Shown: piece after piece, positions 1 through 64,000 of the stretch
How the letters are laid out: each line of letters begins with the position of its first letter
Numbering within the stretch: the first letter of the stretch is position 1
From: Escherichia coli
Lineage (GTDB): Bacteria; Pseudomonadota; Gammaproteobacteria; Enterobacterales; Enterobacteriaceae
Assembly: GCF_048403405.1 (NCBI RefSeq)
Contig: NZ_CP183129.1
Strand: one strand, 5' to 3'
Length of the DNA stretch: 64,000 nt
The notes under the pieces: generated by a model
Database searches by the model: none
Told to the model about the DNA's origin: nothing
What the model saw: only the letters and a program-made list of their open reading frames with translations
Translations under genes and position numbers: made by a program

Positions 1-115
1 CCAGACTGACACCGCGCAGCGTCCCGGCACTGGGTTTCATCAGCGTGACCTGTTCGATAACCTGCTCACCACGTTTGACCGGATTGTCCAGGGTAATCAC
101 ATTTTCTTTGTTCAT
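1..115 (-). CDS. E: Tail assembly chaperone gpE, N-terminal part only (3-prime end beyond window start)
   Basis: Reverse complement of 1-115 reads MNKENVITLDNPVKRGEQVIEQVTLMKPSAGTLRG, the P2 gpE N-terminus as remembered; ATG at 115-113; positioned directly downstream of FII as in P2. Confidence 0.75.
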   Translation of the reverse strand, partial: MNKENVITLDNPVKRGEQVIEQVTLMKPSAGTLRGVSL

Positions 116-171
116 GGTTTTCTCACTTATGAATCGGGGTTAACCGGTCAGCCAGGCTGACCGGATGAAAA

Positions 172-690
172 TCACAGGCCGATATTGCGGCGGTGTTGCT
201 CCAGCCGGTCGACGCCGTTCACCTTCTCAATCATGTTGATGGTGTCGATTTCGACCAGCTCCTTACCGTCCATCGTCAGCCGGAAATAGGTGCAGACCAC
301 GGAGATTTTCGACTCGGTGTCTTCTCCCTGTTTACCCTCGCCGGTGTCGATTTCTTTCTGACGTCCACGCATGACCACCTCGACGGCCACCGTTTCGCCG
401 GTATCGTCACGCTGGTAAGAGCCTGCAAAACGAATCGGCACAGCATCCACACCGGTTGCGGCGTAAAGCTCCCAGATAACCGAATCCGGGAAGCCACCCA
501 GCGACCACTCCATTGACAGCGCATCGTCATCAAGGCCGAGGTCTACCGGTGCGCTGCCGTTCATTCCCGCACCGCGATAGTTTTCGAGCTTACGGGTCAG
601 TTTTGGCAGCGTGACGGACTTTGCAACGCCCTGATAGCTGTAGCCGTTCAGAAAGACGTTCATTAATTTGAGTTTGCGCGGCATTGCCAT
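172..690 (-). CDS. FII: Tail tube protein FII
   Basis: 172-aa ORF starting MAMPRKLKLMNVFLNGYSYQG; size and position after FI match P2 FII. Confidence 0.9.
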   Translation of the reverse strand: MAMPRKLKLMNVFLNGYSYQGVAKSVTLPKLTRKLENYRGAGMNGSAPVDLGLDDDALSMEWSLGGFPDSVIWELYAATGVDAVPIRFAGSYQRDDTGETVAVEVVMRGRQKEIDTGEGKQGEDTESKISVVCTYFRLTMDGKELVEIDTINMIEKVNGVDRLEQHRRNIGL

Positions 691-702
691 CGGTCAGGCT
701 CC

Positions 703-1893
703 TTAATTGCTGTTAACCGAGGTGACCAGATTTGCCAGGTATTTATCGGTAATACGCTGGCGCAGGGTCAGGTTTTCGAGAGGAGGCACCGGTGTATAGT
801 CGTAGTCGATATACAGTTTTCCGGCCTTGAGGGTTTCCGCATCGTTGGATTCTTCGCTGAACCAGCAGGTCGCATCCACGATATAGCCGTTTGTTTTCAG
901 CTCACGGAATTTGGCATTGATACCGTCAACGATGTCGCGAATCAGCGTTGCGGTGATGGGCTTGTCCACCGCCCACATGTGCGCCTCAGCCATCGTGTCG
1001 GCCAGCACCTGCGCGGTGCGGGTGTAGTTTTCAAAGAGGAACAGCGGGTCATCAGAGCAGGTACGGTTACCCCAGAAGCGGAAACCGTCGCGGCGAATCA
1101 GCGTAGTGACGCCTGACTCGTTAAGCAGGTCAGCATCGGTGCCGGACTCCTGCAAATCCCAGAATACAGATGCACTGATGCCGGTAACACCGTTCACCCC
1201 AACGTTGGACAGCGTTTTATGCCAGCCCTGCTCCTGGTCGATTTTAGCGCGCAGCCCCAGCGCACGGGCAGTGGCATACGCGGTGGCGGTGGTACTGGTG
1301 ACCGTATCCCATGCGAGGAAATCCGGCCAGATGACCATCAGCTCACGCTGGCTGAAATTCTGGCGGTAGGCTTTCACCTCAGAAATGGTTTTACAGCCCC
1401 ATGCGCTGATATACCCGAAAGCGCGCAGCTTCTGACAGACTGATGCCAGTGCAACAGCCACCTCTTTGGTATCCAGTCCCGGCACGCCGAGAATACGCGG
1501 TTTAACACCGGTTACCGACTCCGCCGCCAGCAGGGCTTTCAGTCCGGTGTACTGACCGTTTTCGTCGGTGGTACCGATGATATTGGAAACGGTCTGCGCA
1601 AGTTTCGTTTCTTCGTCGTCGCCGGTGCCGTCTTCCACGCGCACAACAACGGTGACCGGTTTTGACTGGTCAGCGATGGCCTGTAACGACGCCGCCAGCG
1701 TGCCTTTTTTACCGGCCTTTGCAATTGCGCTCTGCACATTGGTAATCAGCACCGGTTTATTGAGGGGGAAGGTTTCCGCATCTGCATCGCTGGCCGTGCA
1801 GACCATGCCGACAATGGCAGTGGATACGGTGGAAATGACGCGGGTGCCGTCGTTAATCTCCAGCACCTGCACGCCGTGATGATAGTCACTCAT
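703..1893 (-). CDS. FI: Contractile tail sheath protein FI
   Basis: ATG at 1893 (MSDYHHGVQVLEINDG...), GGAG 9 nt upstream; ~396 aa; tail-sheath-like sequence. The supplied ORF extends upstream to a non-ATG start. Confidence 0.9.
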   Translation of the reverse strand: MSDYHHGVQVLEINDGTRVISTVSTAIVGMVCTASDADAETFPLNKPVLITNVQSAIAKAGKKGTLAASLQAIADQSKPVTVVVRVEDGTGDDEETKLAQTVSNIIGTTDENGQYTGLKALLAAESVTGVKPRILGVPGLDTKEVAVALASVCQKLRAFGYISAWGCKTISEVKAYRQNFSQRELMVIWPDFLAWDTVTSTTATAYATARALGLRAKIDQEQGWHKTLSNVGVNGVTGISASVFWDLQESGTDADLLNESGVTTLIRRDGFRFWGNRTCSDDPLFLFENYTRTAQVLADTMAEAHMWAVDKPITATLIRDIVDGINAKFRELKTNGYIVDATCWFSEESNDAETLKAGKLYIDYDYTPVPPLENLTLRQRITDKYLANLVTSVNSN

Positions 1894-2353
1894 CCGTCTA
1901 ACTCCGTGGTTAATGGGTGAGTGGTATTTTCTGTTGTGCAGAGCATGAGACGCTATTTGACCTGGCTGGTCAGTGGATGAAACAACAGATAAAGAAAAGG
2001 CGGACAATCCGCCCGCCTGTCATGATTTGTACTCACTTATTTCCCGACTGACAATTTACATAGCCAAAACGCTATCAAATCTGACAGTCTGCTTTGAGCG
2101 AGGAGCGGAAGTTAAGGGGCGGTTTAGTATCTAACATGATCTATATGAAATAGTGATTCTTGGCGTATTGCTAATACAACCCCGATTTGATGTAACTCTT
2201 GTCCACTTTCATCTAACTTCCTCTTGTTCAGGTTCATTTTTAACTGCTAATATGCAGTATATAAAGGAACATGGGTTTACCGTTGTAAGATGCTGCTGAA
2301 AGGTAAGCATAATTATATTGTTAGGTGTCTTTTTATTTTTAAAGGCTTTAAAC

Positions 2354-3460
2354 ATGTCTAAAACACGCGATGATTTCAGCTCAAAAACTGTAAGAGCTCT
2401 AGCACTACGGGCTGGTTATAGGTGCTCATTCCCCGGTTGTAATCAGCTTACAGTTGGCCCCAGTGATGAATCCTTAACATCTATCACAAATATTGGGGTA
2501 GCTGCGCACATTCATGCCGCAGCTCCTGGGCCATTAGCAAGACGATATGATCCTAATCAAACACCAGATGAAAGGAAAGATATAAATAATGGCATCTGGA
2601 TGTGTGTTAATCACAGCGTTGAAATTGATAGAGATGAAATTAGATATACAGCAGAAATTCTTAAAGAAATGAAGAAAGCCCACGAAGAAGAGATTAAAAA
2701 AGAGGTGAGCAATGGTTCTTCATCAACCAAACATAATGATTTCATTGCAATAGGTATAGACATTATCGTTTTCGGAGAGCTTACCGGAATCTCAACCAAT
2801 GAGTGGACTATAAAATTTGCAAACTTCTTTACTGGCGATTTATCTAAGTTAATATCTTTCAACGAAAGATTCCACTCCATCCCTACCGAAGAAAAATTTA
2901 TTCTAGTTAATCAACTTGGTGAGGGGCGTTTGTTATCAGCACCAATAAAATTAAATAAATTACCAGATAGCTATGAAGTAATCGTCCCTGTTGAAATAGA
3001 CACTCCGCGCATCAATTGCAATAGCCTCCCAATGGATTTAGATATTTTCACGACAGGCGATTTATTTGTAAATAGTTCTGGTGATATAGCTACGATATCG
3101 GGGTTTGAAGCTTTACCACAAAAAATATATACTTCCCTTTCCACCATTAGAGGTGAGATTTATTCCCATCCAACATTGGGTTCCAGAATAAGACAGTTCT
3201 TCCATGACTTTGAAGGAACAATGTGGCTAGACAAATTAGTTAAATTAGAAGTTATACGCTTATCTTGTATACCAATTTTTGATTCAATCACAAAAAACAA
3301 ATACACTCCATTACATTGTGTAAAAAATGTCAAAAATATTCGGGTGATACCAACTGAATATAAAGATAGCAAATTACCTATTGAGTTCACCCTTGATATT
3401 GAAGGTTTCGGCATCTGGTCCAAAGAAATAAGTGTTTTCTCACCTAAATACGATGAATAA
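2354..3460 (+). CDS. Cargo protein with N-terminal HNH-like nuclease motif (C-x4-C ... AAHIHAA ... NGIWMCVNHSVEIDRD) and ~250-aa C-terminal region of unknown function
   Basis: ATG at 2354 preceded by AAAGG; 368 aa; low-GC by eye; sits at the P2 Z/fun variable position between G and FI, on the strand opposite to the late genes. Motif assignment is by eye, not by HMM. Confidence 0.6.
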   Translation: MSKTRDDFSSKTVRALALRAGYRCSFPGCNQLTVGPSDESLTSITNIGVAAHIHAAAPGPLARRYDPNQTPDERKDINNGIWMCVNHSVEIDRDEIRYTAEILKEMKKAHEEEIKKEVSNGSSSTKHNDFIAIGIDIIVFGELTGISTNEWTIKFANFFTGDLSKLISFNERFHSIPTEEKFILVNQLGEGRLLSAPIKLNKLPDSYEVIVPVEIDTPRINCNSLPMDLDIFTTGDLFVNSSGDIATISGFEALPQKIYTSLSTIRGEIYSHPTLGSRIRQFFHDFEGTMWLDKLVKLEVIRLSCIPIFDSITKNKYTPLHCVKNVKNIRVIPTEYKDSKLPIEFTLDIEGFGIWSKEISVFSPKYDE

Positions 3461-3983
3461 AATTGAAGTTCTTGAACCGCTATATTTGGCTCCGGTATTT
3501 ACTCCGTGAGTGGTATCCTAGGGCCCTGTGCGGAGGATTTCATTGTAATGCTCATACGCTGTAGCCAGGTTCATGTTTCTTCAGCAAGGCCATTTGGGCT
3601 AGTGGCCTGCTCCCCATTGCTCCACACAAAAAATTATTCGTTACGTCCGCTCCTGGCACACAGTAGACATCGAGAGACAGCTTCGAGCGATAATCAGAAG
3701 TTCGCAATTGTCATCACCCAAAAGTTGTTTATAACTTGTAGCAAGGTGCATTGTTCAACGTTGAGTTGGTCAAGTTCAGTTAATGATCGGACGATATCTC
3801 ACTCTGCCCAATAGCACATCTGTTTTACGGGAAGTGAGTTTCAACATCACGAGCTTTGTTAGTAAACATCACTTATTTATTAAGAATATGTTTCATAGAA
3901 CAGGGCCGGAGAACTTAATTTCATATTCTAAAAAGTGATGCGCAGACATCACTTTAAACTTTTTAAAGCGCGAAAACCCTACG

Positions 3984-4985
3984 TCAGAATTTGACAGTAG
4001 GAACGGTTGGCCAGATTCTAGCAATAGACTTAAACATAGTCTCCACAATATATTCGAGAACCTCATCATCAGGCTCTTTCATTAATGCTTTTACTTTATT
4101 TATTCTATCCTGAAGTGAAGGGTGAGATTTTGAAAAACCCCAGTTGTTTTTACCTAACATAGTAACGCTGAATAATGCACAGTATATAGAAAGTCTTCTT
4201 TTCCTGCTCACCAACACACGGTCATACATAGACTCTTCACAGTAATTATCTATATGGTCAAGGATGAATTTATTTGCAAACTCATCACATGAGAACTCTT
4301 CATTATGAGCTTGTTCTTGTGTGAATTCATTCATATCATAACTGGTACCTTCCTGCTGATGAATGATATGTCGGACTTCATGCAAAAATGCCCAAGCAGC
4401 AGCAATAATTGCTAATTCAGCTGTTGCTCTTTTAACTGGTTCGATTTTACTGTCAGGCATGGTGCCAGGTTCAGGAATTCCTATTGGTAGTGGTTTTTCA
4501 TCCGGTACCTCATCTTTAGCCGTGTTTTCAAAAGCGCAGATTAACTGTTCAAAGTTTACGAAGTCTGCCGAACTGAAATCAGCAAGTTCTTCCTGTAGCT
4601 CCTCGAGTAAAACATGTAATTCTGACTCGGTTGAGACTAATGATATTTTCTTTGAGTCAAAAAGATCTAAAATAGAATCCCTTTTATCGATAATGTCTTC
4701 AATTTTTTTATTTTGCTCAGTGTTTATTGCTTCGTAGCCCGCCATTGCAGCAAATGTTCCTATCCAGAACGTGCGCAAAACACGATGATTGAAGCGGATA
4801 AATCGATACATCCCCGCATCAAAAATAAATTTACCGTCTGTATGATTATCGCTATGATTTTGGAAGGTCATGTTAAATTTAGACCAGAACTCATCCAGTT
4901 CATTCTGACGCTCTGGAATAGAGGCTAAAAACATTTTTCTTACGCTGTCCTGAACTGTTTTATCTTCATTATGCTCTTCAAACAT
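3984..4985 (-). CDS. Cargo protein with HExxH motif (AWAFLHEVRHIIH), possible zinc metallopeptidase-like protein; acidic N-terminal half
   Basis: ORF 3984..5045; preferred start is ATG at 4985 with GGTGAG upstream (333 aa); alternative TTG at 5045 (353 aa). Convergent with the HNH-like gene; low-GC by eye. Confidence 0.55.
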   Translation of the reverse strand: MFEEHNEDKTVQDSVRKMFLASIPERQNELDEFWSKFNMTFQNHSDNHTDGKFIFDAGMYRFIRFNHRVLRTFWIGTFAAMAGYEAINTEQNKKIEDIIDKRDSILDLFDSKKISLVSTESELHVLLEELQEELADFSSADFVNFEQLICAFENTAKDEVPDEKPLPIGIPEPGTMPDSKIEPVKRATAELAIIAAAWAFLHEVRHIIHQQEGTSYDMNEFTQEQAHNEEFSCDEFANKFILDHIDNYCEESMYDRVLVSRKRRLSIYCALFSVTMLGKNNWGFSKSHPSLQDRINKVKALMKEPDDEVLEYIVETMFKSIARIWPTVPTVKF

Positions 4986-5248
4986 TTGCTCACCTATATT
5001 GCTGTTAATTTTATCTAATGATGAACCGAGTGGGTTGTTTACCAAGCCTCATGTTACATGTTTTTTGCTTTCCGAATATTTAAGCGTTAGAAGCAAGTAG
5101 GAAAAACGTAGAGCAGTTAACCAAGGCTTTCTACAGGCAGATTAACATAACTTGGTCAGGAATGTCCGCTCTTGGCACATAGCGGACTGTCAGATTAGGC
5201 TTTACTCTGTGCTATAGATATGTAAGCTCACACCAGAGATCATACAAC

Positions 5249-5776
5249 TTATTGCGGCATTTCCGGCCATTCGGGATTTGCAGGATCCACACGACTGACC
5301 AGAACGCTGTAGCGTTCCCATGCTTCCAGTCGGCTGCGTTCCTCATCCGTCGCCATATTCAGCCTGACAGCGCGTTCCAGCGGCAAAATCACGGATTCAG
5401 CTTCGGAAAGTAAAGCTGCCTTTTGTGATTCTGCCTGTTGCTCCTGTTCATCTGCCGTATAAATCCGCTTAATCACGGCACCATCCTTAAACATCCATTT
5501 ACCTGAGTCATCAGCACGTCGGTTGGAGGTAATATCAGGAACCTCGACAACGCTGAAACCTTCAGGGTTAAGCGTTGAAGCATCTCTGGTGATGCCGACA
5601 ATTATATTATTCTCGTCGTAAACAATCTTTATCGTGTCTTCCTGAAAATTACTTACTTCCTCATACCAGTTTTTTCCCTCTTCGGACCATAACCAGATAA
5701 CATCAAAATTTTTTGTCAGTTGATATTGGGCAACAGTTTTTGGATTACCCGCAGTAATATTTTTTAAATGCTGCAT
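5249..5776 (-). CDS. G: Tail fibre assembly protein gpG
   Basis: 175 aa, [19 protein letters not shown]..., immediately downstream of H as in P2. Confidence 0.85.
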
Positions 5777-5779
5777 AAA

Positions 5780-7825
5780 TTACACCTGTGCGACGTTATA
5801 CCATGTGCCATTGATGTATTTTTGTATTGGCCTGAATACTGCGGGGTCATCACCATCGACTTCACCGACAATACCAAGCCCGGTAATTACGTGCCCTGCT
5901 TTCTCATACATCACCCCTTTCTGCATGGTCTGGACAACACGTGTGCCAAGTCTGATATCTCTCACATAGCGGGAATCAAAGTTACCGTAATCCGAGGGAT
6001 TAACACGCCCCGTAATATTTATGGTCTTATTACTTTGAATGCTTCCGGAAACAAAGCGCATAACATGGACGTTATTAGCATAAACATCCAGATTACCATC
6101 GCCATTTTGTTTAAATCCGGTGTCGTTATCACCAAGAACAATAGAGTTCCCACCCAACGCGTTATTCGTGCCAAGTGCCAGCCCGCCATCAATCCTGGCA
6201 CCATTACCAACAGACACAACTCCTGTTCTTAAGTTGATGCCGAATGGCCTTAATGGCCCAATATCTCCATTTTCACCCTCATTTTCTCGTGTAGGAATGA
6301 TATACAGGTTTTCTTCAGAACGGCGAAAAATAGCACCAAAAGATGAATTAAATATCCTCAGCGCATTGACTGTAGATATTTTTACTTCACTGCTGAAAAG
6401 GGCTTTAACAAGAACATACAGAGCATCCCATTTAAGATTCATCAGGTCTTTTGTTGTGGTGCTCTGGCGACTTCTCCATTTGAAATATTCATTGCCGTTA
6501 TCCCCCGTTTCAAACCACATGTATGAATCAGTGTCACCATCGGCATCATTTTTAAATCCAATCTTCGCCCAGTCAGTATTTCGAATCCAGGCAAGGATTG
6601 AGTCGTTTTCAAAAGTAAGTCCACCGGACAAGGTATCGCCATTTTTTTGCACGGCGTTCCCGGCTCGGTTTACCGTTTCCTGTAAACCGAGATATTCGAT
6701 AACGGCGGCAACGGTCGATTTAGCCAGAATATCCCGCCCGACTTTTGTCAGGGTCGCCAGGCTGGCAACATCATTCCCCGTAAAATACGGAAACCTGTCT
6801 GCCGCAGTAGCAAGCCCCGCCAGCGCCGTCAAAGTGGCATCTTTCGGTTGCTTACCCGCAAGCGCATTAGTCATGGTGGTAGCAAAATTCGGGTCATTGC
6901 CCAGCGCCGCCGCCAGCTCGTTCAGCGTATTCAGTGCGTCAGGCGACGAGTCTACAAGGGCGGCAATCGCGGCCATAACGAAAGCCGTGTTTGCGATCTG
7001 AGTATTATTCGTTCCCTGTCGCGCAGTTGGCGTCGTTGGCGTTCCGGTCAGTGCAGGGCTGTTTAATGGCGCTTTCTTGTTCGTTTCATCCATTACCGTC
7101 TTAACGGCTTTTGGTGTTGCGGCGAGCGTTTCAGACGTGCTGTTGGTCGCACTACTGAGCTGGACAAGGCCTTTTCGCGCTATGGTGGCGTCCTGTGCGG
7201 TATATTTCCCGTTAGCAAGGTCATACGCGGCCTTTACCGCTTTCGGCGTTGCGGCCAGTGTTTCAGACGTGCTGTTGGTCGCACTGCTTAACTGAGTAAA
7301 ACCTTTTGCGGTCAGCGAGGCGTCAGGGTGACGTCGTGACTGTTCATGTTCTGCAATTTTGTCATCAACGTAATCCTGCGTTGCCATCACCGTTGTGGTG
7401 TCAATGGTCAGCTCCACTGAGGCCACACTGCTGACGATGATGACCATGCGGCAGGTCTGCGAACGCCCTGAGCCTTCGGCAAGGGCTGGCTTATAACTTT
7501 CGGCCATGTTCGCCACGGCAATTAGCGTTCCCGCATCATCGTACAGGCCAAGTTCACGCATCCAGAAACCGCCCACCTCCGGCGGAATAACCAGCTCTGC
7601 GATAATATAATTACTGTTTCGTTTGTCCTGGCTGATTTTGTTCAGCGCATGTCGCCAGACTTCGTGGATAAGCCCGGTCTGTCCGGCATCCGGGACAGGC
7701 AATTTACCACCGCCATCCCCGACGGCCATCGTGGTAATGTTGACCTTCCGCCCTCCCGGTGCGGTTGCCGCTGCCAGCTTTGCTGCACCGGCAGTGGTGA
7801 TAACGGTTTTGAATTTTGTGCTCAT
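5780..7825 (-). CDS. H: Tail fibre protein gpH
   Basis: 681 aa; conserved N-terminus MSTKFKTVITTAGAAKLAAA; internal repeats LSSATNSTSETLAATPKAVK; variable C-terminal receptor-binding region. Confidence 0.9.
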   Translation of the reverse strand: MSTKFKTVITTAGAAKLAAATAPGGRKVNITTMAVGDGGGKLPVPDAGQTGLIHEVWRHALNKISQDKRNSNYIIAELVIPPEVGGFWMRELGLYDDAGTLIAVANMAESYKPALAEGSGRSQTCRMVIIVSSVASVELTIDTTTVMATQDYVDDKIAEHEQSRRHPDASLTAKGFTQLSSATNSTSETLAATPKAVKAAYDLANGKYTAQDATIARKGLVQLSSATNSTSETLAATPKAVKTVMDETNKKAPLNSPALTGTPTTPTARQGTNNTQIANTAFVMAAIAALVDSSPDALNTLNELAAALGNDPNFATTMTNALAGKQPKDATLTALAGLATAADRFPYFTGNDVASLATLTKVGRDILAKSTVAAVIEYLGLQETVNRAGNAVQKNGDTLSGGLTFENDSILAWIRNTDWAKIGFKNDADGDTDSYMWFETGDNGNEYFKWRSRQSTTTKDLMNLKWDALYVLVKALFSSEVKISTVNALRIFNSSFGAIFRRSEENLYIIPTRENEGENGDIGPLRPFGINLRTGVVSVGNGARIDGGLALGTNNALGGNSIVLGDNDTGFKQNGDGNLDVYANNVHVMRFVSGSIQSNKTINITGRVNPSDYGNFDSRYVRDIRLGTRVVQTMQKGVMYEKAGHVITGLGIVGEVDGDDPAVFRPIQKYINGTWYNVAQV

Positions 7826-7835
7826 TATTCCTCAC

Positions 7836-8366
7836 TTATCCGGGGTAAACCGTAATTACATCGCCGTCATAAGCCACACCACCGACGAACAGGTAGCCGG
7901 GAATGTCCCGGGTAATGTTCAGGCCAATAAGGTGGCGGCTTGCAGGTTTGGCATCAGCAATCAGCCGTTCCATTTCCTGATACATTGCCTCTGTGATACC
8001 GCTTTCCAGTACACCAATATCAAGCCGGAAGGTGCCGGGCGGGTCACTGGTTTCCCACCACTCCGTCACGTTGATGAGATAGCCCAGCGGCTCCACCACA
8101 CGCCGGATTGCACCTATAGTGCCTTTATGACAGTGGATGAAATAGGCATCGCGAATAACGGCGCGTTTGGTCGCTTCCGGCCACTTTTCATCCCATCTGT
8201 CGACCGAAAACGCCCACGCCAGCCACGGCAGCAGATTTGCCGGGCAGGTGTCCGGGTTCCACAGCTCACGAATACTGACCGGCGTTTTTTCAATTTCCGC
8301 ACAGGCTTTTGCAGCGGCGACTTCAAGCGGTGATGAGCCGGTCGGCAGCAGGCGCGAATCACTCAT
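7836..8366 (-). CDS. I: Baseplate assembly protein gpI
   Basis: 176 aa, position and size as P2 I. Confidence 0.85.
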   Translation of the reverse strand: MSDSRLLPTGSSPLEVAAAKACAEIEKTPVSIRELWNPDTCPANLLPWLAWAFSVDRWDEKWPEATKRAVIRDAYFIHCHKGTIGAIRRVVEPLGYLINVTEWWETSDPPGTFRLDIGVLESGITEAMYQEMERLIADAKPASRHLIGLNITRDIPGYLFVGGVAYDGDVITVYPG

Positions 8367-9267
8367 CCGAGCCTCCGGTCACGACGCGGTATTCGGTACA
8401 GAAAGACGCCTGCGTACTGTTGAGCACGATGTCGGCCAGCGGTGCAGCCAGTTCGACACGCTGCACGCCTTCCACATGCAAAGCGGCATAAATGGCAGAC
8501 AGTCGGATGTCGCGCCCCAGCCGGTGCTGTGCCGTGATATACGCTTCCAGTTTTTTCACGGCGGCAGCGCGAATGGGTTCGCTTTTGGGGCCAGGGTAAA
8601 GGTAAAGCATGGCATTTATCTGGTATTCAACGATGGCGGCAGACTGCACGGTCACACGGTCGGCCACCGGTCTGACGTCCTCGCCATTCAGGGCGTTGCG
8701 CACCACAGCCAGCAGGTCTTCAGATGCCACACCGTTATTTTCACGTGACAGCACAGAGATGGTGACACAGGCCGGAGACGGACTGGTGACAGAGATATCC
8801 GCGACACGCCCGTCGGCACTGCGACCATGATACTGATAGGCTCCCACCGACCCGGCGACGCTTAAGCCTTCAAACGCCTGCTGAATACGCAGACGATAAT
8901 CGGTGTCAGACTCCATCACTGCCGGTGTCGGCGGGATAGTCGAATCATCTGCCGGGGTGATAGTCAGGCGCGTGGTGTTGTAATTGGCACCAATCACATC
9001 AAGGTCATTACCGGCTGCACAGGCCAGCATCACCGCCCGTGCAGCCTCATTCACACGCTGACGCCAGATAAGCTCGCGATACGCATTTTCCTCCAGCAGT
9101 TTGACGAGAGGCTCGGATTCCAGCGTCAGGGTACGGGCGACCGCCTCCTGCTGGTCTTCCGGGTAAAGGGAAATCAGTGTCGCCTTGCGTTCGGCAAGAA
9201 TGGTTTCAAAGTCCAGCTCCTCGACCACATCCGGTGCGGGTAGCTGGTTCAGGTCGATAATCGGCAT
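8359..9267 (-). CDS. J: Baseplate assembly protein gpJ
   Basis: 302 aa, overlaps I start, as in P2. Confidence 0.85.
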   Translation of the reverse strand: MPIIDLNQLPAPDVVEELDFETILAERKATLISLYPEDQQEAVARTLTLESEPLVKLLEENAYRELIWRQRVNEAARAVMLACAAGNDLDVIGANYNTTRLTITPADDSTIPPTPAVMESDTDYRLRIQQAFEGLSVAGSVGAYQYHGRSADGRVADISVTSPSPACVTISVLSRENNGVASEDLLAVVRNALNGEDVRPVADRVTVQSAAIVEYQINAMLYLYPGPKSEPIRAAAVKKLEAYITAQHRLGRDIRLSAIYAALHVEGVQRVELAAPLADIVLNSTQASFCTEYRVVTGGSDE

Positions 9268-9271
9268 GGTT

Positions 9272-9619
9272 TCAACTCACAGGGATGGTTAATGAAAGTG
9301 GCTGGCCGGTGTCGTTGTGCTGGCCGGTTAACGTGACCGTCATTCGCCCGTCAAAGCTGCGCGCCGTGGTAACGGATGACAGGGTGACGCGGGGTTCCCA
9401 TTTCAGCACCGCCATGTAACAGGCGACCTTAATCTGCAACTCAAGCGCCGGGGTCTGCGGCTGGTCAATCATTGACGCCAGCAACGAGCCGTAATCACGA
9501 CGCATCACCCGTGAGCCGACCGGCGTGCGCAGGATATCGCCGATACTCTGGCTGATATGCTCAAGGTCAGTGACAGTCAGGCCATCACTGCGATTCATTC
9601 CGAGATAACGCGCTGTCAT
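9272..9619 (-). CDS. W: Baseplate protein gpW
   Basis: 115 aa, P2 order. Confidence 0.85.
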   Translation of the reverse strand: MTARYLGMNRSDGLTVTDLEHISQSIGDILRTPVGSRVMRRDYGSLLASMIDQPQTPALELQIKVACYMAVLKWEPRVTLSSVTTARSFDGRMTVTLTGQHNDTGQPLSLTIPVS

Positions 9620-10257
9620 TTTGTCCCCTGCGTCCAGTTGTCACCTGACTTAACACCACCGTGACCGTGGTCATCCACCTGAACGCCGTTAGAAGTGAAT
9701 TTCCCGTCGGTATGCTCGATGTTGCCGTGCATCTTCCCGCCCTTCTGCACTTCCAGCGTGCCGGTAATCAGCCTGTTGGTGCAGACCACCTCCGGTGTGT
9801 CCAGGGTGACGCGGGTTGATGCTTTCACCATGACCACCGGCACCGTGGCAGTAACAGAATCAGAAGCCGTCACGCTGGCTGTTTTAATTCCGCTTACCGT
9901 GAGTGCACTGGTTTCGGGTTCATATTCAATCACCGCCCCGTCAGGGAAACGGATATGCAGGGCATCCGCCGACGCAGACGGCGCGGGGTTATCGCCGGAA
10001 TAAATCCCCGGCAGAACGAACGCCGTGTCGAGTTCACCGCCCACGGCCAGAATCAGCACCTGCTCCCCCACGGAAGGTGCCCACCATGTGCGCGAACGAC
10101 CGGCACGATGGGTCAGCCACTGAAGCCAGTCAGTGCACATGCCGCCGGTCTGCACACGGCAGCGACCGGCGTTAAGGTCGGTTTCGACGATAATGCCGGT
10201 GCGAATCATGTTGCGCAGTGCGCGCGCGAGTTCCTGAATATTTGCGAGAGTGTTCAT
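9616..10257 (-). CDS. V: Baseplate spike/assembly protein gpV
   Basis: ATG at 10257 (MNTLANIQELARAL...); the supplied ORF uses an upstream TTG. Confidence 0.85.
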   Translation of the reverse strand: MNTLANIQELARALRNMIRTGIIVETDLNAGRCRVQTGGMCTDWLQWLTHRAGRSRTWWAPSVGEQVLILAVGGELDTAFVLPGIYSGDNPAPSASADALHIRFPDGAVIEYEPETSALTVSGIKTASVTASDSVTATVPVVMVKASTRVTLDTPEVVCTNRLITGTLEVQKGGKMHGNIEHTDGKFTSNGVQVDDHGHGGVKSGDNWTQGTK

Positions 10258-10340
10258 GCATGTGAGATTGCACAATATATAAAAGTTATGCTATCTGGAT
10301 TCATTTGTAGAACTACCAGACAACATTCAAGGAGAGCGTA

Positions 10341-11126
10341 ATGGTCAGCTATAATGTGACTAATGTGTGGGGGCTAATCGTTTTTTTCCTTTGTAGCTTT
10401 GCAGTATTAGCATTTTTTAGCTTTGGTAAAAGTAACCTTATGAGGCTTATTGCACATTATTTCAATTTTGGATATTCAGACAAAAAATTAAAAAGACTTG
10501 ACCGCGAGTGGCGCGACATTCAACTATTTAAAATAATTAATGGAATCAATGTATCAGGCATTGAAAATGTGAGAATGATACAGCAGGGACTGATTGATGG
10601 AAAACTAAAAACATCGTATTTTTTCCTTACTCGCATCTGGGGTGACATAACAAAACCACCACACATAATTAAAACAATAATTGTAATTCTGGCCAGTATT
10701 TTTTACATTCTCCTCGCATGTTACATACACAACGAACAATCCGTTATAGTAAGGGATGCCATAGGCATACCATATAAAAACATGATGTACTATGTTTATA
10801 GTGACAAAGTTCTTTTATCCTTCAAAAATAAAGCAGTTGAATTTAATAAAACTTATAGCCTTGCCGATTGCAAGAGACTGCAAAACGTATTTATAAAAGA
10901 CACACTTCCTGAGATCGCCTGCAATAAGCTCTTACAGCTAAACGAGGAGGACTCCGAATGGTTAAGCCAGGAGATTAAAGATAATAACAGTCACAAAAAA
11001 GCATTATTAATACTATCCCTCGTCTATTTCACTTCAGGTCTGGTTATATTCCTGTCATATACAAAATTCTTTTACGCCAATAAGAAGGTTTTAGAATACA
11101 AAGCATCAAATAAAAATCACTCATAA
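10341..11126 (+). CDS. Cargo membrane protein with three hydrophobic segments, at the P2 orf30 position; function unknown
   Basis: ATG at 10341 with AAGGAG 7 nt upstream; 261 aa; hydrophobic helices near residues 9-28, ~110-130 and ~222-241; strongly AT-rich by eye; opposite strand to flanking late genes; followed by a 12-bp-stem hairpin. Confidence 0.6.
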   Translation: MVSYNVTNVWGLIVFFLCSFAVLAFFSFGKSNLMRLIAHYFNFGYSDKKLKRLDREWRDIQLFKIINGINVSGIENVRMIQQGLIDGKLKTSYFFLTRIWGDITKPPHIIKTIIVILASIFYILLACYIHNEQSVIVRDAIGIPYKNMMYYVYSDKVLLSFKNKAVEFNKTYSLADCKRLQNVFIKDTLPEIACNKLLQLNEEDSEWLSQEIKDNNSHKKALLILSLVYFTSGLVIFLSYTKFFYANKKVLEYKASNKNHS

Positions 11127-11132
11127 ACCTCT

Positions 11133-11167
11133 AAACATTGAGCGACCAGCATGGCCGCTCAATGTTT
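11133..11167. terminator. Hairpin (12-bp perfect stem AAACATTGAGCG/CGCTCAATGTTT) between the membrane-protein gene and S; likely bidirectional terminator
   Basis: Inverted repeat read directly from the sequence. Confidence 0.6.
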
Positions 11168-11197
11168 AATTGCGCATCAGCCTCTGCCTGGATAAAA

Positions 11198-11650
11198 CTA
11201 ACGCTCAAGGTGAGTCAGGATAATCTCTTCAATCATCTGCACATCCTCACCGGTAAAGCTGAGCAGAGGACGCGCCGGATAATCAATTTTCTTACCGTCT
11301 TTCCGGGTTTCTTCCGACAGACCGAACTGATGCACACTGGCGATTTTCGGCGACTTCCCGCCGTAAAATTCCATTGATGCCTGTTCCGGGCTGGCGCGGA
11401 TATGCAAAAAACGACTGGTGATAAGTTTCGCAAACATTTTTCGCTTAACACGACCGGTCTTTTTTCTGGCGCTCTGCTGCTGGCGTGGCGCGTAGGGTGT
11501 GCCGTCCGGGGCTTTCTGTGCCATCACCCGACGCTGCTGACTCTGCCGCAGACGCTTCGCCAGCTCTGCACTCAGCCGCCGACGCCCTGACGGTGACAGC
11601 GACTCAATCAGTCCGGTCAGCCGGTCTTCAAAACGCTTAAACTCATTCAT
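11198..11650 (-). CDS. S: Tail completion protein gpS
   Basis: 150 aa, P2 order. Confidence 0.85.
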   Translation of the reverse strand: MNEFKRFEDRLTGLIESLSPSGRRRLSAELAKRLRQSQQRRVMAQKAPDGTPYAPRQQQSARKKTGRVKRKMFAKLITSRFLHIRASPEQASMEFYGGKSPKIASVHQFGLSEETRKDGKKIDYPARPLLSFTGEDVQMIEEIILTHLER

Positions 11651-12110
11651 CCCACTTGCTCACCAGTTCGCCATTGATATAAAGCTCCATCGGGCGGGTG
11701 ACCGGCTCCGGCGGCGGGGGTTCCGGGATATTCTTCACATGCAGTGCGCCGTCCACCTCACTGACCAGCGTTCGCTCGGTCAGCATCAGGCTGATGCTGA
11801 TATCAAAGCTGCTGTCATTGTTGATGTCCGCATAAAACGTGAAGCCCTTTTTCTGGCCTGCGTCGGTGGTCATGATGTCGGGCTGATTTTCCCGCAGCCA
11901 CGCCAGCACCGGCACAATGAGCAGGTCAAAATCACCGGTAAAGTCGGTCACAATCACATTGAGCGTGTAACGCTTTTCGAATGACAGCGACGTCGCCAGT
12001 GTGGAGGCAATACTCCCGTTATCCACGAATATCCGCAGCATATCGGGGTTAGTTTTCAGCACCGTGACGGCATCAGTCAGCGCCCTGCGCAGGCTGTCGG
12101 GTTTGAGCAT
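11643..12110 (-). CDS. R: Tail completion protein gpR
   Basis: 155 aa, P2 order. Confidence 0.85.
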   Translation of the reverse strand: MLKPDSLRRALTDAVTVLKTNPDMLRIFVDNGSIASTLATSLSFEKRYTLNVIVTDFTGDFDLLIVPVLAWLRENQPDIMTTDAGQKKGFTFYADINNDSSFDISISLMLTERTLVSEVDGALHVKNIPEPPPPEPVTRPMELYINGELVSKWDE

Positions 12111-12363
12111 CGTTTTCGTCCTGACAGTGTTTAATCATTTTTACCTGGCTGGCACAGCGTGCCAGCGCGTTCTCAAGCTGCCGGATATCGGCACTTAAAT
12201 CGCCGTTCGTCTCCGGGTCACTGCCCGGCATCGGGCAAAGACTCACTTTCGGGCAGGCGTTGTGGACAATCACTGGCGTCAGTGCAGGCCGGACGCTGGT
12301 GCAACCGGCGCACAGCATCAGGCAGGTCAGCGCCATACCAGCGGCGAAAATCTTCGTTTTCAT
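12073..12363 (-). CDS. lysC: LysC (Rz1-like outer-membrane lipoprotein), nested within lysB in another frame
   Basis: ATG at 12363; MKTKIFAAGMALTCLMLCAGC lipoprotein signal with lipobox Cys; ~96 aa. Confidence 0.7.
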   Translation of the reverse strand: MKTKIFAAGMALTCLMLCAGCTSVRPALTPVIVHNACPKVSLCPMPGSDPETNGDLSADIRQLENALARCASQVKMIKHCQDENDAQTRQPAQGAD

Positions 12364-12643
12364 TGAGTAACCTCGTGATGGTTTTCTCGCGCTGTGCTTC
12401 ACGCTTCGCGGCGTTCTCCAGTTCCTGACGCAGTGCCACCTGCGCCAGCTCGTTTTTGTCTGCCCTGGTGAGCGCAACATGAAGCTGATTTTTCAGCATG
12501 GTGATGGTCGTCTGCTGCCCGCTGGCGACGTTGTTCGCCCTGTCCAGCGAGGCGCGCAGGCTGGCATTTTTGTGTTTCACCAGAAACAGACCGGCCACCG
12601 CCAGTGATAACAACACAACCAGCACAGTCATCAGCCTTGACAT
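12218..12643 (-). CDS. lysB: LysB (Rz-like spanin component)
   Basis: ATG at 12643 (MSRLMTVLVVLLSLAV...), N-terminal TM helix, coiled-coil-like remainder; ~141 aa. Confidence 0.75.
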   Translation of the reverse strand: MSRLMTVLVVLLSLAVAGLFLVKHKNASLRASLDRANNVASGQQTTITMLKNQLHVALTRADKNELAQVALRQELENAAKREAQREKTITRLLNENEDFRRWYGADLPDAVRRLHQRPACTDASDCPQRLPESESLPDAGQ

Positions 12644-13056
12644 GGTTCCCACCCCTCAAAACGCTGACAGCAGGCCGTACGTATCAACCGGAAGAACACC
12701 GATGCCACAAGATAAATCAGCGCGGTAAAAATCCACCCGGCAGCGACCAGCGAGATAAACGTCGCCACCACCACTACCAGAGCCACTGCCCGTCTGCGCC
12801 ACGGCACCGGCTGCAAAAACAGCGACGTGACAATCTTCACGGCCAGCGATTCCGGCGGCAGCTCCCGTCCGTAGCGTTCCAGTACATACTCAGTGGCATA
12901 CATGCCGACACCACCGGCAACCACACAGATAACCGTCGCCAGAATCGCCCAGGTGGCGACAAAACTGACGGCCACGCTCTGCGGGTAAATCAGGGACAGT
13001 GCCAGCATCAGCGCCAGCGACACGTTCAGCATCAGTGAAAGGGATAATTTCTTCAT
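12631..13056 (-). CDS. lysA: LysA (membrane protein of lysis cassette)
   Basis: 141 aa, multiple hydrophobic helices, P2 order. Confidence 0.75.
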   Translation of the reverse strand: MKKLSLSLMLNVSLALMLALSLIYPQSVAVSFVATWAILATVICVVAGGVGMYATEYVLERYGRELPPESLAVKIVTSLFLQPVPWRRRAVALVVVVATFISLVAAGWIFTALIYLVASVFFRLIRTACCQRFEGWEPCQG

Positions 13057-13070
13057 GGTGTTTACTCCGT

Positions 13071-13568
13071 TTAAGCCGGTACGCCGCCAGCGGTACGCCA
13101 GACGGTGACCAGTTTTTCCAGTGAATGCTCACGCTGACCGTAACCGGCACCCGGCAGGGACGCCCAGATATTGCGACAGCGTGAAATGGCGCGTTCAATG
13201 CGTCCCGCCCGGATGTCATCCAGTGCACCGCGTTCGCGGATCAACTGAATGGCGAGTCTGTCCTGTGACAACGGACTGAAATCCGGCAGGGCAAGCTGTT
13301 TGCGGTAATGCGGCCAGAACAGGTAAAGCTGCTGATAGCGACCGGAGGCCGTTGATTTTTCACCGCGACGGTTAAACACCTTCGCCGGTCGGCCATGTGC
13401 GAACGGGTGGTCACTGTAGTCGGTGAAAATTTCCGGCTTTCCGTCCAGTCCGGTGACTATCACGTCATAGCCCCGGTTTTTCGTCAGCGGATGATTCGCC
13501 GTCCCTTCGGACACGGCCAGCATGTCGAGAAAGGCGGCGATATTCTGATGCGTGTTAATTACCGGCAT
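13071..13568 (-). CDS. K: Endolysin gpK
   Basis: 165 aa, P2 order. Confidence 0.85.
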   Translation of the reverse strand: MPVINTHQNIAAFLDMLAVSEGTANHPLTKNRGYDVIVTGLDGKPEIFTDYSDHPFAHGRPAKVFNRRGEKSTASGRYQQLYLFWPHYRKQLALPDFSPLSQDRLAIQLIRERGALDDIRAGRIERAISRCRNIWASLPGAGYGQREHSLEKLVTVWRTAGGVPA

Positions 13569-13849
13569 TACGGTTTCCCCCTGCCCTTAAAGCGGCGCTG
13601 AATGGCAATCTCAATCACCTGATAACCGGCGATACCCAGCATGGAGCCGATGCCGCACACCGCAGGCAGTGACAGGTCAGGAAACTGCACCAGAACAACA
13701 CCGGCAACCATCGAGACAAAACCACCGAGTAACATGCGCCCGATAAACAGACGCGGGGTGATGGGTTCACCACCGGCAAGCACCTTGCCGACAACAATCA
13801 GCACCCCAATCATGAAAAGCGACAGGACGCTTTTTTCTTCTGCTGTCAT
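13568..13849 (-). CDS. Y: Holin gpY
   Basis: 93 aa, hydrophobic, precedes K. Confidence 0.8.
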   Translation of the reverse strand: MTAEEKSVLSLFMIGVLIVVGKVLAGGEPITPRLFIGRMLLGGFVSMVAGVVLVQFPDLSLPAVCGIGSMLGIAGYQVIEIAIQRRFKGRGKP

Positions 13850-13852
13850 GCG

Positions 13853-14056
13853 TTACTCCCACAGATTGACAGTTTCAGCCACGGGCGCGGTCTGAACGTC
13901 GGGCAGTTCGACGGCGGTGCCGTGCGGCAGCACCGCACCCAGTTCAGCCAGTCCCGGATTTGCGGCGAGCACGGCCTCGACCACGCCCTCAGTGCGCCCG
14001 TAATACCGGACACAGATGGCGTCGAGCGTGTCGCCCTGTAGCGCAAAGGTCTTCAT
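13853..14056 (-). CDS. X: Tail protein gpX
   Basis: ATG at 14056 (MKTFALQGDTLDAICVRYYG...), 67 aa. Confidence 0.8.
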   Translation of the reverse strand: MKTFALQGDTLDAICVRYYGRTEGVVEAVLAANPGLAELGAVLPHGTAVELPDVQTAPVAETVNLWE

Positions 14057-14565
14057 CAGATTTGACTCACAATGCAGCGCGGCTTGTCCTGGATTCGCGC
14101 CACTGCCCAGCGCATATCCCGCCACAGCTCATCAATGGTGCTGTCAATGCTGTCGGCCTTCTTGTCGCCTTTGGCACTGGCATCCACGCCGCGATAACGC
14201 TCATAAAGCGACGCGGTCGCCATCGCACACACGGCGCGCTCGTAGTAAAAAACTTTGATGCTTTCACCGTCGATGTCGTCCGCCGGGACTTCCGCCAGAC
14301 ACGTAAAACCGGCGGCAATTTTCTGTTCGCGGTACTCGTACAGCTCCGCATTCGTCTCCGCCATGCCTGACTTGATGGCCTCACGCAGACGGGCGGGGGC
14401 GACGGTCTGCTCAAGGCGCATACGTTCCCGGACGCGCTTCGGGTCGATATCGGGAAAAAAGAACGTGTTTTTAATCACCGGCTCGTCGCCTGCCGGTTGC
14501 GGGATGACCACCGTACCCTCACCGGACACGGGAGCCTCCTTTCGCGGAATAATCAGCGTCATCAT
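14056..14565 (-). CDS. L: Head completion protein gpL
   Basis: ATG at 14565 (MMTLIIPRKEAP...), GAGG upstream; ~169 aa; ATGA overlap with X. Confidence 0.85.
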   Translation of the reverse strand: MMTLIIPRKEAPVSGEGTVVIPQPAGDEPVIKNTFFFPDIDPKRVRERMRLEQTVAPARLREAIKSGMAETNAELYEYREQKIAAGFTCLAEVPADDIDGESIKVFYYERAVCAMATASLYERYRGVDASAKGDKKADSIDSTIDELWRDMRWAVARIQDKPRCIVSQI

Positions 14566-14664
14566 GACTACCTCTGAAAAGTCGGGCGGTGGACGCCGGT
14601 GCAGTGTCAGGTGATTCACCCTCACTGACCGGCGTGCCGCCCTGGCGCGGGGCGCATTCGGTTG

Positions 14665-15408
14665 TTAACTGGCTTTCTTTTTCGGGCGTCCACGTTTTGC
14701 CGGTGTCACGCTCCGGGTCTTACGCGGGGCGCGGGTGGCCGCTTTGGGCTGCGGCTCCGGCTTCGGTTTCAGCTCCCGCTCCAGTCGTTCAATCTCTTTT
14801 TTGACGCCTGCCTGACAGTCGAGCTGTGTCGCACGTTGCAGGTGCGCCAGCGCGCCGGCGGCATCACCAGCGTCACGCAGAAACAGACCGGTGATTTTGT
14901 GCAGCTTTGCGCGCACTTCATCAGGCATGTCAGCCGTGGCGGTCAGTTCAAGGGTGTCCGTCAGCAGGCGGGGATCCACAGACTCACCGGCAGCGTGAGC
15001 GCGCATGGCCGCAAGCGCCACCTCCTCGGTGAACATGTACGGCGGGGTGCGGCGGTGTTTCCCCGGCATGGTCAGACCATACTTCAGGGCATAACGGGCA
15101 ATCTCCAGCGCACCGGCAATATCGCCGGTATCCAGACGCCACAGCATGACCGTCATCAGAATGTCATCCTGTGCACCTTTGCCCTGCTCCAGCACGCCGT
15201 TCACCCACGGCAACCAGAACGGCAGCAGTTCGCGTTTTTTCGCGGCCTTCAGCTCTTTTGAATAAATCGCTTTCAGTGTGCGCTGGTCTGCGGCCAGCTT
15301 GACCAGCATCTGCTCATAGACAGTTGCATGTCGCAGCGGGGCGGCTTCCCGCTGCGCGGTCATCGCTGCCGAGACCCGCATCATGTGGCGCTGTGCGGGA
15401 CTCGTCAT
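14665..15408 (-). CDS. M: Terminase small (endonuclease) subunit gpM
   Basis: 247 aa, P2 order. Confidence 0.9.
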   Translation of the reverse strand: MTSPAQRHMMRVSAAMTAQREAAPLRHATVYEQMLVKLAADQRTLKAIYSKELKAAKKRELLPFWLPWVNGVLEQGKGAQDDILMTVMLWRLDTGDIAGALEIARYALKYGLTMPGKHRRTPPYMFTEEVALAAMRAHAAGESVDPRLLTDTLELTATADMPDEVRAKLHKITGLFLRDAGDAAGALAHLQRATQLDCQAGVKKEIERLERELKPKPEPQPKAATRAPRKTRSVTPAKRGRPKKKAS

Positions 15409-15411
15409 CGG

Positions 15412-16485
15412 TTACGCTCCCGGCTCTGCGGTCGCTTTAGCCGGTGTGGAGAAATCACCGACCTTAATTTTTTCCACCAGACAACCGGCGGCGTAGTCTT
15501 CCACCACGTAATCAATGTTCATTGACTCGTAGTTCTCCACGCGGTCGAGTTTCGGGTTTTCCACAATCACGCGGCGATGGCTGTCATCCATGTAGTAGAT
15601 GGACAGGTTTTCCAGCTTCGTGATGAGCATCGCATCCGCCGGGAAGTACGGGACGCGTACCGCCGGCAGGTTGCCGATGCGTTTCTGGCTGATGATGACG
15701 TCAGCGGCCAGCATCTCGCTGTTGTCCTGCTCCTTGTTAACGATGGGGAAATACTTGTCCGCCAGTAGCTGACGCCCCACAATCACCACAAGGTCAGGGT
15801 CTTCCTGATACCACGGCTCAATCAGGTTGTTGGTCGCATCCATCACCAGTGCATCGAGGCTGGCATAATCACCACCCTTACCCACGCGGATGACCTCAGA
15901 GGTGGTGTGACCTTCCTCGTCAGTAACCTTGCTCATCACGCGCGCCGGGGCTTCATTGCGGTATTTCTGCAGCCAGCCGACCGCCACATCCTGCAGCATC
16001 GGATTGCTGCTGCGGTCAGAGGTTTCGGCACGCTTCACGCCGTTAAAACCGGCCATGATGAAATCAAGGGACTGGCGTTTGATAATGGCGTTACGGATAC
16101 GGAGCTGGAAATCCTGATAACGCGCCCACAGGTCCAGCGTTTTGTAGCGGATATAAAAATCGAAGTTAATCTGGTCGCATTCGTACTTGTTTGACGCCAG
16201 CTTCGAGAAGTCCTTCGGCTGACGCTCGGTGCCACCGGCGGTGTCGGTGGTGCTGGCGATGGAGCCGGTGACACCAATACCAATTTTTTCCCCTTTCATT
16301 TCGCTGACCGGCACAATGTTGATGCGGGTCAGAAAATCAGAGGACTCCTGCATGGTGTTCATCAGGATCTGGGTGACCGACGGTTCAACGGTGAATTTTT
16401 TCGACACATCACCGGCGTCGATGCCGTTCAGTTCGGCAACACGGGACAGGTAGGCATTAAATTTAAAGCGGGTTTCCTGGCGCAT
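15412..16485 (-). CDS. N: Major capsid protein gpN
   Basis: 357 aa, P2 order. Confidence 0.9.
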   Translation of the reverse strand: MRQETRFKFNAYLSRVAELNGIDAGDVSKKFTVEPSVTQILMNTMQESSDFLTRINIVPVSEMKGEKIGIGVTGSIASTTDTAGGTERQPKDFSKLASNKYECDQINFDFYIRYKTLDLWARYQDFQLRIRNAIIKRQSLDFIMAGFNGVKRAETSDRSSNPMLQDVAVGWLQKYRNEAPARVMSKVTDEEGHTTSEVIRVGKGGDYASLDALVMDATNNLIEPWYQEDPDLVVIVGRQLLADKYFPIVNKEQDNSEMLAADVIISQKRIGNLPAVRVPYFPADAMLITKLENLSIYYMDDSHRRVIVENPKLDRVENYESMNIDYVVEDYAAGCLVEKIKVGDFSTPAKATAEPGA

Positions 16486-16543
16486 AGTTTTTCCTGAAAT
16501 TAAGGGTTAATCGTGAAGGTTTTCCCGGACTGACTGACGCCGG

Positions 16544-17398
16544 TCAGCAGTTCGTCATCAGGGCGTCACCGCCACCGCCGGTGGCCTTGCTGCGGCGCTG
16601 CTGGGTCAGACTTTCGGTGTGGTCGAGGCTGTTTTTCAGGCGGGTGAATGCCTGGCTGGTTTCATCCGCCCTGTCAGTCACCTCCTGCTTAAGTGCGGAA
16701 AAGGCGGTTTCCATCTCAGCGAGGCGCTGCTCAGTGGCGCTCAGTTTTTCCTGCACATGTTCAGCAACAGCGGTCACCGCTTCATGCACGTCATTCAGAC
16801 GGGCGTCATCGCTGGCCTGTTTGCGGCCAAAAATGGATTTCACCTTTTCGGTCAGGGCGGTGAACACGGTTTCAGGCAGGTCTTCAAATTCCAGCTCAAC
16901 AGGCGTTGCCACTGAAATCAGGTTTTCAGGGCTTAATTTGAAGCGGTTCAGGGGGTTGTGTTTTGCCGTGCGGCAGAATTCCAGGTATTCCGTGCCGAGG
17001 CTTGCCGGGTCATCGGTGACGGCCAGACCCACCAGATAACATTTGCCGGTATTGGCAAAGTTCGGCTGAATTTCCATTGAGGTATAGACCTTCTGCGCGG
17101 CCTTGTTCATCGCGATAAGGTCATCGGTCGGGGTGATTTTCGCAAACAGCGCCCATTTGCCTTTCAGCGCCGAATCATCGTCAATCTTTTCGGCCTTCAG
17201 TTCGACCACATCGCCATAACGCTTAAAAATGCCGTCAGGCAGGATGCCGCGCAGATGTTCCAGGTTAATGCGGCAACCATAGACTCGCGGGTCAAAGGTT
17301 TCGGCCATTTCCTGAATATCCTGCGCACTGATGACACGCCCGTCACAGGTGTCACCCTCAACGCCGATACGAAAGAATTTTGAGACTTTTTTTGCCAT
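16544..17398 (-). CDS. O: Capsid scaffolding protein gpO
   Basis: ATG at 17398 (MAKKVSKFFRIGVEG...), ~284 aa. Confidence 0.9.
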   Translation of the reverse strand: MAKKVSKFFRIGVEGDTCDGRVISAQDIQEMAETFDPRVYGCRINLEHLRGILPDGIFKRYGDVVELKAEKIDDDSALKGKWALFAKITPTDDLIAMNKAAQKVYTSMEIQPNFANTGKCYLVGLAVTDDPASLGTEYLEFCRTAKHNPLNRFKLSPENLISVATPVELEFEDLPETVFTALTEKVKSIFGRKQASDDARLNDVHEAVTAVAEHVQEKLSATEQRLAEMETAFSALKQEVTDRADETSQAFTRLKNSLDHTESLTQQRRSKATGGGGDALMTNC

Positions 17399-17571
17399 TG
17401 TCAGGAGTCCTGAATAGTGATTAGAGGAGTCACATGTCGGCATCAGTTTCCCGACGATGCGCATCCTCCGCCATCAGTCCCGGATGGCTTATCACTGACA
17501 CAACAGCACCTTAGCGAATCGCAGGGCGCGACTCAGTAGCCTTGCCGTGTATTCATCACGGCGAGGTATTC
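17399..17571. promoter_or_regulatory. Divergent O/P intergenic region, expected site of the Ogr-dependent late promoters
   Basis: Position only (divergent late operons as in P2); partial dyad TGTCGG...CCGACG seen, but no confident TGT-N12-ACA match. Confidence 0.35.
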
Positions 17572-19344
17572 ATGACCATCACCACAGACACCACTCTTTT
17601 ACACGACCCGCGTCGTCAGGCGGCGCTGCTGTACTGGCAGGGGTTTTCCGTGCCGCAGATTGCCGCCATGTTGCAGATGAAACGCCCGACGGTGCAGAGC
17701 TGGAAACAGCGCGACGGCTGGGACAGCGTTGCCCCCATCAGCCGTGTCGAAATGAGTCTGGAAGCGCGGCTGACCCAGCTCATCATCAAACCGCAGAAAA
17801 CCGGCGGTGACTTCAAGGAAATTGACCTGCTGGGACGCCAGATTGAACGACTGGCACGGGTCAACCGCTACAGCCAGACCGGCAACGAGGCAGACCTTAA
17901 TCCGAACGTCGCTAACCGCAACAAAGGCGGGCGGCGCAAACCGAAAAAGAATTTTTTCAGTGACGAGGCCATCGAAAAGCTGGAGCAGATTTTCTTTGAG
18001 CAGTCTTTCGAATATCAGTTGCACTGGTATCGCGCCGGGCTTGAGCACCGCATCCGCGATATCCTGAAATCCCGCCAGATTGGCGCGACGTTTTATTTTT
18101 CCCGCGAGGCGCTGCTGCGCGCCCTGAAAACCGGTCATAACCAGATTTTTCTGTCGGCCAGTAAAACGCAGGCGTATGTGTTCCGCGAATACATCATCGC
18201 CTTTGCCCGTCTGGTTGACGTTGACCTGACCGGTGACCCGATTGTCCTGGGCAATAACGGCGCAAAACTGATTTTTCTCGGCACCAACTCCAACACCGCG
18301 CAGAGCCATAACGGCGACCTGTACGTCGACGAGATTTTCTGGATCCCGAATTTTCAGGTACTGCGTAAGGTGGCATCAGGTATGGCCTCACAGAGTCACC
18401 TGCGCTCGACCTATTTCTCCACCCCGTCCACGCTGGCACACGACGCCTACCCGTTCTGGTCGGGTGAACTGTTCAACCGGGGACGCGCCAGCGCCGCCGA
18501 ACGCGTGGAAATCGACGTCAGTCATAACGCCCTTGCCGGTGGGCTTCTCTGTGCGGACGGCCAGTGGCGACAGATTGTCACCATTGAGGACGCCCTGAAA
18601 GGCGGCTGCACGCTGTTCGACATTGAGCAGCTCAAACGCGAAAACAGCGCCGACGATTTTAAAAACCTGTTCATGTGTGAATTTGTTGACGACAAGGCGT
18701 CGGTGTTCCCGTTTGAGGAGCTGCAACGCTGCATGGTCGACACGCTGGAAGAATGGGAAGACTATGCGCCGTTTGCCGCAAATCCGTTCGGCTCCCGACC
18801 GGTATGGATTGGTTACGACCCGTCACACCGTGGCGACAGCGCAGGATGCGTGGTACTGGCACCGCCGGTGGTGGCCGGTGGCAAATTCAGGATCCTTGAG
18901 CGTCACCAGTGGAAAGGCATGGACTTTGCCACTCAGGCTGAATCCATCCGCAAACTCACCGAAAAATACAACGTCGAATACATCGGTATTGATGCCACCG
19001 GCCTCGGTGTCGGCGTGTTCCAGCTCGTGCGCTCGTTCTATCCCGCCGCGCGCGACATCCGCTACACGCCGGAAATGAAAACCGCAATGGTGCTCAAGGC
19101 AAAAGACGTCATCCGCCGTGGCTGTCTGGAATATGACGTCAGCGCCACCGACATCACCAGCTCGTTTATGGCTATCCGCAAGACCATGACCAGCAGCGGA
19201 CGCAGCGCCACCTATGAGGCCAGCCGCAGCGAGGAAGCCAGCCACGCCGACCTCGCCTGGGCGACCATGCACGCCCTGTTAAATGAGCCACTCACCGCCG
19301 GTATCAGCACCCCGCTGACATCCACCATTCTGGAGTTTTACTGA
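17572..19344 (+). CDS. P: Terminase large (ATPase) subunit gpP
   Basis: ATG at 17572 (MTITTDTTLL...), ~590 aa. Confidence 0.9.
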   Translation: MTITTDTTLLHDPRRQAALLYWQGFSVPQIAAMLQMKRPTVQSWKQRDGWDSVAPISRVEMSLEARLTQLIIKPQKTGGDFKEIDLLGRQIERLARVNRYSQTGNEADLNPNVANRNKGGRRKPKKNFFSDEAIEKLEQIFFEQSFEYQLHWYRAGLEHRIRDILKSRQIGATFYFSREALLRALKTGHNQIFLSASKTQAYVFREYIIAFARLVDVDLTGDPIVLGNNGAKLIFLGTNSNTAQSHNGDLYVDEIFWIPNFQVLRKVASGMASQSHLRSTYFSTPSTLAHDAYPFWSGELFNRGRASAAERVEIDVSHNALAGGLLCADGQWRQIVTIEDALKGGCTLFDIEQLKRENSADDFKNLFMCEFVDDKASVFPFEELQRCMVDTLEEWEDYAPFAANPFGSRPVWIGYDPSHRGDSAGCVVLAPPVVAGGKFRILERHQWKGMDFATQAESIRKLTEKYNVEYIGIDATGLGVGVFQLVRSFYPAARDIRYTPEMKTAMVLKAKDVIRRGCLEYDVSATDITSSFMAIRKTMTSSGRSATYEASRSEEASHADLAWATMHALLNEPLTAGISTPLTSTILEFY

Positions 19345-20363
19345 TGAGCAAGAAAAAAGGGAAAACACCGCAACCTGCGGCAAAAAAAATGACCGCCAGC
19401 GCCCCGAAAATGGAGGCATTCACCTTTGGCGAGCCGGTGCCGGTACTCGACCGCCGTGACATTCTGGATTACGTCGAGTGCATCAGTAACGGCAGATGGT
19501 ATGAGCCGCCGGTCAGCTTTACCGGTCTGGCGAAAAGCCTGCGTGCTGCCGTGCATCACAGCTCGCCGATTTACGTCAAACGCAATATTCTGGCCTCGAC
19601 ATTTATCCCGCATCCGTGGCTTTCCCAGCAGGATTTCAGCCGCTTTGTGCTGGATTTTCTGGTGTTCGGTAATGCGTTTCTGGAAAAGCGTTACAGCACC
19701 ACCGGTAAGGTCATCAGACTGGAAACCTCACCGGCAAAATATACCCGCCGTGGCGTGGAGGAGGATGTTTACTGGTGGGTGCCGTCCTTCAACGAGCCGA
19801 CAGCCTTCGCGCCCGGCTCCGTGTTTCACCTGCTGGAGCCGGATATCAATCAGGAGCTGTACGGCCTGCCGGAATATCTCAGCGCCCTTAACTCTGCCTG
19901 GCTGAATGAGTCGGCCACGCTGTTCCGCCGCAAGTATTACGAAAACGGCGCTCATGCCGGATACATCATGTATGTCACCGATGCCGTGCAGGATCGCAAC
20001 GATATCGAAATGCTTCGCGAAAACATGGTGAAGTCGAAAGGCCGCAACAACTTTAAAAACCTGTTTCTCTATGCCCCACAGGGGAAAGCCGACGGCATTA
20101 AAATTATCCCCCTCAGTGAAGTGGCGACGAAGGACGATTTTTTTAATATCAAAAAAGTCAGCGCCGCAGATCTCCTGGACGCACACCGCATCCCCTTTCA
20201 GTTGATGGGCGGTAAGCCGGAGAATGTCGGGTCACTAGGAGATATTGAAAAAGTGGCAAAGGTCTTTGTCCGCAATGAACTCACTCCATTACAGGAGAGA
20301 ATAAAGTCAATAAATGAATGGTTAGATATGGAAGTCATAAAATCCCTTGATTATAACTTATAA
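19344..20363 (+). CDS. Q: Portal protein gpQ
   Basis: 339 aa, ATGA overlap with P stop; last ~100 bp look AT-rich. Confidence 0.9.
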   Translation: MSKKKGKTPQPAAKKMTASAPKMEAFTFGEPVPVLDRRDILDYVECISNGRWYEPPVSFTGLAKSLRAAVHHSSPIYVKRNILASTFIPHPWLSQQDFSRFVLDFLVFGNAFLEKRYSTTGKVIRLETSPAKYTRRGVEEDVYWWVPSFNEPTAFAPGSVFHLLEPDINQELYGLPEYLSALNSAWLNESATLFRRKYYENGAHAGYIMYVTDAVQDRNDIEMLRENMVKSKGRNNFKNLFLYAPQGKADGIKIIPLSEVATKDDFFNIKKVSAADLLDAHRIPFQLMGGKPENVGSLGDIEKVAKVFVRNELTPLQERIKSINEWLDMEVIKSLDYNL

Positions 20364-20375
20364 GTAAATATATAA

Positions 20376-20402
20376 AGTTGGCGGAATGCAATCCCGCCAA
20401 CT
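20376..20402. terminator. Hairpin AGTTGGCGG-AATGCAATC-CCGCCAACT between convergent Q and cargo operon; likely bidirectional terminator
   Basis: 9-bp perfect stem read from the sequence in the 42-bp gap between the stop codons. Confidence 0.6.
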
Positions 20403-20405
20403 TAA

Positions 20406-21113
20406 CTATATATACTTCCTTTTTACTCTACTTAATTCTATCACTGATGAGGAGTGACAAAATGACAAATTAATAGTATCGATATAATCCAAAATTTGAC
20501 TCTCAACCTCAATAAAAATATTTTTGGGCCCATTACTAATCGATATACCGATTTCATCCAAAACAGCCATCATTTTTCTCTGATGAGTTTTATATTTATA
20601 GTCTTTATTTTCCTCTGTAATATGTGCATTGGCTTCCTCAATAACACATTTGATTCTAGATATTATTTCTAGATAATCTCTCGAAACAGATATATCACCG
20701 CCTTGCGCTTCAGGGAACATAACCCTATACCATCTAAAAAAATTAACTTTCTCTGGATAGATGCTACTTCTTTTAGTTAACTCAGCACTTGCAAATTCTC
20801 TAAACATCGTCAGATGACTAGTGTAATTACTATTATTATTATTTTTAACTCCAGCGTTATATGTCATCAAAGCAATCATAACACCAAAAACGGTAACAAA
20901 AGTTGTTATAAGCCATCCAAACGCCTGAAAATACATTACTATACCAGATGTTTTTTCCGCAAAAAATTTTAAGCACTGGCTATCGAAGCATATATCACGC
21001 TCATATAGCTTTTCATTCTGAATAGTTTCAAAAAGAGAAATTAGCGAAAAAATCAAAAAAAGAGCTGACGACACACCGACAATATATTTGAGAAGTCTAA
21101 TATTTGCATTCAT
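20406..21113 (-). CDS. Cargo protein with two N-terminal transmembrane helices, translationally coupled to the upstream reverse transcriptase; candidate effector
   Basis: ATG at 21113 overlaps RT stop (ATGA); 235 aa; hydrophobic segments IVGVSSALFLIFSLISLF and GIVMYFQAFGWLITTFVTVFGVMIALMTY; AT-rich by eye. Confidence 0.65.
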   Translation of the reverse strand: MNANIRLLKYIVGVSSALFLIFSLISLFETIQNEKLYERDICFDSQCLKFFAEKTSGIVMYFQAFGWLITTFVTVFGVMIALMTYNAGVKNNNNSNYTSHLTMFREFASAELTKRSSIYPEKVNFFRWYRVMFPEAQGGDISVSRDYLEIISRIKCVIEEANAHITEENKDYKYKTHQRKMMAVLDEIGISISNGPKNIFIEVESQILDYIDTINLSFCHSSSVIELSRVKRKYI

Positions 21114-22336
21114 AATGGTTTTAAAGATGCCAATCTAGATTTAAAACACTCCAGTTTTTCTTTAAATGATTCAGAGCGAGTAAGAATAATCATCTTATAT
21201 CTCGTCAAATCATATTTTCTTTTATACCAATGTTTATTTTGATTACCTTTCGAATACGACAACTCTAAACTTTTTATAGCTGCATCAATCACAGCAACAT
21301 CTCTTTTAGATGGCATCGGTTTTATTGCCTGCAACTGTTTCTTGAATGATTCATATTTTTCATGCCCAACACGGCCAAGCTTATTCACTCTCCCCATACA
21401 TCTATTGAATTCTTTTCTGTATGCAACACTTGTTTTTGTGTTATTTTTTGCCGCCAGTAATTTCAAATTATGTATAGATGCCCTGATTCTTTTGACTTCA
21501 TCGGATGGTAGTCGAGGTGAGTCATAGTCAACTCTTAAACCATGTACTTTTATAGGTTCAGATGAACAGTGAAATATTTTTGTTTTGTGCTTATTTATCG
21601 GCAAGTCATGCTCAGAAAGCATCCTCTCTATATGGCTTTGCATTTGAGAAAAATCATAATTACTTATTTTAGATGACACGGTAATATCATCTACCAAACG
21701 CGTATAAACAAGTCCTTTCCTCTGCGCACGTCTTACCACATCCCCTTCAACAGCGAATAAACACAAAGTTGCTATATAGCTTGATGTTAAGGCCCCCTGT
21801 ACGACAAAATCATCCTTAGTACATATATCCACCAAGTATTCAAGAGCCTCATCCTTAATATGCAATATCTCCTCAAACACGCTCCTAACCAGATCTCTAT
21901 GGATATTATCGAAAAAATTACTTATATCCACCTTGAGAACTGTTTTTGCTCCACAATGAGCCTTTGCACATGAAACATAGTCACGTTTGACATTAGAATT
22001 TAAAACATCATTTTTACTGGGAACTGAACCAAACAAAAATGAAGGAAAAACAACCAATTCCTTAAAAATACGTTTATTAATTCTACTCTGTAATAATCTC
22101 ATTTTAGGATGTAGGGAGTAGACAATCCGTTTGCTTCCGTCAATTTTGGGAATTTCTTTTAGAGTATATTTCTCATCTAATGATAATTCTGCAATAGCTT
22201 TAAGCTCTTCAACAGAAATCGATAAAGCCTTTGACAACTTTTCAAGTGTTGTGATAGGAGCATTGGATTTGCTGTATGGTTTAAATTTATCCATAAACAT
22301 ACCATTCAAATTCAAAGTTACGTACGGTCTTCCCAT
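21110..22336 (-). CDS. Reverse transcriptase (retron-like or Abi-type), defence-associated candidate
   Basis: RT motifs in the translation: IPKIDGSKRIVY (fingers), VLKVDISNFFDNI (motif A), QGALTSSYIA (motif B-like), YTRLVDDITVSS (YxDD; DNA ~21671-21706), and KVHGLRVDYD resembling the retron VTG region. Start uncertain: ATG candidates at 22336, 22300, 22294; the supplied ORF extends to a TTG at 22384. Confidence 0.8.
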   Translation of the reverse strand: MGRPYVTLNLNGMFMDKFKPYSKSNAPITTLEKLSKALSISVEELKAIAELSLDEKYTLKEIPKIDGSKRIVYSLHPKMRLLQSRINKRIFKELVVFPSFLFGSVPSKNDVLNSNVKRDYVSCAKAHCGAKTVLKVDISNFFDNIHRDLVRSVFEEILHIKDEALEYLVDICTKDDFVVQGALTSSYIATLCLFAVEGDVVRRAQRKGLVYTRLVDDITVSSKISNYDFSQMQSHIERMLSEHDLPINKHKTKIFHCSSEPIKVHGLRVDYDSPRLPSDEVKRIRASIHNLKLLAAKNNTKTSVAYRKEFNRCMGRVNKLGRVGHEKYESFKKQLQAIKPMPSKRDVAVIDAAIKSLELSYSKGNQNKHWYKRKYDLTRYKMIILTRSESFKEKLECFKSRLASLKPL

Positions 22337-22625
22337 ACTCAAGGGTGGAACAGCAGAGATGCTTACATCAACAATTGTCAGCAACAGCCTCTGCTATCTT
22401 TCGACCGTACGTAATGTCGTCGGCTACGGCACCATCGTAGTTGACGACGGTGGGGCCTCGCTGATAGGTCCATAGTGGACGCTTTTTTGTAAAAGCAAAA
22501 ACTGACAATTTAATGTTGTTGACTGCCGCATACCAAGCGAATCGCTGGTGCGCTAAGAATAATGCAACAAAAAAATAAGAATTTCAACCGGGTAACTGCA
22601 AGCCAGCGACATCGTTTAGCGCGCA

Positions 22626-22644
22626 GTGCTTTCCCCGCCTCGCC
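22626..22644 (-). other. cos: cos cohesive-end site (19 nt, GGCGAGGCGGGGAAAGCAC on the minus strand)
   Basis: Exact match to the P2 cohesive-end sequence as remembered; embedded in a locally GC-rich noncoding stretch between the RT gene and the 612-aa gene. Confidence 0.75.
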
Positions 22645-22805
22645 CGCCCGCTTCGTGGGGCGGTTTTAATGCAGGTGCAATACCGCTTTTGAGCCACGCC
22701 CGTCCTGGCGGACGCACGGCCGGAACATGCAACTCCGGCACATGCAAAACCATGCACATATTGCACGCAGAAAGATAAATGCCAAAATACCTAAATCAAC
22801 TTCCA

Positions 22806-24644
22806 TTAATCAGCCAGATAAGGTTCAACTTTATCTTCCCATACACTAAATAAAGGCAAACAAGTTAAATAAAAGATAAAGACACAGGCAAAAACTGAAG
22901 TTGGTTGATAACAATGATTTACAGTATACCTGCCATGAGCCATCGTGTGTCTAATTGCAGCACCACCTTTCATATTGAACAATAAATCCATAGTCAATAC
23001 ATGATCACTATCAAAAACACCTTCCATTTCACTCCTATAATTTGCAAGCATTTGAGATAGGCTAGTAGCCTCCTCAAAAAGCGACACATCTATTTTCGTT
23101 GTTTCTTTTCTTCTTAATTCTAAAATCCATCTAATTGAATTCTCCAATTGCGGCAATAACAAATAACAGGCAGACACATAATCTCCCTGCCAAAGCTTAT
23201 AAAACCCCAAAGAAAATATTTCTGCATACCCAGGTGGAACAAATGCACTTTGTTGTGAGATTGGGTCAAATGTATTTTCATTTAATGAATACCTAGCCAA
23301 CACACTTTGCCTAACGACTTCAAACTCACCACAAACATAGACCTGATGCTCAATGTTACTAGTTCTTAAATAATTTGCACAAGCATCATTTAAACTTATA
23401 TCCCCCGCAGGATCCAAAGGTGAACGACTTGCTACAACGCGCCCTCTATCATCATAAACAACCGTTTCACTCATATTAAGAAAAAAATGTTTTTTAGCAT
23501 CGGAACGAGCTCTTTCCATAATTTCACTGGCACTTACAATCTTAAATCTAGCAATTAAAGTTTTAATTACCCTTGAGAAATCCAATTGATTATAAACATG
23601 CTCTTTCTGAGCGATAACATCACTAAGATCCATTGGTATTGCAAAGAAGTGCATTTCATCATTGATTTGATCTCGAATAGAATTCAATTCCTCTCTAATC
23701 TTTTTAATTTCTTCATTCATTCCACCAATTGCTCTAAATTCGCCAAGAGCAACTCTTAACCAATGAGCCTTCAATATTGAAGATGAAGACTGTTCAAATT
23801 GAGCCAATGTTATTTCTGACGCTTTAATTCTGCACCGTCTTCCTTGCTCTTCCATATCGTTTTTAACATATAATTCAGACGCAAAATAAAACAATTTTTT
23901 CACTGCATCAAAATAAGACGCTCCACAATGCTCATCAGCTATCTTTTCTGCATTCTCAGCCAATTGCAAGGGACACAATAAATTATTCTTATAAAGAATT
24001 TCAGAAACTCTTAATACACCGGTGAATATACCAGAGTCTATTAATACATGATATAACCTTAATGTCGAATCAACTATCCCCCCTTGTAGTTGTTTTTTCC
24101 TGCCAATAAGCATGCGCGATATTGCGATACCTCTATCCAAGCAGTCAACAACATCAAAAATATGGATATCACCTGACTCTTGTTTTTCTATTAAAGTATC
24201 GCAAGCATCATTAACCATTAGAGAATATGACTCTATTGCTTTATTGGCAGAGTCTATATCCTTACGGTTATTTATCCATAAAACATCACACACCCTAGAT
24301 ATAATATAAGGATTATCGGAGTTTTCTTTAATACAAGTTAATATTGTTGAAAAACTCTCCTTATAATCTGAAGGCCTATAGCCCCTCTCAGGATAGAGAA
24401 TGATTTTTGGCTCAAAACCGATAATATCACCAGACCTAGAAAATTTAAAATTAAACAACGCACGTAATAAATAGCAAAGCCGCCAAGAACTTACATCGTT
24501 TTTTAGCTTGTAAGATGACAACAACTGAACAAAATAAGACTCCATATCAAAATGAGAATAACTTCTTGGCGATGATAATATACTGGCGTATTCACTTTTT
24601 TTAAAATCATCAACTGAAATAGAAAAAACATCAAACTCGCTCAT
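22806..24644 (-). CDS. Cargo protein of unknown function (612 aa) with C-terminal HEPN-like R-x4-H motif (AIRHTMAHGRY); candidate abortive-infection RNase
   Basis: ATG at 24644 with GGTGAGGA upstream; no P-loop seen; AT-rich by eye; occupies the P2 tin/old position between A and cos. The HEPN call rests on one short motif. Confidence 0.6.
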   Translation of the reverse strand: MSEFDVFSISVDDFKKSEYASILSSPRSYSHFDMESYFVQLLSSYKLKNDVSSWRLCYLLRALFNFKFSRSGDIIGFEPKIILYPERGYRPSDYKESFSTILTCIKENSDNPYIISRVCDVLWINNRKDIDSANKAIESYSLMVNDACDTLIEKQESGDIHIFDVVDCLDRGIAISRMLIGRKKQLQGGIVDSTLRLYHVLIDSGIFTGVLRVSEILYKNNLLCPLQLAENAEKIADEHCGASYFDAVKKLFYFASELYVKNDMEEQGRRCRIKASEITLAQFEQSSSSILKAHWLRVALGEFRAIGGMNEEIKKIREELNSIRDQINDEMHFFAIPMDLSDVIAQKEHVYNQLDFSRVIKTLIARFKIVSASEIMERARSDAKKHFFLNMSETVVYDDRGRVVASRSPLDPAGDISLNDACANYLRTSNIEHQVYVCGEFEVVRQSVLARYSLNENTFDPISQQSAFVPPGYAEIFSLGFYKLWQGDYVSACYLLLPQLENSIRWILELRRKETTKIDVSLFEEATSLSQMLANYRSEMEGVFDSDHVLTMDLLFNMKGGAAIRHTMAHGRYTVNHCYQPTSVFACVFIFYLTCLPLFSVWEDKVEPYLAD

Positions 24645-24797
24645 TCCTCACCTTTAAAGCACTTAACAAACAATCATGGTAAACAATACCAAACTGCAAG
24701 CAACGATTAAATACAGAAAACTCTTTCTGTCGAGATTTTTCAATAACACTAAATATATACAGTACGAAATTATCTAATATTGCGTGAATTTTTGCCA

Positions 24798-27083
24798 TTA
24801 TGTCCACTCCATTACTGTTGAGAATCCCGGCCACTCATCAATGACCGGATACGTGAATTTTTTCCCGCCATAATTTATGGTCGCTCCCCGAGCCAGCGCC
24901 TCAAGCTCCCATCGCTGTGGCCTGATACCGTTCTGAGCAAGGTCAACGCGGATACGGGTAATTTGCATTCGTTCCGACCGGGTCAGTCTGGCCGATGGCG
25001 CTATTTCATGCGGTTTTAACGGGCTTCCGTTTCTTTGCTGACGGTTTGGTCTTCTCAGACCGTGTTTTAATGCACCTCTGAGCGCCCTCACGACCTCCTG
25101 GTCATTCCATTCGATAACACCGTCATCTACCAGATTAAGCACTGCTACGGCGTGTTCAGAAGGCGTGGGAGCCGGTGACGAAGTATCACCACCGGTGAGC
25201 TTTCCACAGTTATTGACAGGACTCCGAGGCGCGGCGATGCCGCTTTTTAAAGTCAACGGCTCAACGACCGGAACTTTCGGCACAATGCGCCAGTCCGTCG
25301 TTCTGGTGATATGAATATGACGCGTGCCGAGATGCGGCGCGTAAATGCCGACCACTCTCTCGACTTCTTCCTCGTACTCGTTAACGTCATCCGACGGGCT
25401 ACGGGCGACCCTGACAGTCTGACAATCGCGCGGGACATTTGCCCCGCCCTGCGCGCTGATATACAACGCAAAATCACCACTGTCTGCGGCGGCGCGTGCA
25501 GCCTCGACGCGTTCGTCAAACTCATCAGCAATGCTGACGCCGCGAGGCAATTTGCGTAGTTCACGGTAAGCCCCCATTGTCGGCAGGCCAACCGTTTTAA
25601 ATTGCGGGATACGCCACGTTGACGCCCATGCGGTAACAGCCGCTGCAGTGTCTTTCAGCGGCCTGCCGGTATCGTTATCGAGCTGACCATCCAGTGCATA
25701 GCCGTCGATATTTTTTGAGATGTATTTCGCGATATATCCCGCAGCACCGCCCCGGTTAAGGTGTTTCGCCTGAAAACGGTTTCGCGCGGCTCCTCTTTCG
25801 TCGCCATCCTCTTTGAGCGCATAGCGACGCATGATTTCGATAATCTGGTTACGCTGGCGTGGATTACAAAAAAGCATCATATGCCAGTGCGGCGTTCCGT
25901 CGTGGTGTGGCTCGACGACTCGCAAACCGTAGACCTGTAAATCATTATCCTTGAATGCCGTGCGCATCAGGCTCCAGATACGGCAGAGATAACGCTGCGC
26001 ATCCTTCGGATTAAATGCCTCATCATTCCAGCCGTGATTAAGCTGCACGGTTTTACTTTCTCCTTTTCCGACCTGACGTGTCGGGTGATACTTTGACGGC
26101 GCGGTCAGCGTGATAAACATCCCCACATCACCCTCTGCGGCGGCGTAACGCTCAATACCGGCGATGGTGTTCATCAGCTCCATCCGGCGAATTTCAGGAT
26201 TAGAAATACTGCCCATCACCTTACTGATAAGGTCGATGCGCTCGCCGGTTTCCCTGTTTTCGAGGTCACACGATTTAAGAAATTCCAGATTTGCCTGGCG
26301 GCGTGCACGCACATCACGAATGGCGTGTTTACTGGCATAAGGAGAACGATCTTTATTGACCTCCCCGACAGCAATCAGTAACGCCTCATGCCAGCGCATA
26401 CGCTGGCCTTTAAGCTGATGAGTCCACCACTCATCGTTAAACAGGCGGGCAATGGCAGAATATGCCTGCCTCGTGGTCATCTGTCCTTTACGGTATTTTT
26501 TCCAGTAGAGCGGGGAAATATTGAAAGCACGTGCAGCGCCAGCAACATGACTATACAGGTGAGCCTGCGCCTCATCCGTAAACAGCGATTCTTTTTCGCC
26601 ATGCGCATCCACCCAGGCATCGCTGAGTTCCTCATACATCATGAAAAGCTGCGATGAGATACGGGCGGCAAACTTTTTCAGCTCCTTGTCATTCATTCCA
26701 GGCAGGCGCGCATAGTGGTCACGCTCTGCCAGAAACAGCAACGACGCGTCGGTGTTCATTTCATGGCGCTGATTCACGCGCTCAATGCGCGGCCATAAAC
26801 GACGCTGAAAAGTGGATGTGAGGAAATAAAACCCGTGTACCGGGCTTTTATTGCGCCGGATGTAGTCATAGCGTGAAGTAAACAGCGAGCGCAAAAAGTA
26901 AGGCAGGCGGTTAATCGTGGATAAAACCCCTTGCACCTGACGCATCTCGTCACGTGTAAGGGGTCTTTCGCGCCCGACGGCCTCGCGTGGCGCGTTCCAT
27001 GCATAAGCACCGGTAAACGTCTTACCGGTGCCTGCGGCAAATGCTGACGGAGGGACAAAACGCCCGGAGGCTTTAACGGCCAT
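24798..27083 (-). CDS. A: Replication initiation protein gpA (rolling-circle nickase)
   Basis: ATG at 27083 (MAVKASGRFVPPSAFAAGTGK...), 761 aa; the supplied ORF extends to an upstream TTG. Confidence 0.9.
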   Translation of the reverse strand: MAVKASGRFVPPSAFAAGTGKTFTGAYAWNAPREAVGRERPLTRDEMRQVQGVLSTINRLPYFLRSLFTSRYDYIRRNKSPVHGFYFLTSTFQRRLWPRIERVNQRHEMNTDASLLFLAERDHYARLPGMNDKELKKFAARISSQLFMMYEELSDAWVDAHGEKESLFTDEAQAHLYSHVAGAARAFNISPLYWKKYRKGQMTTRQAYSAIARLFNDEWWTHQLKGQRMRWHEALLIAVGEVNKDRSPYASKHAIRDVRARRQANLEFLKSCDLENRETGERIDLISKVMGSISNPEIRRMELMNTIAGIERYAAAEGDVGMFITLTAPSKYHPTRQVGKGESKTVQLNHGWNDEAFNPKDAQRYLCRIWSLMRTAFKDNDLQVYGLRVVEPHHDGTPHWHMMLFCNPRQRNQIIEIMRRYALKEDGDERGAARNRFQAKHLNRGGAAGYIAKYISKNIDGYALDGQLDNDTGRPLKDTAAAVTAWASTWRIPQFKTVGLPTMGAYRELRKLPRGVSIADEFDERVEAARAAADSGDFALYISAQGGANVPRDCQTVRVARSPSDDVNEYEEEVERVVGIYAPHLGTRHIHITRTTDWRIVPKVPVVEPLTLKSGIAAPRSPVNNCGKLTGGDTSSPAPTPSEHAVAVLNLVDDGVIEWNDQEVVRALRGALKHGLRRPNRQQRNGSPLKPHEIAPSARLTRSERMQITRIRVDLAQNGIRPQRWELEALARGATINYGGKKFTYPVIDEWPGFSTVMEWT

Positions 27084-27348
27084 ATGAGCCAAAAGCCTCT
27101 GAACAACGCTTGCTGAGTTGCTCAACCTGCGCGTTTAAATCAGCAAAAGACTTTGCGCTTCCGGTCAGAATATCGTGATGCATCAGGCCGGAAACGAGCT
27201 GGCTTAATTTCGGGTAATAACCAACCACCGCCAGCCATTCCTGACCGGCGTTTTTACCGCTTTCCGCTCTCTTTTTCTCGTGGAGAATAAACTGAAAGCT
27301 GTCACTGGTAACGACATAACGTTCGCCAATTTCAATACGAATGCTCAT
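27073..27348 (-). CDS. Small early protein at the P2 orf83 position
   Basis: 91 aa, position only. Confidence 0.5.
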   Translation of the reverse strand: MSIRIEIGERYVVTSDSFQFILHEKKRAESGKNAGQEWLAVVGYYPKLSQLVSGLMHHDILTGSAKSFADLNAQVEQLSKRCSEAFGSYGR

Positions 27349-27569
27349 GCCATTCTCCGGTAATGTTTGTTTTTTGCTTCAAAGACTGACTGACAGGAAA
27401 CACAACGCGTGGCTGACGGATAAGCCGCACGACGGGCAGCAGGTATTGGCGCGTCACACTCTTCGCAAACCAGCGCAGAAGCACCGCAATGTTTTACCCT
27501 TGCCGCGTTAATCTGGCGCTCCAGTAATTCAGCCTGTTGTTCCTGAATAAAATCTACGTTGTCCGGCAT
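27345..27569 (-). CDS. TraR/DksA-type C4 zinc-finger protein at the P2 orf82 position
   Basis: 74 aa with C-x2-C ... C-x2-C pattern (CGASALVCEECDAPIPAARRAAYPSATRCVSC). Confidence 0.65.
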   Translation of the reverse strand: MPDNVDFIQEQQAELLERQINAARVKHCGASALVCEECDAPIPAARRAAYPSATRCVSCQSVFEAKNKHYRRMA

Positions 27570-27571
27570 TA

Positions 27572-27871
27572 TCAGCTCCTTTTATCGTTAAGTTTCCTGG
27601 ATACATCAGCGCAATAACTGGCAAGTTCTGTCGTTAATTTTGTCAGTTCATCCACTGAGGAAATTTGCTTGTGGAATACAGCGCGTTTAACAAGTAAATT
27701 GACCACATCAGACAGGAGGTTTAATTCATTCTGATAAATCGCGATAACAGATTCAGTGATGTCGCGTTTTTCTTTATCAAGACAAAGTTGAATAAGAGAC
27801 AAATCGCCATTTTTCATAACGGCGATTTTTAAGGCGTTATTCAGTAATACAACTGAATGAGAACAGGACAT
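27572..27871 (-). CDS. Small early protein at the P2 orf81 position
   Basis: ATG at 27871 overlapping upstream stop (ATGA); position only. Confidence 0.45.
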   Translation of the reverse strand: MSCSHSVVLLNNALKIAVMKNGDLSLIQLCLDKEKRDITESVIAIYQNELNLLSDVVNLLVKRAVFHKQISSVDELTKLTTELASYCADVSRKLNDKRS

Positions 27872-28095
27872 CAAAGTACCTCCCCGCGAGACAATCCGAT
27901 ATTGTGAAATTTTTCCGACTCCTGACTGAGCAGCTCGACTATCTCCACGCGGGATAACTCCGCCTTTGTGATATGGCGAATCATGGCGTCAAGATGAGAA
28001 GAAAAGCGCGTCGCAGCGTCGGCCTGTGCTTCGGTTCTGGCCTGTTGCAGCAGTAATGCGTATTTACCGCACTGATTTTCAGAAACTGTATGCAT
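27871..28095 (-). CDS. Small early protein at the P2 orf80 position
   Basis: 74 aa, position only. Confidence 0.45.
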
Positions 28096-28158
28096 GACTT
28101 TCTCCAGGCAAAAAGAAGCCCCGCACGATTAAGTGCGTTAAAAACTCTGGTTAATTAC

Positions 28159-28659
28159 TTAATGCAGATATTGCTCTGGTTTTACCGACGTCAGAATTGT
28201 CGGTGCATACTCAAACAGACTGAATAATTCACGTAATGCACGGAATAAAGCATCACGCCAGTAACATGATTCTTCATTAATTCGCCAGTATGGCTGGTTA
28301 AATTCTTTTTCTGTCAGTCGTGCGTGCATAAATAAAGTGCGACGCTGACTGACTGTTAAAAAACTAATATATGCATACTCACTTGCGCCAACCTGACGGC
28401 GTTTTGAGAATGCCCCACGCAATTCATCAATTGCACAAACCAGCCGTTCACGTTCGACGTCGTTCATTTCTTCAAAACGCATCGTTGCGTGACGCTGTTT
28501 TAACTGCGCATGGAAGCAAACCGTTAGCCGTTCACGTTCCATCATCTGATTATAATAATCGCATGTCTCCTGCCAGCGAGGGACGGCCAGATGCTTACCA
28601 ATTATCCGGCGCATAGCTGCTGGCTGTTTTTCAACAAGATTGAGCGTCATCACTGTCAT
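28159..28659 (-). CDS. B: Replication protein gpB
   Basis: 166 aa, same length and position as P2 B. Confidence 0.7.
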   Translation of the reverse strand: MTVMTLNLVEKQPAAMRRIIGKHLAVPRWQETCDYYNQMMERERLTVCFHAQLKQRHATMRFEEMNDVERERLVCAIDELRGAFSKRRQVGASEYAYISFLTVSQRRTLFMHARLTEKEFNQPYWRINEESCYWRDALFRALRELFSLFEYAPTILTSVKPEQYLH

Positions 28660-28913
28660 TTCCAGACCCTCCGGCTTTTCAGAAAGGTCAGAGCCTTCTT
28701 TAACGGACTCTGTTTTTTGGTGCGGATAATGATTCCCTTACGCCCCTTACCGTGGGTAATGGTGAAGTCAATCGCCCTTGGGCTTTCGTTACGCAATAAC
28801 TGAGCAATACAACGAGGCTCGTTCATCCTTTCCACCTTAAGCCGCACGGCCATGTCTTGATTTGCTGTAACTAATGCGATTTTTCCAGTCATGCCATTAT
28901 GTCGGAGCTTCAT
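28656..28913 (-). CDS. Small early protein at the P2 orf78 position
   Basis: ~85 aa, position only. Confidence 0.45.
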   Translation of the reverse strand: MKLRHNGMTGKIALVTANQDMAVRLKVERMNEPRCIAQLLRNESPRAIDFTITHGKGRKGIIIRTKKQSPLKKALTFLKSRRVWK

Positions 28914-29193
28914 CAACTAGCTGGGCTGCGTACTTGTCCCACTCACGGCGATTAATCCATAACTCAGCATGACCGCCCGGCTTTAATGGGTCCGTCATAT
29001 AAAAGGCTGGTAACTTGCCTGCTTTCGCCATTTCAGCAACAGCGCGAGGCGTCTTACCGATGTAAAGAGCAAAACCCTCTTTCGAGAGCAAATCCGACGG
29101 TGCGGCTGCAAGTTTGATGTCACATTTTTTACTTTTTGTGAGATCAGATACTTTTTCTCCAACATCGTTATTCATTTCTGATCCAATACTCAT
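28897..29193 (-). CDS. cox: Cox (excisionase / early repressor of Pc)
   Basis: Motif FALYIGKTPRAVAEMAKAGKLPAFYMTDP resembles P2 Cox HTH region; ATG at 29193 with GAGGAT upstream; first gene of the early operon, divergent from C. Confidence 0.7.
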   Translation of the reverse strand: MSIGSEMNNDVGEKVSDLTKSKKCDIKLAAAPSDLLSKEGFALYIGKTPRAVAEMAKAGKLPAFYMTDPLKPGGHAELWINRREWDKYAAQLVDEAPT

Positions 29194-29297
29194 TTTGATA
29201 TCCTCAACTTTGGTGCCATTCAACCAGAGCTATTTGAAGCCGCTCTGCGTTGTTCTGGCGTGTCGCATACAACATAAATTACGAGATACGACAATTC
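29194..29297. promoter_or_regulatory. C/cox intergenic switch region (expected divergent Pe and Pc promoters and operators)
   Basis: Position between divergent cox and C; promoter elements not individually mapped. Confidence 0.5.
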
Positions 29298-29609
29298 ATG
29301 TCAAATACACAAATCACATCTCAAGCAGAGAAACTCGCACTTATTCGGGAATCAGAAAGAATGACAAGGAAGCAAGTTGCTGAATTAACTGGAATTAACT
29401 ACAACACCTATGCTGGATATGAGCAGGGAAAAGTAAAGATGTCTTTTGACGCAGGTATGAAATTTTTCAAGCCAGAAAGATTTCGCAAGTACCGTGACTG
29501 GTTCATGTTTGATGAAACTGATCCCGCTGGCGGACAAATAGCCCCGGCGCTCGCGCACATTGGGCAAGACTCAACAACCTTGCACCACTCAGACCAAAAG
29601 ACTGGCTGA
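29298..29609 (+). CDS. C: Immunity repressor C
   Basis: ATG at 29298 (MSNTQITSQAEKLALIRESE...); C-terminal GQIAPALAHIGQD...SDQKTG resembles P2 C. Confidence 0.8.
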   Translation: MSNTQITSQAEKLALIRESERMTRKQVAELTGINYNTYAGYEQGKVKMSFDAGMKFFKPERFRKYRDWFMFDETDPAGGQIAPALAHIGQDSTTLHHSDQKTG

Positions 29610-29702
29610 CGATTTATTCAGCATATGTGTGCAGTAAATGTACGAAAGAAAATTGCATTAATTTTCAAGTAGTAGAAGTAAACAGCGTCATCGGAGGGCT
29701 TT

Positions 29703-30698
29703 ATGTCTATTAAAAAGCTCGATGATGGTCGTTATGAAGTGGACGTCAGACCGCAGGGTGCAGATGGAAAACGTATCAGGCGGAAATTTAAAACTAAAGG
29801 TGAAGCTCAAGCATTCGAACGTCATGTGCTGGTTAACTACCACAACAAAGAGTGGCTGGAGAAGCCAGCCGACCGCCGAACTCTTACAGAGTTGTTAGGC
29901 AGATGGTGGATATATCACGGAAAATCACATGAGCGTGGAAATATTGAACGGGGGCGTTTGACGACAATAATCGCCAAATTTGCAGAAATGGGGGTGTCCA
30001 GAGCTGACCAGTTAACAAAGAAAACGATAACTGATTATCGAGTTGTAATGATGAACGATGGTCTAAAACCAGCCAGCGTAAATCGGCATCTGGCAATAAT
30101 GAGCGGGATGTTCACCAAGTTAATTGACGCCGGTGAATACCACTCTCACAACCCGTTCCGTGAGGTTAAGCGGTTACGTGAAGCTGTTACAGAAATGGCT
30201 TTTTTGTCCAGTGAAGAGATTACGCGGCTGTTATCCATGCTTGATGGTGATGAGTTAAATGCAACTCTGGTCTGCCTTTCTACTGGTGGACGCTGGAGTG
30301 AAGTGTCTAATTTGAAAGCTGAACACATCATTAACCAGATGGTTACGTTTATGAAAACTAAAAACGGAAAGCGCAGGACAATTCCCGTTTCGCAGGACCT
30401 GATTAAAAGGATCAAGACCAAAAATTCAGGCAGGCTTTTTAATGCCAGTTACTACAAAGTGCGTAACGCTCTCAGGGAAGTAAAACCCGATTTACCTGAC
30501 GGACAAGCAGTACATGTTTTGAGGCATACATTTGCCACACATTTTATAATGAATGGAGGTAACATAATCACATTGCAGCGCATCCTGGGTCATTCTAACA
30601 TTCAGCAAACTATGACCTACGCACACTTTGCACCGGATTTCTTACAAGATGCTGTGACTCTTAACCCGGTGTCAGGAATGTCCATAATGCGTCCATAA
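29703..30698 (+). CDS. int: Tyrosine integrase (P2 Int family)
   Basis: 331 aa; MSIKKLDDGRYEVDVRP..., HxxR and C-terminal catalytic region (LRHTFATHF...GHSNIQQTMTYAHF); last prophage gene before the host junction. Confidence 0.9.
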   Translation: MSIKKLDDGRYEVDVRPQGADGKRIRRKFKTKGEAQAFERHVLVNYHNKEWLEKPADRRTLTELLGRWWIYHGKSHERGNIERGRLTTIIAKFAEMGVSRADQLTKKTITDYRVVMMNDGLKPASVNRHLAIMSGMFTKLIDAGEYHSHNPFREVKRLREAVTEMAFLSSEEITRLLSMLDGDELNATLVCLSTGGRWSEVSNLKAEHIINQMVTFMKTKNGKRRTIPVSQDLIKRIKTKNSGRLFNASYYKVRNALREVKPDLPDGQAVHVLRHTFATHFIMNGGNIITLQRILGHSNIQQTMTYAHFAPDFLQDAVTLNPVSGMSIMRP

Positions 30699-30729
30699 AC
30701 CAGAGTTAACTAGAGCCAATTGAAGCGAT

Positions 30730-31527
30730 ATGAGTAATTTAACTAATTGTAATACAACAGAAAATACCGCTACGGCGGGGGCTACCAAGTCAGTTATTGG
30801 TCGCATTCACTCCTTTGAATCCTGTGGAACCGTAGACGGCCCGGGTATTCGCTTTATCACCTTTTTCCAGGGCTGCCTGATGCGCTGCCTGTATTGTCAT
30901 AACCGCGACACCTGGGACACGCATGGCGGTAAAGAAGTTACCGTTGAAGATTTAATGAAAGAGGTGGTGACCTATCGCCACTTTATGAACGCTTCCGGCG
31001 GCGGCGTTACCGCATCCGGCGGTGAAGCAATCCTGCAAGCTGAGTTTGTTCGTGACTGGTTCCGCGCCTGCAAAAAAGAAGGCATTCATACCTGTCTGGA
31101 CACCAACGGTTTTGTTCGTCGTTACGATCCGGTGATTGATGAACTGCTGGAAGTAACCGACCTGGTAATGCTCGATCTCAAACAGATGAACGACGAGATC
31201 CACCAAAATCTGGTTGGAGTTTCAAACCACCGCACGCTGGAGTTCGCCAAATATCTGGCGAACAAAAATGTGAAGGTGTGGATCCGCTACGTTGTTGTCC
31301 CAGGCTGGTCTGACGATGACGATTCAGCGCATCGCCTCGGTGAATTTACCCGTGATATGGGCAACGTTGAGAAAATCGAGCTTCTCCCCTACCACGAACT
31401 TGGCAAACACAAATGGGTGGCGATGGGTGAAGAATACAAACTTGATGGTGTTAAACCACCGAAGAAAGAGACCATGGAACGCGTGAAAGGCATTCTTGAG
31501 CAGTACGGTCATAAGGTAATGTTCTAA
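30730..31527 (+). CDS. pflA: Pyruvate formate-lyase activating enzyme, with prophage-junction-derived N-terminal extension
   Basis: From residue 21 ([22 protein letters not shown]..., radical-SAM CxxxCxxC) it matches E. coli PflA as remembered; the canonical ATG is AAG here and the frame opens at an upstream ATG (30730). Confidence 0.9.
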
Positions 31528-31539
31528 TTTCCCCGTAAA

Positions 31540-31569
31540 GCGGCAACTTTTTTGAGTTGCCGCTTTTTT
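31540..31569 (+). terminator. Rho-independent terminator after pflA
   Basis: GCGGCAAC-loop-GTTGCCGC followed by TTTTTT. Confidence 0.8.
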
Positions 31570-31736
31570 ATTCCGCTCTGCATAAATAATTCAGAGCTCT
31601 ATTTCTAACGCCCTTACAGCACAGCTTCCAAATGTATTACCCAAACCGCCAGTATATGTCCTGCGGCTTACGCGCATTTCTCGATTATGTAAAAACGGGT
31701 CAGATCTGCCAGAGTCAGCGTCACCGACCACAATAA

Positions 31737-33167
31737 TTATTTACCATTCGCTTTACGCGCCAGCAGCGGGAATATCAGTCCTAATCCTACCAACACAAAC
31801 GGCGTTGCAACATTCAGCGCCAACTGGAAGGTCCACTCTGCAGTGAAGGCTTCCATTTTCGGGAAAATACCAGTCAAACAGGCAAAGGCGGTAAAGGCAA
31901 AACACCAAATCCCGACGGTCATTGCCAGAGGCTTATTACGAATAAAGACATATTCTGGTTTATATTTCTGCGCCAGGCGAACGACTGCAATAAATGCAAC
32001 AAATACCCATAAATAACGCAGCGGCATCACTACCGAATTAAGGTTCAACAGCCATTTATAGAGATTGTTCATATCACCAATGCCGAGAGTCGGTAGCATT
32101 ATCAGAATCGCCACCAGCACCAGGGTCAGAAAATAGCCATTAACGGGCGTACCAGAAGCGTTGGTACGACATAAACTGGCTGGAATATATTTGCTGTCAG
32201 CATCGCCTAATAACACTTTAAGCGGCGCATCAATCGAGAATACCAGCGCAGCTACTTGTCCCAGGGTATTCGCAATGGCATAAATCACCATTAAAGTATT
32301 ACCCATGTTGTAATACTCGCCCAGCTTCTGAAAGGCGTAATACTGACCGTTAGTCATTAAGTCATCCGGGATATTACGCGAGTCAAACATCATCCCCATC
32401 GCCAGTGAGCCCAGAATGGCACAAACCGCAACCATCACCGCCAGGCATAACATCCCTTTTGGAAATTCTTTTCCTGGGTTGCGCGTTTGATTAACGTAAG
32501 GAGAAATCTTCTCTGCTCCGCCAACCGCGAAAACCAGCATTGAAATAGTGGTAATGTAGGTAAAGTCGATATGAGGAATGAACGTTTCCCAGGTAATGTT
32601 TGTGGTCGCAATATGCACTTCAGTAATTGCAGGCGCGGTTACCGCCATCGCCACATACAGGAGCGACATAACAAACATCGCAATCCCTGCCACAGAACCG
32701 ACGATTTTCAGCGATTTCATACCGCGTGAAGCAACCCACATAAAGAAGATAAACAGCACCAGCGTTAACCCCTGTAACGCTACGACTGAATATTCTTTGA
32801 TTAACGAACCGTCGCCTTTCATCGCCCAACCGAGCGCAATCAGTATTGCCTGGGGTTTTTGTGCCAGATAGGGAATATGCACTACCCAGTAGGTCCACGC
32901 GGCGAGGTAAGCCAGTCCGGGTCCCATCGTGTGTTTAATCCAGGTACTGACCCCGCCCTTCCCATCTTTGAAGGTCGAGCCTAACTGACCAACAATTAGC
33001 GCATAAGGTGTGAAATAGAGCGCAAAGATAAACACCCATGAAAAAACAACCACCAGCCCCTGGTTGGCGTAGTTATTAACAACGTTGCCAAAACCCCAGA
33101 CAGTGATAAAAGACATCAGCGCAATGTTGTACCATCGCAGCTGTTTTTCCTGAACATTCCCAGCCAT
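31737..33167 (-). CDS. ycaM: Putative APC-family transporter YcaM
   Basis: Start taken at MAGNVQEKQLRWYNIALMSF (476 aa); polytopic membrane protein. Confidence 0.8.
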   Translation of the reverse strand: MAGNVQEKQLRWYNIALMSFITVWGFGNVVNNYANQGLVVVFSWVFIFALYFTPYALIVGQLGSTFKDGKGGVSTWIKHTMGPGLAYLAAWTYWVVHIPYLAQKPQAILIALGWAMKGDGSLIKEYSVVALQGLTLVLFIFFMWVASRGMKSLKIVGSVAGIAMFVMSLLYVAMAVTAPAITEVHIATTNITWETFIPHIDFTYITTISMLVFAVGGAEKISPYVNQTRNPGKEFPKGMLCLAVMVAVCAILGSLAMGMMFDSRNIPDDLMTNGQYYAFQKLGEYYNMGNTLMVIYAIANTLGQVAALVFSIDAPLKVLLGDADSKYIPASLCRTNASGTPVNGYFLTLVLVAILIMLPTLGIGDMNNLYKWLLNLNSVVMPLRYLWVFVAFIAVVRLAQKYKPEYVFIRNKPLAMTVGIWCFAFTAFACLTGIFPKMEAFTAEWTFQLALNVATPFVLVGLGLIFPLLARKANGK

Positions 33168-33376
33168 AGACAAATCCTTCGCCAAAATTAAAGGGGCATC
33201 TGTAAAACGAGGGATTATGCGCGGCAAATAAGAAGTGCGGAAATAGCGAAATGCAAAATTATAACCTGCTGCACATTTTATTTTTAAACGAATAAAATTT
33301 GGAATAAAGCAAGTCAGATAGAAGAAACAAAAAAGCAGAGTGTGAAACAGTAAGTTCACACTCTGCTTGAATTCAT

Positions 33377-34525
33377 TTACACGTGAGCAACGGGTTTCGG
33401 CGTATGACCGGCGTTGCGAAGCAGCATCAGCAAATAGATAAACGATACGCTGGCGATCATGATAAACAATAAATTATCGGAGAAATTCTGCATTAGCATG
33501 GCAGTAAATGACGGGCCAAGCAGACTTCCCACGGTATAGCTCAACAGTAAGGCCTGGTTCATCGCCACCAGTTGATGATGTTCAACTTTCTCGCAAGCCC
33601 ATGCCATCGCCACCGGATATAGCGTAAAGCCAGCGGCACCGAGGATGAATAACGCTGGGGCCATCGCCGCCTGGCTAAGCATCGCGATACTGCCGAGAAT
33701 GACGACAAAGACCTGAACACGCAACACCAGCAGTCGACCAAACTTATCCGCCAGACGTCCAATCGGCCATTGTCCAAGGATACCCGCACTGACCAGTACC
33801 GCCATCCAGAAACCAATGCTGGCATTGCTCACCCCTTTGTGATTGAGGTACAGCGGCATCAGGCCATATAGAGATCCCAGAACGATTCCTGAGATAATGC
33901 AGCCATTCACGCCAAGCCGCGCCTGACGGAGTTTTAGCATTGACGTAATTGACGTCGCATCATGGTTTTCAGCCTGCTGATTCAGCACACGCGTAAACAA
34001 CAACGGTAAGATCCCTGCCAACGTCAAACCTGTAACCCACGGCAATACGGACATCAGCTCGGTTGAAACTTTGCTGACCAGTAACTGGCCTAAAAACGTT
34101 CCCACGTAATAAACCATCATATACGCAGCAAGCAAACGCCCACGGTTACGTGACGTCCCACTGCACATCAGCGCGCTCTCAACAACCACCCAAATCATGG
34201 CACAGCCGACGCCGGCGACAAAACGCCAAGCCAACCAGCTCCAGAATCCAATCATTAGACCAAGGCCGGCACAGCCAGCGGCAAAAATGAAGGAGGCCAG
34301 ATAATAGCTGCGGTTAAAGCCAATGCGCTTAATGACATACCCTGTCAGCAATGTACCGACCAGGTTGCCGGTAAAATAGGATGAGCTGACAACGCCTACC
34401 TGCCATGTGGACATGTGTTCCTGGGCGAGCCAAAGCGGTACGAGTGTATTTAACACTGCGATCGCCAGAGTCAACAAAAGCAGGCCAGACAGCAAAAGCA
34501 TGACAGGCCGGGTATACGTGGACAT
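33377..34525 (-). CDS. ycaD: MFS transporter YcaD
   Basis: 382 aa, multiple TM helices. Confidence 0.8.
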
Positions 34526-34839
34526 GAATTAAAACCGTGAGGAAGTTCAAATTTCATGCGCATCATGCCACCGCCAAAAACATTGTCAATGGGTGAAAAT
34601 ACGCGCATATCGCAGCGGAGGTATTATCGATTTATATTACTCATTCATAACGCTAATGCTGGAGAGACGATTAATCTCATCTGATTGTTTTTATTGATCT
34701 AACACAAATTTCATACGCTTCGTTCAGTCGAAAAATTTCATGGTCACAGCAAACTCATATTTCCCGTCTATGCTTTCAGAGCAATGCATCGCGTCTGACC
34801 GATTTCAGACGTACCACTGACTCTCGAAAGGAGAAGAGG

Positions 34840-35466
34840 ATGACCAAACCGTATGTTCGTCTTGATAAAAATGATGCTGCCGTTTTGCTTGTTGATCACC
34901 AGGCTGGTTTACTTTCCCTTGTACGGGATATCGAACCCGATAAGTTTAAAAATAACGTGCTGGCGCTGGGTGACCTGGCTAAGTATTTCAACTTACCAAC
35001 TATTCTTACCACCAGTTTTGAAACCGGTCCTAACGGCCCATTAGTTCCAGAACTGAAAGCACAATTCCCCGATGCACCTTACATTGCTCGCCCGGGCAAT
35101 ATTAACGCCTGGGATAACGAAGATTTTGTAAAAGCAGTCAAAGCGACAGGTAAAAAACAGTTAATTATTGCCGGTGTGGTAACCGAAGTTTGCGTGGCAT
35201 TCCCGGCGCTTTCAGCCATTGAAGAGGGGTTTGATGTATTTGTCGTGACTGATGCATCAGGGACCTTTAATGAAATTACCCGGCATTCGGCGTGGGATCG
35301 CATGTCGCAAGCTGGTGCGCAATTGATGACATGGTTCGGCGTGGCTTGCGAGCTGCACCGTGACTGGCGTAATGATATTGAAGGACTGGCGACGTTGTTC
35401 TCTAACCACATTCCTGATTATCGTAATTTGATGACCAGTTATGACACATTAACGAAGCAGAAATAA
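34840..35466 (+). CDS. ycaC: Isochorismatase-family hydrolase YcaC
   Basis: 208 aa, ATG at 34840 with GGAG upstream. Confidence 0.85.
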   Translation: MTKPYVRLDKNDAAVLLVDHQAGLLSLVRDIEPDKFKNNVLALGDLAKYFNLPTILTTSFETGPNGPLVPELKAQFPDAPYIARPGNINAWDNEDFVKAVKATGKKQLIIAGVVTEVCVAFPALSAIEEGFDVFVVTDASGTFNEITRHSAWDRMSQAGAQLMTWFGVACELHRDWRNDIEGLATLFSNHIPDYRNLMTSYDTLTKQK

Positions 35467-35501
35467 AAGAGAACCGGGGTCGAAACCCCGGTTGTTACTG
35501 A

Positions 35502-36365
35502 TTAGCTTGCGACGGCCATCCCCACGGTCATATGCAAACCATAGAATACGCCGCGACCGATTAATTCCCCTGCCAGAAGCAGAATGAATGATACGGAAAG
35601 TAGCGGAACCGCAGGCTGATAACCTTTTAGCTGTGGTGCAATCCACAAGCACAGGGCAACAGCCAAAAGCACGATCCGCCAGGACATCAGCGCACCATAG
35701 TCCGGCACCAGCGCTGCGGCCTGCTGCACAGAGCTATGAATAGTCGCCAGCTCTGCGCCCTGCATCACTGACACCACGCCACTCACTACCAGGGCCAGTA
35801 CAGAAATGGCTGGCAGCAGACGCATCGCCCAGCCATCGACGCCAGCCAGACTCAGCAACAGGTAACCCAGTAACGGGCCGCCCATAAACATCGTCAGGAA
35901 GAAGCCCATCGGCGTCCAGATGCTGTACCAGGTCGGAACGGTATCAATGCTGTTATACACACGCACCATCATCCAGACAAAGATGACGCCAAGAACCATC
36001 GTCACTATCAGCCACAGCGTACGCAATGCCGGTGACAGCTTTTTCAGCATTGCCAGCAACCAGCCGATGCCACCAACAGCAAAAAAGATCGAACCGCTGG
36101 CGATTTCGTTACTGAGTGCTGAAGCCCCTACCCGGTTGAGCGAGTTAAAGGCGCGCATCGGTGAACCAAGATGAAGCATAGAGGCGATAAAGCCAATGCC
36201 CATCAGCACCCATAAACCAAACATGCAGGCAATAACACGCTGCTGGGCTTCTGCTCGCAGGTCGCCTTTGAGCAGCGCCAAAGCCAGAACGATAAAACCA
36301 CCCGCTACACATTGCCCGAAGACCGTGAAGATCATCAGCGGCCATTCATGCCATCCACTTCCCAT
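35502..36365 (-). CDS. dmsC: DMSO reductase membrane anchor subunit
   Basis: Start at MGSGWHEWPLMIFTVFGQ (287 aa). Confidence 0.85.
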   Translation of the reverse strand: MGSGWHEWPLMIFTVFGQCVAGGFIVLALALLKGDLRAEAQQRVIACMFGLWVLMGIGFIASMLHLGSPMRAFNSLNRVGASALSNEIASGSIFFAVGGIGWLLAMLKKLSPALRTLWLIVTMVLGVIFVWMMVRVYNSIDTVPTWYSIWTPMGFFLTMFMGGPLLGYLLLSLAGVDGWAMRLLPAISVLALVVSGVVSVMQGAELATIHSSVQQAAALVPDYGALMSWRIVLLAVALCLWIAPQLKGYQPAVPLLSVSFILLLAGELIGRGVFYGLHMTVGMAVAS

Positions 36366-36366
36366 C

Positions 36367-36984
36367 TCACACCTCCTTCGGGTTTGCCAGATAGCCAGTG
36401 GTATCCCCGGTCGGGCGGCTGTTGGCATTGGGTTTGATCACAATATTCGGTTTGGTAAAGTGAGCTCGCGGCAACGGCGCAACGGCCGCCAGATCGCCAT
36501 GTTTTTTACGCAGCTCGTCGATAGGGCCGAAATCCAGCGCCCGCAGCGGGCAAGATTCAACACAGATCGGCTTTTTCCCCTCCGCAACACGGTCATAACA
36601 ACCATCGCATTTGGTCATATGGCCTTTCGTTTCGTTATATTGCGGTGCGCCATACGGGCAAGCCATATGGCAGTAGCGGCAGCCAATGCACACATCTTCA
36701 TCGACCACAACAAAACCATCTTCACGTTTATGCATCGCACCGCTCGGGCAGACTTTAGTACAAGCCGGATCTTCGCAGTGGTTACATGAAATCGACAGAT
36801 AGTAGGCAAACACGTTCTGATGCCAGACACCGTTATCTTCCTGCCAGTCACCGCCAGCATATTCATAAATGCGGCGGAAGCTGACTTCCGGCGTCAGATC
36901 TTTATAGTCTTTACAGGCCAGCTCGCAGGTTTTGCAACCGGTGCAACGGCTGGAATCAATAAAAAATCCATACTGGGTTGTCAT
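36367..36984 (-). CDS. dmsB: DMSO reductase iron-sulfur subunit
   Basis: 205 aa with multiple CxxCxxCxxxCP ferredoxin motifs. Confidence 0.9.
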   Translation of the reverse strand: MTTQYGFFIDSSRCTGCKTCELACKDYKDLTPEVSFRRIYEYAGGDWQEDNGVWHQNVFAYYLSISCNHCEDPACTKVCPSGAMHKREDGFVVVDEDVCIGCRYCHMACPYGAPQYNETKGHMTKCDGCYDRVAEGKKPICVESCPLRALDFGPIDELRKKHGDLAAVAPLPRAHFTKPNIVIKPNANSRPTGDTTGYLANPKEV

Positions 36985-36994
36985 CGGTTACTCC

Positions 36995-39439
36995 TTACAC
37001 CTTTTCAACCTGAACAAGGTTTGTATGTGACGGATTCCCCTTAGCGAGAGGAGACGGACGTTGAGTGGTCAGTACATTGATACAACCGCCCTTATCGACA
37101 CGTTTTGCATCCGGGTCATACCAGGCACCTTCACCCAGTGCGACCACACCCGGCATCATTCGTGGCGTCACTTTCGCCTCAATATGAACCTCACCACGAT
37201 CGTTAAAGATCCTGACTTTATCGCCGTTGTTGATACCGCGTTTTTGCGCATCAAGCGGGTTGATCCACATTTCCTGACGGCAAGCCGCTTTCAGCACATC
37301 AACGTTGCCGTAAGTTGAGTGAACGCGAGATTTATAGTGGAAACCCGTAAGCTGCAGCGGATATTGTTTGTTCAGCGGATCCTGATAACTTTCAAAGCCC
37401 GGCGTATAGATCGGCAGTGGATCGATCACATCGCCTTCTGGCAATTCCCAAGTCGCGGCAATGTCAGCCAGCGCCTGCGAATAAATCTCAATTTTACCCG
37501 ATGGCGTGGTCAGTGGATTTGCCTGAGGATCTTCACGGAAAGCTTTATAAGCAACGTGGTGCCCTTGTGGGTCGCGCTTTTTAAAGATCCCCTGCTTGCG
37601 GAACTCTTCAAACGTTGGCAGTTCAGGAATCGCTTCCCGCGACTGGGCATACAGATGCCGCATCCACTCTTCCTGTGTACGGCCTTCAGTAAACTGTTGC
37701 TCAACGCCAAGACGTTTTGCCAGTTCGCTGGTCATTTCATAGATGGTCTTACATTCAAAGCGCGGTTTAATCACCTGATCGTTGAAAATCACGTAAGACA
37801 TATTCCCGCAGGATGCATCCAGTGCAAAGTCCATCTGTTCGGAAGCGGTGCAGTCAGGCAGCAGGATGTCAGCATATTTCGCTGATGAGGTCATGTGGCA
37901 GTCGATAACCACAATCAGCTCGCACTTCTTATCATCCTGAAGGATTTCATGGGTACGGTTGATTTCAGAATGCTGGTTAATCAGGCAGTTACCGGCATAG
38001 TTCCAGATCATTTTGATCGGCACATCCAGCTTATCTTTCCCGCGCACACCATCACGCAGCGCTGTCATTTCCGGGCCACGTTCAATGGCATCGGTCCACA
38101 TAAACATCGAAATGCTGGTCTGGATCGGGTTTTCGAGGGTCGGCATACGGACAAACGGTAAGCTGTATGAACCTTCACGCGCGCCGCTGTTGCCTCCGTT
38201 AATACCAACGTTACCGGTCAGAATCGCCAGCATCGAGATAGCACGGGTTGCGATTTCACCGTTAGCGTGACGCTGCGGGCCCCATCCCTGGCTGATAAAC
38301 GCCGGTTTGGTACTGCCGATTTCACGAGCCAGTTTGATGATTTTGTCTGCCGGAACACCGGTGATTTGCGAGGCCCATTCCGGCGTTTTAGCCACGCCAT
38401 CTGGCCCTTCACCCAGAATATAAGCTTTATAGTGACCATTTTTCGGCGCACTGGCTGGCAGTGTTTTCTCGTCGTAGCCAACGCAATATTTATCGAGGAA
38501 TGCCTGATCCACCAGGTTTTCGGTGATCATGACATACGCCAGACCGTTAACCAGTGCGGCATCTGTTCCCGGACGAATGGGGATCCACTCATCTTCGCGC
38601 CCGGCTCCGGTGTCGGTATAGCGCGGATCGATGATGATCATGCGAGCATTAGATTTCTGACGCGCCTGTTCAAGATAGTAAGTCACCCCACCGCCACTCA
38701 TTCGCGTTTCGCCAGGGTTATTACCAAACAGCACTACCAGTTTACTGTTTTCGATATCCGACGGGCTGTTACCATCTGCCCAGCCGCCGTAGGTATAGTT
38801 CAAACCTTCCGCAATTTGCGCGGAAGAGTAGTCACCGTAATGGTTCAGATAACCGCCGCAGCAGTTCATCAGGCGAGCGACCAGGGTATTTCCCGGCGGC
38901 CAGGAGCGGGTCATGGTGCCGCCCAGCGTACCGGTACCATAGTTCAGATAGATAGACTCGTTGCCGTACTCTTTGATCAGGCGCTGCATATTGGTCGCGA
39001 TGATGTCGTAGGCTTCTTCCCAGCTAATGCGCTCGAATTTGCCTTCACCGCGCGCCCCGACTCGTTTCATCGGATATTTCAGGCGGTCCGGATTGTAGAC
39101 ACGGCGACGCATGGAACGCCCACGCAGACAGGCGCGCACCTGGTGCAGGCCGTCATAGTTGTCATCGCCGGTATTATCCGTTTCAACATATTTAATTTCA
39201 CCGTCCACAACGTGCATACGTAGCGGGCAGCGACTACCACAGTTAACTGTACAGGCGCTCCAGATAACCTTTTCGTCTGATTTTGTTGGAATGGCGCTAT
39301 CGACAGCGTGCGCAATCCGACTAAAAGGTAATGTTAATGCGCTGCTGGCCATTGCCAGGCCGCCGATCGCTGTCGTTTTTACCAAACCACGGCGACTCAC
39401 CTCAGCAGCCAATACCGCATCAGGGATTTTCGTTTTCAT
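36995..39439 (-). CDS. dmsA: DMSO reductase catalytic subunit (molybdopterin, Tat signal)
   Basis: 814 aa, N-terminal twin-arginine signal (SRRGLVKTTAIGGLAMASSALTLPF). Confidence 0.9.
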   Translation of the reverse strand: MKTKIPDAVLAAEVSRRGLVKTTAIGGLAMASSALTLPFSRIAHAVDSAIPTKSDEKVIWSACTVNCGSRCPLRMHVVDGEIKYVETDNTGDDNYDGLHQVRACLRGRSMRRRVYNPDRLKYPMKRVGARGEGKFERISWEEAYDIIATNMQRLIKEYGNESIYLNYGTGTLGGTMTRSWPPGNTLVARLMNCCGGYLNHYGDYSSAQIAEGLNYTYGGWADGNSPSDIENSKLVVLFGNNPGETRMSGGGVTYYLEQARQKSNARMIIIDPRYTDTGAGREDEWIPIRPGTDAALVNGLAYVMITENLVDQAFLDKYCVGYDEKTLPASAPKNGHYKAYILGEGPDGVAKTPEWASQITGVPADKIIKLAREIGSTKPAFISQGWGPQRHANGEIATRAISMLAILTGNVGINGGNSGAREGSYSLPFVRMPTLENPIQTSISMFMWTDAIERGPEMTALRDGVRGKDKLDVPIKMIWNYAGNCLINQHSEINRTHEILQDDKKCELIVVIDCHMTSSAKYADILLPDCTASEQMDFALDASCGNMSYVIFNDQVIKPRFECKTIYEMTSELAKRLGVEQQFTEGRTQEEWMRHLYAQSREAIPELPTFEEFRKQGIFKKRDPQGHHVAYKAFREDPQANPLTTPSGKIEIYSQALADIAATWELPEGDVIDPLPIYTPGFESYQDPLNKQYPLQLTGFHYKSRVHSTYGNVDVLKAACRQEMWINPLDAQKRGINNGDKVRIFNDRGEVHIEAKVTPRMMPGVVALGEGAWYDPDAKRVDKGGCINVLTTQRPSPLAKGNPSHTNLVQVEKV

Positions 39440-39609
39440 AATGGCTCACTCAAGCTTGCTCACGATTGATTCCAGTAACAAACCGTATTGTGTAATTATT
39501 TCTATAGCAGGTCGCTATATAGGCTTGTATACATCGAATAATTTGAAAATCAAAGAGATAGGTAGATTTTCACTCGAAAGTAGTATTACGTGTAAGTGAG
39601 GAGTAATTA

Positions 39610-39623
39610 TTGTTCGGTATCAA
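39610..39623 (-). promoter_or_regulatory. FNR-like binding site TTGATACCGAACAA upstream of dmsA
   Basis: Minus-strand sequence matches the FNR half-site pattern TTGAT-N4-ATCAA with one deviation; dmsABC is FNR-activated (established knowledge). Confidence 0.5.
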
Positions 39624-39631
39624 AGGGAGAC

Positions 39632-39660
39632 AAAAAAAGCGCCCGCAGGCGCTTTTTAGA
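39632..39660 (-). terminator. Rho-independent terminator after serS
   Basis: Hairpin AAGCGCC-TGCG-GGCGCTT with flanking T-run on the minus strand. Confidence 0.7.
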
Positions 39661-39677
39661 TTCAGAAAAATTGGGTA

Positions 39678-40991
<1,314 letters not shown>

Positions 40992-41060
40992 TTAAATGGG
41001 AGATGTGGCCACAGCCTGCGACCACAGGGATACAGTAACAACATTACCGCAACGATAACA

Positions 41061-42404
41061 TTAACGGTAGCGTTTTATGGGGCTATTTTGATCCTGTTCA
41101 GCCAGCCAGGCGAGCTTTTCGCCAATCTTGCCTTCAAGGCCCCTGTTTGTCGGGAAATAATAGCGTGTTTGTGCTATTTCCGGCGGGAAATAAACCTCAC
41201 CGGCAGCATAAGCGTTTGCTTCATCATGAGCGTAACGATATTCCTGCCCGTAGCCCATTTCCTTCATTAATTTCGTCGGCGCATTACGCAAATGAACCGG
41301 CACGTCATAATCCGGACGTTCGCGAGCATCCGCCAGCGCGGCTTTAAACGCAGTGTAGACAGCGTTGCTTTTTGGCGCGCAGGCCAGGTAAACAATCGCC
41401 TGAGCAATGGCGCGTTCACCTTCCGCCGGGCCAACTCGGGTAAAGCAATCCCAGGCCGCAATTGCCACCTGCATCGCTCGTGGATCAGCATTACCCACAT
41501 CTTCCGACGCTATCGCCAGACAGCGACGCGCGACATATAACGGATCGCCACCGGCAGTAATAATTCGTGCATACCAGTACAGCGCCGCATCGGGTGCGCT
41601 ACCACGTACCGACTTATGCAGTGCGGAAATGAGATCGTAAAAGCGATCGCCTTTGTTATCAAAGCGGGCGCTACGTTCACCGGCGATTTCGGTCAGTAAT
41701 TCAGGCTTCAGGACCCGCTTACCGCTATCATTGACTTCGGCCATATCCGCCATCATTTCCAGCGTATTTAACGCCCGGCGCGCGTCGCCATTCACCAGTT
41801 CAGCAATGGCGCGTCGTGTTTCATCTGGCAGAACAATATCCTGACCACCATAGCCACGGGTTTTGTCTTCCATCGCCTGAGTCAGTACTTGCTCAATATC
41901 CTCTGTACTCAGGGATTTCAGCAGATAGACACGGGCACGGGAAAGCAGTGCCGAATTAAGCTCAAATGACGGGTTTTCAGTGGTTGCACCAATAAAAGTG
42001 ATGGTGCCGTCTTCAATATGTGGCAGAAACGCATCCTGCTGGCTTTTGTTGAAACGGTGAACTTCGTCAACAAAAAGAATAGTGCGGCGACCAGCATTGC
42101 GGTTTTGCCGAGCGCGCTCGATCGCCTCGCGAATCTCTTTCACGCCTGAAGTAACGGCAGAAATACGTTCCACATCAGCGTTCGCATAGCGGGCAATCAC
42201 TTCAGCGAGGGTTGTTTTGCCGGTACCTGGTGGCCCCCAAAGGATCATAGAATGCAAATGCCCGGCTTCGATAGCGCGCGGCAACGGCTTCCCCGCAGCC
42301 AGCAAATGTTGCTGGCCGATATACTGTGCTAAATTTTCTGGCCGCATACGCGCGGCCAGAGGTTGAAAAGTATTATCCGAAAAATCGAGCGACAGATTGC
42401 TCAC
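41061..42404 (-). CDS. rarA: Replication-associated recombination protein A (AAA+ ATPase)
   Basis: 447 aa, Walker [10 protein letters not shown]. Confidence 0.9.
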
Positions 42405-42414
42405 TCAGGTGCCT

Positions 42415-43026
42415 CTACTTACGTTGATCATCTACCGTGACGCCTTGCGGCGGGGTGAAGGTAAATTTCGCTGCTTCCACAGCCCCATTTTGCTGGGATT
42501 TCAGTTGATAACTACTGCGCTGATCATCCTGCTCCACCGCGCTAAACTGATGGATTGTGCCATCACGTCCCACGTTAATGGTGAATTGCTTCAGATTGCC
42601 ATTGCTGGCTTTCGGCGTCAGGACAAAGTCATCGCCATTCTGTTTGATATTGTACTGCTGCCAGTCGCTGGACTGGTTGCGGGCAATCAGCATAAACGGC
42701 GTATTACCGGTGGCGTCTTTCAGCCAGGTCGCCGTAGCTTGCTCAACGAACGGGTTATAGAACCACAGTGTTTTACCGTCAGAAACCAGAATGCTTTCAT
42801 CAGGTTGAGTCATATGCCAGTTGAATAAGTTTGGACGTTTCACCCACAGATCGCCCTGACCTTCCTGCACCGCCGCGCCGCTACCGTCAGTCACTTTTTG
42901 TGTGAAGCTGGCGTGGAAGCTGCTGACTTTATCCAGGCGGCTTTTCAGATCGCTTGCGGCATCAGCCCAAACGCTGCTTGCTACTAAGCTTGAGAGTAAT
43001 GCACAGGTGATGGCAATTTTTTTCAT
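42415..43026 (-). CDS. lolA: Periplasmic lipoprotein chaperone LolA
   Basis: 203 aa from [11 protein letters not shown]. Confidence 0.9.
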
Positions 43027-43184
43027 CATTATTCCTCAAATTACGTCACTCCCGACCGGGAGCTCCCTCTACTCTCTATTCCAGGCTAATAATCAGCTTG
43101 AGGAAAGAAGAAAATACTGAATTTTCAGTTACCAGATTGCCGGATGCGACGCTACCGCGCCTTATCCGGCCTACGATGCATTAA

Positions 43185-46100
43185 TTAGTCAAACGGCGGT
43201 GGGGCCAGCACTTCACGATTACCGTTGTGCCCCTGTTCGCTGACAATCCCCTGCGCTTCCATCTGTTCGATAATACGCGCTGCACGGTTATAACCAATGC
43301 GGAACTGACGCTGTACGCCAGAAATTGATGCTTTGCGTTTTTCAGTGACAAACTGCACCGCCTGATCGAACAACGGATCCAGCTCTTCAGCGCCATCGAA
43401 ACCGCCCGCGCCACCTTCGCTTTCGCTGTCGGAGGTGATGCCATCAACATACTGTGGGCGACCACGCGCTTTCCAGTCCTGCACCACGGCATGAACTTCC
43501 TGATCGCGAACAAAAGCACCATGAACACGTACCGGCAACGTGGAGTTCGGCCCAGAGTAAAGCATATCCCCCATACCCAGTAGTGATTCCGCGCCAGCCT
43601 GATCAAGAATGGTACGTGAGTCAATCTTACTGGATACGGTAAAGGCGATACGGGTCGGAATATTCGCTTTAATCAGACCAGTAATAACATCAACCGATGG
43701 ACGCTGCGTTGCCAGTACGAGGTGGATACCCGCGGCACGGGCTTTTTGCGCCAGACGTGCTATCAGCTCTTCCACTTTTTTACCTACCGTCATCATCAGG
43801 TCGGCAAATTCGTCCACCAACACCACAATGTACGGTTCTTTTTTCAGCACCGGATGCTGGGCATCCATACTGTCACCCGGCTTCCAGTACGGGTCTGGAA
43901 TCGGACGCATCATCCTATCGGCTTCAGCAATTTTTTCGTTATAACCCGCCAGATTACGCACACCCAGCGCAGACATCAGTTTATAACGACGCTCCATCTC
44001 GTTAACACACCAGCGCAGCGCGTTGGCGGCATCTTTCATATCAGTAACGACTTCCGTTAACAGATGCGGGATGCCTTCATAAACCGAAAGCTCCAGCATT
44101 TTCGGGTCGATCATGATGAAACGCACATCTTCTGGCTGTGCTTTATAAAGCATGCTCAGGATCATCGCGTTCACACCGACAGACTTACCGGAACCGGTAG
44201 TCCCCGCAACCAACAAGTGCGGCATTTTCGCCAGATCGGCAACCACCGGCTCACCGGCGATATCTTTACCCAGCACCACGGTTAATGGCGACGGATTATC
44301 GCGGAATTTGGCGTTATCCAAAACTTCGCGCAGATATACGGTTTGTCGTTTTTTATTCGGTAACTCCAGACCTACATAGGGTTTGCCAGGAATAACTTCA
44401 ACGACACGCACCGCCACCGTCGAAAGTGAACGGGCAAGGTCCCGTGACAAGTTAGAAATGCGCGCCGCTTTTACGCCAGGAGCCAGGTTAAGTTCAAAGC
44501 GAGTGATAACTGGCCCCGGAGAGTAATTGACGACATCGGCTTTAATACGGAAATCAGCCAGACGCGCTTCCACCAGACGCGCCATTTGTTCAAGCGCAAA
44601 GGTATCTACCGGCTCCACTTCGCTCGGCGGAGGTGTCAACAAATCCAAAGAAGGCAGCGGCGTCGTCGGTTTATGCAACGGACGGCTGTCGCCATTACGC
44701 ATCAACAGCGGATGAAGCAGGGTATCCTGCGGCTGTGGCGCAACTGGCTGTTGCGGCTGCGGCGCAACCGGCTGTTGCGGCTGCTGATACTGCGGCTGCT
44801 GTGCAACCGGCTGTTGTGGCTGCTGATATTGCTGCTGCGGTGCAACCGGCTGTTGCGGCTGCTGATACTGCGGCTGCGGCGCAACTGGTTGCTGCGGCTG
44901 CTGATAATGTTGCTGCGGTGCAATCGGTTGTTGCGGCTGCTGTACAGGTTCAACAATTGGCGTAAACAACGGTTCGTGTGGACCATCATCCAGCAACGCT
45001 TTCATTGGCGAAAATTCAAAATCATCCAGCGAGAACGGATTCGCCCCAGCCGGTTGTTCGCCGGAATAACGTTGTTGTTGAGTTTGCGCAAACTGACGAG
45101 CCAGTTCAGCCTCTGCCGCAGCATCTGCATCTTCTGCGTTTACGGGCACATCATGTTGATACTGTTCGCCATAGCGTTGCTGCTGTGTCTGGGCGAACTG
45201 ACGTGCCAGTTCATCCTGCTGCATCGCATCGATTTCATCATCGTTGTACTGATCGCCAGAATCGTACTGATTGCGCTGGGCTTCACGGGCTTTTTCTTCC
45301 GCCGCACGCTGTGAGGGCAGCTTAATACCGTAAGACGCCAATTCACGACGAGTTGGCACGCGGATACGTTTCGGTCGTGGCAACTGCGGGCCAATCCCCT
45401 CTTTGACCTGCGGACGCGGTCCACCGCTATTTGCCAGACTGAAGACTGGCGCGGCAACGGTTGCGGCAGCCCCCGTCGCCAGTGTCGCTTTTTTCACGCC
45501 AGATGCCAGCGGAGAAACAGCGGCAGCGGCTTCTACTGGAGGTACTGCTGCAACAGAAGGTGCTTTCAGCGAAGATTTGATCGGTTCTGGTTCTTTAACC
45601 GGTTCTGGAATCGGTTGATACCAGGCCGCAAGTTGTTCACGTTCACGGGCTCGCTTCTCTTCCACTTCTTCAAAGTAGTAAAGCGGCGGACGCGCGGGTT
45701 TTGTCTCTTCTACAACGGGTTCAGGCTCCACAACAGGCTGCTGTTCAACGGGTTGCGGCTGTTGGTACAACGGCTCCTGAGCGGCTGGCTGCTGATAAGT
45801 TTGCTCAGTCTGGTATGTAGACTGTGGAGCAAAAGTGGATTGCTGCTCTTCGGCTTGCCAGGCGTTACCTGCCACCGATTGTTCTGGCGCAGGGGCGTAA
45901 TACGGCTGTTGCGCAGACTGTTCCGGCGCAGGGGCGTAATACGACTGTTGCGCAGACTGTTCCGGCGCAGTTGCGTAATGCGGTTGCTGAACAGGTTGTT
46001 CAGCTGCAGGCGCATAATACGGCTGCTGTGGCTGTACAGGTTGTTGCAGCGGCTCATTATATTGCACTGCAGGCTGCGCATATTGTGGCTGCTGTGGGTA

Positions 46101-47237
46101 ACCTTCCGGTGCAGGAGCAATAACCGGCTCTCCCGTTTGTGGCCCCGGTACAGGCTGCCAGGCTACTGTAGGTTGTGCAGGTGGAACATCAACAGAGGCA
46201 ACAGGCGGCGTCTGAGTCACAGGTTCAACCGGCGCAGCCCAGCTTTGTGTCGCCGTGGTAGCAGCAGCTGCTACAGCAACAGGTTCGGTAATTGGCGCAC
46301 CGTTTAATAATGGATCGTATTCGTCATATTCTGGCTGCGTTGCACGATTGCCCGAAAAGAGGACGTCGTCCGGGTCGGCAGCCACACCGCGTGCAGTGTA
46401 GGTAATCTCTTCTTCATCATCCATCCGCTTACCGGAGAACAACGCAGCATCTGTTTGCCGCCCCATCGGATTAATGAATTTTTCCGCCAACCGTTTACGA
46501 CGCGCTAGCGCGCCGCGAAGAATACGGGCACGGCGTGATTCATGCTGTTTGCCGTGATTTTCATCTTCGTATTCTTCGTCGTCTTCATACTCATCTTCAT
46601 CGACCCAGGTATCATCGCGACGGGTACGATTACTGGCGAAGGTGAGAATATTTAAAATCCAGCCGCCGAGTTTTTCAGCAATGGTCACCCATGACCAACC
46701 GGTGAACAGCGTCAGGCCCGCTGCCCAAACGCAGAGCAGCGCAATAGTTCCCCCGCTACTGTGTAGCAGTGGTTGTAGCGTAGTGCTTAGTAAGCTGCCA
46801 ATGACGCCACCGGAGGCAAAATACCAGATATCGTCAGCGTTGATTGCCGCCAGACCACAGGAGGTAAGGATGAGCGCCAAAACGCCAATGATGCGTAGCG
46901 AAACGGCAAAATAATCAATGTATTCGTCGCTGGACTGATGACGCCAGGCAAACCAACAACCGCCGACAATAATGACGGGAATGGTGTAAGCCATCACGCC
47001 AAAAATAAAGAACAGCGTATCTGCCAGCCACGCACCGGGCATCCCACCTAAATTATGGATAGGTTCATGCCAGGCCGTTTGCGACCAGCTGGGGTCCGAA
47101 GGGTTAAAGCTTAGTAAGGCAGCCATCAACCAGACGGCAAACAGGACAATAAGGATCAGCAACGCCTCCAGAAGGCGGCGGCCGCTACTTAACTTTGTCA
47201 ATGTGACTTCTTTGTCTTCAGTGTATTCCTGGCTCAA
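43185..47237 (-). CDS. ftsK: DNA translocase FtsK
   Basis: 1350 aa; N-terminal membrane domain, PQ-rich linker, C-terminal motor (GTTGSGKS). Confidence 0.95.
44730..44950. repeat. In-frame tandem nucleotide repeats encoding the PQ-rich FtsK linker
   Basis: Repeated CGGCTGTTGCGGCTGCTGATACTGCGGCTGC-type units; they generate many spurious ORFs in other frames and on the opposite strand. Confidence 0.8.
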
Positions 47238-47371
47238 GAAAGGCTCTCCAGGTTACAGGCTTTTCCTGCCCGATGCTAAAACGGACAACAGTACCAGGTT
47301 ACCCCAGTACTGTTGCTGTATGGATTAACAGGAGTGTAATCAAAATACGCCGATTTTGCACCTGTTCCGTG

Positions 47372-47866
47372 TTAGCGCGTCTTAATAACCAGACGATTAC
47401 TCTGCTTAACTTCTTCCATAACAACGTATGTCCGTGTGTCATTGACGCCAGGCAGACGCAGCAGGGTTTCCCCCAACAACTTACGGTAAGCTGACATATC
47501 CGGCACGCGTGTTTTCAACAGGTAGTCGAAATCACCGGATACTAAATGACACTCCTGAATTTCTTCAAGTTTTTGTACAGCGGTATTGAATTGTTCAAAC
47601 ACATCCGGTGCGCCACGATTCAGAGTAATCTCAACGAATACCAGAAGTGATGCATCCAGATAATGAGGGTTCAGCAGCGCCGTATAGCCCTGAATAAACC
47701 CTTGTCTTTCCAGCCGACGCACACGCTCAAGGCACGGCGTTGGGGAAAGTCCCACACGTTTAGAAAGCTCGACGTTAGAAATACGCCCATCCTTTTGCAA
47801 CTCATTAAGAATGTTACGATCGATACGGTCGAGATCTTTGCCAGGGCGCTTCTTGCTATCTACCAT
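47372..47866 (-). CDS. lrp: Leucine-responsive regulatory protein
   Basis: Start at MVDSKKRPGKDLDRIDRNIL (164 aa). Confidence 0.95.
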   Translation of the reverse strand: MVDSKKRPGKDLDRIDRNILNELQKDGRISNVELSKRVGLSPTPCLERVRRLERQGFIQGYTALLNPHYLDASLLVFVEITLNRGAPDVFEQFNTAVQKLEEIQECHLVSGDFDYLLKTRVPDMSAYRKLLGETLLRLPGVNDTRTYVVMEEVKQSNRLVIKTR

Positions 47867-48293
47867 TATTATTGTCTCTCTGTATTCCTTCCCTACTCCT
47901 GTCTGACCCTGAAACATCACTGTTCAGAGTCGCTACCCGTCACGATAGACCGAAATCATGAAGATTCACGGCGCGCAATGCCTGGGTCTACGGTGAGAAG
48001 ACCGTTGCCTTGTGGCAGCTATCGACATCACGAATGGCGTCTGTCCACGCCATACGTAGATTTCACTAGCACGGTAAACATGGTATTTACATGCATGGTT
48101 ATGCGCATATAAGAATACTGTTTTTTTTCTTCCTCGAATGTTTTCGCAAAACACCAGGGGATTGTCAAAGCAAAACATCGATTTTTAGTACAACATGCCA
48201 GATATTCATTACCAGGGGCGTTTATTCATCATTTAATCGGCTTATAAAGCGGGAAATTTAAGTAGCAGAGGTGATAATGACGGGAGAATTTGA

Positions 48294-49376
<1,083 letters not shown>

Positions 49377-49403
49377 TTTTACAAATCAGTAACAAAAGTA
49401 AAG

Positions 49404-49442
49404 AAGGCGACACCATGCGACTATGGGTCGCCTTTATTTTTT
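49404..49442 (+). terminator. Rho-independent terminator after trxB
   Basis: GGCGAC...GTCGCC hairpin followed by TTTATTTTTT. Confidence 0.75.
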
Positions 49443-49498
49443 CCTCGTTGTAACATTGCTCTGCAAATAATTCTGATAACTCACCTGCTAAGCGTGCA

Positions 49499-51265
49499 AT
49501 GAATAAATCCCGTCAAAAAGAGTTAACCCGCTGGTTAAAACAGCAAAGCGTCATCTCCCAACGTTGGCTGAATATTTCTCGTCTGCTGGGCTTTGTGAGC
49601 GGCATATTGATCATTGCCCAGGCCTGGTTCATGGCGCGAATTCTGCAACATATGATTATGGAGAATATTCCCCGTGAAGCCCTGCTGCTTCCCTTTACGT
49701 TACTGGTTCTGACCTTTGTACTGCGCGCATGGGTGGTCTGGTTACGCGAACGGGTGGGTTATCACGCCGGGCAGCATATCCGCTTTGCCATCCGCCGTCA
49801 GGTTCTCGACCGTCTGCAACAAGCAGGGCCAGCGTGGATTCAGGGTAAACCGGCGGGGAGCTGGGCGACGCTGGTACTCGAGCAAATTGACGATATGCAT
49901 GATTACTATGCACGCTACCTGCCGCAAATGGCGCTGGCAGTGTCGGTGCCGTTGCTGATTGTGGTGGCTATCTTCCCCTCTAACTGGGCTGCGGCGCTGA
50001 TTCTGCTGGGCACTGCTCCGTTAATTCCGTTGTTTATGGCGCTGGTTGGAATGGGGGCTGCCGATGCTAACCGACGTAACTTTCTCGCTCTTGCTCGCTT
50101 AAGTGGGCATTTTCTCGATCGCCTGCGCGGCATGGAAACATTGCGTATTTTTGGTCGTGGTGAAGCTGAAATTGAAAGTATTCGTTCTGCTTCGGAAGAT
50201 TTCCGCCAACGGACAATGGAAGTGCTACGGCTGGCGTTTTTATCCTCCGGCATTCTCGAATTTTTTACCTCGCTGTCAATTGCTCTGGTGGCGGTCTACT
50301 TTGGTTTTTCCTATCTCGGCGAGCTGGATTTTGGTCACTACGATACTGGCGTGACGCTGGCTGCGGGTTTTCTGGCCCTGATCCTTGCGCCGGAGTTTTT
50401 CCAGCCATTACGCGATCTCGGTACGTTTTATCATGCTAAAGCCCAGGCTGTTGGTGCAGCTGACAGTTTGAAAACGTTTATGGAAACCCCGCTTGCCCAT
50501 CCGCAGCGTGGTGAGGCGGAATTAGCATCGACCGATCCGGTGACCATTGAAGCCGAGGAGCTGTTTATTACATCACCAGAAGGTAAAACGCTGGCCGGAC
50601 CGCTGAACTTTACTTTGCCAGCAGGCCAACGTGCCGTGTTGGTTGGTCGCAGCGGTTCAGGTAAAAGCTCACTGCTGAACGCGCTTTCTGGTTTTCTCTC
50701 ATATCAGGGATCGCTACGAATCAACGGGATAGAATTACGCGATTTATCACCGGAATCATGGCGTAAACATCTCTCCTGGGTTGGGCAAAACCCACAATTA
50801 CCAGCAGCAACACTACGGGATAACGTACTACTGGCACGACCTGATGCCAGCGAACACGAGTTACAAACAGCGCTGGATAACGCCTGGGTCAGTGAGTTTC
50901 TACCGCTCCTGCCACAAGGCGTTGATACGCCTGTTGGCGACCAGGCTGCCCGCCTTTCCGTGGGGCAGGCACAGCGCGTGGCGGTGGCCCGAGCATTACT
51001 AAATCCCTGTTCGCTATTACTGTTGGATGAACCCGCTGCCAGCCTTGATGCTCACAGTGAACAGCGCGTAATGGAGGCGCTTAATGCCGCCTCTCTGCGC
51101 CAGACAACGTTAATGGTCACCCACCAGTTAGAAGATCTTGCTGACTGGGATGTCATTTGGGTAATGCAGGATGGTCAGATTATTGAGCAAGGACGTTACG
51201 CGGAATTAAGTGTGGCTGGTGGTCCTTTCTCCACATTACTGGCCCATCGTCAGGAGGAGATTTAA
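49499..51265 (+). CDS. cydD: Cysteine/glutathione ABC exporter subunit CydD
   Basis: 588 aa, TM domain plus ABC ATPase (GRSGSGKSS). Confidence 0.9.
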   Translation: MNKSRQKELTRWLKQQSVISQRWLNISRLLGFVSGILIIAQAWFMARILQHMIMENIPREALLLPFTLLVLTFVLRAWVVWLRERVGYHAGQHIRFAIRRQVLDRLQQAGPAWIQGKPAGSWATLVLEQIDDMHDYYARYLPQMALAVSVPLLIVVAIFPSNWAAALILLGTAPLIPLFMALVGMGAADANRRNFLALARLSGHFLDRLRGMETLRIFGRGEAEIESIRSASEDFRQRTMEVLRLAFLSSGILEFFTSLSIALVAVYFGFSYLGELDFGHYDTGVTLAAGFLALILAPEFFQPLRDLGTFYHAKAQAVGAADSLKTFMETPLAHPQRGEAELASTDPVTIEAEELFITSPEGKTLAGPLNFTLPAGQRAVLVGRSGSGKSSLLNALSGFLSYQGSLRINGIELRDLSPESWRKHLSWVGQNPQLPAATLRDNVLLARPDASEHELQTALDNAWVSEFLPLLPQGVDTPVGDQAARLSVGQAQRVAVARALLNPCSLLLLDEPAASLDAHSEQRVMEALNAASLRQTTLMVTHQLEDLADWDVIWVMQDGQIIEQGRYAELSVAGGPFSTLLAHRQEEI

Positions 51266-52987
51266 ATGCGCGCTTTGCTACCCTATCTGGCACTGTATAA
51301 ACGTCATAAATGGATGTTAAGTCTTGGTATTGTGCTGGCAATTGTCACGCTGCTCGCCAGTATCGGTCTGTTGACACTTTCCGGCTGGTTCCTCTCGGCC
51401 TCAGCGGTAGCGGGGGTTGCCGGACTGTACAGCTTCAACTATATGCTACCCGCTGCGGGCGTGCGTGGTGCAGCAATCACCCGTACTGCCGGGCGCTATT
51501 TTGAACGTCTGGTAAGTCACGACGCGACTTTCCGCGTGTTGCAGCATCTGCGCATTTACACCTTCAGCAAATTGCTGCCCCTCTCCCCTGCCGGACTGGC
51601 GCGCTATCGTCAGGGCGAATTGCTCAACCGCGTGGTGGCGGATGTTGATACGCTCGATCATCTTTACCTGCGCGTTATCTCGCCGCTGGTGGGCGCTTTT
51701 GTGGTGATTATGGTGGTGACAATCGGGTTAAGTTTCCTTGATTTCACCCTCGCCTTTACGCTGGGCGGCATTATGTTACTGACGCTTTTCCTGATGCCAC
51801 CGCTGTTTTATCGTGCGGGAAAAAGCACCGGGCAAAATCTGACTCATCTTCGCGGGCAGTATCGCCAACAACTGACGGCCTGGCTGCAAGGGCAAGCTGA
51901 GCTGACCATTTTTGGTGCCAGCGATCGTTATCGCAAGCAGTTAGAGAATACCGAAATTCAGTGGCTGGAAGCGCAACGCCGTCAATCTGAACTCACCGCA
52001 TTGTCGCAAGCGATAATGCTGCTCATTGGCGCGTTAGCGGTGATCCTGATGCTGTGGATGGCGTCTGGCGGCGTTGGCGGCAATGCTCAACCCGGCGCGT
52101 TAATTGCCCTGTTTGTCTTCTGCGCGTTAGCCGCGTTTGAAGCACTGGCACCAGTAACGGGTGCATTTCAGCATCTGGGGCAAGTCATTGCCTCTGCCGT
52201 ACGGATCACTGACTTAACGGATCAAAAACCGGAGGTCACCTTCCCTGATACCCAAACTCGTGTTGTCGATCGCGTTTCGCTGACGTTACGGGATGTTCAG
52301 TTCACTTATCCGGAGCAATCCCAACAGGCACTTAAAGGGATTTCTCTTCAGGTAAACGCCGGGGAACATATAGCGATTCTCGGGCGAACCGGATGCGGCA
52401 AATCAACACTGTTACAACTGCTGACCCGCGCATGGGACCCGCAACAGGGCGAGATTTTGCTTAACGGTAGCCCCATAGCCAGCCTGAATGAAGCGACTCT
52501 ACGACAGACCATCAGCGTTGTTCCTCAGCGAGTGCATCTGTTTAGCGCCACGCTGCGTGATAATCTGTTACTCGCCTCGCCTGGCAGTAGTGATGAGGCT
52601 CTGGCGGAGATCTTACGTCGCGTTGGTCTGGAGAAGCTGCTCGAGGATGCAGGTCTCAACAGTTGGTTAGGTGAAGGCGGACGCCAGCTCTCCGGTGGTG
52701 AACTGCGCCGTCTGGCTATCGCCCGTGCGCTGTTACATGATGCGCCACTGGTACTGCTGGACGAGCCTACAGAAGGCTTAGATGCCACAACCGAAAGTCA
52801 GATCCTTGAATTGCTTGCAGAAATGATGCGTGAGAAAACGGTGTTAATGGTCACCCATCGACTTCGCGGACTCTCTCGTTTCCAACAAATAATAGTGATG
52901 GACAACGGGCAAATTATTGAGCAAGGTACTCACGCAGAACTGCTTGCCAGACAGGGGCGTTATTACCAGTTTAAGCAGGGTTTGTAA
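51266..52987 (+). CDS. cydC: Cysteine/glutathione ABC exporter subunit CydC
   Basis: 573 aa, ABC ATPase (GRTGCGKST); start abuts cydD stop. Confidence 0.9.
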   Translation: MRALLPYLALYKRHKWMLSLGIVLAIVTLLASIGLLTLSGWFLSASAVAGVAGLYSFNYMLPAAGVRGAAITRTAGRYFERLVSHDATFRVLQHLRIYTFSKLLPLSPAGLARYRQGELLNRVVADVDTLDHLYLRVISPLVGAFVVIMVVTIGLSFLDFTLAFTLGGIMLLTLFLMPPLFYRAGKSTGQNLTHLRGQYRQQLTAWLQGQAELTIFGASDRYRKQLENTEIQWLEAQRRQSELTALSQAIMLLIGALAVILMLWMASGGVGGNAQPGALIALFVFCALAAFEALAPVTGAFQHLGQVIASAVRITDLTDQKPEVTFPDTQTRVVDRVSLTLRDVQFTYPEQSQQALKGISLQVNAGEHIAILGRTGCGKSTLLQLLTRAWDPQQGEILLNGSPIASLNEATLRQTISVVPQRVHLFSATLRDNLLLASPGSSDEALAEILRRVGLEKLLEDAGLNSWLGEGGRQLSGGELRRLAIARALLHDAPLVLLDEPTEGLDATTESQILELLAEMMREKTVLMVTHRLRGLSRFQQIIVMDNGQIIEQGTHAELLARQGRYYQFKQGL

Positions 52988-53028
52988 GCTATTATTGAAC
53001 GATCCGACTTGCGTGGAGTTTTGCGGTC

Positions 53029-53733
53029 ATGCGCCTGGTTCAGCTTTCTCGCCATTCAATAGCCTTCCCTTCCCCGGAAGGCGCATTACGTGAGCCTAAC
53101 GGCCTGCTGGCACTTGGGGGCGATCTTAGCCCTGCACGCCTGTTAATGGCTTACCAGCGTGGTATTTTTCCGTGGTTTTCTCCCGGCGACCCCATCCTCT
53201 GGTGGTCGCCCGATCCCCGCGCGGTGCTTTGGCCTGAATCACTGCATATCAGCCGTAGTATGAAGCGATTTCATAAACGCTCGCCCTATCGTGTCACGAT
53301 GAATTACGCTTTTGGTCAGGTCATTGAAGGCTGTGCCAGCGATCGCGAAGAAGGAACCTGGATCACGCGTGGCGTGGTCGAAGCCTACCATCGCCTTCAC
53401 GAACTCGGTCATGCCCACTCCATTGAAGTCTGGCGTGAAGATGAGCTTGTCGGCGGTATGTACGGCGTGGCCCAGGGAACGCTATTTTGTGGTGAGTCCA
53501 TGTTCAGCCGGATGGAAAATGCGTCTAAAACGGCGCTTCTGGTATTCTGTGAGGAATTTATTGGTCATGGCGGTAAGCTTATCGACTGCCAGGTACTTAA
53601 CGATCACACAGCGTCGCTTGGTGCCTGCGAAATTCCCCGCCGGGATTACCTCAATTATCTCAATCAAATGCGCCTCGGACGATTGCCGAATAATTTCTGG
53701 GTACCACGGTGCTTGTTTTCACCACAAGAATGA
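53029..53733 (+). CDS. aat: Leucyl/phenylalanyl-tRNA-protein transferase
   Basis: 234 aa. Confidence 0.9.
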
Positions 53734-54014
53734 ATGTTTTCGGCACATTTCTCCCCAGAGTGTTATAATTGCGGTCGCAGAGTTGGTTACGCTCATTACC
53801 CCGCTGCCGATAAGGAATTTTTCGCGTCAGGTAACGCCCATCGTTTATCTCACCGCTCCCTTATACGTTGCGCTTTTGGTGCGGCTTAGCCGTGTGTTTT
53901 CGGAGTAATGTGCCGAACCTGTTTGTTGCGATTTAGCGCGCAAATCTTTACTTATTTACAGAACTTCGGCATTATCTTGCCGGTTCAAATTACGGTAGTG
54001 ATACCCCAGAGGAT

Positions 54015-54236
<222 letters not shown>

Positions 54237-54489
54237 TTGTTTTACCGCCTGATGGGCGAAGAGAAAGAACGAGTAAAAGGTCGGTTTAGCCGGCCTTTTT
54301 ATTTTGTGATATGTATGAAGTACTTTGGAAGTATAAATCCATAACTTGTCTCGATGTAGATATACTGCACAACTTGTTTACAGTATGAGCAAACAATAAT
54401 TATCATTAAAATTCTTCTTGACCGTTTTACTCCAACTCCCTATAGTAGCGCCCCGTTGCCACCCATGAGGTTTGGCAGCAAAACAATTT

Positions 54490-54577
54490 GGTGAGGTGTC
54501 CGAGTGGCTGAAGGAGCACGCCTGGAAAGTGTGTATACGGCAACGTATCGGGGGTTCGAATCCCCCCCTCACCGCCA
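54490..54577 (+). tRNA. serW: tRNA-Ser (anticodon GGA), long variable arm
   Basis: GGTGAGGTGTCCGAGTGGCTGAAGGAGCACGCCTGGAAAGTGTGTATACGGCAACGTATCGGGGGTTCGAATCCCCCCCTCACCGCCA; T-loop GGTTCGAATCC; position between infA and clpA. Confidence 0.85.
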
Positions 54578-55115
54578 TATTTAAAGAAAAGCTCGTACGA
54601 AAGTGCGAGCTTTTTTTTTCGCATATTGCACTCCAGGGGGGATGAGAAGCCCCGACCGGGGTTCGACAACTGGCGCAGCCAGTTGGACAGACCACGAACA
54701 CAGTGAGTGGGCTGCCCGCAGGGCGAGCGAAGCGAGTCAATCCCCCCCTCACCGCCATATTCAAAGAAGAGCTCGTACGAAAGTGCGAGCTTTTTTTTCG
54801 CATATTGCACTCCAGGGGGGATGAGAAGCCCCGACCGGGGTTCGACAACTGGCGCAGCCAGTTGGACAGACCACGAACACAGTGAGTGGGCTGCCCGCAG
54901 GGCGAGCGAAGCGAGTCTATCCCCCCCTCACCGCCATATTTAAAGAAAAGCTCGTACGAAAGTGCGAGCTTTTTTTTCGCATATTGCACTCCAGGGGGGA
55001 TGAGAAGCCCCGACCGGGGTTCGACAACTGGCGCAGCCAGTTGGACAGACCACGAACGCAGTGAGTGGGCTGCCCGCAGGGCGAGCGAAGCGAGTCTATC
55101 CCCCCCTCACCGCCA
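54578..55115 (+). repeat. Three tandem direct repeats of ~179 bp (54578-54757, 54758-54936, 54937-55115) plus a degenerating fourth start; each unit has the terminator hairpin and ends with a copy of the tRNA-Ser 3-prime end (AATCCCCCCCTCACCGCCA)
   Basis: Near-identical units read directly from the sequence; occasional single-base differences between copies. Confidence 0.85.
54590..54620 (+). terminator. Terminator hairpin immediately after serW (first of four near-identical copies)
   Basis: AGCTCGTAC-GAAA-GTGCGAGCT followed by a T-run of 8-9. Confidence 0.7.
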
Positions 55116-55458
55116 TATTCAAAGAAGAGCTCGTACGAAAGTACGAGTTTTTTTTCGCATTTTATCTGCCTGTACGGCAGTAAACGGTATAAAAATCGGG
55201 TTTTTCTTTCGGCTGGCTTTCTAAGCTGCCTGTACGGCAGTGAACTCAAATACTACACGTCTAGCCCGTTGTTAATAAAGCAAAACCATCTCATTTTCCT
55301 GCTACCACCCTTTTTTATCCTTACCTTCCCGCAGCACTAATTATCAACAACTTACCATCATCATCAAAAAAAGGGTCTGAACCTCCTCCACCCCATAAAC
55401 AAAAAGTCCGTAACCTCTTTCGAGATTACGGACTTCACCAACCTACCTAACAATTAGA

Positions 55459-57735
55459 TTAATGCGCTGCTTCCGCCTTGTGCTTTTGTGCACTCTGGAA
55501 TCCATAAGTCAGCTCATTTTTCTCTTTATCCAGCGCAACCGTCACCTGACCGCCGTCCACCAGCGAACCAAACAACAGTTCGTTGGCGAGCGGTTTTTTC
55601 AGGTTGTCCTGGATGACACGCGCCATCGGACGTGCGCCCATTGCCCGGTCGTAACCTTTCTCGGCCAGCCAGTTACGCGCTTCCTGGCTCACTTCCAGAG
55701 AAACACCTTTCTGATCCAACTGAACCTGCAACTCGACGATGAATTTATCCACTACCTGATGGATCACGTCGGTTGACAGATGATCGAACCAGATAATGTT
55801 GTCGAGACGGTTACGAAACTCCGGCGTAAAGATCTTCTTGATCTCTTCCATCGCATCGGTGCTGTTGTCCTGGTGGATAAGACCAATCGATTTACGCTCA
55901 GTTTCTCGTACCCCAGCGTTGGTGGTCATCACCAATACCACGTTACGGAAGTCCGCTTTGCGTCCGTTGTTATCGGTCAGCGTACCGTTGTCCATCACCT
56001 GCAACAGAATATTGAACACGTCCGGGTGCGCTTTCTCGATTTCGTCCAGCAGCAGCACCGCATGTGGATGCTTGATGACCGCATCAGTCAGCAAACCGCC
56101 CTGATCAAAACCAACGTATCCCGGAGGCGCACCAATCAGACGGCTGACGGTATGGCGTTCCATATACTCGGACATATCAAAGCGCAGAAGCTCAATGCCC
56201 AAAGCTTTCGAAAGCTGTACCGTCACCTCTGTTTTCCCGACCCCGGTAGGGCCGGCAAACAGGAACGAACCGACCGGTTTATGTTCGTGACCTAAACCTG
56301 CACGCGCCATCTTAATGGCTTCAGTCAGCGCCTCGATGGCTTTATCCTGACCGAAGACCAGCATTTTCAGGCGATCGCCGAGGTTTTTCAGGGTATCGCG
56401 GTCACTCTGAGAAACACTCTTCTCTGGAATGCGCGCAATACGGGCCACCACGGACTCAATATCCGCCACATTAACGGTTTTCTTGCGTTTGCTTACCGGC
56501 ATCAGGCGTGCGCGAGCGCCCGCTTCGTCGATAACGTCAATGGCTTTATCCGGCAGATGACGATCGTTAATGTATTTCACCGCCAGCTCTACCGCTGCAC
56601 GCACCGCTTTTGCGGTATAACGCACGTCGTGGTGCGCTTCATACTTCGGTTTCAGGCCATTGATGATTTGAACAGTTTCTTCGATCGACGGTTCAGTAAT
56701 ATCAATTTTCTGGAAGCGACGCGCCAGAGCACGGTCTTTCTCGAAAATGTTGCTGAACTCCTGATAGGTTGTCGAACCAATTACGCGAATTTTACCGCTG
56801 GAGAGCAACGGTTTGATTAGGTTAGCCGCATCGACCTGACCACCAGACGCTGCACCCGCACCGATAATGGTGTGGATCTCATCAATAAACAGGATGCTGT
56901 TAGTGTCCTGCTCCAGCTGCTTGAGCAACGCTTTAAAACGTTTTTCAAAGTCGCCGCGATATTTTGTGCCCGCTAACAGAGAACCGATATCGAGAGAGTA
57001 AATCGTACAGTCAGCCATCACTTCCGGCACATCGCCCTGAACAATTCGCCAGGCAAGACCTTCTGCAATCGCGGTTTTACCGACACCAGATTCCCCCACC
57101 AGCAGCGGGTTGTTTTTACGGCGACGGCAGAGAACCTGAATAGCACGCTCCAGCTCCTTCTCACGACCAATCAGTGGGTCGATTCCGCCCACGCGCGCAA
57201 GCTGATTCAGGTTCGTCGTGAAATTCTCCATACGTTCCTCCCCACCAGCTTGTTCTTCGCTGTTTGGCTGGCTGCCAGGATCAGAAGACTGTGTCGGCTC
57301 GTCTTTACGCGTGCCATGAGAGATAAAGTTCACCACATCGAGACGGCTGACTTCATGTTTACGCAACAGATATGCCGCCTGCGACTCCTGTTCGCTAAAG
57401 ATAGCGACCAGAACGTTTGCACCGGTAACCTCATTGCGACCGGAGGACTGGACATGGAAGACCGCACGTTGCAGTACACGCTGAAAACTCAGCGTTGGCT
57501 GTGTGTCGCGCTCCTCTTCACTGGCAGGCAGAACGGGTGTGGTTTGTTCAATAAAGGCTTCCAGTTCCTGACGGAGCGCAACCAAATCCACAGAACACGC
57601 TTCCAGCGCCTCCCGGGCAGATGGGTTACTGAGCAGCGCCAGTAACAAGTGCTCGACGGTCATAAACTCATGACGGTGCTCGCGCGCTCTGGCGAAAGCC
57701 ATATTTAAACTGAGTTCCAGTTCTTGATTGAGCAT
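55459..57735 (-). CDS. clpA: ATP-dependent Clp protease ATPase subunit ClpA
   Basis: Start at [14 protein letters not shown] (758 aa); two AAA+ modules. Confidence 0.95.
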
Positions 57736-57765
57736 AGGCACCTCCCCCAATTTTTATGCCTGCAT

Positions 57766-58086
57766 TCAGGCTTTTTCTAGCGTACACAGCAATGGATGCT
57801 CATTCTCCCTCGCGTACTTGTTCACCATCGCCACTTTGGTTTCTGCAACCTCGGCGGTAAAGACTCCGCAAATGGCCTTCCCCTGGTAGTGAACAGCGAG
57901 CATCAATTGCGTTGCACGTTCTACATCATAAGAAAAGAATTTTTGTAACACGTCAATAACAAACTCCATCGGAGTGTAATCATCATTGACTAATATCACT
58001 TTATACATAGATGGCGGTTTTAGCGCGTCGCGAACTTTTTCTTCCGCCAGTTGATCAAAGTCCAGCCAGTCGTTCGTTTTACCCAT
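57766..58086 (-). CDS. clpS: ClpA adaptor ClpS
   Basis: 106 aa. Confidence 0.95.
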
Positions 58087-58408
58087 TGTCAGTTATCATC
58101 TTCGGTTACGGTTATCGGCAGAACGCCCTGCCGCTGACAAGAGCTTATTTGCCTGACCAATCTACTCCACATGATAGATAACTATCATCTATCGTTGGCA
58201 TCAGCGACATCTGTCACATTCCTGTCAATAGCGTTAACTGCTTCAAATTTTTGATTCATACCTGCCCCCTGGCCCCTGTCAAATGCTTGACGGCTCGCCC
58301 TAATTCTCTAAATTGTATTTCTAGAGTTGGCGAGGTTTTGAACAGCCCCCTCTCTGACCCCGGTTTATTCCATCTTACTTGTATAAGATTTGCGAAGGAT
58401 GTCGAAGC

Positions 58409-58633
58409 ATGGAAAAGGGTACTGTTAAGTGGTTCAACAATGCCAAAGGGTTTGGTTTCATCTGCCCTGAAGGCGGCGGCGAAGATATTTTCGCTCATTA
58501 TTCCACCATTCAGATGGATGGTTACAGAACGCTAAAAGCTGGACAATCCGTTCAGTTTGATGTCCACCAGGGGCCAAAAGGCAATCACGCCAGTGTTATT
58601 GTGCCCGTCGAAGTAGAAGCGGCAGTCGCATAG
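58409..58633 (+). CDS. cspD: Cold-shock-domain protein CspD
   Basis: Start at MEKGTVKWFNNAKGFGFI (74 aa). Confidence 0.95.
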   Translation: MEKGTVKWFNNAKGFGFICPEGGGEDIFAHYSTIQMDGYRTLKAGQSVQFDVHQGPKGNHASVIVPVEVEAAVA

Positions 58634-58668
58634 CTCTTCTGTCTCATTGTGTACATCCTAAAGGCAAA

Positions 58669-58695
58669 ATGCCAGCCCGATCGGCTGGCATTTTT
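58669..58695. terminator. Bidirectional terminator between cspD and macB
   Basis: TGCCAGCC-CGATC-GGCTGGCA hairpin flanked by an A-run and TTTTT. Confidence 0.75.
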
Positions 58696-58705
58696 ATCTC
58701 AAAAA

Positions 58706-60652
58706 TTACTCTCGTGCCAGAGCATCTACTGGATCCAGTCGTGCCGCATTTCGTGCGGGTAACCAGCCAAATAAAATCCCGGTGACCGTCGAGCAGAGAA
58801 ACGCCAGCAGCAGCGCCAACGGTGAAAAACCAATCTCCCAGCCGGGTAAGAAAAGCTGCAAGGTGAAAGCAATTAACAGTGACAGTGTTATTCCCAACGC
58901 GCCACCGACCAGGCAAACCAGCACGGCTTCGATCAGGAACTGTTGCAACACATCACTTGCTCGCGCACCTACAGCCATGCGAATGCCAATTTCCCGCGTC
59001 CGCTCGGTCACTGACACCAGCATAATATTCATTACACCAATACCGCCCACCACTAGCGAAATCACTGCCACCAGCGTCAGAAACAGTTGTAAAGTACGTG
59101 TGGTCTTTTCAACGGTTTTCAAGACGCCGTCCATGTTCCAGGTAAAGAAATCCTTCTTACCGTGGCGCAGTGAAAGTAAACGCGTGAGTTGCTGTTCCGC
59201 CTCGGCGCTGTCAAATCCTTCTTTCACCCTGACAGTAATGGAGTTCAGCCACGACTGGCCCATAACTCGCCCGGACATAGTGCTGTAAGGTAGCCAGACA
59301 CGCAGCACTTTACTGCTACCAAACATCGACTGTTTTTCTTCCGCCACACCAATGACTCTGGCGGGCATATTGCCGACCAGAATCACCTCGCCAACCACAT
59401 CTGCTTTATGGGGGAAAAGCTGGCGGCGAGTATTACTGTCGAGAACCACGACCTGCGCACGACCGTTCAGCTGCTCCTGATTAAAGGTGTTCCCTTCACT
59501 GAAGGTCATGCCATAGACATTAAAATAATCGCCGCTCACGCCATTGGCACTGGCAGCCACATCAACATTGTTATAACGCAGGCGCAGGTTTTGCGAGACG
59601 GCAGGTGTGGCTGAGGCGACCCACGGTTGTTTTTGGATGGCGATTAAGTCATCGTACTTCAGCGCCTGCTGATATTGCGGATCGTCATCGCCAAAATCTT
59701 TCCCGGGATAGACATCAATAGTATTCGTACCAATAGAACGAATATCCGCCAGCACCATTTGTTTGGCGGCGTCGCCGACCACAACAATGGAAACCACCGA
59801 CGCAATACCGATAATAATCCCCAGCATGGTCAGTAAAGTACGCATTTTATTCGCTGCCAGCGCCCGCCATGCCATCGTCAGCGCCTCGTTAAAACCACTG
59901 ACAAACTGCCGCCAGCCAGACGCCGTGTTGACAACAGGTTCCGTCCCGCCAGCAACATTCACTTTTTCAATGGCGGGAGGATTGCGCACAATTTCACCGT
60001 CGCGAATTTCGATCACCCGCTCGGCCTGAGCAGCGACCTGCGGATCGTGGGTAACGATAATCACCGTATGCCCGCGATCGCGCAGCTGATGCAGGATCGC
60101 CATCACCTCTTCGCCAGAATGGCTGTCCAGTGCGCCGGTTGGTTCATCGGCAAGAATTACCTGACCGCCGTTCATCAATGCCCGCGCGATGCTGACGCGC
60201 TGTTGCTGACCACCCGAAAGCTGTGCCGGATAATACTCTGTACGGTCTTCCAGCCCCAGTCGTTGCAGCAACTCCTGGGCACGAAGCAGCCGCTGTTTCC
60301 GCTCAAGACCGGCATAGACGGCGGGTACTTCAACGTTCTGCTCGGCGGTTAAATGCGAAAGCAAATGGTAACGCTGGAAAATAAAGCCGAAATGCTCGCG
60401 GCGTAGTTGCGCCAGCGCATCGGCGTCCAGCGTGGCAACATCCTGACCGGCTACGCGATAGGTGCCGCTGGTGGCCTTATCCAGGCAGCCGAGAATATTC
60501 ATCAGGGTCGATTTACCGGAACCCGAAGCGCCGACAATCGCCACCATCTCACCAGCATAAATATCGAGGCTGATGCCCTTCAGCACCTCAACCTGCTCAT
60601 CACCGGCAGGATAGCTGCGACGAATATCCTTTAATTCGAGCAAGGGCGTCAT
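58706..60652 (-). CDS. macB: Macrolide export ABC transporter ATPase/permease MacB
   Basis: 648 aa, Walker [11 protein letters not shown]-terminal permease. Confidence 0.9.
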
Positions 60653-61764
60653 TGTGCAGCTCCTGGTTTGGCCTCACCAATCACCACTTCATCGCCCGCT
60701 TCCAGCCCTTTGACAATCTCAACATCGGTATCGTTACGTGCGCCAATCGTCACTTCACGCTCGCGTGTTTCACCATTACGCAACAATTTGACTTTATAAC
60801 GATTATCGCCAACCGGATCGCCTAACGCCGACAAAGGGATCGTCAGCACATTTTTCACATCGGTGAGCTGAATATGCACTTGCGCGGTCATATCCAGCCG
60901 CAGCAAACCATTGGGGTTGGGTACTTCAAAACGGGCGTAATAGAAAATAGCGTCGTTAACCTTTTCCGGCGTCGGTAGCACATCCTTGATTTGCCCTTCG
61001 TAGCGCGTCAGCGGATCGCCAAGCACCGTAAACCAGGCTTTTTGCCCCGGCTTCAGGTGGATTACATCCGCTTCAGAAACCTGCGCTTTTACCAGCATGG
61101 TGCTCATATCTGCCAGCGTCAGAATGTTCGGTGCTTGTTGTGCGGCAATCACCGTCTGGCCTTGCAGAGTGGTGATTTGCGTGACTTCCCCGGCCATCGG
61201 AGCAACGATGCGGGTGTAATCGAGATTGGTTTTAGCCGTATCGAGAGAGGCCTGATTGCGCTTGATTTGCGCGTCAATGGTGCCAATTTGCGCCTGTTTC
61301 ACAGCCATCTCCGTCGCGGCGGTATCGAGATCCTGCTGTGAAACCGCCTGCGTTTGTGCAAGACGTTGCTGACGGGAATACGTCACCCGCGCCAGTTTCA
61401 GCTCCGCTTCCGCCTGCTGCCGCTGCGCGCGTAGCTCCATCAGCGTTGCTTCCACCTCCTTGATCTGGTTTTCAGCCTGTTCAGGATCAATAACCCCTAA
61501 AAGCTGGTCTTTTTTTACTTTATCGCCAATCGCCACCGACAGCGTTTTCAACTGACCGCTGACCTGCGCGCCCACATCAACCTTACGCAGCGCGTCCAGC
61601 TTTCCGGTCGCCAGCACGCTTTGCTGTAAATCACCGGGGCGCACAATCAGCGTCTGATAAGTCGGCACGGGTGCGTTAAGAATTCTCCATAACGTAATCA
61701 GCCCGGCGATGACTATCACCAGCGCAATAACGTAACGCTTCTTCACGGTTTTCCGCTTTTTCAT
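60649..61764 (-). CDS. macA: Macrolide export membrane fusion protein MacA
   Basis: Start at [18 protein letters not shown] (371 aa); overlaps macB start. Confidence 0.9.
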
Positions 61765-61878
61765 AAATATTCTGAATACTCCATATGCCAATCCGGGTCA
61801 TTAACTTCAACGAAATATCAACAAAACCCTAAAATTTACGTTAATAATCACACTATTGATGTTTGGTTAAGATACGCA

Positions 61879-62871
61879 ATGGTGAAATCGACGTCATGTA
61901 TAACCATTGATTTCATGAATATGTCGCAGCTAACTGAACGGACCTTTACGCCATCTGAATCTCTCAGCAGCCTGTCACTTTTTCTTAGTCTGGCACGTGG
62001 ACAGTGTCGGCCGGGTAAATTCTGGCATCGCCGTAGTTTTCGCCAGAAATTTTTGCTGCGCTCGTTGATTATGCCGCGTTTAAGCGTTGAGTGGATGAAC
62101 GAACTTTCCCACTGGCCTAATCTCAATGTGTTGTTAACGCGCCAGCCGCGACTGCCTGTGCGTCTGCATCGCCCTTACCTTGCGGCGAATCTTAGCCGTA
62201 AGCAATTGCTGGAGGCGTTACGTTACCATTATGCGTTACTCCGCGGGTGTATGTCGGCGGAAGAATTCAGCTTATATTTGAATACCCCCGGGCTGCAACT
62301 GGCGAAGCTGGAAGGCAAAAACGGCGAGCAGTTCACACTTGAGCTGACCATGATGATCTCAATGGATAAAGAAGGTGACAGCACAATCCTGTTCCGCAAC
62401 AGCGAAGGTATTCCTCTGGCAGAGCTCACGTTTACCCTGTGTGAATATCAGGGGAAAAGAACGATGTTTATTGGCGGACTGCAAGGCGCAAAATGGGAAA
62501 TTCCACATCAGGAAATCCAGAATGCGACGAAAGCCTGCCACGGGCTATTTCCCAAACGCCTCGTGATGGAAGCGGCCTGTCTGTTTGCCCAACGTTTGCA
62601 GGTAGAGCAGATTATTGCCGTCAGCAATGAAACGCATATTTACCGCAGCCTGCGTTATCGCGATAAAGAAGGCAAGATCCATGCCGATTACAACGCTTTC
62701 TGGGAATCGGTTGGCGGCGTATGTGATGCTGAACGCCATTACCGCCTTCCGGCACAGATAGCACGAAAAGAGATTGCCGAAATCGCCAGTAAAAAACGGG
62801 CTGAATACCGTCGGCGCTATGAGATGCTCGACGCTATTCAGCCACAAATGGCCACGATGTTTCGCGGTTAA
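61879..62871 (+). CDS. ybjX: VirK/YbjX-family protein (DUF535)
   Basis: 330 aa, ATG at 61879. Confidence 0.8.
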   Translation: MVKSTSCITIDFMNMSQLTERTFTPSESLSSLSLFLSLARGQCRPGKFWHRRSFRQKFLLRSLIMPRLSVEWMNELSHWPNLNVLLTRQPRLPVRLHRPYLAANLSRKQLLEALRYHYALLRGCMSAEEFSLYLNTPGLQLAKLEGKNGEQFTLELTMMISMDKEGDSTILFRNSEGIPLAELTFTLCEYQGKRTMFIGGLQGAKWEIPHQEIQNATKACHGLFPKRLVMEAACLFAQRLQVEQIIAVSNETHIYRSLRYRDKEGKIHADYNAFWESVGGVCDAERHYRLPAQIARKEIAEIASKKRAEYRRRYEMLDAIQPQMATMFRG

Positions 62872-64000
62872 TCCGCGCGACCGCGCGCCAGCCACAGCAC
62901 GCGTGAGAACATTTTTTTCAGCAGCGTCGGTACGGAATCCACACCACGACGTCCTGCCTCCATTGCCACTTCAATGGCAAGATCGGGTTTGGAAGAGCGA
63001 TGGATCGCTTTCGAGATAATTTTGCGCAGATTCATCGGTACATTTTCCGGGATTTGCGCCACGCGGTGGAACACATCGGAAAATCCCTGGCGATACATAA
63101 AATGTTCCATATCCAGCGCCGGTAACGCCGTTAAATGTTCTCGTTCGGCTTCCCGATCGTTATTCAACAGGCTGCGTACCGTAGCGGCATATTTCTTCCC
63201 TGCTTCATCGCCATCGACCAGTACATGCCATTCAATCCCCATTCGCCGGGCAAATTTAACCAGTGGCTTTAGCCCGGACTGGGCAAACTCAATGACCTTG
63301 ATCCCTTCAGCATCAAAATGATGTCCGCACTGACGCGCCAGTTCATTGATAACCCAGGTTTCCGTTTCCCCTTCCACCAGCAGCCAGCAGCGTGCAAACA
63401 GCGATGATGGACGATTAAAACGAATGTGGAAAGAGATGCGTCGGCTGTCTTCGGTACTCAAACCACTCGGCCCCAGACGCCAGGCGGCAACGCGCGAGGA
63501 CTCACGTACCAGTCGGCAAATATGCTCTACCGGCGTTAACGAAAGCAACTCACCCGAGTTGGTGGTGGCAATGCGCTGCAATGGCAGAAGATTCAACAGA
63601 TGCCAGGCAACTGAAAGCATAATGGGGTGTAAACGGGTTTCTGGATCTTCGATCAGCAACAATGGACGGGCGTCTTTATCCAGTCGCAATGTGCCTTTTG
63701 CCTGCAATAAAGTAGCAAACAGGCCGAGCAAAATAACCCGATACGAGCGCCCTCCTGGTCGGTCAATCATCCTGTTGATGATATCCAGATAGCGCCAGCT
63801 TCGTTGCTCATTGCTGGCTCGCCGCCGCATTAAACGATATCGCGCCTGTCCGGCCCCCTGCTCAGAGAAATAATGCTCAAGCAGCTGTACCATTGCGGAA
63901 AGTCCCTGACGAATCTGTCCATCAGAGAGATTTTGCGGATGTGAGGACAACTCACGGGCGAGGAAATCGAGCTGGCGCGCGGTGACTTCCACATTAGGGA
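62868..64000 (-). CDS. ybjD: OLD-family ATP-dependent nuclease YbjD, C-terminal part (5-prime end beyond window)
   Basis: TOPRIM-like acidic motifs (LLVEGETE, LVDGDEAG) in the C-terminal region; the reading frame stays open to the window edge. Confidence 0.7.
   Translation of the reverse strand, partial: PNVEVTARQLDFLARELSSHPQNLSDGQIRQGLSAMVQLLEHYFSEQGAGQARYRLMRRRASNEQRSWRYLDIINRMIDRPGGRSYRVILLGLFATLLQAKGTLRLDKDARPLLLIEDPETRLHPIMLSVAWHLLNLLPLQRIATTNSGELLSLTPVEHICRLVRESSRVAAWRLGPSGLSTEDSRRISFHIRFNRPSSLFARCWLLVEGETETWVINELARQCGHHFDAEGIKVIEFAQSGLKPLVKFARRMGIEWHVLVDGDEAGKKYAATVRSLLNNDREAEREHLTALPALDMEHFMYRQGFSDVFHRVAQIPENVPMNLRKIISKAIHRSSKPDLAIEVAMEAGRRGVDSVPTLLKKMFSRVLWLARGRAD

Follow-up and report, generated by a model that had tools for sequence, protein, structure and literature searches.

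We conclude, with a probability of about 95%, that the two-gene cassette on the minus strand of the window (the whole 64,000-nucleotide stretch of Escherichia coli DNA that was analysed) is retron Ec48, also called Retron-Eco6 and placed in type IV by the Mestre classification, and that it forms defence cargo of a P2-like prophage. Established directly here are the Ec48 identity of all three components, the integrity of the catalytic and retron motifs, and the genomic context, and the family matches uphold the original prediction of an anti-phage defence module of retron type with an Ec48-type two-transmembrane (2TM) effector, borne at a variable locus of P2. They also dispose of the further option considered at that time, a new pairing of reverse transcriptase (RT) and effector or a DRT/Abi system: because both proteins belong to the Ec48 family itself (PADLOC, NCBIfam, UniRef) and RefSeq already annotates the effector in this way, the pairing is known rather than new, the anti-phage retron Ec48 having been characterised earlier. 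One small point goes beyond this identification, a set of conserved RNA helices past the end of the published ncRNA. The names Ec48, Retron-Eco6 and type IV refer to one known system (Mao et al. 1997; Millman et al. 2020; Mestre et al. 2020).

Table 1. Coordinates of the retron cassette, its RNA elements and the surrounding P2 features
Feature	Position	Strand	Basis
Cargo segment replacing P2 nt 28-262	20303..22617	.	blastn; AT-rich block
G+C-rich hairpin between convergent portal gene Q (+) and retron operon (-)	20375..20403	.	Terminator-like scan
Retron Ec48 effector, 235-aa membrane protein, two N-terminal transmembrane helices	20406..21113	-	PADLOC, NCBIfam, UniRef, hydropathy
Retron Ec48 reverse transcriptase, 394 aa	21110..22294	-	PADLOC RT_IV; RefSeq (PGAP) start 22294
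Conserved structured RNA between published ncRNA 3' end and RT start	22318..22387	-	Covariation
12-bp helix I1, 3' arm (pairs with 22403-22414), within 22318..22387 RNA	22318-22329	-	Perfect inverted repeat
CCC/GGG hairpin, holding conserved AUG, within 22318..22387 RNA	22331-22346	-	
Stem S5, 3' arm, within 22318..22387 RNA	22350-22359	-	
a2, within 22318..22387 RNA	22368-22381	-	
msr-msd ncRNA as published for Retron-Eco6	22388..22573	-	End-to-end alignment with census-supplement ncRNA
msd, template of 48-nt msDNA	22407..22454	-	Published RT-DNA start at + strand 22407; literature length
a1, bipartite 5' repeat pairing with a2	22502..22521	-	Inverted repeat I7; MFE fold
Promoter-like site TTGAAA-17 nt-CATTAT, directly upstream of ncRNA	22559..22587	-	Consensus scan, 9/12
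P2 cohesive-end site cos, 19 nt, GGCGAGGCGGGGAAAGCAC	22626..22644	-	Identical to annotated cosL, AF063097 nt 1-19

First, both proteins match type IV retron families in profile searches. The RT matches the PADLOC profile RT_IV with an E-value of 1.1e-176 and 585.7 bits over profile positions 2-385 of 386, a match which spans residues 36-423 of the ORF at its longest (424 aa, 21110..22384, minus strand), and the next-best PADLOC profiles are those of the related types RT_V (212.6 bits) and RT_VI (181.5 bits). In addition, PF00078 was found on a cluster representative that is 99% identical to the RT. The motifs from which an ORF of about 400 aa had originally been read as an RT (IPKIDGSKRIVY, VLKVDISNFFDNI, QGALTSS, YTRLVDD and KVHGLRV) are all present in the translation, in which YTRLVDD, CAKAH and KVHGLRV are intact. 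The protein shows both published Ec48 quirks, namely VHG for VTG (within KVHGLRV) and CAKAH in place of NAXXH, the variants of retron regions Y and X that have been described as specific to the Ec48 RT (PMC6868368). A search of the PDB returned no Ec48 structure and nothing matching the effector, and the entry closest to the RT was the Ec86 RT (E 4e-16). The RT encoded here carries the accession WP_000357146.1 and the retron census gives WP_097505494.1 as the reference Eco6 RT, listed for the tested clone; since these accessions differ, a few amino-acid differences between the two proteins are likely.

The 5' end of the RT gene required a choice between start codons. An alternative in-frame ATG at 22336, the end coordinate of the original prediction, would yield a 408-aa RT, whose numbering is that of Millman et al.: in it, the catalytic VDD aspartates D202/D203 become D216/D217, the residues mutated by those authors. 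We prefer the start at 22294, because the 22336 AUG is rarely open into the RT among relatives: in no more than 4 of 27 does the conserved AUG lead into the RT, and in the closest relative a stop codon ends its frame after 4 codons. The span first assigned to the module, 20406-22336, encloses both genes and leaves the ncRNA and the promoter (to about 22587) outside.

The identity of the second gene product is equally firm. The 235-aa protein matches PADLOC 2TM_IV over its full length (E 4e-85) and scores 226.7 bits against NCBIfam NF038235 (retron_Ec48_2TM; cut-off 65), a curated equivalog named 'retron Ec48 family effector membrane protein', and its exact sequence bears the UniRef name TM48_ECOLX. 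Hydropathy peaks at about residues 7-31 and 58-86 bear out the two hydrophobic helices seen earlier, and the RT stop does overlap the start of this ORF as ATGA. Both helices fall inside residues 3-85, the segment deleted by Millman, and the description of the type IV family includes such a two-TM effector beside the RT (Mestre 2020).

Second, the msr-msd, of which no unambiguous trace had been found before, is present upstream of the RT on the same strand and matches the published Eco6 ncRNA and RT-DNA. Over its whole length it aligns with the sequence given in the supplement of the retron census; the exceptions are three single-base indels, which are probably errors in the PDF text of that supplement. 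The RNA folds far below shuffled controls (z = -4.0). Because the published RT-DNA starts at 22407, we assign the 48-nt msd to 22407-22454; the literature gives the length of Ec48 msDNA as 48 nt, or as 45 nt by sequencing. The msDNA product corresponds to the + strand sequence, 5' GTACGTAATG..., and the msd forms a 13-bp hairpin (22416-22428 with 22436-22448, inverted repeat I2) with a DNA fold of -11.1 kcal/mol. The locus thus combines an RT of the type IV group (clade 3), a 2TM effector, an upstream msr-msd on the same strand and intact motifs in their Ec48 variants. Compared with retron Ec48/Eco6, it has the same gene order (ncRNA, RT, 2TM effector), the same RT family with its VHG and CAKAH variants, a matching ncRNA and RT-DNA and the same ATGA overlap, and nothing of substance differs.

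Third, the distribution of the cassette bears on whether it still works. A decayed or silent remnant of Ec48 that no longer defends its host would be in line with the promoter-like site, which is a bare consensus match of a kind whose number in the region is not above shuffled expectation. We nevertheless regard this reading as improbable, as both ORFs are full length with catalytic and retron motifs intact, the ncRNA matches a functional published sequence, and conservation at 99% or more in 56 unrelated genomes and in a sequenced phage fits a maintained function. The cassette was found in 56 of 5,426 complete E. coli genomes, always at least 99% identical, in single copy and chromosomal, and also in phage pro147 (99.6% identity); copies of 100% identity occur, among others, in E. 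coli MS 69-1, and there the RefSeq annotation assigns the effector to the Ec48 family. When plasmids and phages were searched by tblastn with the RT, the only matches besides phage pro147 were relatives of at most 40% identity, and relatives were instead gathered by scanning genome contigs.

The two readings in which the RT is not a retron RT are already contradicted by the evidence in hand. One is a defence RT outside the retrons, either of the DRT/UG class or from an Abi system (AbiA, AbiK or Abi-P2, for example), that would act with a membrane effector independently of msDNA; Abi-type RTs are known from P2-like prophages, which speaks in its favour. We consider this very improbable: the weak NCBIfam matches that could speak for it, to Drt3a, Drt2 and AbiA, lie far under their cut-offs (40 against 200, 35.1 against 390 and 24.1 against 250 bits, respectively), no Abi model is among the 25 best PADLOC families for the RT, the RT_IV match is full length at 585.7 bits, and the msr-msd upstream matches a published RT-DNA. 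A scan of 19000-26000 with Rfam at E-values up to 1 gave no match, which could be counted in favour of an msDNA-independent system, but this result means merely that no model in the library reached threshold and is uninformative on the presence of an ncRNA that was found by other means. Least probable of all is the RT of a group II intron or other mobile retroelement with a membrane-protein neighbour by chance, as its weak NCBIfam RT/maturase match reaches 45 bits against a cut-off of 300 (TIGR04416), Rfam detected no intron RNA family in 19000-26000, and the protein is without a maturase or endonuclease extension, its C-terminal part fitting the RT_IV profile to the end.

How the retron would act can be sketched by analogy with characterised Ec48. 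A single promoter would drive the ncRNA (msr-msd), the RT and the 2TM effector as one minus-strand operon, and the RT would use part of this ncRNA as template for a single-stranded DNA of 48 nt that remains joined to the RNA (msDNA). The RT, msDNA and effector would together guard the host RecBCD complex, and inhibition of RecBCD by a phage (lambda Gam, T7 gp5.9) would activate the two-helix membrane protein, so that the cell would die before phage progeny are released. Abortive infection by Ec48 upon RecBCD inhibition was reported by Millman 2020, and a 2025 study re-confirmed the triggering of Eco6 by Gam (bioRxiv 2025.10.22.683967). We infer from this kinship that the present locus makes msDNA, guards RecBCD and kills through the membrane. 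Overexpressed alone, the Eco6 effector was non-toxic (Palka et al.), and a simple toxin/antitoxin picture is therefore incomplete.

The RNA architecture past the published ncRNA boundary and the geometry of priming are the sole points of some research interest. The helices beyond the published ncRNA end are real, as they covary over 27 type IV loci: 85.6% of the cells are paired, 22 of 26 pairs show compensatory changes, and none of 500 shuffles matched this covariation. The a1 repeat consists of UCAACAA, a 7-nt bulge and UUGUCAG, and the cognate a1/a2 duplex is the best in its row in 25 of 33 loci (-17.1 versus -9.3 kcal/mol for non-cognate pairs). This covarying bipartite helix ends in G22502, the 3' end of a1 and a candidate for the branching G, and sits 25 nt from the published msd start. 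A local helix of CUAUC..CGA with UCG..GAUAG would set G22456/22457 at the msd start and is attractive for Ec48; in loci L003 and L004, whose upstream sequences were read by eye, it is not conserved. We rejected three further geometries. Taking I1, followed by G22402, as the priming a1/a2 predicts an msd at 22330-22377, which is not the published RT-DNA; an msd directly 5' of the covarying a2 (22382-22429) likewise departs from the published RT-DNA and forms no stable DNA hairpin (-4.9 versus -11.1 kcal/mol for the assigned msd); and a 'permuted' model with G22325 as branching G places it at a position that is A in most relatives in the alignment.

It is possible, though we think it rather unlikely, that the functional type IV RNA exceeds the published Eco6 ncRNA by about 70 nt and that a pseudoknot joins the msd initiation site to the 5' leader of the RT; if so, its parts would be the a1/a2 helix, stem S5, the CCC/GGG hairpin and the 12-bp helix I1. 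Were this true, reverse transcription and removal of the template by RNase H would remodel the leader and tune the expression of RT and effector, a milder relative of the translational switch recently described for type VI retrons. Such a regulatory role is speculation, and the type IV covariance model of Mestre 2020 may already contain the longer RNA implicitly. The type VI Retron-Vpa2 (bioRxiv 2025.10.22.683967) has an RT in the same clade 3 as Ec48, and its 'hybrid RNA' shares with the RNA described here a structure past the canonical msr-msd and long-range inverted repeats. In contrast to Ec48, for which msDNA is abundant, Vpa2 makes no msDNA at rest, and it has an HTH partner and a small toxic peptide coded inside the RNA, whereas Ec48 has a separate 2TM protein; moreover, Gam alone triggers Eco6 but not Vpa2.

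Finally, the cassette occupies a recognised site of cargo exchange in P2-like prophages. In blastn comparisons with P2 (AF063097) and phage 10W, homology ends at 20302 and restarts at 22618, and the P2 stretch that was replaced contains the end of Q (~60 nt), the terminator tQ and the spacer that leads to cos. As first noted, the insert is AT-rich against the P2 backbone (GC 0.29-0.38 in 20300-22250; the P2 genes on either side have 0.50-0.61). The hairpin described earlier with a 9-bp stem does separate the 2TM gene from Q, and is longer than was then stated, with 13 pairs counting G-T; it has a T-rich tail, is unlike the P2 tQ terminator in sequence and is probably a bidirectional terminator. 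The position of cos confirms that the module does sit between cos and Q. Contrary to what was first supposed, this location is not unusual, having been described in 1996 for Ec67 and Ec86 and lying inside the hotspot of Rousset et al.: as cited in PMC6868368, Dodd & Egan 1996 showed that in a 186-related prophage Ec67 and Ec86 take the place of the DNA that runs from cos to the terminator of the packaging gene, and in Rousset et al. 2022 (PMC9122126) the P2 defence hotspot, whose cargo includes retrons, covers the entire stretch around cos from gpA to gpQ. Ec67 (Eco2) and Ec86 (Eco1) in 186/P2-related prophages share with the present locus the site itself, a short segment from cos to the packaging/portal terminator swapped for a retron, but differ from it in RT clade, msDNA and effector, the last being a Toprim fusion in Ec67 and, in Ec86, a protein resembling nucleoside deoxyribosyltransferases.

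Taken as an annotation problem, the locus can be named with confidence as retron Ec48/Eco6 and need not be chased as a new defence system; it serves as a clean positive control, in which a reading of raw sequence picked out an experimentally characterised defence system. The P2 old/tin genes and other gpA-gpQ cargo (Rousset et al., 2022) lie in the same cos-proximal hotspot and have the same prophage-borne anti-phage role, old/tin being on the gene A side of cos and the retron on the Q side. Here a DUF7380 / PDC-S39 gene occupies the gene A side, so that the hotspot is used on both sides, with the retron on the portal side and this uncharacterised gene on the replication side. Across cos the cargo varies between prophages, with matches in other genomes stopping at 22679.

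The two genes are those of a retron that is already known and characterised, Ec48 (Retron-Eco6), the founder of type IV, in which a membrane protein that has a pair of transmembrane helices (2TM) is encoded by a gene overlapping or just downstream of that for the reverse transcriptase (RT) (Mestre et al., 2020). The RT matched the PADLOC profile RT_IV end to end (positions 2-385 of 386; E 1.1e-176, 585.7 bits), and the retron type V and VI models scored far lower against the same protein. The 235-aa protein matched PADLOC 2TM_IV (E 4e-85) and the NCBIfam equivalog NF038235, 'retron Ec48 family effector membrane protein' (226.7 bits, cut-off 65), and its exact sequence carries the UniRef name 'Retron Ec48 transmembrane protein, TM48_ECOLX'. 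A 2.6-kb region is 100% identical in E. coli MS 69-1, GN02461 and others, where RefSeq labels the pair 'reverse transcriptase family protein' and 'retron Ec48 family effector membrane protein'. Among validated retrons, RT-Eco6 is one of two outliers in which the asparagine of the region X motif NAXXH is substituted, and its otherwise conserved VTG triplet has T changed to H (PMC6868368); the RT studied here reads CAKAH and KVHGLRV, fitting both variants. The original prediction was therefore right to propose a defence module and to suspect an Ec48-type 2TM effector, since PADLOC and NF038235 identify the proteins as those of anti-phage retron Ec48, whereas the new RT-effector pairing that it also considered can be set aside, as RT_IV, 2TM_IV, NF038235 and TM48_ECOLX all denote type IV or Ec48 itself. 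Its description of the genes also held: the quoted RT motifs, the stop/start overlap, two hydrophobic stretches in the 235-aa protein (about residues 7-31 and 58-86), a hairpin before portal gene Q, placement between cos and Q, and AT-richness (GC 0.29-0.38 over 20300-22620 versus 0.50-0.61 in the P2-type late genes either side) were all recovered.

Features of the Ec48 locus and its surroundings (window positions)
Feature	Position	Strand	Basis or remark
Portal gene Q	19344..20363		convergent to retron operon
G+C-rich hairpin	20375..20403		between retron operon and convergent portal gene
2TM effector ORF	20406..21113	minus	235 aa; ATG shared with RT TGA stop as ATGA
RT ORF	21110..22384	minus	424 aa at longest; all quoted RT motifs present
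Helix I1, 12 bp	22403-22414 with 22318-22329	minus	covariation
CCC/GGG hairpin	22331-22346	minus	covariation
Stem S5	22388-22397 with 22350-22359	minus	covariation
a1/a2 bipartite helix	22515-22521 and 22502-22510 with 22368-22381	minus	covariation
msr-msd ncRNA	22573..22388	minus	alignment to printed Eco6 ncRNA
msd	22407..22454	minus	published RT-DNA start and 48-nt length
5' hairpin	~22531-22549	minus	upstream of a1; upstream sequences and alignment
Promoter-like TTGAAA-17 nt-CATTAT	22587..22559	minus	directly upstream of ncRNA; consensus match only
P2 cohesive end (cos), 19 nt, GGCGAGGCGGGGAAAGCAC	22626..22644		

The third retron component, the msr-msd ncRNA, lies outside the coordinates first assigned to the operon (20406-22336), and the remark that no unambiguous msr/msd was found is superseded. 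An Rfam scan of 19000-26000 matched nothing, and a repeat search returned several inverted repeats upstream of the RT. The supplement of the retron census prints the ncRNA and sequenced RT-DNA of 'Retron-Eco6 (Ec48), type IV, pSLS.493' (Khan et al., PMC10849725); the aligned stretch departs from this ncRNA at only three single-base indels, each within a run of one base and apparently an artefact of the PDF text. The published RT-DNA aligns to the plus strand from 22407 (GTACGTAATGTCGTCGG...), and since the Ec48 msDNA, the DNA product, is given as 48 nt (45 nt by sequencing), we placed the msd accordingly. In its DNA form the msd is predicted to make a 13-bp hairpin (22416-22428 with 22436-22448; -11.1 kcal/mol). 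With RT, effector and ncRNA identified, none of the three retron components is missing or damaged. That this is a decayed copy is unlikely, as ORFs and motifs are intact, the ncRNA matches a functional published one, and conservation is at least 99% across unrelated hosts: the retron (20406-22577) occurs in 56 of 5,426 complete E. coli genomes, always as a single chromosomal copy at least 99% identical, and at 99.6% in the sequenced P2-like phage pro147. The ncRNA and the end-to-end match to RT_IV contradict a non-retron RT of DRT or Abi type; in the proposed profile search of both proteins, RT_IV and 2TM_IV matched in full, whereas curated NCBIfam thresholds for DRT and Abi were missed by wide margins. 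A group II intron RT fails on the same grounds, its curated threshold also being widely missed.

Homology to P2 runs through Q to 20302 and resumes from 22618 (P2 nt 27..1, the cos site), so the Ec48 cassette replaces P2 nt 28-262, a stretch that includes the terminal ~60 nt of Q, the annotated terminator tQ and the spacer before cos. Neither the final ~20 codons of Q (20303-20363, plus strand) nor the terminator hairpin matches P2; the cassette's mosaic junction thus falls within the portal gene, whose 3' end and terminator the cassette itself supplies. The site had been called unusual, but it is a classical one for retrons, known since 1996 from Ec67 and Ec86, which take the place of the DNA from cos to the packaging-gene terminator in a 186-related prophage (Dodd & Egan, cited in PMC6868368), and falls inside the cos-proximal gpA-gpQ hotspot of P2-like phages, whose cargo includes retrons (Rousset et al., PMC9122126). 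Across cos from the retron, towards gene A, where P2 carries old/tin, lies an AT-rich 612-aa gene (22806-24644, minus strand), annotated as a DUF7380 protein, which matched the PADLOC phage-defence candidate 'PDC-S39' (E 2e-68) and nothing in NCBIfam. In many retron-bearing genomes the match stops at 22679, just beyond cos, and this second cargo module is therefore independent of the retron. A 67-aa ORF overlapping the end of replication gene A (24631-24834, minus strand) had no PADLOC match or RefSeq annotation and is probably not a gene.

The copy in the window most likely works as described for Ec48. The RT would copy the msd into msDNA, and defence depends on RT catalysis and the transmembrane helices (Millman et al.). 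The published inactivating changes are D216A/D217A in the RT and deletion of effector residues 3-85 (Millman et al.); counted from the RefSeq (PGAP) start at 22294, the catalytic aspartates are D202/D203, and counted from the upstream ATG at 22336 (14 more residues, 408 aa) they become D216/D217, and both predicted effector helices fall inside residues 3-85. Ec48 is interpreted as a guard of RecBCD, with the membrane effector then setting off abortive infection, because the mutations by which lambda and T7 escape fall in Gam and gp5.9, two RecBCD inhibitors, expression of either inhibitor is lethal to Ec48-carrying cells, and Ec48 cannot be introduced into recB-deficient cells (Millman et al.). 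Triggering of Eco6 by Gam was reproduced in 2025 (bioRxiv 2025.10.22.683967), and the Eco6 effector overexpressed alone is not toxic (Palka et al.).

To locate the ncRNA, we gathered 37 type IV loci of other species (RTs 40-57% identical), which have a conserved architecture in common upstream of the RT. Cognate pairing of a1/a2 was best in its row in 25 of 33 loci (mean -17.1 versus -9.3 kcal/mol). In an alignment of 27 sequences, 85.6% of cells in S5, the CCC/GGG hairpin and I1 were paired, with changes on both sides in 22 of 26 pairs; none of 500 shuffles paired as highly, and no slid register came near. Downstream of 22388, the published Eco6 ncRNA end, lie the CCC/GGG hairpin and the 3' arms of both S5 and I1, which come to within 23 nt of the RT start; together with a1/a2, these helices would form a pseudoknot, partly within 22318-22387. 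In canonical retrons the msd start adjoins a2, whereas the published Ec48 start, C22407, lies 25 nt from a2 and inside I1. A candidate for the branching G is the 3'-terminal base of a1, G22502, which is a G in most relatives; G22456/22457 is the alternative. An AUG at 22336 (22334-22336, minus strand), on the 3' side of the CCC/GGG hairpin, hardly varies among type IV loci and in the window yields the 408-aa RT annotation of the literature. It is ruled out as a general RT start because only 4 of 27 loci have it in frame with an open path into the RT, the others starting there an ORF of 2-36 codons. For entry 530 (Acinetobacter), a further retron of type IV, the ncRNA predicted in the census (PMC10849725) takes in these downstream elements, so the extended RNA is probably not new to specialists. 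A regulatory role is conceivable by analogy with the sister type VI retrons, in which translation is controlled through an extended 'hybrid RNA'. At the ncRNA 5' end, the short 5' hairpin, whose covarying stem bears a loop of 3 nt (as in CCAGCG-AUU-CGCUGG, UAAGCG-UAC-CGCUUA and GGACG-UUU-CGUCC), is conserved in most of the type IV loci, with the motif UGCNGCAGUCGA after it.

Follow-up and report, generated by a model that had tools for sequence, protein, structure and literature searches.

The window analysed here, a 64,000-nucleotide stretch of an Escherichia coli genome, carries on its minus strand a reverse transcriptase (RT) gene and an effector gene.

20406-21113, minus strand: retron Ec48 two-transmembrane effector (PADLOC 2TM_IV), whose start overlaps the RT stop codon (ATGA)
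21110-22294, minus strand: retron Ec48 reverse transcriptase, 394 aa (PADLOC RT_IV); the RefSeq CDS shares its start

The RT gene matched the PADLOC RT_IV profile over its full length (E = 8.4e-177), with the profile beginning at 22294, and the effector gene matched the 2TM_IV profile (E = 4e-85). In a RefSeq comparison, the retron DNA was 100% identical to annotated E. coli genomes, whose identical loci carry the product name 'retron Ec48 family effector membrane protein'. Pfam PF28197 was found in homologues at the same position as the two-transmembrane effector. The RT belongs to clade 3, as in the type IV group (Retron-Eco6/Ec48 family); the two-transmembrane effector gene of a type IV retron is present, overlapping the RT gene; and so is the msd hairpin, onto which the published RT-DNA maps from plus-strand position 22407 onward and whose folding shows selection as cDNA. 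We identify the locus as retron Ec48 (Retron-Eco6, a type IV retron), with RT and two-transmembrane effector, within a P2-like prophage; RT, effector and RT-DNA sequence are those of the published element (Mao 1997, Millman 2020, Mestre 2020, Palka 2022). Ec48 is an already known anti-phage system, and the inverted repeat described below is an ordinary part of this known defence element. Ec48 is also the textbook case of a retron 'guarding' RecBCD, and its RT has been used in compact prime editors. An Rfam 15 scan of 21800-23000 returned only chance-level matches (E of at least 0.44).

Promoter, msr and msd

Upstream of the RT gene, the promoter, msr and msd were placed as follows.

22559-22587, minus strand: putative sigma-70 promoter, TTGAAA-17-CATTAT, with a predicted transcription start near 22553
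22533-22547, minus strand: msr stem-loop SL1 (CCAGCG AUU CGCUUGG), read from the sequence
22468-22496, minus strand: msr stem-loops SL2 (22496-22481) and SL3 (22480-22468), from pairing and compensatory changes
22407-22454, minus strand: msd template of msDNA-Ec48, from the published RT-DNA, 48 nt long (45 nt, to 22451, by sequencing; Palka 2022)

We compared these elements across a set of 40 homologous loci, and ranked cognate against non-cognate duplexes among 28. Promoter-like elements lie directly 5' of SL1 in most homologous loci, with a perfect TTGACA in L002, L015 and L028. A hairpin of the GCG-NNN-CGC type occupies the SL1 position in 37 of the 40 loci, its stems differing between them. 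SL2 and SL3 are 90.8% and 86.5% paired, respectively, with compensatory changes, and both fold better in the sense orientation.

The msd template contains a nested hairpin together with the outer 8 nt of the 5' arm of helix P1 (below). This hairpin (22416-22448) is present as the first-pass annotation described it, and was recovered by a repeat search as neighbouring arms of 13 nt (22416-22428 and 22436-22448; 85% complementary, 7-nt loop). The Eco6 RT-DNA string in the retron census supplement begins GTACGTAATGTCGTCGG, which is plus strand 22407, and continues through the hairpin. Across homologues, A.C combinations outnumber G.U in its stem (90 versus 36), and the segment folds better as antisense in 31 of the 40 (p = 4e-6). 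The msd stem-loop, from which the DNA hairpin of msDNA-Ec48 derives, is this nested hairpin, and it is under selection as cDNA. A search for a minus-strand terminator-like site (GC-rich hairpin plus U run) at P1 or at the msd hairpin found none.

Helix P1 and its hairpin domain

Between the msd hairpin and the RT gene lies a hairpin domain consisting of P1 at the base, P4, P2/P2b and an apical loop. It spans about 97 nt here and 92-110 nt among homologues.

22403-22414, minus strand: P1 5' arm, UUACGUACGGUC, one arm of a 12-bp inverted repeat, from pairing and covariation
22386-22398, minus strand: P2 5' strand (22398-22389) and P2b 5' strand (22388-22386), including a near-invariant GGC
22349-22363, minus strand: P2b 3' strand (22363-22361) and P2 3' strand (22358-22349), with a 2-nt bulge between them
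22332-22345, minus strand: P4 mini-hairpin, CCC-UUGAGUAU-GGG, with an invariant AUG at 22336-22334
22318-22329, minus strand: P1 3' arm, GACCGUACGUAA, the other arm of the 12-bp inverted repeat, from pairing and covariation

The repeat search confirmed the perfect inverted repeat that had drawn attention to this region (TTACGTACGGTC, 22318-22329; GACCGTACGTAA, 22403-22414; 12 nt, 100% complementary, arms 73 nt apart). Its 5' arm in the transcript starts 1 nt past the msd hairpin and its 3' arm stops 24 nt before the RT start codon. The first-pass annotation had named folding of the minus strand and a search for compensatory changes in homologous loci as checks, and both were applied. Minus-strand RNA 22455-22310 folds at -56.9 kcal/mol, compared with -35.7 +/- 3.5 kcal/mol in dinucleotide shuffles (z = -6.1). 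Perfect 12-mer inverted repeats with a gap of <=100 nt occur at five distinct places within the window; by the same criterion, shuffled windows give a mean of 0.4 matches, and 31 of 100 shuffles have at least one. The single-sequence evidence is mixed because a perfect 12-mer inverted repeat alone is not rare in 64 kb, and it is the comparison across 40 homologous loci that places P1 beyond chance.

In that comparison, 90.1% of P1 cells are paired, 11 of the 12 pairs show compensatory changes, and the observed score was reached by none of 500 shuffles. Slid controls were 35-42% paired, against 78% for the whole structure. The P1 arms form a duplex of -16.3 kcal/mol with their cognate partners and -6.6 kcal/mol with non-cognate ones, and micro-covariation is visible even between close relatives, for example L061 and L029. 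On the transcribed strand, G.U pairs outnumber A.C (39 versus 11). The 12-bp inverted repeat is P1, an RNA helix acting on the transcribed strand. The proposal that it forms a cis-acting RNA structure therefore stands, as does the suggestion that it belongs to a non-coding RNA (ncRNA) partner of the RT, here the ncRNA of a retron-type RT.

The rest of the domain is likewise conserved as RNA. The hairpin (22414-22318, about -41 kcal/mol) is stabler in sense than in antisense in 36 of 40 loci (p = 3.5e-7), so that folding sense separates the msd hairpin, better as cDNA, from the bracketed domain, better as RNA. P2/P2b pairs at -11.7 kcal/mol in cognate and -5.2 kcal/mol in non-cognate combinations, with the cognate partner best in 20 of 28. 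P4 is 97% paired over the 40 loci, with C-G pairs replaced by U-A and with C, U, U and G invariant, and the most invariant nucleotides of the ncRNA are concentrated in this domain. A covariance model (R1) gave a single match in the window, 22314-22416 on the minus strand (87 bits), and matched each type IV locus once, immediately 5' of the RT gene in every case, except for L023, L031 and the distant L034, where the search returned no match; most of the validation loci, viral contigs included, are close or near-identical to training sequences.

As had been noted from the sequence, ATG 22336 lies within the bracket formed by the repeat, and 22300 and 22294 lie just outside it. The accompanying idea that 22336 could be the RT start was not borne out. 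This ATG is invariant, yet its frame relative to the RT is random over the 40 loci (14/12/13) and stops often follow it; no Shine-Dalgarno sequence was found before it and no conserved open reading frame (ORF) in the hairpin domain. The conserved RT start is 22294, the start of both the RefSeq CDS and the PADLOC RT_IV profile. We rejected 22336 as an RT start or as a conserved upstream ORF, and it is instead an RNA motif, invariant as such but not conserved as a start codon.

Sequestration of the RT start by the repeat, the other role suggested at first pass, fared no better. The start lies 24 nt 3' of P1, and both it and the RT Shine-Dalgarno region fall outside all conserved helices. The local hairpin that the start codon region can form lacks significance (z = -0.5). 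Neither the P1 arms, the 3' strands, P4 nor the 5' strands showed lineage-specific pairing with the initiation region, cognate duplexes being about equal to non-cognate ones (median cognate rank 13-15 of 28). With no covarying partner for the start, a sequestering hairpin was rejected: P1 is not an operator covering the RT start, and neither ribosome-binding site (RBS) nor start codon is held in a conserved helix as in type VI retrons.

A predicted pseudoknot and the published ncRNA boundaries

The apical loop of the hairpin domain pairs with the msr region through a further covarying helix, P3.

22502-22522, minus strand: P3 5' strand (a2-like), UCAAC 22522-22518 (P3a) and AAUUGUCAG 22510-22502 (P3b), from covariation
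22368-22381, minus strand: P3 3' strand (a1-like), CUGACAAUUGUUGA, in the apical loop of the P1-P2-P2b hairpin

The P3 strands were also recovered as inverted repeats I7 and I16 in the repeat search. Across the 40 loci, P3a is 95.3% paired with compensatory changes in 5 of 5 pairs, and P3b is about 76% paired with compensatory changes in 7 of 7. Cognate P3 duplexes have -16.0 kcal/mol against -6.5 kcal/mol for non-cognate ones, and the cognate partner ranks first in 22 of 28. The P3 5' strand often, though not universally, has a G as its 3'-terminal nucleotide (G22502 here); this G is missing in L010 and L022.

Ec48 shares msr stem-loops, one msd and a long-range helix with canonical retron ncRNAs such as that of Ec86/Eco1 (a2-G-msr-msd-G-a1). 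P3 resembles an a1/a2 stem in being a covarying long-range pairing between the beginning of the msr and sequence 3' of the msd, but it does not abut the template in the canonical way. In Ec48, unlike Ec86/Eco1, a2 has a stem-loop (SL1) ahead of it, 25 nt separate the reported cDNA start (22407) from a1 (22381), and the 12-bp repeat encloses neither msr nor msd. Because the published RT-DNA has its 5' end (22407) within P1 and at this distance from the P3 3' strand, P3 is not beside the initiation site. The a1-like strand occupies the loop of a hairpin, and the 5' strand of that hairpin separates msd from a1, so the predicted arrangement is a pseudoknot, unlike that of Ec86/Eco1. Of the a1/a2-type pairings that could close the msr-msd fold, P3 is the only one that covaries, and with it the whole RNA is a predicted pseudoknot.

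These limits differ from those in the retron census, where the Retron-Eco6 ncRNA spans 22573-22388. That annotation omits the 3' half of the domain, and with it the 3' strands of three conserved helices; the structure described here continues for another 70 nt in the 3' direction, as far as 22318, and has P3 as its closing helix instead. The census a2/a1 ends pair at -5.8 kcal/mol, mostly through G.U, overlap the conserved promoter -10 element and lack covariation (-6.9 cognate versus -6.7 kcal/mol non-cognate), and were rejected as the true closing stem. Searches of the transcript for a stem plus G complementary to 22405 onward yielded none (the best candidates were 4-6 bp stems), and we found neither a stem-plus-G adjoining 22407 nor lineage-specific pairing of the sequence 3' of the reported cDNA start with the msr.

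The 12-bp repeat itself was rejected as a canonical a1/a2 stem. Its arms enclose 22402-22330, whereas msr and msd sit 5' of the 5' arm; G22402 is not conserved, the RT-DNA maps elsewhere and the domain is selected as RNA. For the same region, the idea that the enclosed 73 nt might be a short msr/msd-like template failed, as the published RT-DNA matches the nested hairpin further upstream. We also rejected, as a feature of the whole family, a branching G located in the P1 3' arm across from the first base to be copied, because most loci have A there (UA 25 versus CG 10).

Full-text sequence searches of the literature for an msr/msd map of Ec48 gave no relevant match. The usable published Ec48 sequence data are the entries in the census supplement, as reviews and other supplements give figures only. 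No earlier description of the non-canonical ncRNA fold was found in the literature examined. By this analysis, the RNA partner of the Ec48 RT extends up to 24 nt before the RT start codon and folds as a covarying predicted pseudoknot. In the census, the one other type IV retron whose DNA production was assayed with a predicted ncRNA gave no PAGE-detectable DNA, a result on which omitted 3' strands may bear.

Proposed RNA architecture and its alternatives

We consider it probable that the Ec48 transcript carries a P1-based hairpin domain, with the nested hairpin as msd, P3 as a pseudoknot and no start-codon operator. A single minus-strand transcript from about 22553 would comprise SL1-SL3, the msd stem-loop, the domain of about 97 nt, and the RT and effector genes. 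P1 would be the basal helix, with P4, then P2/P2b, then the apical loop above it, and the central 14 nt of that loop would pair, as P3, with the segment just after SL1. Copying into the published msDNA begins with the outer 8 nt of the P1 5' arm. The domain would form part of the RNA scaffold recognised by the RT, hold the 3' edge of the template and present the a1 strand. As P1 would have to open for the first templated copying, cDNA synthesis followed by RNase H would unpair both its 3' arm and the RT leader.

Type VI retrons, represented by the Retron-Vpa2 hybrid RNA (bioRxiv 10.1101/2025.10.22.683967), offer an analogy. Retron-Vpa2 has a clade 3 RT, as does Ec48, and in both an extra structured RNA appears to lie between msd and a1-like repeat, a likeness of layout; phage anti-RecBCD or recombination proteins elicit a response from both. 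The type VI toxin is encoded within the RNA, its RBS and start codon hidden in stem-loops; in Ec48, by contrast, the domain has no conserved ORF and the RT start is not sequestered. Type VI msDNAs of 63 nt and 86 nt have been described, and in type VI a 5' cDNA segment of about 23 nt is absent at steady state. On a more speculative reading, the type IV ncRNA would depart from the canonical a2-msr-msd-a1 fold: its a1 strand would be displayed in the loop of the conserved hairpin that also holds the template start, priming would occur near G22502 and the near-invariant GGC (22389-22387) with the 5' strand of the hairpin copied first, the primary cDNA would measure about 65-72 nt, and the 48-nt msDNA-Ec48 would, by analogy with the two type VI lengths, be a 5'-trimmed form in RecBCD-proficient cells. 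If so, Ec48 could read RecBCD inhibition from the state of the 5' cDNA segment or of the hairpin's liberated 3' strand. That pseudoknot, junction priming, 5'-trimmed msDNA and RecBCD readout should all hold jointly is, however, rather unlikely.

Two alternatives would give the domain a different function. The P1-P2 hairpin could repress the leader until reverse transcription, or msDNA acting in trans, opened it and raised RT and effector translation. Such a riboregulator would suit the ATGA overlap of the two genes and the invariant AUG in P4, and in sister type VI retrons msDNA and stem-loops of the shared transcript regulate effector translation; moreover, the template includes the P1 5' arm, so that the 3' arm must be released by cDNA synthesis and RNase H. 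We hold it a minority possibility in view of the RT Shine-Dalgarno sequence and start outside all conserved helices, the initiation region without lineage-specific complementarity (median rank 13-15 of 28), the start-codon hairpin at z = -0.5, the random frame of an AUG that lacks a preceding Shine-Dalgarno, and loop sequence invariants that better match protein recognition. Somewhat more doubtful is a primer supplied by the domain downstream of the msd and not by the msr, either a nucleotide of the P1 3' arm or P4 or the 3'-OH of a cleaved RNA. Most homologues have A, not G, opposite the first templated nucleotide (UA 25 versus CG 10), the invariant G22329 is base-paired and internal to the helix in many loci, and reviews class Ec48 with retrons that have a normal priming G. 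Against these observations, the RT-DNA 5' end lies 4 bp from the inner end of P1, opposite G22325/C22326, the domain holds the most invariant nucleotides of the ncRNA, and a repeat-flanked hairpin has been considered a possible alternative msr in Se72 (Simon 2019); the census RT-DNA string also continues as far as the expressed RNA's 5' end, something more readily explained without an upstream branch point.

The remaining alternatives treat the repeat more simply. Stacked P1 and P2 give about 22 bp of double-stranded RNA, which might serve as an RNase III-type site separating the ncRNA from the RT mRNA. This is improbable even though 22414-22318 forms an extended hairpin of high stability (about -41 kcal/mol) and reviews report cleavage of RT mRNA from msr-msd: processing would not require covariation between apical loop and msr, and the P3 pairing, the P4 invariants and the constant length of the domain are left unexplained. 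A miniature retron, in which the 12-bp repeat would act as a2/a1 and branching would occur at G22402, with the msr in P2 and a tiny msd in P4, is very unlikely. An unpaired G directly follows the 5' arm and two hairpins lie within the bracket, but that G is not conserved, the 3' arm has no G immediately before it, folding of the domain favours the RNA over the cDNA sense, and the sequenced RT-DNA lies upstream of the bracket, not within it. Scarcely credible is a chance repeat, or a palindrome acting at the DNA level as protein operator or recombination site. The frequency of perfect 12-mer inverted repeats in 64 kb would allow it, but the sequence varies freely while pairing is kept, G.U exceeds A.C on the transcribed strand (39 to 11), and the arms stand 73 nt apart around a structured and conserved interior.

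Besides type VI, the closest comparison to the architecture proposed for Ec48 is Retron Se72/Retron-Sen1 (type V), which forms a sister clade of Ec48. In Se72, a repeat-flanked hairpin downstream of the msd was proposed as an alternative msr, with no obvious priming G (Simon 2019). Unlike Ec48, Se72 makes double-stranded DNA without a detected 2'-5' link. In a quick scan, the predicted Sen1 ncRNA showed a conventional 9-bp terminal repeat only.

The Ec48 locus and the helix formed by its inverted repeat

The element is retron Ec48, and the system is therefore already known: in the Mestre classification, type IV corresponds to Retron-Eco6 (Ec48). DNA 100% identical to the locus is present in complete E. 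coli genomes (megablast), whose annotations call the two gene products 'reverse transcriptase family protein' and 'retron Ec48 family effector membrane protein'. Both genes match PADLOC profiles:

Minus-strand ORF ending at 21110, RefSeq start 22294, 394 aa: retron reverse transcriptase (RT); PADLOC profile for type IV retron RTs, matched over its whole length, E = 8e-177
20406-21113, minus strand: two-transmembrane effector; PADLOC type IV two-transmembrane effector, 4e-85

In older usage the Ec48 RT has 408 aa (D216/D217 numbering) and starts at the ATG at 22336. The RT stop codon overlaps the effector start codon (ATGA, 21110-21113, minus strand), which implies translational coupling of the RT and the membrane effector.

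A repeat search of the window recovered both elements described in the first-pass annotation, a perfect inverted repeat (22318-22329 and 22403-22414; 12 nt, 100% complementary, spacing 73 nt) and an adjoining hairpin (22416-22448; 13-nt arms, 85%, 7-nt loop). RNA folding of the minus strand, a check it had proposed, gave −56.9 kcal/mol for 22455-22310, far more stable than shuffles (z = −6.1). Seen in a single sequence, the repeat is weak evidence because such a repeat is unsurprising in 64 kb; perfect 12-mer inverted repeats with arms ≤100 nt apart occur at five places in the window and at least once in 31 of 100 dinucleotide shuffles. The comparative data carry the argument. Perfect inverted repeats (12 nt or longer, loops of 5-13 nt) occur at four further sites, 11132-11168, 31537-31566, 33333-33368 and 58666-58694, and are probably terminators.

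Homologous loci were gathered from a genome scan (34 loci) and protein look-ups (9 loci), with RT identities of 41-79%, and covariation was computed on MAFFT alignments of 40 loci. An exact-repeat scan found three inverted repeats at fixed positions, their sequences differing per locus. In P1, the helix of the 12-bp repeat, 90.1% of cells were paired across the 40 loci, and the compensatory base changes that the annotation had proposed seeking were found in 11 of the 12 pairs, each changed on both sides; one column pair is GC in 16 loci, CG in 12, AU in 5 and UA in 3. Compensatory pairs also separate close relatives, such as L061 (...GCTCGATCA/TGATCGAGC...) and L029 (...GCTTGATCA/TGATCAAGC...). 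P1 arms pair at −16.3 kcal/mol with their cognates versus −6.6 with arms from other loci, and on the transcribed strand G.U outnumbers A.C by 39 to 11. For the whole structure, 78% of cells were paired, compared with 35-42% when partners were slid, and the observed score was reached in 0 of 500 shuffles. On this comparative evidence, the 12-bp inverted repeat is a conserved RNA helix.

P1 encloses further elements, together forming a domain of about 97 nt:

22398-22389 / 22358-22349, minus strand: P2, helix enclosed by P1
Beyond a 2-nt bulge of P2, minus strand: P2b, 3-bp extension of P2, enclosed by P1
About 22 nt, minus strand: apical loop, enclosed by P1
22345-22332, minus strand: P4, small hairpin CCC-UUGAGUAU-GGG with a covarying stem and invariant loop nucleotides

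The domain varies little in length (92-110 nt), and in 36 of 40 loci its sense strand folds more stably than the antisense (p = 3.5e-7). R1, a covariance model of the domain, matched the 64-kb window exactly once (22314-22416, minus strand, 87 bits) and each type IV locus once, every time directly 5' of the RT, except in the type IV-like L023 and L031; the extra viral-contig loci it matched were mostly close to training sequences. Among RT homologues, R1 found no match in L023 (Colwellia), L031 (Pseudoalteromonas) or L034 (Terriglobia); the leaders of the first two are divergent or rearranged, and L034 (28% identity) is probably another retron type.

The P4 mini-hairpin CCCUUGAGUAUGGG contains an AUG (22336-22334, minus strand) conserved without change in 37 of 40 type IV loci. 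The first-pass annotation had counted 22336 among the candidate RT starts; across 40 loci the AUG falls at random in the three frames relative to the RT (14/12/13), and in many loci it heads ORFs of 2-16 codons that then stop, which argues against that role. The AUG is likely an RNA recognition motif, or it may be a decoy or regulatory start codon.

The msd, the pseudoknot helix and priming

The sequenced Retron-Eco6 RT-DNA in the retron census supplement starts GTACGTAATGTCGTCGGCTACGGCACCATCGTAGTTGACGACGGTGGG, which is the plus strand of the window from 22407, and the 48-nt product therefore spans 22407-22454; the end of the 45-nt Ec48 product sequenced by Palka et al. maps to 22451. Census RT-DNA 5' ends are reliable, since the supplement's strings for Eco1, Eco2 and Eco4 equal the known msDNAs exactly. 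The product comprises a 9-nt 5' tail, a 13-bp hairpin and a short 3' tail. The nested hairpin at 22416-22448 is the msd, the template of the small DNA (msDNA), and strand asymmetry supports this independently. In RNA sense, msd hairpins contain 90 A.C oppositions, which are G.T pairs in cDNA, versus 36 G.U; the window's own hairpin (minus strand) has two such A.C mismatches. Antisense is the more stable form of the msd segment in 31 of 40 loci (mean −16.6 versus −12.6 kcal/mol, p = 4e-6) and, family-wide, this segment alone favours antisense, all other helices being more stable as sense. Judged from sequence, this asymmetry marks the reverse-transcribed part without experiment.

A long-range helix, P3, joins the centre of the apical loop (22381-22368) to the segment 3' of the first msr stem-loop (22522-22502). 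Its P3a part is 95.3% paired with compensatory changes in 5 of 5 pairs, and P3b has them in 7 of 7; cognate strands pair at −16.0 kcal/mol versus −6.5 for non-cognate strands, and the cognate partner was best in 22 of 28. P1/P2 separates the two P3 strands, with the 5' strand outside it and the 3' strand within, and this makes the fold a pseudoknot. The meeting point of P3, P2b and the msr stem-loop SL2 holds a cluster of near-invariant nucleotides (GC at the SL2 base, C-G at the boundary of SL2 and the stem-loop SL3, GGC at 22389-22387). Four invariant or near-invariant GC dinucleotides of the SL2 base and P2b (22495-22496, 22480-22482, 22387-22389 and 22361-22362, minus strand) are mutually complementary and could swap partners, for example the SL2 5' GC with the P2b GGC, which suggests a compact junction or alternative pairing at this point.

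Priming geometry is the one real puzzle of the Ec48 RNA. A canonical retron has its first templated base immediately beside the a1/a2 stem and the branching G. The reported cDNA start at 22407 is 8 nt into P1, with 25 nt between it and the P3 3' strand; we found no G following a stem that could pair with 22405 onward, and no covarying msr partner of 22406-22386. Most homologues have an A in the P1 3' arm across from the first templated base, and the P3 5' strand ends in G in most loci, not all. Priming may occur at the P3 junction, with the 48-nt species a 5'-trimmed product, by analogy with the sister type VI retrons, whose resting msDNA is 63 nt long and whose 86-nt form, longer by a 23-nt 5' segment, appears only under RecBCD inhibition; Ec48 is likewise triggered by RecBCD inhibitors. 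Alternatively, the 3' domain may supply the primer, in parallel with a published proposal for the repeat-flanked hairpin of Se72.

Other readings of the repeat and a proposed function

The first-pass annotation had read the repeat as a cis-acting RNA structure sequestering the RT start or as part of an ncRNA partner of the RT. A structured RNA was borne out, as P1 covaries within a retron, but an operator over the RT start was not: the start at 22294 is 24 nt beyond P1, no lineage-specific complementarity was found between any domain segment and the RT initiation region, and a local hairpin at the start codon was not significant. The suggestion that the enclosed 73 nt hold an alternative template fails on the RT-DNA, which maps to 22407 onward and not to the interior. 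For the same reason the repeat is not a canonical a1/a2 stem; it encloses neither msr nor msd, and the G after its 5' arm is not conserved. Nor is it the published a1/a2. The census ncRNA for Eco6 maps to 22573-22388, an interval that stops midway through the domain; its two terminal 9-nt segments pair in a mostly G.U helix (best duplex of the ends −5.8 kcal/mol), its 5' end overlaps a predicted sigma-70 promoter (TTGAAA-17-CATTAT, 22587-22559, minus strand), and the equivalent segments showed no covariation (cognate −6.9 versus non-cognate −6.7). With ends that pair weakly, overlap a promoter and do not covary, that annotation looks computational. Promoter counterparts lie directly 5' of the stem-loop SL1 in most loci, with perfect TTGACA boxes in three.

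Most likely, and in keeping with these facts, the domain would be an integral 3' part of the retron ncRNA, a scaffold bound by the RT that sets the template 3' edge and presents an a1-like strand to an a2-like strand. P1 would have to melt in cDNA synthesis, because the outer 8 nt of its 5' arm are copied into msDNA, and RNase H would then leave the P1 3' arm and the RT leader single-stranded. Unlike canonical retron ncRNA, the Ec48 RNA has its a1 in a hairpin loop, folds as a pseudoknot and carries an extra conserved domain reaching nearly to the RT start, and its boundaries differ from those in current use; the type VI hybrid RNA resembles the domain by analogy only. We did not find the pseudoknot architecture described in literature text, and it may be drawn in figures, such as the supplementary consensus structures of Mestre 2020. 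Ec48 is thus an already known defence system whose RNA architecture is under-described.

Prophage and satellite setting

The retron resides in a P2-like prophage. On one side it is flanked by the genes for the replication endonuclease and a DUF7380 protein, on the other by portal and terminase genes. The 612-aa ORF directly upstream of the retron (22806-24644, minus strand), a DUF7380 protein in RefSeq, matches the PADLOC candidate defence family PDC-S39 (2e-68), and the two together fill the prophage variable slot from the replication endonuclease (24798-27125) to the portal/terminase genes. The interval from the DUF7380 stop codon to the retron promoter holds GC-rich, REP-like palindromes (22620-22770), and one of them, CCGCCCGCTTCGTGGGGCGG at 22644-22663, is a terminator-like site on the plus strand. 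When the 2.4-kb retron region (20400-22810) served as query, about 2,100 other E. coli genomes matched part of it at 90-99% identity. In Providencia (L037), Morganella (L041) and Cronobacter (L043), the elements that carry the type IV retron are P4-like satellites and not P2 prophages, and the retron's neighbours there are a primase (Zn-ribbon/Toprim/DUF927), an Ogr/Delta regulator and an integrase.

Follow-up and report, generated by a model that had tools for sequence, protein, structure and literature searches.

The cos region of a P2-like prophage in Escherichia coli: conserved core, right-end flank and adjacent retron cargo

The terminase of phage P2 prefers monomeric circles over concatemers. 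The cos of phage lambda (cosQ-cosN-cosB), a staggered-cut nick site with an asymmetric flank recognised by the small terminase subunit, is analogous to the site described here, although its sequence and terminase family are unrelated and its overhang is 12 nt rather than 19 nt. Two studies (PMC9594776, citing Ziermann and Calendar, 1990; PMC9122126) describe a 55-bp cos as the only homology between P2 and P4, and longer cos flanks raised cosmid transduction ∼10^4-fold (PMC9594776). According to Dodd and Egan (1996), as summarised in PMC6868368, the stretch from cos to the packaging-operon terminator has given way to the retrons Ec67 and Ec86 in 186-related prophages. More generally, the cos-proximal interval between gpA and gpQ is a hotspot of anti-phage defence systems, retrons included (Rousset et al., 2022; PMC9122126). 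The P2 cos, the cos-proximal hotspot, retrons beside cos, Retron-Ec48 and ORF612 are already known.

We analysed a 64,000-nt stretch of an E. coli genome (NZ_CP183129.1), hereafter the window. Positions 22618-22775 are very probably the cos site of a P2-like prophage (genus Peduovirus) that is complete and has inserted into pflA.

The cohesive end and the cos core

The original prediction, based on the letters of the window, placed a P2-type cos 19-mer on the minus strand of a GC-rich non-coding stretch. This was confirmed. GGCGAGGCGGGGAAAGCAC occurs once in the 64-kb window, at 22626-22644 on the minus strand, and no second site was found there even with up to three mismatches (chance expectation 0.01). 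G+C content reaches 0.62-0.68 over about 22600-22760 as against 0.28-0.45 on either side, and the stretch lies in an intergenic gap from 22295 (the start of the RefSeq reverse transcriptase, RT) to 22805. The sequence is indeed that of P2: GGCGAGGCGGGGAAAGCAC matches 19/19 both the 'cosL; left cohesive end' (1-19) and the 'cosR' (33575-33593) annotated in P2 NC_001895. In their linear records, the Yersinia phages L-413C and P37 start or end precisely at window position 22626. We infer that the terminase cleaves at 22626-22644, the 19-nt cohesive end being the stretch between its two staggered nicks.

For comparison, 116 further cos regions (108 unique sequences) were collected from IMG/VR with a search pattern that was fixed only from -23 to +18. 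The cohesive end follows the family pattern GGCG(A/T)GGCGGGGAAAGCA(C/T); 88 of these 116 regions carried the P2-type 19-mer and 27 the 186-type. Around the 19-mer lies a core of a 29-bp right-end flank and a 7-8 bp left-end flank (22618-22673), with the layout TGCATTAAAACCGCCCC..GAAGCGGGCG / 19-mer / TGCGCGCT. The comparison with the left and right ends of P2 that had been proposed as a check came out in its favor: the circularised P2 junction aligned over 56 bp with 54 identities, and the flank beyond aligned with the P2 right end. Both differences fall in a naturally polymorphic tetranucleotide (CATG at 40 sites, CATA at 33, CACG at 13, CGTG at 10 and CGCA at 5); the window has CACG, as do 13 of the 116 other cos sites. 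The core block is common to P4, 186, pro147 and five E. coli prophages, and blastn detected it in 2434 of 5426 complete E. coli genomes.

As in P2, cos is placed between the portal gene Q (19344-20363) and the replication gene A (24798-27083), and an identical 4.4-kb arrangement of the cos region is found in five complete genomes. With the 19-mer, the ∼55-bp core, the Q-A location and cognate gpM and gpP, the site is a cos of the P2/P4/186 type (Peduoviridae). It shares with P2 (NC_001895; Ziermann and Calendar, 1990) the 19-mer, 54/56 positions of the core, the placement between Q and the right-end accessory genes, and a near-identical terminase. It differs in that a retron takes the place of P2 nt 28-268, that ORF612 takes the place of old, tin and orf91, and that its right flank belongs to the GC-rich 186/P4-like type, whereas that of P2 is the AT-rich old-promoter region.

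Prophage integrity and cargo beside cos

The prophage runs in reverse of the standard P2 map. From left to right the window contains FII, FI and the cargo of the Z/fun site, then G, H, I, J, W, V, orf30, S, R, the lysis genes, X, L, M, N and O, with the block from G to O entirely on the minus strand. These are followed by P and Q (plus strand), the retron cassette, cos, ORF612, A, orf83-80, B, orf78 and cox (minus strand), and finally C and int (plus strand). Because the window starts inside the tail gene E, it leaves E, T, U, D, ogr and attL beyond its edge. All of these are present and intact in E. coli MS 69-1, whose sequence deviates at 3 nt across a 32-kb overlap and in which no pseudogene is flagged.

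The prophage is 35,623 bp long between 13-bp direct repeats, GTCAGTTATTGGT. A script located the insertion in codons 2-6 of pflA (30730-31527, plus strand), with the att core at 30789-30801. The phage end supplies PflA with a new in-frame N-terminus of 20 aa; in the rebuilt gene, both the start and the region before it thus come from the phage. Elsewhere in the chromosomal part, Rfam matches at gathering level were obtained for the sRNA STnc130 (39530-39664, plus), an 85-nt tRNA (54490-54574, plus), RtT (54621-54757, plus) and a single isolated CRISPR-DR4-like repeat (55218-55245, minus).

All 42 P2 proteins were used as queries in tblastn. All essential P2 genes were full length at 90-100% identity, except for int, C, cox and the C-terminus of H. 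No frameshift or truncation, which had been named as a possible objection, was seen in an essential gene; the impression of intact phage genes held, the off-window E, T, U, D and ogr being covered by MS 69-1. The products of int, C and cox are 53, 48, and 40% identical to those of P2 and represent a different immunity/integration module. The receptor-binding C-terminus of gpH has diverged from P2. A local BLAST HSP had given the impression that gpH matched at its C-terminus only; this was rejected, as an ungapped comparison together with tblastn indicated a P2-like and intact protein, with the first 400 aa 98.5% identical to P2 H and 98.8% overall identity to H of pro147. In the same tblastn search fun, orf91, tin and old were absent, and other cargo was present instead.

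The packaging proteins are closely related to those of P2. The small terminase (endonuclease) subunit gpM (14665-15408, minus) matches P2 M over 247/247 aa at 98.4% identity, and the large (ATPase) subunit gpP (17572-19344, plus; Pfam Terminase_6N/6C/Terminase_5) matches P2 P over 590/590 aa at 99.8%. The portal protein gpQ (19344-20363, plus; 339 aa; Pfam Phage_portal) is 95.6% identical to P2 Q, with its C-terminal ∼27 aa diverged at the cassette junction. The replication endonuclease gpA (24798-27083, minus; Pfam Phage_GPA), which bounds the hotspot, is 97.4% identical to P2 A over 761/761 aa.

Homology to P2 ends at 20296 and restarts at 22618. The 2,321 bp in between (20297-22617, minus) are a Retron-Eco6 (Ec48, type IV) cassette that stands in for P2 nt 28-268 (241 bp), a segment of non-coding left-end DNA together with tQ and the final codons of Q. 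The cassette begins 8 bp from the cohesive end. It encodes a type IV RT (21110-22294, minus; PADLOC RT_IV, E=1e-176) and a 2TM effector (20406-21113, minus; PADLOC 2TM_IV, E=4e-85; RefSeq 'retron Ec48 family effector membrane protein'), and it contains a strong terminator-like hairpin at 20375-20403. Upstream of the RT, the published Eco6 ncRNA (PMC10849725, supplementary file 3) maps from 22573 to 22388 (minus) with 0 mismatches and 3 gaps, which we attribute to machine reading of the PDF. This msr-msd gene occupies the AT-richer part of the gap that also holds cos, no more than ∼50 bp from the 19-mer; its fold z-score is -1.98. A retron-clade RT, an adjacent two-TM effector and a cognate upstream msr-msd identify the cassette by sequence as a type IV retron, and production of a 48-nt msDNA has been reported for Eco6 constructs (PMC8989520). 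The msd hairpin is probably the 13-bp inverted repeat 22416-28/22436-48.

Other retron features were proposed and discarded. A 12-nt inverted repeat (22601-22612/22414-22425) was supported by folding as the a1/a2 stem; it was rejected because the published Eco6 ncRNA, the form employed for RT-DNA production, begins at 22573 and lacks the left arm, and because the right arm belongs to the msd hairpin as one of its two arms. The idea of a retron promoter overlapping cos was dropped with it. A second a1/a2 guess (22543-51/22429-37) was unsupported, and TTGAAA-17-CATTAT (22587-22559) is a consensus match only, from which the start would fall inside the published ncRNA. In the pro147 record KR073660, the 2TM effector (22204-22911) is annotated as 'alkylated DNA repair protein AlkB' and a 38-aa 'hypothetical protein' (24157-24273) is placed on the strand opposite the retron ncRNA; neither annotation is likely to be right.

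The position of the cassette beside cos mirrors that of Ec67 and Ec86 (Dodd and Egan, 1996, as summarised in PMC6868368), with ∼180 bp reported as replaced there and 241 bp of P2 here. The window differs in carrying a type IV retron (Ec48, with its 2TM effector) on a backbone of the P2 rather than the 186 type.

On the other side of cos, ORF612 (612 aa; 22806-24644, minus) takes the place of P2 old/tin, with orf91 also replaced. It matches Pfam DUF7380, phrog_5183 and, in PADLOC, PDC-S39 (E=2e-68), a candidate defence family, and it corresponds to an earlier deposit, 'P2-EC46 proviral ORF612' (AM157366). The gpA-gpQ interval is an instance of the hotspot of Rousset et al. (2022), with variable anti-phage cargo, here on both sides of cos, and no essential difference from their description (PMC9122126). 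At the Z/fun site, between FI and G, fun(Z) is replaced by genes for a DUF2634/sheath-initiator-like protein (2354-3460, plus) and a Lit-family (Peptidase_U49) phage-exclusion protein (3984-4985, minus). An orf30 homologue (10341-11126, plus) is 99.6% identical to P2 orf30 and absent from pro147.

Packaging competence and release

A close relative documented as phage particles is pro147 (KR073660/NC_028896). It has the same att ends, a backbone 97-98% identical that includes A, B, cox, C and int, the same gpH, the Retron-Ec48 cassette, the cos core, the 19-mer and the left junction. It differs from the window at three cargo positions (right of cos, the Z/fun site and the lack of orf30), and its similarity to the window breaks at 22674, inside the cos flank. 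Pro147 came as a plaque-forming myovirus from a culture treated with mitomycin C, and its sequence was obtained from phage preparations (PMC5285337). A viable phage can hence have these cos, terminase and immunity modules, with a retron only 8 bp away from cos. Packaging of the 35.6-kb prophage is plausible on these grounds, and the viability of a relative that shares backbone, immunity module, retron and cos supports it.

The original prediction went further and suggested that the prophage may be inducible, for which we found no support. SOS induction by mitomycin C or UV is not predicted, because a Tum antirepressor of the kind found in 186 and the E. coli HS prophage and a LexA box were both missing: tblastn with 186 Tum gave nothing significant (best E of 0.023 over 25 aa), no canonical LexA box was found, and the 103-aa repressor C is HTH-only. 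Phage P2 is a classical non-inducible phage, and mitomycin or UV treatment may give only spontaneous release. Induction of the P2-like prophage of E. coli HS required tum (PMC11195241). The plaques of pro147 were obtained after mitomycin C, and at least low-level release therefore occurs in that phage.

It is also conceivable, if unlikely, that cos is intact and yet no infectious particles are made, the prophage having been recently immobilised, for example by an overlong genome or the lack of derepression. Three fully loaded cargo sites may push the genome past the capacity of the P2 capsid: at 35,623 bp it is 106% of P2 (33,593 bp) and 2.9 kb longer than pro147 (32,675 bp), and P2-like phage records with the same capsid module span 28.9-33.8 kb among the 60 of 123 that were listed. 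The missing Tum and LexA box point the same way, and larger genome size helped to block P2 progeny in one study (PMC9942202). Against this reading, all essential genes are intact, the same 4.4-kb cos-region arrangement recurs in five complete genomes, and release is documented for pro147, which shares the immunity module (PMC5285337). The size difference is itself small. P2-size capsids accept P4 trimers of ∼34.9 kb, and 35.6 kb is only ∼2% beyond that load. We favor a cos site that serves a plausibly packaging-competent prophage.

The GC-rich stretch and the extended right-end flank

Homology to P2-type phages does not stop at the core. On the right-end side only, ∼100 bp more were aligned (window 22674-22775), so that positions 22618-22775 as a whole align with the right ends of P2, 186, and P4. 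This extended flank (22645-22775) makes up the bulk of the GC-rich stretch. It holds six TGCA in 116 bp, a number reached by 0 of 20,000 shuffles, at -29, -35, -87, -102, -112, and -121 from the cut; all offsets except -87 are repeated (±3 nt) in P2, P4, 186 and E. coli prophages. A conservation profile was computed over the 108 unique IMG/VR cos regions, and motifs were counted over 117 cos regions. A distal motif ∼100-113 bp from the cut, GTGCATGGTTTTGCATG (22741-22757, minus; GTGCAT-N5/6-TGCAT), was present with at most one mismatch in 110 of the 117, mostly at -112, and its columns are at least 95% conserved though unforced by the search pattern. The proximal motif TTGCACCTGCATT (22668-22680, minus; -36 to -24; TGCA(a/c)CTGCATT) is likewise at least 95% conserved outside the forced pattern, and so is TGCGCGC at +20 to +26 in the IMG/VR cos regions. 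Between the distal motif and the core there is a GC-rich inverted repeat (22700-22720) whose sequence varies with lineage; its palindromic character persists. It cannot be essential, because the P2 reference itself has diverged in part of the extended flank.

Two other readings of this flank were considered and rejected. The megablast boundary at 22672 had the appearance of a recombination breakpoint and is the end of a 2.2-kb PCR-derived record, AM157366. Blastn (80 genomes) and the varied neighbours had suggested a rare, cargo-linked GC element at 22680-22760; multiple alignment with P2, P4, 186 and the 108 IMG/VR cos regions identified it as the diverged extended cos flank.

The original prediction had also cautioned that the GC-rich stretch could be mistaken for a gene of a structured ncRNA and is mostly packaging region. 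For this stretch the caution was justified; it overlooked, in the same gap, the real msr-msd of Retron-Eco6. We judge it very improbable that the GC-rich stretch specifies, wholly or in part, a structured RNA (an sRNA, a part of the retron ncRNA or a terminator) rather than a packaging signal. It lies between ORF612 and the retron, which share a strand, and hairpin-forming inverted repeats of differing sequence occupy equivalent positions in P4, 186, and the window. A terminator scan returned CCGCCCGCTTCGTGGGGCGG TTTTAATGCA, an intrinsic-terminator-like G+C hairpin with a TTTT run behind it (22644-22663, plus), which overlaps the nick site. On the other hand, positions 22618-22775 matched no Rfam family at the gathering or a permissive threshold, their fold was no better than that of shuffles (z -0.29 and -0.88), and RNAalifold gave no consensus structure for the inverted-repeat region. 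The published retron ncRNA maps elsewhere, at 22388-22573, and the block is kept in P4 and in prophages with neither retron nor ORF612, which fits a terminase site. We concluded that the GC-rich stretch is mostly packaging region and should not be annotated as an RNA gene. The hairpin at the nick site has a 6-bp G+C stem before TTTTAAT, and across P2, P4, and 186 the stem is conserved and the loop variable; as a putative terminator it might stop transcripts that arrive from the P-Q side before they cross cos. That the 19-mer is a chance or relic match with no packaging role is a formal possibility only, effectively refuted by the expectation of 0.01 even with three mismatches allowed, the conserved flanks and the syntenic position.

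For the packaging site, the following course is proposed. After excision and replication, the terminase of gpM and gpP (98-100% identical to that of P2) would recognise 22618-22775, nick twice, 19 nt apart, at 22626-22644 to leave 5′-protruding cohesive ends, and thread one genome length through the gpQ portal into the procapsid. Recognition would apparently be one-sided, with ∼130 bp conserved at the right end vs. 7-8 bp at the left; the conserved right-end elements are the TGCA-containing repeats, the GC inverted repeat and the GC hairpin at the nick. The distal motif and the GC inverted repeat are candidate terminase-binding elements, and the former, if not already functionally mapped, is a candidate cosB-like binding site for gpM.

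We suggest tentatively that cos of P2, 186, and P4 is strongly one-sided in general, with recognition on a right-end module of ∼130 bp and only 7-8 bp on the left. It is possible, with similar reserve, that this module consists of the TGCA repeats at about -29, -35, -102, -112, and -121 together with the GC inverted repeat. One-sided recognition would explain how a 2.3-kb retron came to lie 8 bp from the cohesive end without loss of cos. The one-sided architecture of an extended cos is only a mildly new angle, which the deletion analysis of 1990 may already cover, and the locus as a whole adds no new biology beyond Ziermann and Calendar (1990), Dodd and Egan (1996) and Rousset et al. (2022). 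For annotation, the 511-bp 'intergenic' gap resolves into the retron ncRNA, the cos core and the extended cos flank.

The prophage keeps both the cis-acting signal and the enzymes needed for packaging. Its cargo, namely Retron-Eco6/Ec48, ORF612/PDC-S39 and the Lit-family gene at the Z/fun site, could in principle move horizontally, and a P4-like satellite could exploit the same terminase. In the proposed scheme cos would be a small conserved backbone segment between swappable cassettes, with Retron-Eco6/Ec48 on the left and ORF612/PDC-S39 on the right. If the one-sided reading is true, the asymmetry would turn the left cohesive end into a permissive landing pad for retrons and similar cargo, and cos would act as a recombination anchor between two independently swapping defence cassettes.

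Follow-up and report, generated by a model that had tools for sequence, protein, structure and literature searches.

HEPN nucleases typically act as dimers that join two Rx4H motifs and usually target tRNA or mRNA, and a polar residue after the arginine is typical of active HEPN motifs. The DUF4209/C6orf70 proteins were recognized as catalytically active HEPN proteins with bacterial TPR fusions and operons related to restriction-modification (R-M) (Anantharaman et al., 2013; PMC3710099). HEC-08 (bioRxiv 10.1101/2024.01.29.577857) and DS-11 are single-protein HEPN systems, each of which loses defense when the Rx4-6H or catalytic residues are mutated. The PDC systems are candidates that were compiled from genes situated inside the loci of BREX, DISARM and type I R-M systems (bioRxiv 10.1101/2024.01.29.577857). 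The A-Q hotspot of P2 houses known anti-phage genes, and old and tin of P2 are experimentally confirmed exclusion genes (Rousset 2022; PMC9122126), which bears out the description of the locus studied here as an anti-phage hotspot.

The window, which is the whole 64,000-nucleotide stretch of DNA that was analyzed, contains at 22806..24644 on the minus strand an open reading frame (ORF) of 612 codons with an ATG start and a stop codon at 22806-22808. The features of the gene described below all are on this strand. A Shine-Dalgarno sequence, GGTGAGGA, is located at 24645-24652 immediately 5′ of the ATG, and a ribosome binding site is marked at the same place in the GenBank record of an identical gene. 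The ORF has a GC content of 0.344, below that of the whole window (0.501) and of gene A (0.537). Thus, the large AT-rich ORF with a strong Shine-Dalgarno sequence in the preliminary description agrees with the present analysis in coordinates, start codon, length and composition. The ORF (P2-EC46 ORF612; WP_001288417) is flanked by gene A (24798..27125) on one side and by the P2/P4 cos core GGCGAGGCGGGGAAAGCAC (22626-22644) on the other, which is the tin/old position, as also was noted previously, and is cargo of a P2-like prophage. In common with old and tin, the gene is AT-rich and shares the strand of gene A, but there is no sequence relationship with either: a Walker A scan was negative, which accords with the lack of a P-loop reported from the initial reading, and no OLD/Toprim or Tin match was produced in PADLOC. 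Comparison with a 91.5%-identical allele yielded a dN/dS of 0.23, with the lowest value (0.19) in the C-terminal domain. The ORF therefore is a real coding gene under purifying selection.

The preliminary description could not assign the protein to a named family. That statement no longer holds: Pfam and PADLOC place it as DUF7380 plus a divergent DUF4209 and as PDC-S39, respectively. Both PDC-S39 HMMs matched the full length of the protein (residues 8-600; E-values 2e-68 and 1e-67), and PDC-S39 was the sole PADLOC model matched by each of the three parts of the protein. PDC-S39, from the guilt-by-embedding set of Payne et al., also is a single gene and shows no structural difference from the 612-aa protein, but as it is itself only a candidate this membership says nothing on function. 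The protein is 100% identical to cluster P0001, a ‘DUF7380 domain-containing protein’, and 99.7% identical to ORF612 of phage P2-EC46 (AM157366). The same protein is system #55 (“DUF4209”) in Table S5B of Rousset 2022 (PMC9122126), and the exact protein is classed as a ‘Predicted novel defense gene’ with a mean log-odds of 8.85 in Table S5 of DefensePredictor; it is absent from the three smaller Tables S6-S8, which were taken to hold the tested systems (PMC13092281). Three public resources hence already carry the protein as a putative HEPN or defense candidate, so that the gene is a good experimental target instead of a discovery, and the original observation was correct but not new. Literature searches located no paper that mentions DUF7380, and nothing was found that combines ‘ERMARD’ with ‘HEPN’. 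The family of the protein comprises 5,870 clusters at 50% identity in Proteobacteria and beyond.

The protein is organized in an N-terminal domain, a helical-repeat region followed by a connector, and a C-terminal HEPN-fold domain. The N-terminal DUF7380 domain (residues 8-184; 24093..24623) consists of helices and one β-hairpin in the AF2 secondary structure and matched Pfam PF24098 with an E-value of 3.5e-24 over model positions 5-173 of 177. Residues Arg-87, Asp-93, Arg-117, Asp-120, Trp-123, Ala-136, and Tyr-140 are conserved in the family of the protein, and Arg-171 is invariant. Foldseek searches of AFDB50 recovered family members only and revealed no differently annotated fold for this domain, which we propose may act as a sensor or regulatory module. 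TPR/α-SNAP-like helical repeats (residues ~147-330; 23655..24206) overlap the end of DUF7380 and are followed by a connector of helices and a conserved β-hairpin (residues 341-470; 23235..23624), as judged by AF2 secondary structure and conservation. Within the hairpin, Gly-401 is ~99% conserved and the adjacent Arg-402 is invariant in a 12-sequence alignment. The C-terminal domain (residues 471-612; 22809..23234) is all-α and has the four-helix up-and-down bundle of the HEPN superfamily. Its own match to the DUF4209 profile PF13910 is sub-threshold (E-value 0.22, residues 500-587) and the protein thus represents a divergent DUF4209 branch. The profile was matched by 44 of 48 homologous C-terminal fragments and by 8 of 12 close homologs (E ≤ 0.001), and homology of the 612-aa protein to proteins that match PF13910 is unambiguous, with profile E-values down to 1e-295. 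The protein is best described as a combination of DUF7380 and a divergent DUF4209 domain of the C6orf70/ERMARD HEPN type. Searches of the PDB with the single sequence gave only chance bromodomain matches (E-value about 1), whereas the full-length profile gave weak TPR matches only and the C-terminal profile none. Even at an E-value of 10, no NCBIfam model was matched by the whole protein or by one of the three parts taken singly.

The sequence AIRHTMAHGRY, correctly noted previously near to the C-terminus, spans residues 563-573 (22926-22958) and includes the Rx4H motif R565-H-T-M-A-H570 at 22935-22952, approximately 10 nt from the interval 22925-22945 given initially. The view that this R-x4-H constitutes a HEPN signature requires qualification. 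Shuffled versions of the 612-aa protein contained a mean of 0.72 R-x4-H motifs, and as 52% of shuffles harbored at least one, the motif in a single sequence is uninformative; a second copy in the protein, R572-H577, is unconserved. Instead, it is conservation across the family that makes the Arg-565/His-570 pair meaningful. In an alignment of the 161 best-scoring homologs, which otherwise are 16-30% identical, Arg-565 is ~99% conserved and His-570 and Gly-571 are 100% conserved, such that the motif is the most conserved feature of the family. Arg-565 and His-570 are the predicted catalytic residues. The family consensus is LRNxxAHG, with His in place of Asn after the arginine in the protein studied here. 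In the AF2 secondary structure the motif forms a short helix or loop right before the long terminal helix, as expected for HEPN proteins. The E501-N-S-I-R505 segment (23130..23144) belongs to a second conserved HEPN helix, P498-Q499-x-E501-x3-R505, in which Glu-501 is 100%, Pro-498 and Arg-505 are ~99%, and Gln-499 is ~96% conserved in the same alignment. The polar cluster of Glu-501 and Arg-505 possibly provides active-site or substrate-binding partners.

Homologs with 91%, 52%, 35%, and 32% identity occupy the slot right after gpA in other P2-like prophages and phages. Two DUF4209 types occur 76 and 193 times among 18,150 P2 hotspots (Rousset 2022; PMC9122126). Beyond phages, homologs also are widespread and are carried by conjugative and integrative elements. 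Distant members adjoin Kiwa and IS110; Abi_alpha and SocA; RES; AbiH on a conjugative element; and SLATT_5. There was no conserved partner gene across nine contexts, which supports the behavior of the gene as a single-gene module, as had been supposed.

We consider it somewhat probable, and plausible if unproven, that the 612-aa protein is a single-gene, sensor-coupled HEPN RNase for defense. The stand-alone, three-part protein with DUF7380, TPR/SNAP-like repeats, and a DUF4209-type HEPN domain would be produced in an inactive form in the lysogen. A phage-derived or infection-induced cue might then be bound by the half of the protein that comprises DUF7380 and the helical repeats, thereby freeing or pairing the HEPN domains. 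The paired domains would cleave RNA without metal, translation would halt, and the superinfecting phage would be blocked, possibly with killing of the infected cell. We infer RNase activity, dimerization, the N-terminal sensor role, and the anti-phage phenotype. ApeA, AbiJ/AbiD/AbiF with their C-terminal HEPN domains, HEC-08, DS-11, and DS-38 share with the 612-aa protein a single polypeptide in which a non-catalytic N-terminal module precedes HEPN, as well as carriage on mobile elements, but the N-terminal module differs in being DUF7380 with TPR-like repeats. The PADLOC models of these systems were not matched even at an E-value of 10, and the best HHblits link reported by DefensePredictor is to the AbiJ C-terminal domain with 63% probability and 19% coverage (PMC13092281). 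The gene also differs from HepT/MntA (HEPN-MNT) and Csm6 as there is no MNT antitoxin gene, CARF domain, or CRISPR context, and the protein is four to five times the size of HepT. The gene is flanked by gene A and cos, with a leader that carries a non-conserved small ORF on the gene A side, and not by an MNT nucleotidyltransferase antitoxin gene.

Against a role in defense, a 33%-identical paralog of E. coli S88 (pFR103, ‘Putative HEPN’) from the same hotspot was assessed under its native promoter with eight coliphages and is present only in Table S2B (‘additional tested systems’) and is missing from the validated set (Rousset 2022). This result would suit an active HEPN RNase that is not an anti-phage device, but instead is a prophage ‘moron’ working as a stress- or addiction-type toxin, with growth arrest and prophage retention, or, in the P2 subfamily, a membrane-associated RNA-decay factor. 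The intact motif within a HEPN fold is also compatible with such an enzyme, and the hotspot also holds non-defense cargo that includes partition systems and cytolethal distending toxin (PMC9122126). The membrane variant follows the role in RNA degradation at the ER membrane predicted for C6orf70 (Anantharaman et al., 2013; PMC3710099), and concerns the very hydrophobic final helix of the P2-borne subfamily (residues 583-601, SVFACVFIFYLTCLPLFSV; 22842..22898). The 19-residue Kyte-Doolittle maximum of this helix is 2.17, compared to 1.0-1.4 in distant members, in which the helix includes arginine, and only the P2-borne subfamily attains a score like that of a membrane segment. However, SVFACVFIFYLTCLPLFSV is the core helix after the Rx4H motif, is homologous to the arginine-containing, non-membrane helix of most family members, and is packed in the bundle in the AF2 model. 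An addiction toxin also is at odds with the absence of a conserved antitoxin-like partner; the sole small ORF upstream evolves like non-coding DNA, and the defense-gene-rich neighborhoods elsewhere in the family favor immunity. Overall an RNase with no defensive role is unlikely.

The position of the gene might instead indicate a function in the competition or life cycle of the phage itself, with expression from the early operon during P2 lytic growth or induction and degradation of RNA of the host or of competitors such as P4-like satellites and other P2-like phages. The AC1 system of the hotspot shows that systems located there can act on P2 relatives (PMC9122126). The leader from the gene A stop codon to the ATG (24645..24797) is 153 nt in length and AT-rich (GC 0.31), and aside from GGTGAGGA a promoter scan identified only weak σ70-like sites and no convincing promoter. 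A consensus scan detected no terminator-like site between the gene A stop codon and the ORF, and the gene could be transcribed by read-through from the early operon. Nevertheless, an early-operon role makes no sense for the homologs outside phages because these are on conjugative and integrative elements, including beside Kiwa. AT-rich cargo and rapid locus swapping are typical of lysogen-expressed P2 accessory genes such as old and tin, and the composition and swapping of the 612-aa gene fit this pattern. A role in phage competition accordingly is rather improbable. Less credible again is that the HEPN domain is a non-catalytic module that binds RNA, nucleotide or protein in a scaffold or regulator, as in MtlR or the sacsin HEPN domain. 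In HEPN families of this kind the Rx4-6H dyad usually is lost (Anantharaman et al., 2013; PMC3710099), whereas the arginine, histidine, and following glycine, together with Glu-501 and Arg-505, are invariant or nearly so across homologs.

Validation of the favored reading as a defensive, sensor-coupled RNase would add the family to the named anti-phage systems, within the familiar class that couples a sensor to a HEPN RNase. The P2 slot holds four or more divergent alleles and so is suitable for experiments on trigger specificity. A broader and more tentative proposal, which we regard as possible but doubtful, is that DUF7380-TPR-DUF4209 proteins are widespread single-protein immune sensors in which a phage component switches on an ERMARD-type HEPN RNase, with the final helix directing the P2 branch to the membrane. 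The HEPN domain of the family to which the 612-aa protein belongs and that of eukaryotic ERMARD/C6orf70 fall in the same Pfam family (PF13910). They have in common a C-terminal domain with an LRNxxAHG-type Rx4H motif, and TPR-like repeats lie upstream as in bacterial members; the eukaryotic protein differs in its N-terminal context and proposed ER-membrane role, and the likeness is drawn via the Pfam family. If the broader proposal were true, a prophage gene would give a first biochemical function to the family of human ERMARD (C6orf70), for which the literature search found no paper that tests the predicted RNase role, and another eukaryotic protein family would be rooted in bacterial immunity.

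The leader is crossed by a 55-codon ORF (24633..24797) that overlaps the 612-aa ORF by 12 nt. Compared to the 91% allele, this ORF showed six nonsynonymous to one synonymous codon changes, loss of the stop codon, and a 42-nt deletion, and the region therefore probably is a leader and not a gene. That this 55-aa ORF (PHROG 37811) and the 612-aa ORF form a two-gene system was rejected, as the small ORF is missing at the loci of divergent homologs. Downstream, a weak terminator-like hairpin (22751..22767) was predicted by consensus scan ~40 nt past the stop codon. An Rfam search of positions 20000-25200 returned zero matches, including for the expected ncRNA of the neighboring retron. A functional tie to this retron was rejected because an identical or 91%-identical gene is found without a retron at loci L003 and L004; both arrangements, with and without the retron, are recorded in Table S5A of Rousset 2022 (PMC9122126).

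The 612-aa open reading frame (22806..24644, minus strand) begins with an ATG preceded immediately by GGTGAGGA (24645-24652), and its GC content of 0.344 makes it an AT-rich island compared to gene A (0.537; 24798..27125 in the GC comparison) and the window (0.501). These features bear out the AT-rich frame with a strong Shine-Dalgarno sequence noted in the preliminary description. The P2/P4 cos core GGCGAGGCGGGGAAAGCAC is located at 22626-22644; the same string is printed in P4 cos-proximal sequences (Rousset et al., Table S2; PMC9122126). With this core on one side and gene A upstream, the 612-aa gene fills the A-to-cos slot where P2 has tin and old, as proposed. No Walker A motif was found in the protein, in agreement with the reported absence of a P-loop, and the peptide AIRHTMAHGRY was indeed present near the C-terminus at residues 563-573 (22926-22958), with R565 to H570 encoded by 22935-22952.

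The earlier view that the protein fits no named family did not hold. A Pfam profile search named DUF7380 at residues 8-184 (E 3.5e-24), and both PADLOC models for PDC-S39 matched full length (residues 8-600; E 2e-68 and 1e-67). An NCBIfam search with the protein gave no match, PHROGs returned an 'unknown function' family of the same length, and with the threshold relaxed to E 10 no PADLOC family besides PDC-S39 matched any of the three protein parts. When 1.84 billion representative proteins were searched with a profile, 5,870 clusters were recovered at E<=0.001 and 2,073 at E<=1e-30; among the best 150 of the 5,870, nearly all measured 590-660 aa and aligned over their whole length. Close homologues possess both PF24098 (DUF7380) and PF13910 (DUF4209, now labelled EMARD_N). 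PF13910 matched C-terminal fragments alone from 44 of 48 members, but the window protein only at a sub-threshold E of 0.22 (residues 500-587), which suggests a divergent DUF4209 branch whose relationship is clear through transitive homology. DUF4209, with human C6orf70 (ERMARD) as prototype, was classed as a HEPN family by Anantharaman et al. (2013) and predicted to be catalytically active, its bacterial members being TPR-fused and in operons related to restriction-modification (PMC3710099). Judged by profile matches, the window protein is a member of DUF7380 and of PDC-S39. It is a divergent member of an already described family.

The R-x4-H motif had been interpreted as a HEPN signature. As a lone motif it does not support this reading: shuffles of the 612-aa sequence contained a mean of 0.72 R-x4-H motifs, with at least one in 52%, and a single occurrence in one sequence of this length is no evidence by itself. 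It is conservation across the family that gives the motif meaning. Residues R171, E501, H570 and G571 were invariant, and R565, R505 and P498 were ~99% conserved, in alignments of the 161 and 150 best-scoring homologues, mostly 16-30% identical to the query. As R565, H570 and G571 are retained in such divergent homologues, the motif is a family signature with the consensus LRNxxAHG. A second R-x4-H (R572-Y-T-V-N-H577; 22926-22937, residues 570-573 onward) directly follows the first but lacks conservation among family members, which again shows how little the bare motif says.

The AlphaFold2 model built from the 150-sequence alignment is confident (pLDDT 95.8, pTM 0.87) and all-alpha apart from two small hairpins. 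The Rx4H motif in this model occupies a short helix immediately ahead of the long terminal helix, a predicted placement that fits the position expected of a HEPN motif. Foldseek against AFDB50 matched DUF7380/DUF4209 proteins full length (TM 0.8-0.97) from Salmonella (100% identical), Enterobacter, Pseudomonas, Azotobacter, Dickeya, Brucella, Rhizobium, Brevundimonas, Sphingobium and a Chloroflexota candidate. On fold and motif, the protein is a member of the HEPN superfamily. The helix after Rx4H (22842-22898, residues 583-601; Kyte-Doolittle 2.17) scores as transmembrane-like only in the P2-borne subfamily, and its counterpart in distant members bears arginines. Eukaryotic C6orf70/ERMARD is described with one transmembrane segment (PMC3710099).

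ORF612 of P2-EC46 (E. coli ECOR46; AM157366) and the window protein are 99.7% identical. Among 5,426 complete E. coli genomes, 20 carry the gene, in each case on the chromosome, with nucleotide identity of at least 99% in 14 and ~91% in six. Against the 91% allele, dN/dS was 0.23 overall and 0.19 in the HEPN domain. A Salmonella protein (AFDB A0A5W5KM11) is 100% identical and one from Citrobacter portucalensis (cluster P0003) 77% identical. Thus, the cassette moves between enterobacterial genera, presumably carried by P2-like phages. In other P2-like elements, the slot was occupied by divergent homologues: 52% identical in loci L005 and L006, 35% in L007, and 32.5% in phage vB_EcoM-569R9, where it is annotated DUF4209. 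Locus L005 also carries a GmrSD_N-domain gene within the tail-gene region (15992-17628), and in L007 the interval from the homologue to Q contains DUF2971, Peptidase_C39_2-like and DUF4019 genes (12714-15328); this cargo may mark additional defence or accessory slots.

Distant members (~20% identity) have surroundings typical of mobile elements or defence loci. They adjoin KwaA/KwaB and an IS110 transposase, an RES-domain gene, SLATT_5, or AbiH in a conjugative element; one shares an integrase-rich element with Abi_alpha and SocA, and another lies within an integrative element. No neighbour was conserved across the contexts examined, and the protein therefore looks like the single-gene module originally proposed. 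In the window, a type IV (Ec48-like) retron lies beyond cos, between cos and portal gene Q (20406-22590, minus strand). It comprises a reverse transcriptase (21110..22384, minus strand; PADLOC RT_IV, E 1e-176) and a 2TM effector (20406..21113, minus strand; NCBIfam retron_Ec48_2TM equivalog, 226.7 bits versus a cut-off of 65). The msr/msd RNA should lie in the ~200 nt upstream of the reverse transcriptase (22385-22590), where an Rfam scan for it gave no match. In the two contexts examined, the gene directly follows gpA in a P2-like prophage without this post-cos retron, and arrangements both with and without the retron were tabulated previously (Rousset et al., Table S5A; PMC9122126). The gene and the retron thus are independent modules, and the 612-aa protein was rejected as a retron effector.

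A 55-codon frame (24633-24797, minus strand; PHROG 37811) starts at a TAATG overlap with the gene A stop and overlaps the 612-aa frame by 12 nt. Compared to the 91% allele it displays six nonsynonymous codon changes to one synonymous, a lost stop and a 42-nt in-frame deletion, and it was absent beside divergent homologues. These features argue against a gene; the stretch probably is untranslated leader.

That the protein occurs at this locus has been published before. Rousset et al. (2022) described the gpA-gpQ region as a hotspot (18,150 loci, 169 curated systems), in which system #55, 'DUF4209', is the exact window protein (76 occurrences) and system #13 a 33%-identical type (193 occurrences; Table S5B; PMC9122126). 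In the literature search, strain inventories were the sole place where PDC-S39 came up, and there by name alone; Payne et al. describe their 145 PDC systems as candidates, found inside BREX, DISARM and type I restriction-modification loci (bioRxiv 10.1101/2024.01.29.577857). DefensePredictor lists WP_001288417.1 as 'Predicted novel defense gene' (mean log-odds 8.85; Table S5); this and two other E. coli DUF4209 proteins are absent from its three smaller tables (S6-S8), which presumably list the tested systems (PMC13092281).

The observations fit a predicted sensor-coupled HEPN effector, a reading based on the HEPN fold with its intact invariant dyad and E501/R505, the large front half of helical repeats and DUF7380 with invariant R117, D120, W123, Y140 and R171, the lack of a partner gene, and the hotspot and defence-island locations. 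The front half would keep the HEPN domain inactive until an infection cue is bound by that half; the HEPN domains then would pair and cleave RNA, and translation would stop. We infer every step beyond a HEPN fold with a conserved motif. HEC-08 (bioRxiv 10.1101/2024.01.29.577857) and DS-11 are precedents for motif-dependent defence by a single HEPN protein. The protein belongs neither to Old/Tin, whose P2 slot it occupies, nor to HepT/MntA. Among known defence proteins, the top HHblits link given by DefensePredictor is to the AbiJ C-terminal domain, at only 63% probability and 19% coverage (PMC13092281).

Other findings count against this proposal. The sole tested paralogue, the system #13 type from E. 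coli S88 (pFR103, 'Putative HEPN'; cloned together with the native promoter), was challenged with eight coliphages and appears in Table S2B ('additional tested systems') and not in Table S2A ('validated') (PMC9122126). Moreover, a sequence scan between gene A and the ATG found no terminator, and the promoter-like sites there were all weak. Less likely rival readings are that the protein is a toxin outside defence or acts in RNA decay at the membrane, that it contributes to the phage life cycle or to competition, or that it is a non-catalytic scaffold. The assignment is of value for experiments and for its connection to the ERMARD proteins.

In four independent complete E. coli chromosome records (H9, H10, H11 and H14) the gene is at exactly 2440-4278. 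As the preceding 2,439 nt are accounted for by a gene A of 2,286 nt and the 153-nt leader, these records begin at the gene A start codon, which looks as though genome-rotation software had treated the replication gene of the prophage as the start gene of the chromosome. A further record, H22, has the gene at 2398-4236, which fits the allele with the 42-nt leader deletion.

Follow-up and report, generated by a model that had tools for sequence, protein, structure and literature searches.

A 55-codon reading frame between gene A and the ORF612 cargo of a P2-like prophage: probably an incidental chimera at a cargo junction

Does the short open reading frame that separates the replication gene A of a P2-like prophage from the cargo gene behind it encode a protein? 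The question is raised by a stretch of 64,000 nucleotides of Escherichia coli DNA (NZ_CP183129.1), here called the window, in which positions are counted from the first letter and all of the features described below lie on the minus strand. A preliminary description of this DNA had pointed to a frame of 55 codons (24631..24798), beginning with an ATG at 24798 that overlaps the stop codon of gene A and ending 14 nt within a 612-aa gene, and had read it as a possible translationally coupled gene or, failing that, as a leader region. Its coordinates and sequence are correct, and the leader is the better-supported of its two readings. The frame is most likely unremarkable, and no new small gene: a leader joined to a recombination scar, possibly translated, that is not selected as a protein.

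A chimeric frame at the cargo junction

Gene A (24798..27083) is a P2-type replication gene that is annotated in RefSeq, at identical loci, as a 2286-nt 'replication endonuclease' ending at the same point, and P2 gpA can be aligned to it as far as its stop codon (TAA, 24800-24798). This stop codon is part of the sequence TAATG (24800-24796), the ATG of which (24798-24796) opens the 55-codon frame; a GGAG Shine-Dalgarno sequence (24807..24810) is situated 8 nt 5' of this ATG. The frame continues to a TGA at 24633-24631, so that its 3' end overlaps ORF612 (ATG at 24644) by 14 nt, and its predicted product is MAKIHAILDNFVLYIFSVIEKSRQKEFSVFNRCLQFGIVYHDCLLSALKVRNERV (55 aa). A mechanical ORF list contains the same frame as a 67-aa ORF (24631..24834) with a GTG start within A. 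Across the stop codon of gene A the GC content falls from about 0.55 to about 0.30.

The locus is arranged in the order gpA, ORF612, P2 cos site, retron (Ec48-type) and portal gene. ORF612 (22806..24644) belongs to DUF7380 (Pfam PF24098, E 1.9e-24), matches the PADLOC candidate defence model PDC-S39 (E 2e-68), and is identical to ORF612 of phage P2-EC46. Odegrip et al. reportedly described, in 2006, a variable hotspot that lies between gpA and gpQ in P2-like phages; the window carries its cargo at exactly this anti-phage hotspot, with the 55-codon frame on the A-proximal junction. The variable region of P2 between A and Q is a known site of such cargo, and in the published work on the hotspot, which handles cassettes gene by gene, we found no description of junction ORFs (Rousset et al. 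2022, PMC9122126). A GenBank entry for P2-EC46 'ORF612' (AM157366; ECOR46) is 100% identical to the window across the leader and into the start of ORF612; its depositors annotated ORF612 and its ribosome-binding site only, and left the 55-codon frame unannotated. Neither the gene nor its leader turned up in a literature search under the names DUF7380, PDC-S39 and ORF612.

In P2, gene A is directly followed by orf91, which encodes a DUF3850/ASCH-like protein (Orf91), and the analogy of position that the preliminary description drew with orf91 proves to be literally true: the Shine-Dalgarno sequence, the ATG and codons 1-5/6 of the frame are the start of orf91. In P2, as in most of 80 P2-like loci sampled, orf91 is preceded by the context ATGGAGTGGACAT(G/A)ATGG, and in most of these loci a full-length orf91 follows at this point. 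The window is identical to P2 through ATGGCAAAAATTCACG (24783..24798), a stub that codes for MAKIH and the first base of codon 6, and is unrelated to P2 after it; in an allele designated the E308 type, homology to orf91 ends 2 nt later. The 55-codon frame is a chimera, in which the Shine-Dalgarno sequence, the ATG and the first 16-18 nt come from the conserved orf91 start and the remainder is the leader of the ORF612 cassette. It resembles P2 orf91 in its position, in the GGAG inherited from the orf91 initiation region, in its first residues MAKIH(E), and in the overlap of its start with the A stop (ATGA in P2, TAATG in the window), but in its other 49 codons no similarity to DUF3850 is detectable, either in the DNA or with profiles. 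Among the 80 P2-like loci, the stub is followed by foreign DNA only in DUF7380 loci; the junction is thereby within orf91, whereas with other cargo types it lies within the last codons of A.

The open frame past the stub might alternatively be a fossil of coding sequence, left over from the decay of a longer stretch of orf91. The peptide can be aligned collinearly with P2 Orf91 by BLASTP (12/37 identities, pairwise E 0.008), with the pattern E-F-x3-[DN]-R-x4-G in register, but homology of the whole peptide to Orf91/DUF3850 was rejected because this E value is driven by the MAKIH stub, without which the similarity has a P of 0.11. Local alignment of the DNA past the stub with orf91 is no better than that of shuffles (P above 0.7). 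DUF3850 (PF12961)/ASCH was sought in the 55-aa and 48-aa alleles of the peptide, and neither matched any Pfam family even at E values up to 10, in a run that recognized P2 Orf91 at 1e-16 and an E. coli homologue at 6.5e-18; a word-indexed DUF3850 search returned close E. coli relatives only. The leader, moreover, has a GC content of 30%, and a phage with a different A gene carries part of it together with the ORF612 cassette. We consider descent from a longer orf91 to be very improbable.

Conservation, chance expectation and codon usage

A search of 5.8 billion proteins returned three matches, all from the same locus type: the peptide of the window, a GTG-started version of it with the substitution A2S, and the E308-type allele. 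Only two alleles of the peptide, near-identical to each other, are present among these proteins, and the search found no homologues beyond one recent lineage. At least 13 complete E. coli genomes and 576 contigs carry the frame without change, and this near-identity reflects the recent spread of one prophage rather than constraint. A hypothetical protein is called in 1 of 20 RefSeq E. coli genomes that contain the frame, with no call in the other 19; the entries made by gene callers are E1470_c21710, WP_171839694.1 and phrog_37811, a tiny family of unknown function whose 55-position profile represents the same sequence. Further alleles of the leader were not found by a pattern scan of genome contigs; a metagenome scan gave 56 matches, only two of which (L120 and L141) are real, both identical to the window; and a search of a phage collection yielded P2-EC46 only. 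Because only three leader alleles exist, the comparative tests that follow are low in power.

The E308-type allele lacks a 42-nt segment (24707..24748, codons 18-31) that is bounded by direct repeats of TATTTA (24755-24750 and 24713-24708). It is taken to be a deletion derivative because the third leader, that of a cassette relative (L016) with 77% identity in ORF612, retains part of this segment. The deletion, which is in frame and is the only indel between the two ATG-bearing alleles, removes residues 18-31, or 14 of the 55 codons; in addition, the TGA is lost, the stop is shifted by 7 codons, and the C-terminus is changed, so that the two frames end 14 nt (window) and 35 nt (E308 type) within ORF612. 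Besides this loss of the stop, nine of the changed codons are nonsynonymous and one is synonymous, a pattern that is compatible with neutrality (P=0.23) and departs from constraint of the kind seen in ORF612 (P=0.014), albeit in a small sample; the excess of synonymous change expected of purifying selection is absent from the same small sample.

Conservation of the frame in homologous loci, which had been proposed as a check, was not found. L016 has no ATG-initiated frame of more than 2 codons at the stop codon of its A gene, and a TAA interrupts the frame at the position of Tyr41 of the window. Its leader is common to that of the window only in the proximal 93 nt (24645-24737: 72 matches, 21 mismatches and 4 gap columns), compared with 30 of 60 positions in the unrelated DNA upstream; its A gene and A-proximal DNA differ from those of the window, and this part of the leader travels with the cargo apart from the phage backbone. 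More distant homologues of the DUF7380 gene (33% identity), found at the same hotspot, have no ORF of 45 aa or longer between A and the gene.

How unusual is an open frame of this length? From a fixed ATG, an open run of at least 55 codons occurs in 1.3% of dinucleotide-preserving shuffles of the downstream DNA, in which the median run is 10 codons, and in the same AT-rich cargo, read on the antisense strand, an equally long run follows 1 of 70 ATGs. The length had been judged only mildly surprising, which holds for a frame picked from a scan of 64 kb, but not for one pre-specified ATG (P~0.013). Codon usage in codons 7-51 is the same as that of composition-matched shuffles (P=0.25), its score ranks among the lowest 2% of genuine in-frame windows taken from neighbouring cargo genes, which it does not resemble, and another frame of the region scores equally well. 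A coding-like codon signal from a test of in-frame against off-frame scores was rejected, as the null was poor (two frames score high) and the signal disappears with a null based on composition.

Origin and possible use of the frame

We infer that the frame is probably an incidental chimeric ORF at the cargo junction, and that its peptide is without selection or a function of its own. It would have arisen when foreign cargo became linked, in the A-Q variable region, to the conserved early operon of a P2-like prophage: recombination would have kept the orf91 initiation region, comprising GGAG, the ATG that overlaps the A stop, and 5-6 codons, and would have fused it to the AT-rich leader of the ORF612 (DUF7380/PDC-S39) cassette, which presumably serves ORF612 as promoter, 5' UTR and Shine-Dalgarno sequence. 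Because the start signals of orf91 are intact, ribosomes that finish gene A on early-operon mRNA may re-initiate at 24798, cross the leader and stop 11 nt past the ATG of ORF612. Set against an incidental origin are the length of the open run (P~0.013), the in-frame 42-nt indel, the ends of both ATG-bearing frames shortly within ORF612, the good Shine-Dalgarno sequence and stop-start overlap, the three-helix model described below, the weakness of the promoter candidates in the leader, and the calls made by gene callers. The proposal of a translationally coupled gene finds no support in view of the interruption of the frame in L016, the existence of only two alleles, the neutral substitutions and the shuffle-like codons.

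A genuine 55-aa protein, whether one that assisted or regulated ORF612 in this lineage alone or the product of a new gene that arose from the orf91 start, would be supported by the translation signals, by the openness of the frame, and by its invariance in the complete genomes and contigs enumerated above, of which the last is better ascribed to the spread of a single prophage. It would also be consistent with a single-sequence AlphaFold2 model of moderate confidence in which the peptide forms three helices (mean pLDDT 76.5, pTM 0.51), compared with pLDDT 63.9 and pTM 0.25 for a single composition-matched shuffled control. However, the deletion in the E308 type takes most of helix 2 out of this model, together with the loop and the last part of helix 1, the peptide matches nothing in Pfam, NCBIfam or PADLOC or in fold searches against PDB and viral structure libraries, and the preponderance of nonsynonymous change, the non-coding-like codon usage and the lack of the frame in other DUF7380 cassettes all argue against a protein under selection; this reading is improbable.

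Somewhat less improbable, although still unlikely, is that translation itself is selected while the amino acids are unconstrained. Translationally coupled overlapping gene pairs and upstream leader ORFs are a general bacterial mechanism, and TAATG with a Shine-Dalgarno sequence at the 5' end of the frame, together with a stop 11 nt past the next ATG, gives a geometry compatible with termination and re-initiation. The frame would then be held open by selection, with its end close to the ATG of ORF612, and re-initiation at the orf91 start, by keeping the leader translated, would guard against Rho-dependent polarity and bring ribosomes to the start of ORF612; a co-opted orf91 start that coupled ORF612 to the P2 early operon, or that shielded the leader from Rho, would boost the defence gene at induction, a prospect to which we give similarly little credence. 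This reading predicts neutral amino-acid change, as is observed, and accommodates the rarity of the open run by chance, the intact start signals, the deletion that leaves both ATG-bearing alleles in frame with their stops 14 or 35 nt within ORF612, and the prediction of no intrinsic terminator on the coding strand between A and ORF612. On the other hand, the P value for the open run is inflated, since the ORF was picked for being open; a deletion in frame is a 1-in-3 event; the position of the stop is not conserved between the alleles; and in L016 and the 33%-identity homologues the DUF7380 gene is expressed although no ORF of this kind precedes it. Moreover, a defence gene would need to be expressed in the lysogen, at a time when the early promoter is repressed, and coupling would bring no obvious benefit; in P2, the genes old and tin are each transcribed from a mapped start of their own. 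If coupling were nonetheless real, the locus would offer a neat, if minor, case of a recombination scar recruited to regulate a defence gene.

An incidental origin has a practical consequence for annotation, in that a 55-aa 'hypothetical protein' has been propagated in databases under the three entries named above and, on the comparative evidence, is a junction artefact. The locus also makes the swapping of cargo at the P2 A-Q hotspot visible at base-pair resolution: break points are concentrated within the final codons of A or the initial codons of orf91, and can fuse live translation starts to foreign leaders.

The leader of ORF612

The part of the leader that is common to the cassettes (24645..24737; 77% identical to the leader of L016) is presumed to comprise the promoter and 5' UTR of ORF612. 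It ends in a Shine-Dalgarno sequence, AGGTGA (24648..24653), the equivalent position of which is annotated as a ribosome-binding site in AM157366. Alignment of the alleles reveals an invariant block, GTTTGGTATTGTTT, and TGGTATTGT is conserved in all three leaders. One or more candidate sigma-70 promoters are located in the conserved block (24676..24703): TTGCTT (24703-24698) and TACCAT (24681-24676) separated by a 16-nt spacer, and an overlapping candidate extended -10 element, TGG-TATTGT (24691-24683). These sites are weak, scoring approximately 4-7 bits in a weight-matrix scan in which none is outstanding, and a second promoter scan did not list these candidate sites; a promoter of its own for ORF612 in this leader is accordingly a suggestion and not proven. 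The best promoter-like site in any of the leaders, TTGCTA-16-TATACT, belongs to the 33%-identity DUF7380 homologues.

Other elements were also considered. The folding energy of the leader RNA is no better than that of shuffles (z=0.08), Rfam has no match to the leader, and an AU-rich hairpin in the 42-nt segment was dismissed as an RNA element, as it is not conserved in L016. A programmed +1 frameshift into ORF612 at GTT-TGA, resembling that of prfB, was rejected by inspection: the Shine-Dalgarno-like element is 9 nt upstream rather than 3, the E308 type lacks the TGA, and L016 has a stop upstream. At 24763-24748 a LexA-box-like sequence, CTGT-N8-AGTG, was noticed by eye, with two mismatches in its second half-site.

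Setting of the small frame in the prophage

The 55-codon frame between gene A and the 612-aa gene (ORF612) lies in a P2-like prophage of E. coli, whose minus strand carries, in order, the early operon ending in the P2-type replication gene A, ORF612 (22806-24644), cos and a type IV (Ec48-like) retron (20406-22600), with the portal gene following on the other strand. This stretch corresponds to the gpA-gpQ variable region known from P2-like phages (PMC9122126). Profile searches match ORF612 to Pfam DUF7380 (E 1.9e-24) and to PDC-S39, a candidate defence model of PADLOC (E 2e-68). The P2 cohesive-end sequence, 19 nt long and unaltered (GGCGAGGCGGGGAAAGCAC; 22626-22644, minus strand), is located between ORF612 and the retron and thus splits the variable region, so that ORF612 shares its part with A and the retron lies towards Q. 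The retron encodes a reverse transcriptase (21110 to approximately 22306, minus strand; PADLOC RT_IV, 8.5e-177), a two-transmembrane effector (20406-21113, minus strand; NCBIfam 'retron Ec48 family effector membrane protein', 2.3e-67) that also matches 2TM_IV, and presumably an msr/msd non-coding RNA around 22400-22600, which had no Rfam match. ECC-1470 has an A-ORF612 junction identical to that of the window, but two small hypothetical genes in place of the retron. Next to the prophage integrase gene (29703-30698) is a host gene (30730-31527, plus strand), judged by eye to encode a radical-SAM activase, which we take to resemble pyruvate formate-lyase activating enzyme; this suggests an attachment site beside pflA.

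Junction of the orf91 start with cassette DNA

As the preliminary description stated, an ATG (24798-24796, minus strand) overlaps the TAA stop codon of A (24800-24798, minus strand) as TAATG and opens a frame (24631-24798; translated as MAKIHAILDNFVLYIFSVIEKSRQKEFSVFNRCLQFGIVYHDCLLSALKVRNERV) whose TGA (24633-24631, minus strand) lies 14 nt inside ORF612, which starts with the ATG at 24644 (minus strand). A Shine-Dalgarno (SD) sequence, GGAG (24810-24807, minus strand), precedes the small frame's ATG by 8 nt. The ATG of P2 orf91, a DUF3850 gene whose product begins MMAKIHEVKLH..., likewise overlaps the A stop codon, and the window matches P2 exactly up to the end of ATGGCAAAAATTCACG (24798-24783), where homology stops. 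The SD, the ATG and codons 1-5/6 are therefore the translation-initiation region of orf91, whereas the remaining 49 codons can be assigned by sequence comparison to the cassette (ORF612 and its leader). GC content falls across the A stop codon from approximately 0.55 in A to approximately 0.30.

Among 80 loci retrieved by the C-terminus of A, full-length orf91 (ATGGCAAAAATTCACGAGGTAAAG...) follows A in most, and the orf91 stub joined to unrelated DNA occurs only in DUF7380 loci. With other types of cargo the junction lies a few codons earlier, within the 3' end of A, which yields alternative C-termini of A ending in ...PGFSTNI, ...PGFWHQFE, ...GFTTVID or ...DEWSWFYCYSEQ. At least nine alternative C-terminal tails of A, made by cargo exchange, are present among 89 P2-like loci examined. 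The junction in L018-L026, whose cargo is a DUF7380 homologue of only 33% identity, is inside A, 8 codons before its stop codon (approximately window position 24825), turning the ending ...DEWPGFSTVMEWT into ...DEWSWFYCYSEQ; in L050, L065 and L094, A has lost its stop codon and runs on through the start of orf91 for 7 more codons (...MEWT[S/L]WQKFTR).

Alleles, coding signals and interpretation

At least 55 codons remain open in 1.3% of dinucleotide-preserving shuffles of the downstream sequence with the ATG fixed (median, 10 codons), and, of 70 ATGs lying antisense in this AT-rich cargo, one is open for as long; the frame is unusual for one pre-specified start and unremarkable when picked from the whole window. 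When codons 7-51 were scored for codon usage against the three AT-rich cargo genes nearby, under a composition null, they scored the same as shuffles (P=0.25) and ranked among the lowest 2% of real in-frame windows; a second frame of the same region scored equally high. A coding-like signal from an in-frame versus off-frame test was discarded: its null was poor, and the signal was gone with the composition null.

Among 5.8 billion predicted proteins searched, only three entries matched: the 55-aa peptide, a 67-aa form begun at an upstream GTG with one residue changed (A2S), and a 60-aa call (48 aa counted from the ATG) from the E308 type, a second ATG-bearing leader allele. The E308 type (6 complete genomes; ORF612 88% identical in amino acids) is without 42 nt (24748-24707, codons 18-31) flanked by TATTTA direct repeats, and its frame is 7 codons longer because a change from TTTGA to TTCGA loses the TGA. 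It carries A6E, N10S, R32C, C33Y, Y41C and D43G plus one synonymous substitution; further changes are F27L with N52D in one minor variant and A2S in another. These 9 nonsynonymous and 1 synonymous changed codons fit neutrality (P=0.23) and do not fit the constraint on ORF612 (P=0.014), 68 of whose 141 changed codons are synonymous; the chance that 11 substitutions introduce no new stop is 60%. Scanning genome and metagenome collections by sequence pattern brought up no further leader alleles.

The next relative (L016; ORF612 homologue 77% identical in amino acids) comes from a peduovirus; the A gene of that phage has only approximately 77% DNA identity to those of known P2-like phages. Its leader resembles that of the window only in the proximal 93 nt (24645-24737; 72 matches, 21 mismatches, 4 gap columns), with 50% identity further upstream. 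The ATG overlapping its A stop codon gives a 2-codon frame only, and the equivalent of the small frame has a TAA at the window's Tyr41. Thus, the lack of conservation in related loci that the preliminary description regarded as telling against a gene is found at the distance of L016, but not between the two closest alleles. Nine loci in the same hotspot carry 33%-identity DUF7380 homologues; their leaders of approximately 120 nt contain no ORF of at least 45 aa between A and the DUF7380 gene, and have a good sigma-70-like site (TTGCTA-16-TATACT).

We conclude that the small frame is probably an incidental junction ORF in a leader, its peptide not under selection; the finding is an ordinary one. 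Since the start signals of orf91 are retained, ribosomes that reach the end of A on early-operon mRNA may re-initiate at 24798, and would then read through to a stop 11 nt beyond the ATG of ORF612. That the frame encodes a genuine small protein is improbable: single-sequence AlphaFold2 predicts three helices (mean pLDDT 76.5, pTM 0.51) as compared with pLDDT 63.9 and pTM 0.25 for one composition-matched shuffle, a difference that, with this single control, mildly favours a peptide able to fold, but fold searches with the model found no match, the E308 deletion takes out the end of helix 1, the loop and most of helix 2, and the break in L016, the neutral changes and the shuffle-like codon usage argue for the leader region that the preliminary description had offered as the alternative to a gene. 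Less probable still is a longer decayed orf91, to which a collinear BLASTP alignment with Orf91 (12/37 identities, pairwise E 0.008) might point; outside the stub the protein similarity is not significant (P=0.11), the DNA aligns to orf91 no better than shuffles do, and Pfam gives no DUF3850 or ASCH signal in the peptide even at E up to 10.

Somewhat more credible than either, though still unlikely, is selection for translation only, either for coupling or against Rho-dependent polarity, with which the open frame, the in-frame E308 deletion, amino-acid changes of a neutral pattern and stop positions close to the beginning of ORF612 are consistent. Against it are the selection bias in how the frame was noticed, the related cassettes that manage without it, and the lack of an obvious gain if the defence gene of a lysogen depends on an operon that is repressed.

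The incidental-ORF reading matters mainly for annotation hygiene, as the 55-aa frame is already stored publicly as a 'protein family' or hypothetical protein. The leader and ORF612 start are 100% identical to GenBank AM157366 (phage P2-EC46, ECOR46), whose depositors marked ORF612 and its ribosome-binding site and left the small frame unannotated. The leader is found in 20 of 5,426 complete E. coli genomes, in one of which RefSeq calls the small ORF (WP_171839694.1); it is also present in the original ECC-1470 annotation (E1470_c21710) and in PHROGs (phrog_37811, a 55-position profile of unknown function). All three entries rest solely on gene calls in near-identical prophages.

Candidate promoters in the leader

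The interval 24645-24797 most likely serves the ORF612 cassette as its leader. All three leader alleles conserve a block that includes GTTTGGTATTGTTT and contains a candidate extended -10-like TGG-TATTGT (24691-24683, minus strand) overlapping a candidate TTGCTT-16-TACCAT (24703-24676, minus strand); none of the candidate promoters is strong. The SD of ORF612 is AGGTGA (24653-24648, minus strand). Folding of the leader RNA is not unusual (z=0.08), the leader has no Rfam match, and no terminator-like site follows A on the coding strand. CTGTATATATTTAGTG (24763-24748, minus strand) was judged by eye to be similar to a LexA box (CTGT-N8-ACAG), from which it differs at two positions of the second half-site; both ATG-bearing alleles have this sequence, and L016 lacks it. 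The end of A in the E308 type (L015, L003, L071) reads GGATATAATGG, with a perfect TATAAT and TTCTCA 16 nt upstream; this candidate TATAAT overlaps the ATG of the small frame, and a transcript from there would exclude that ATG.
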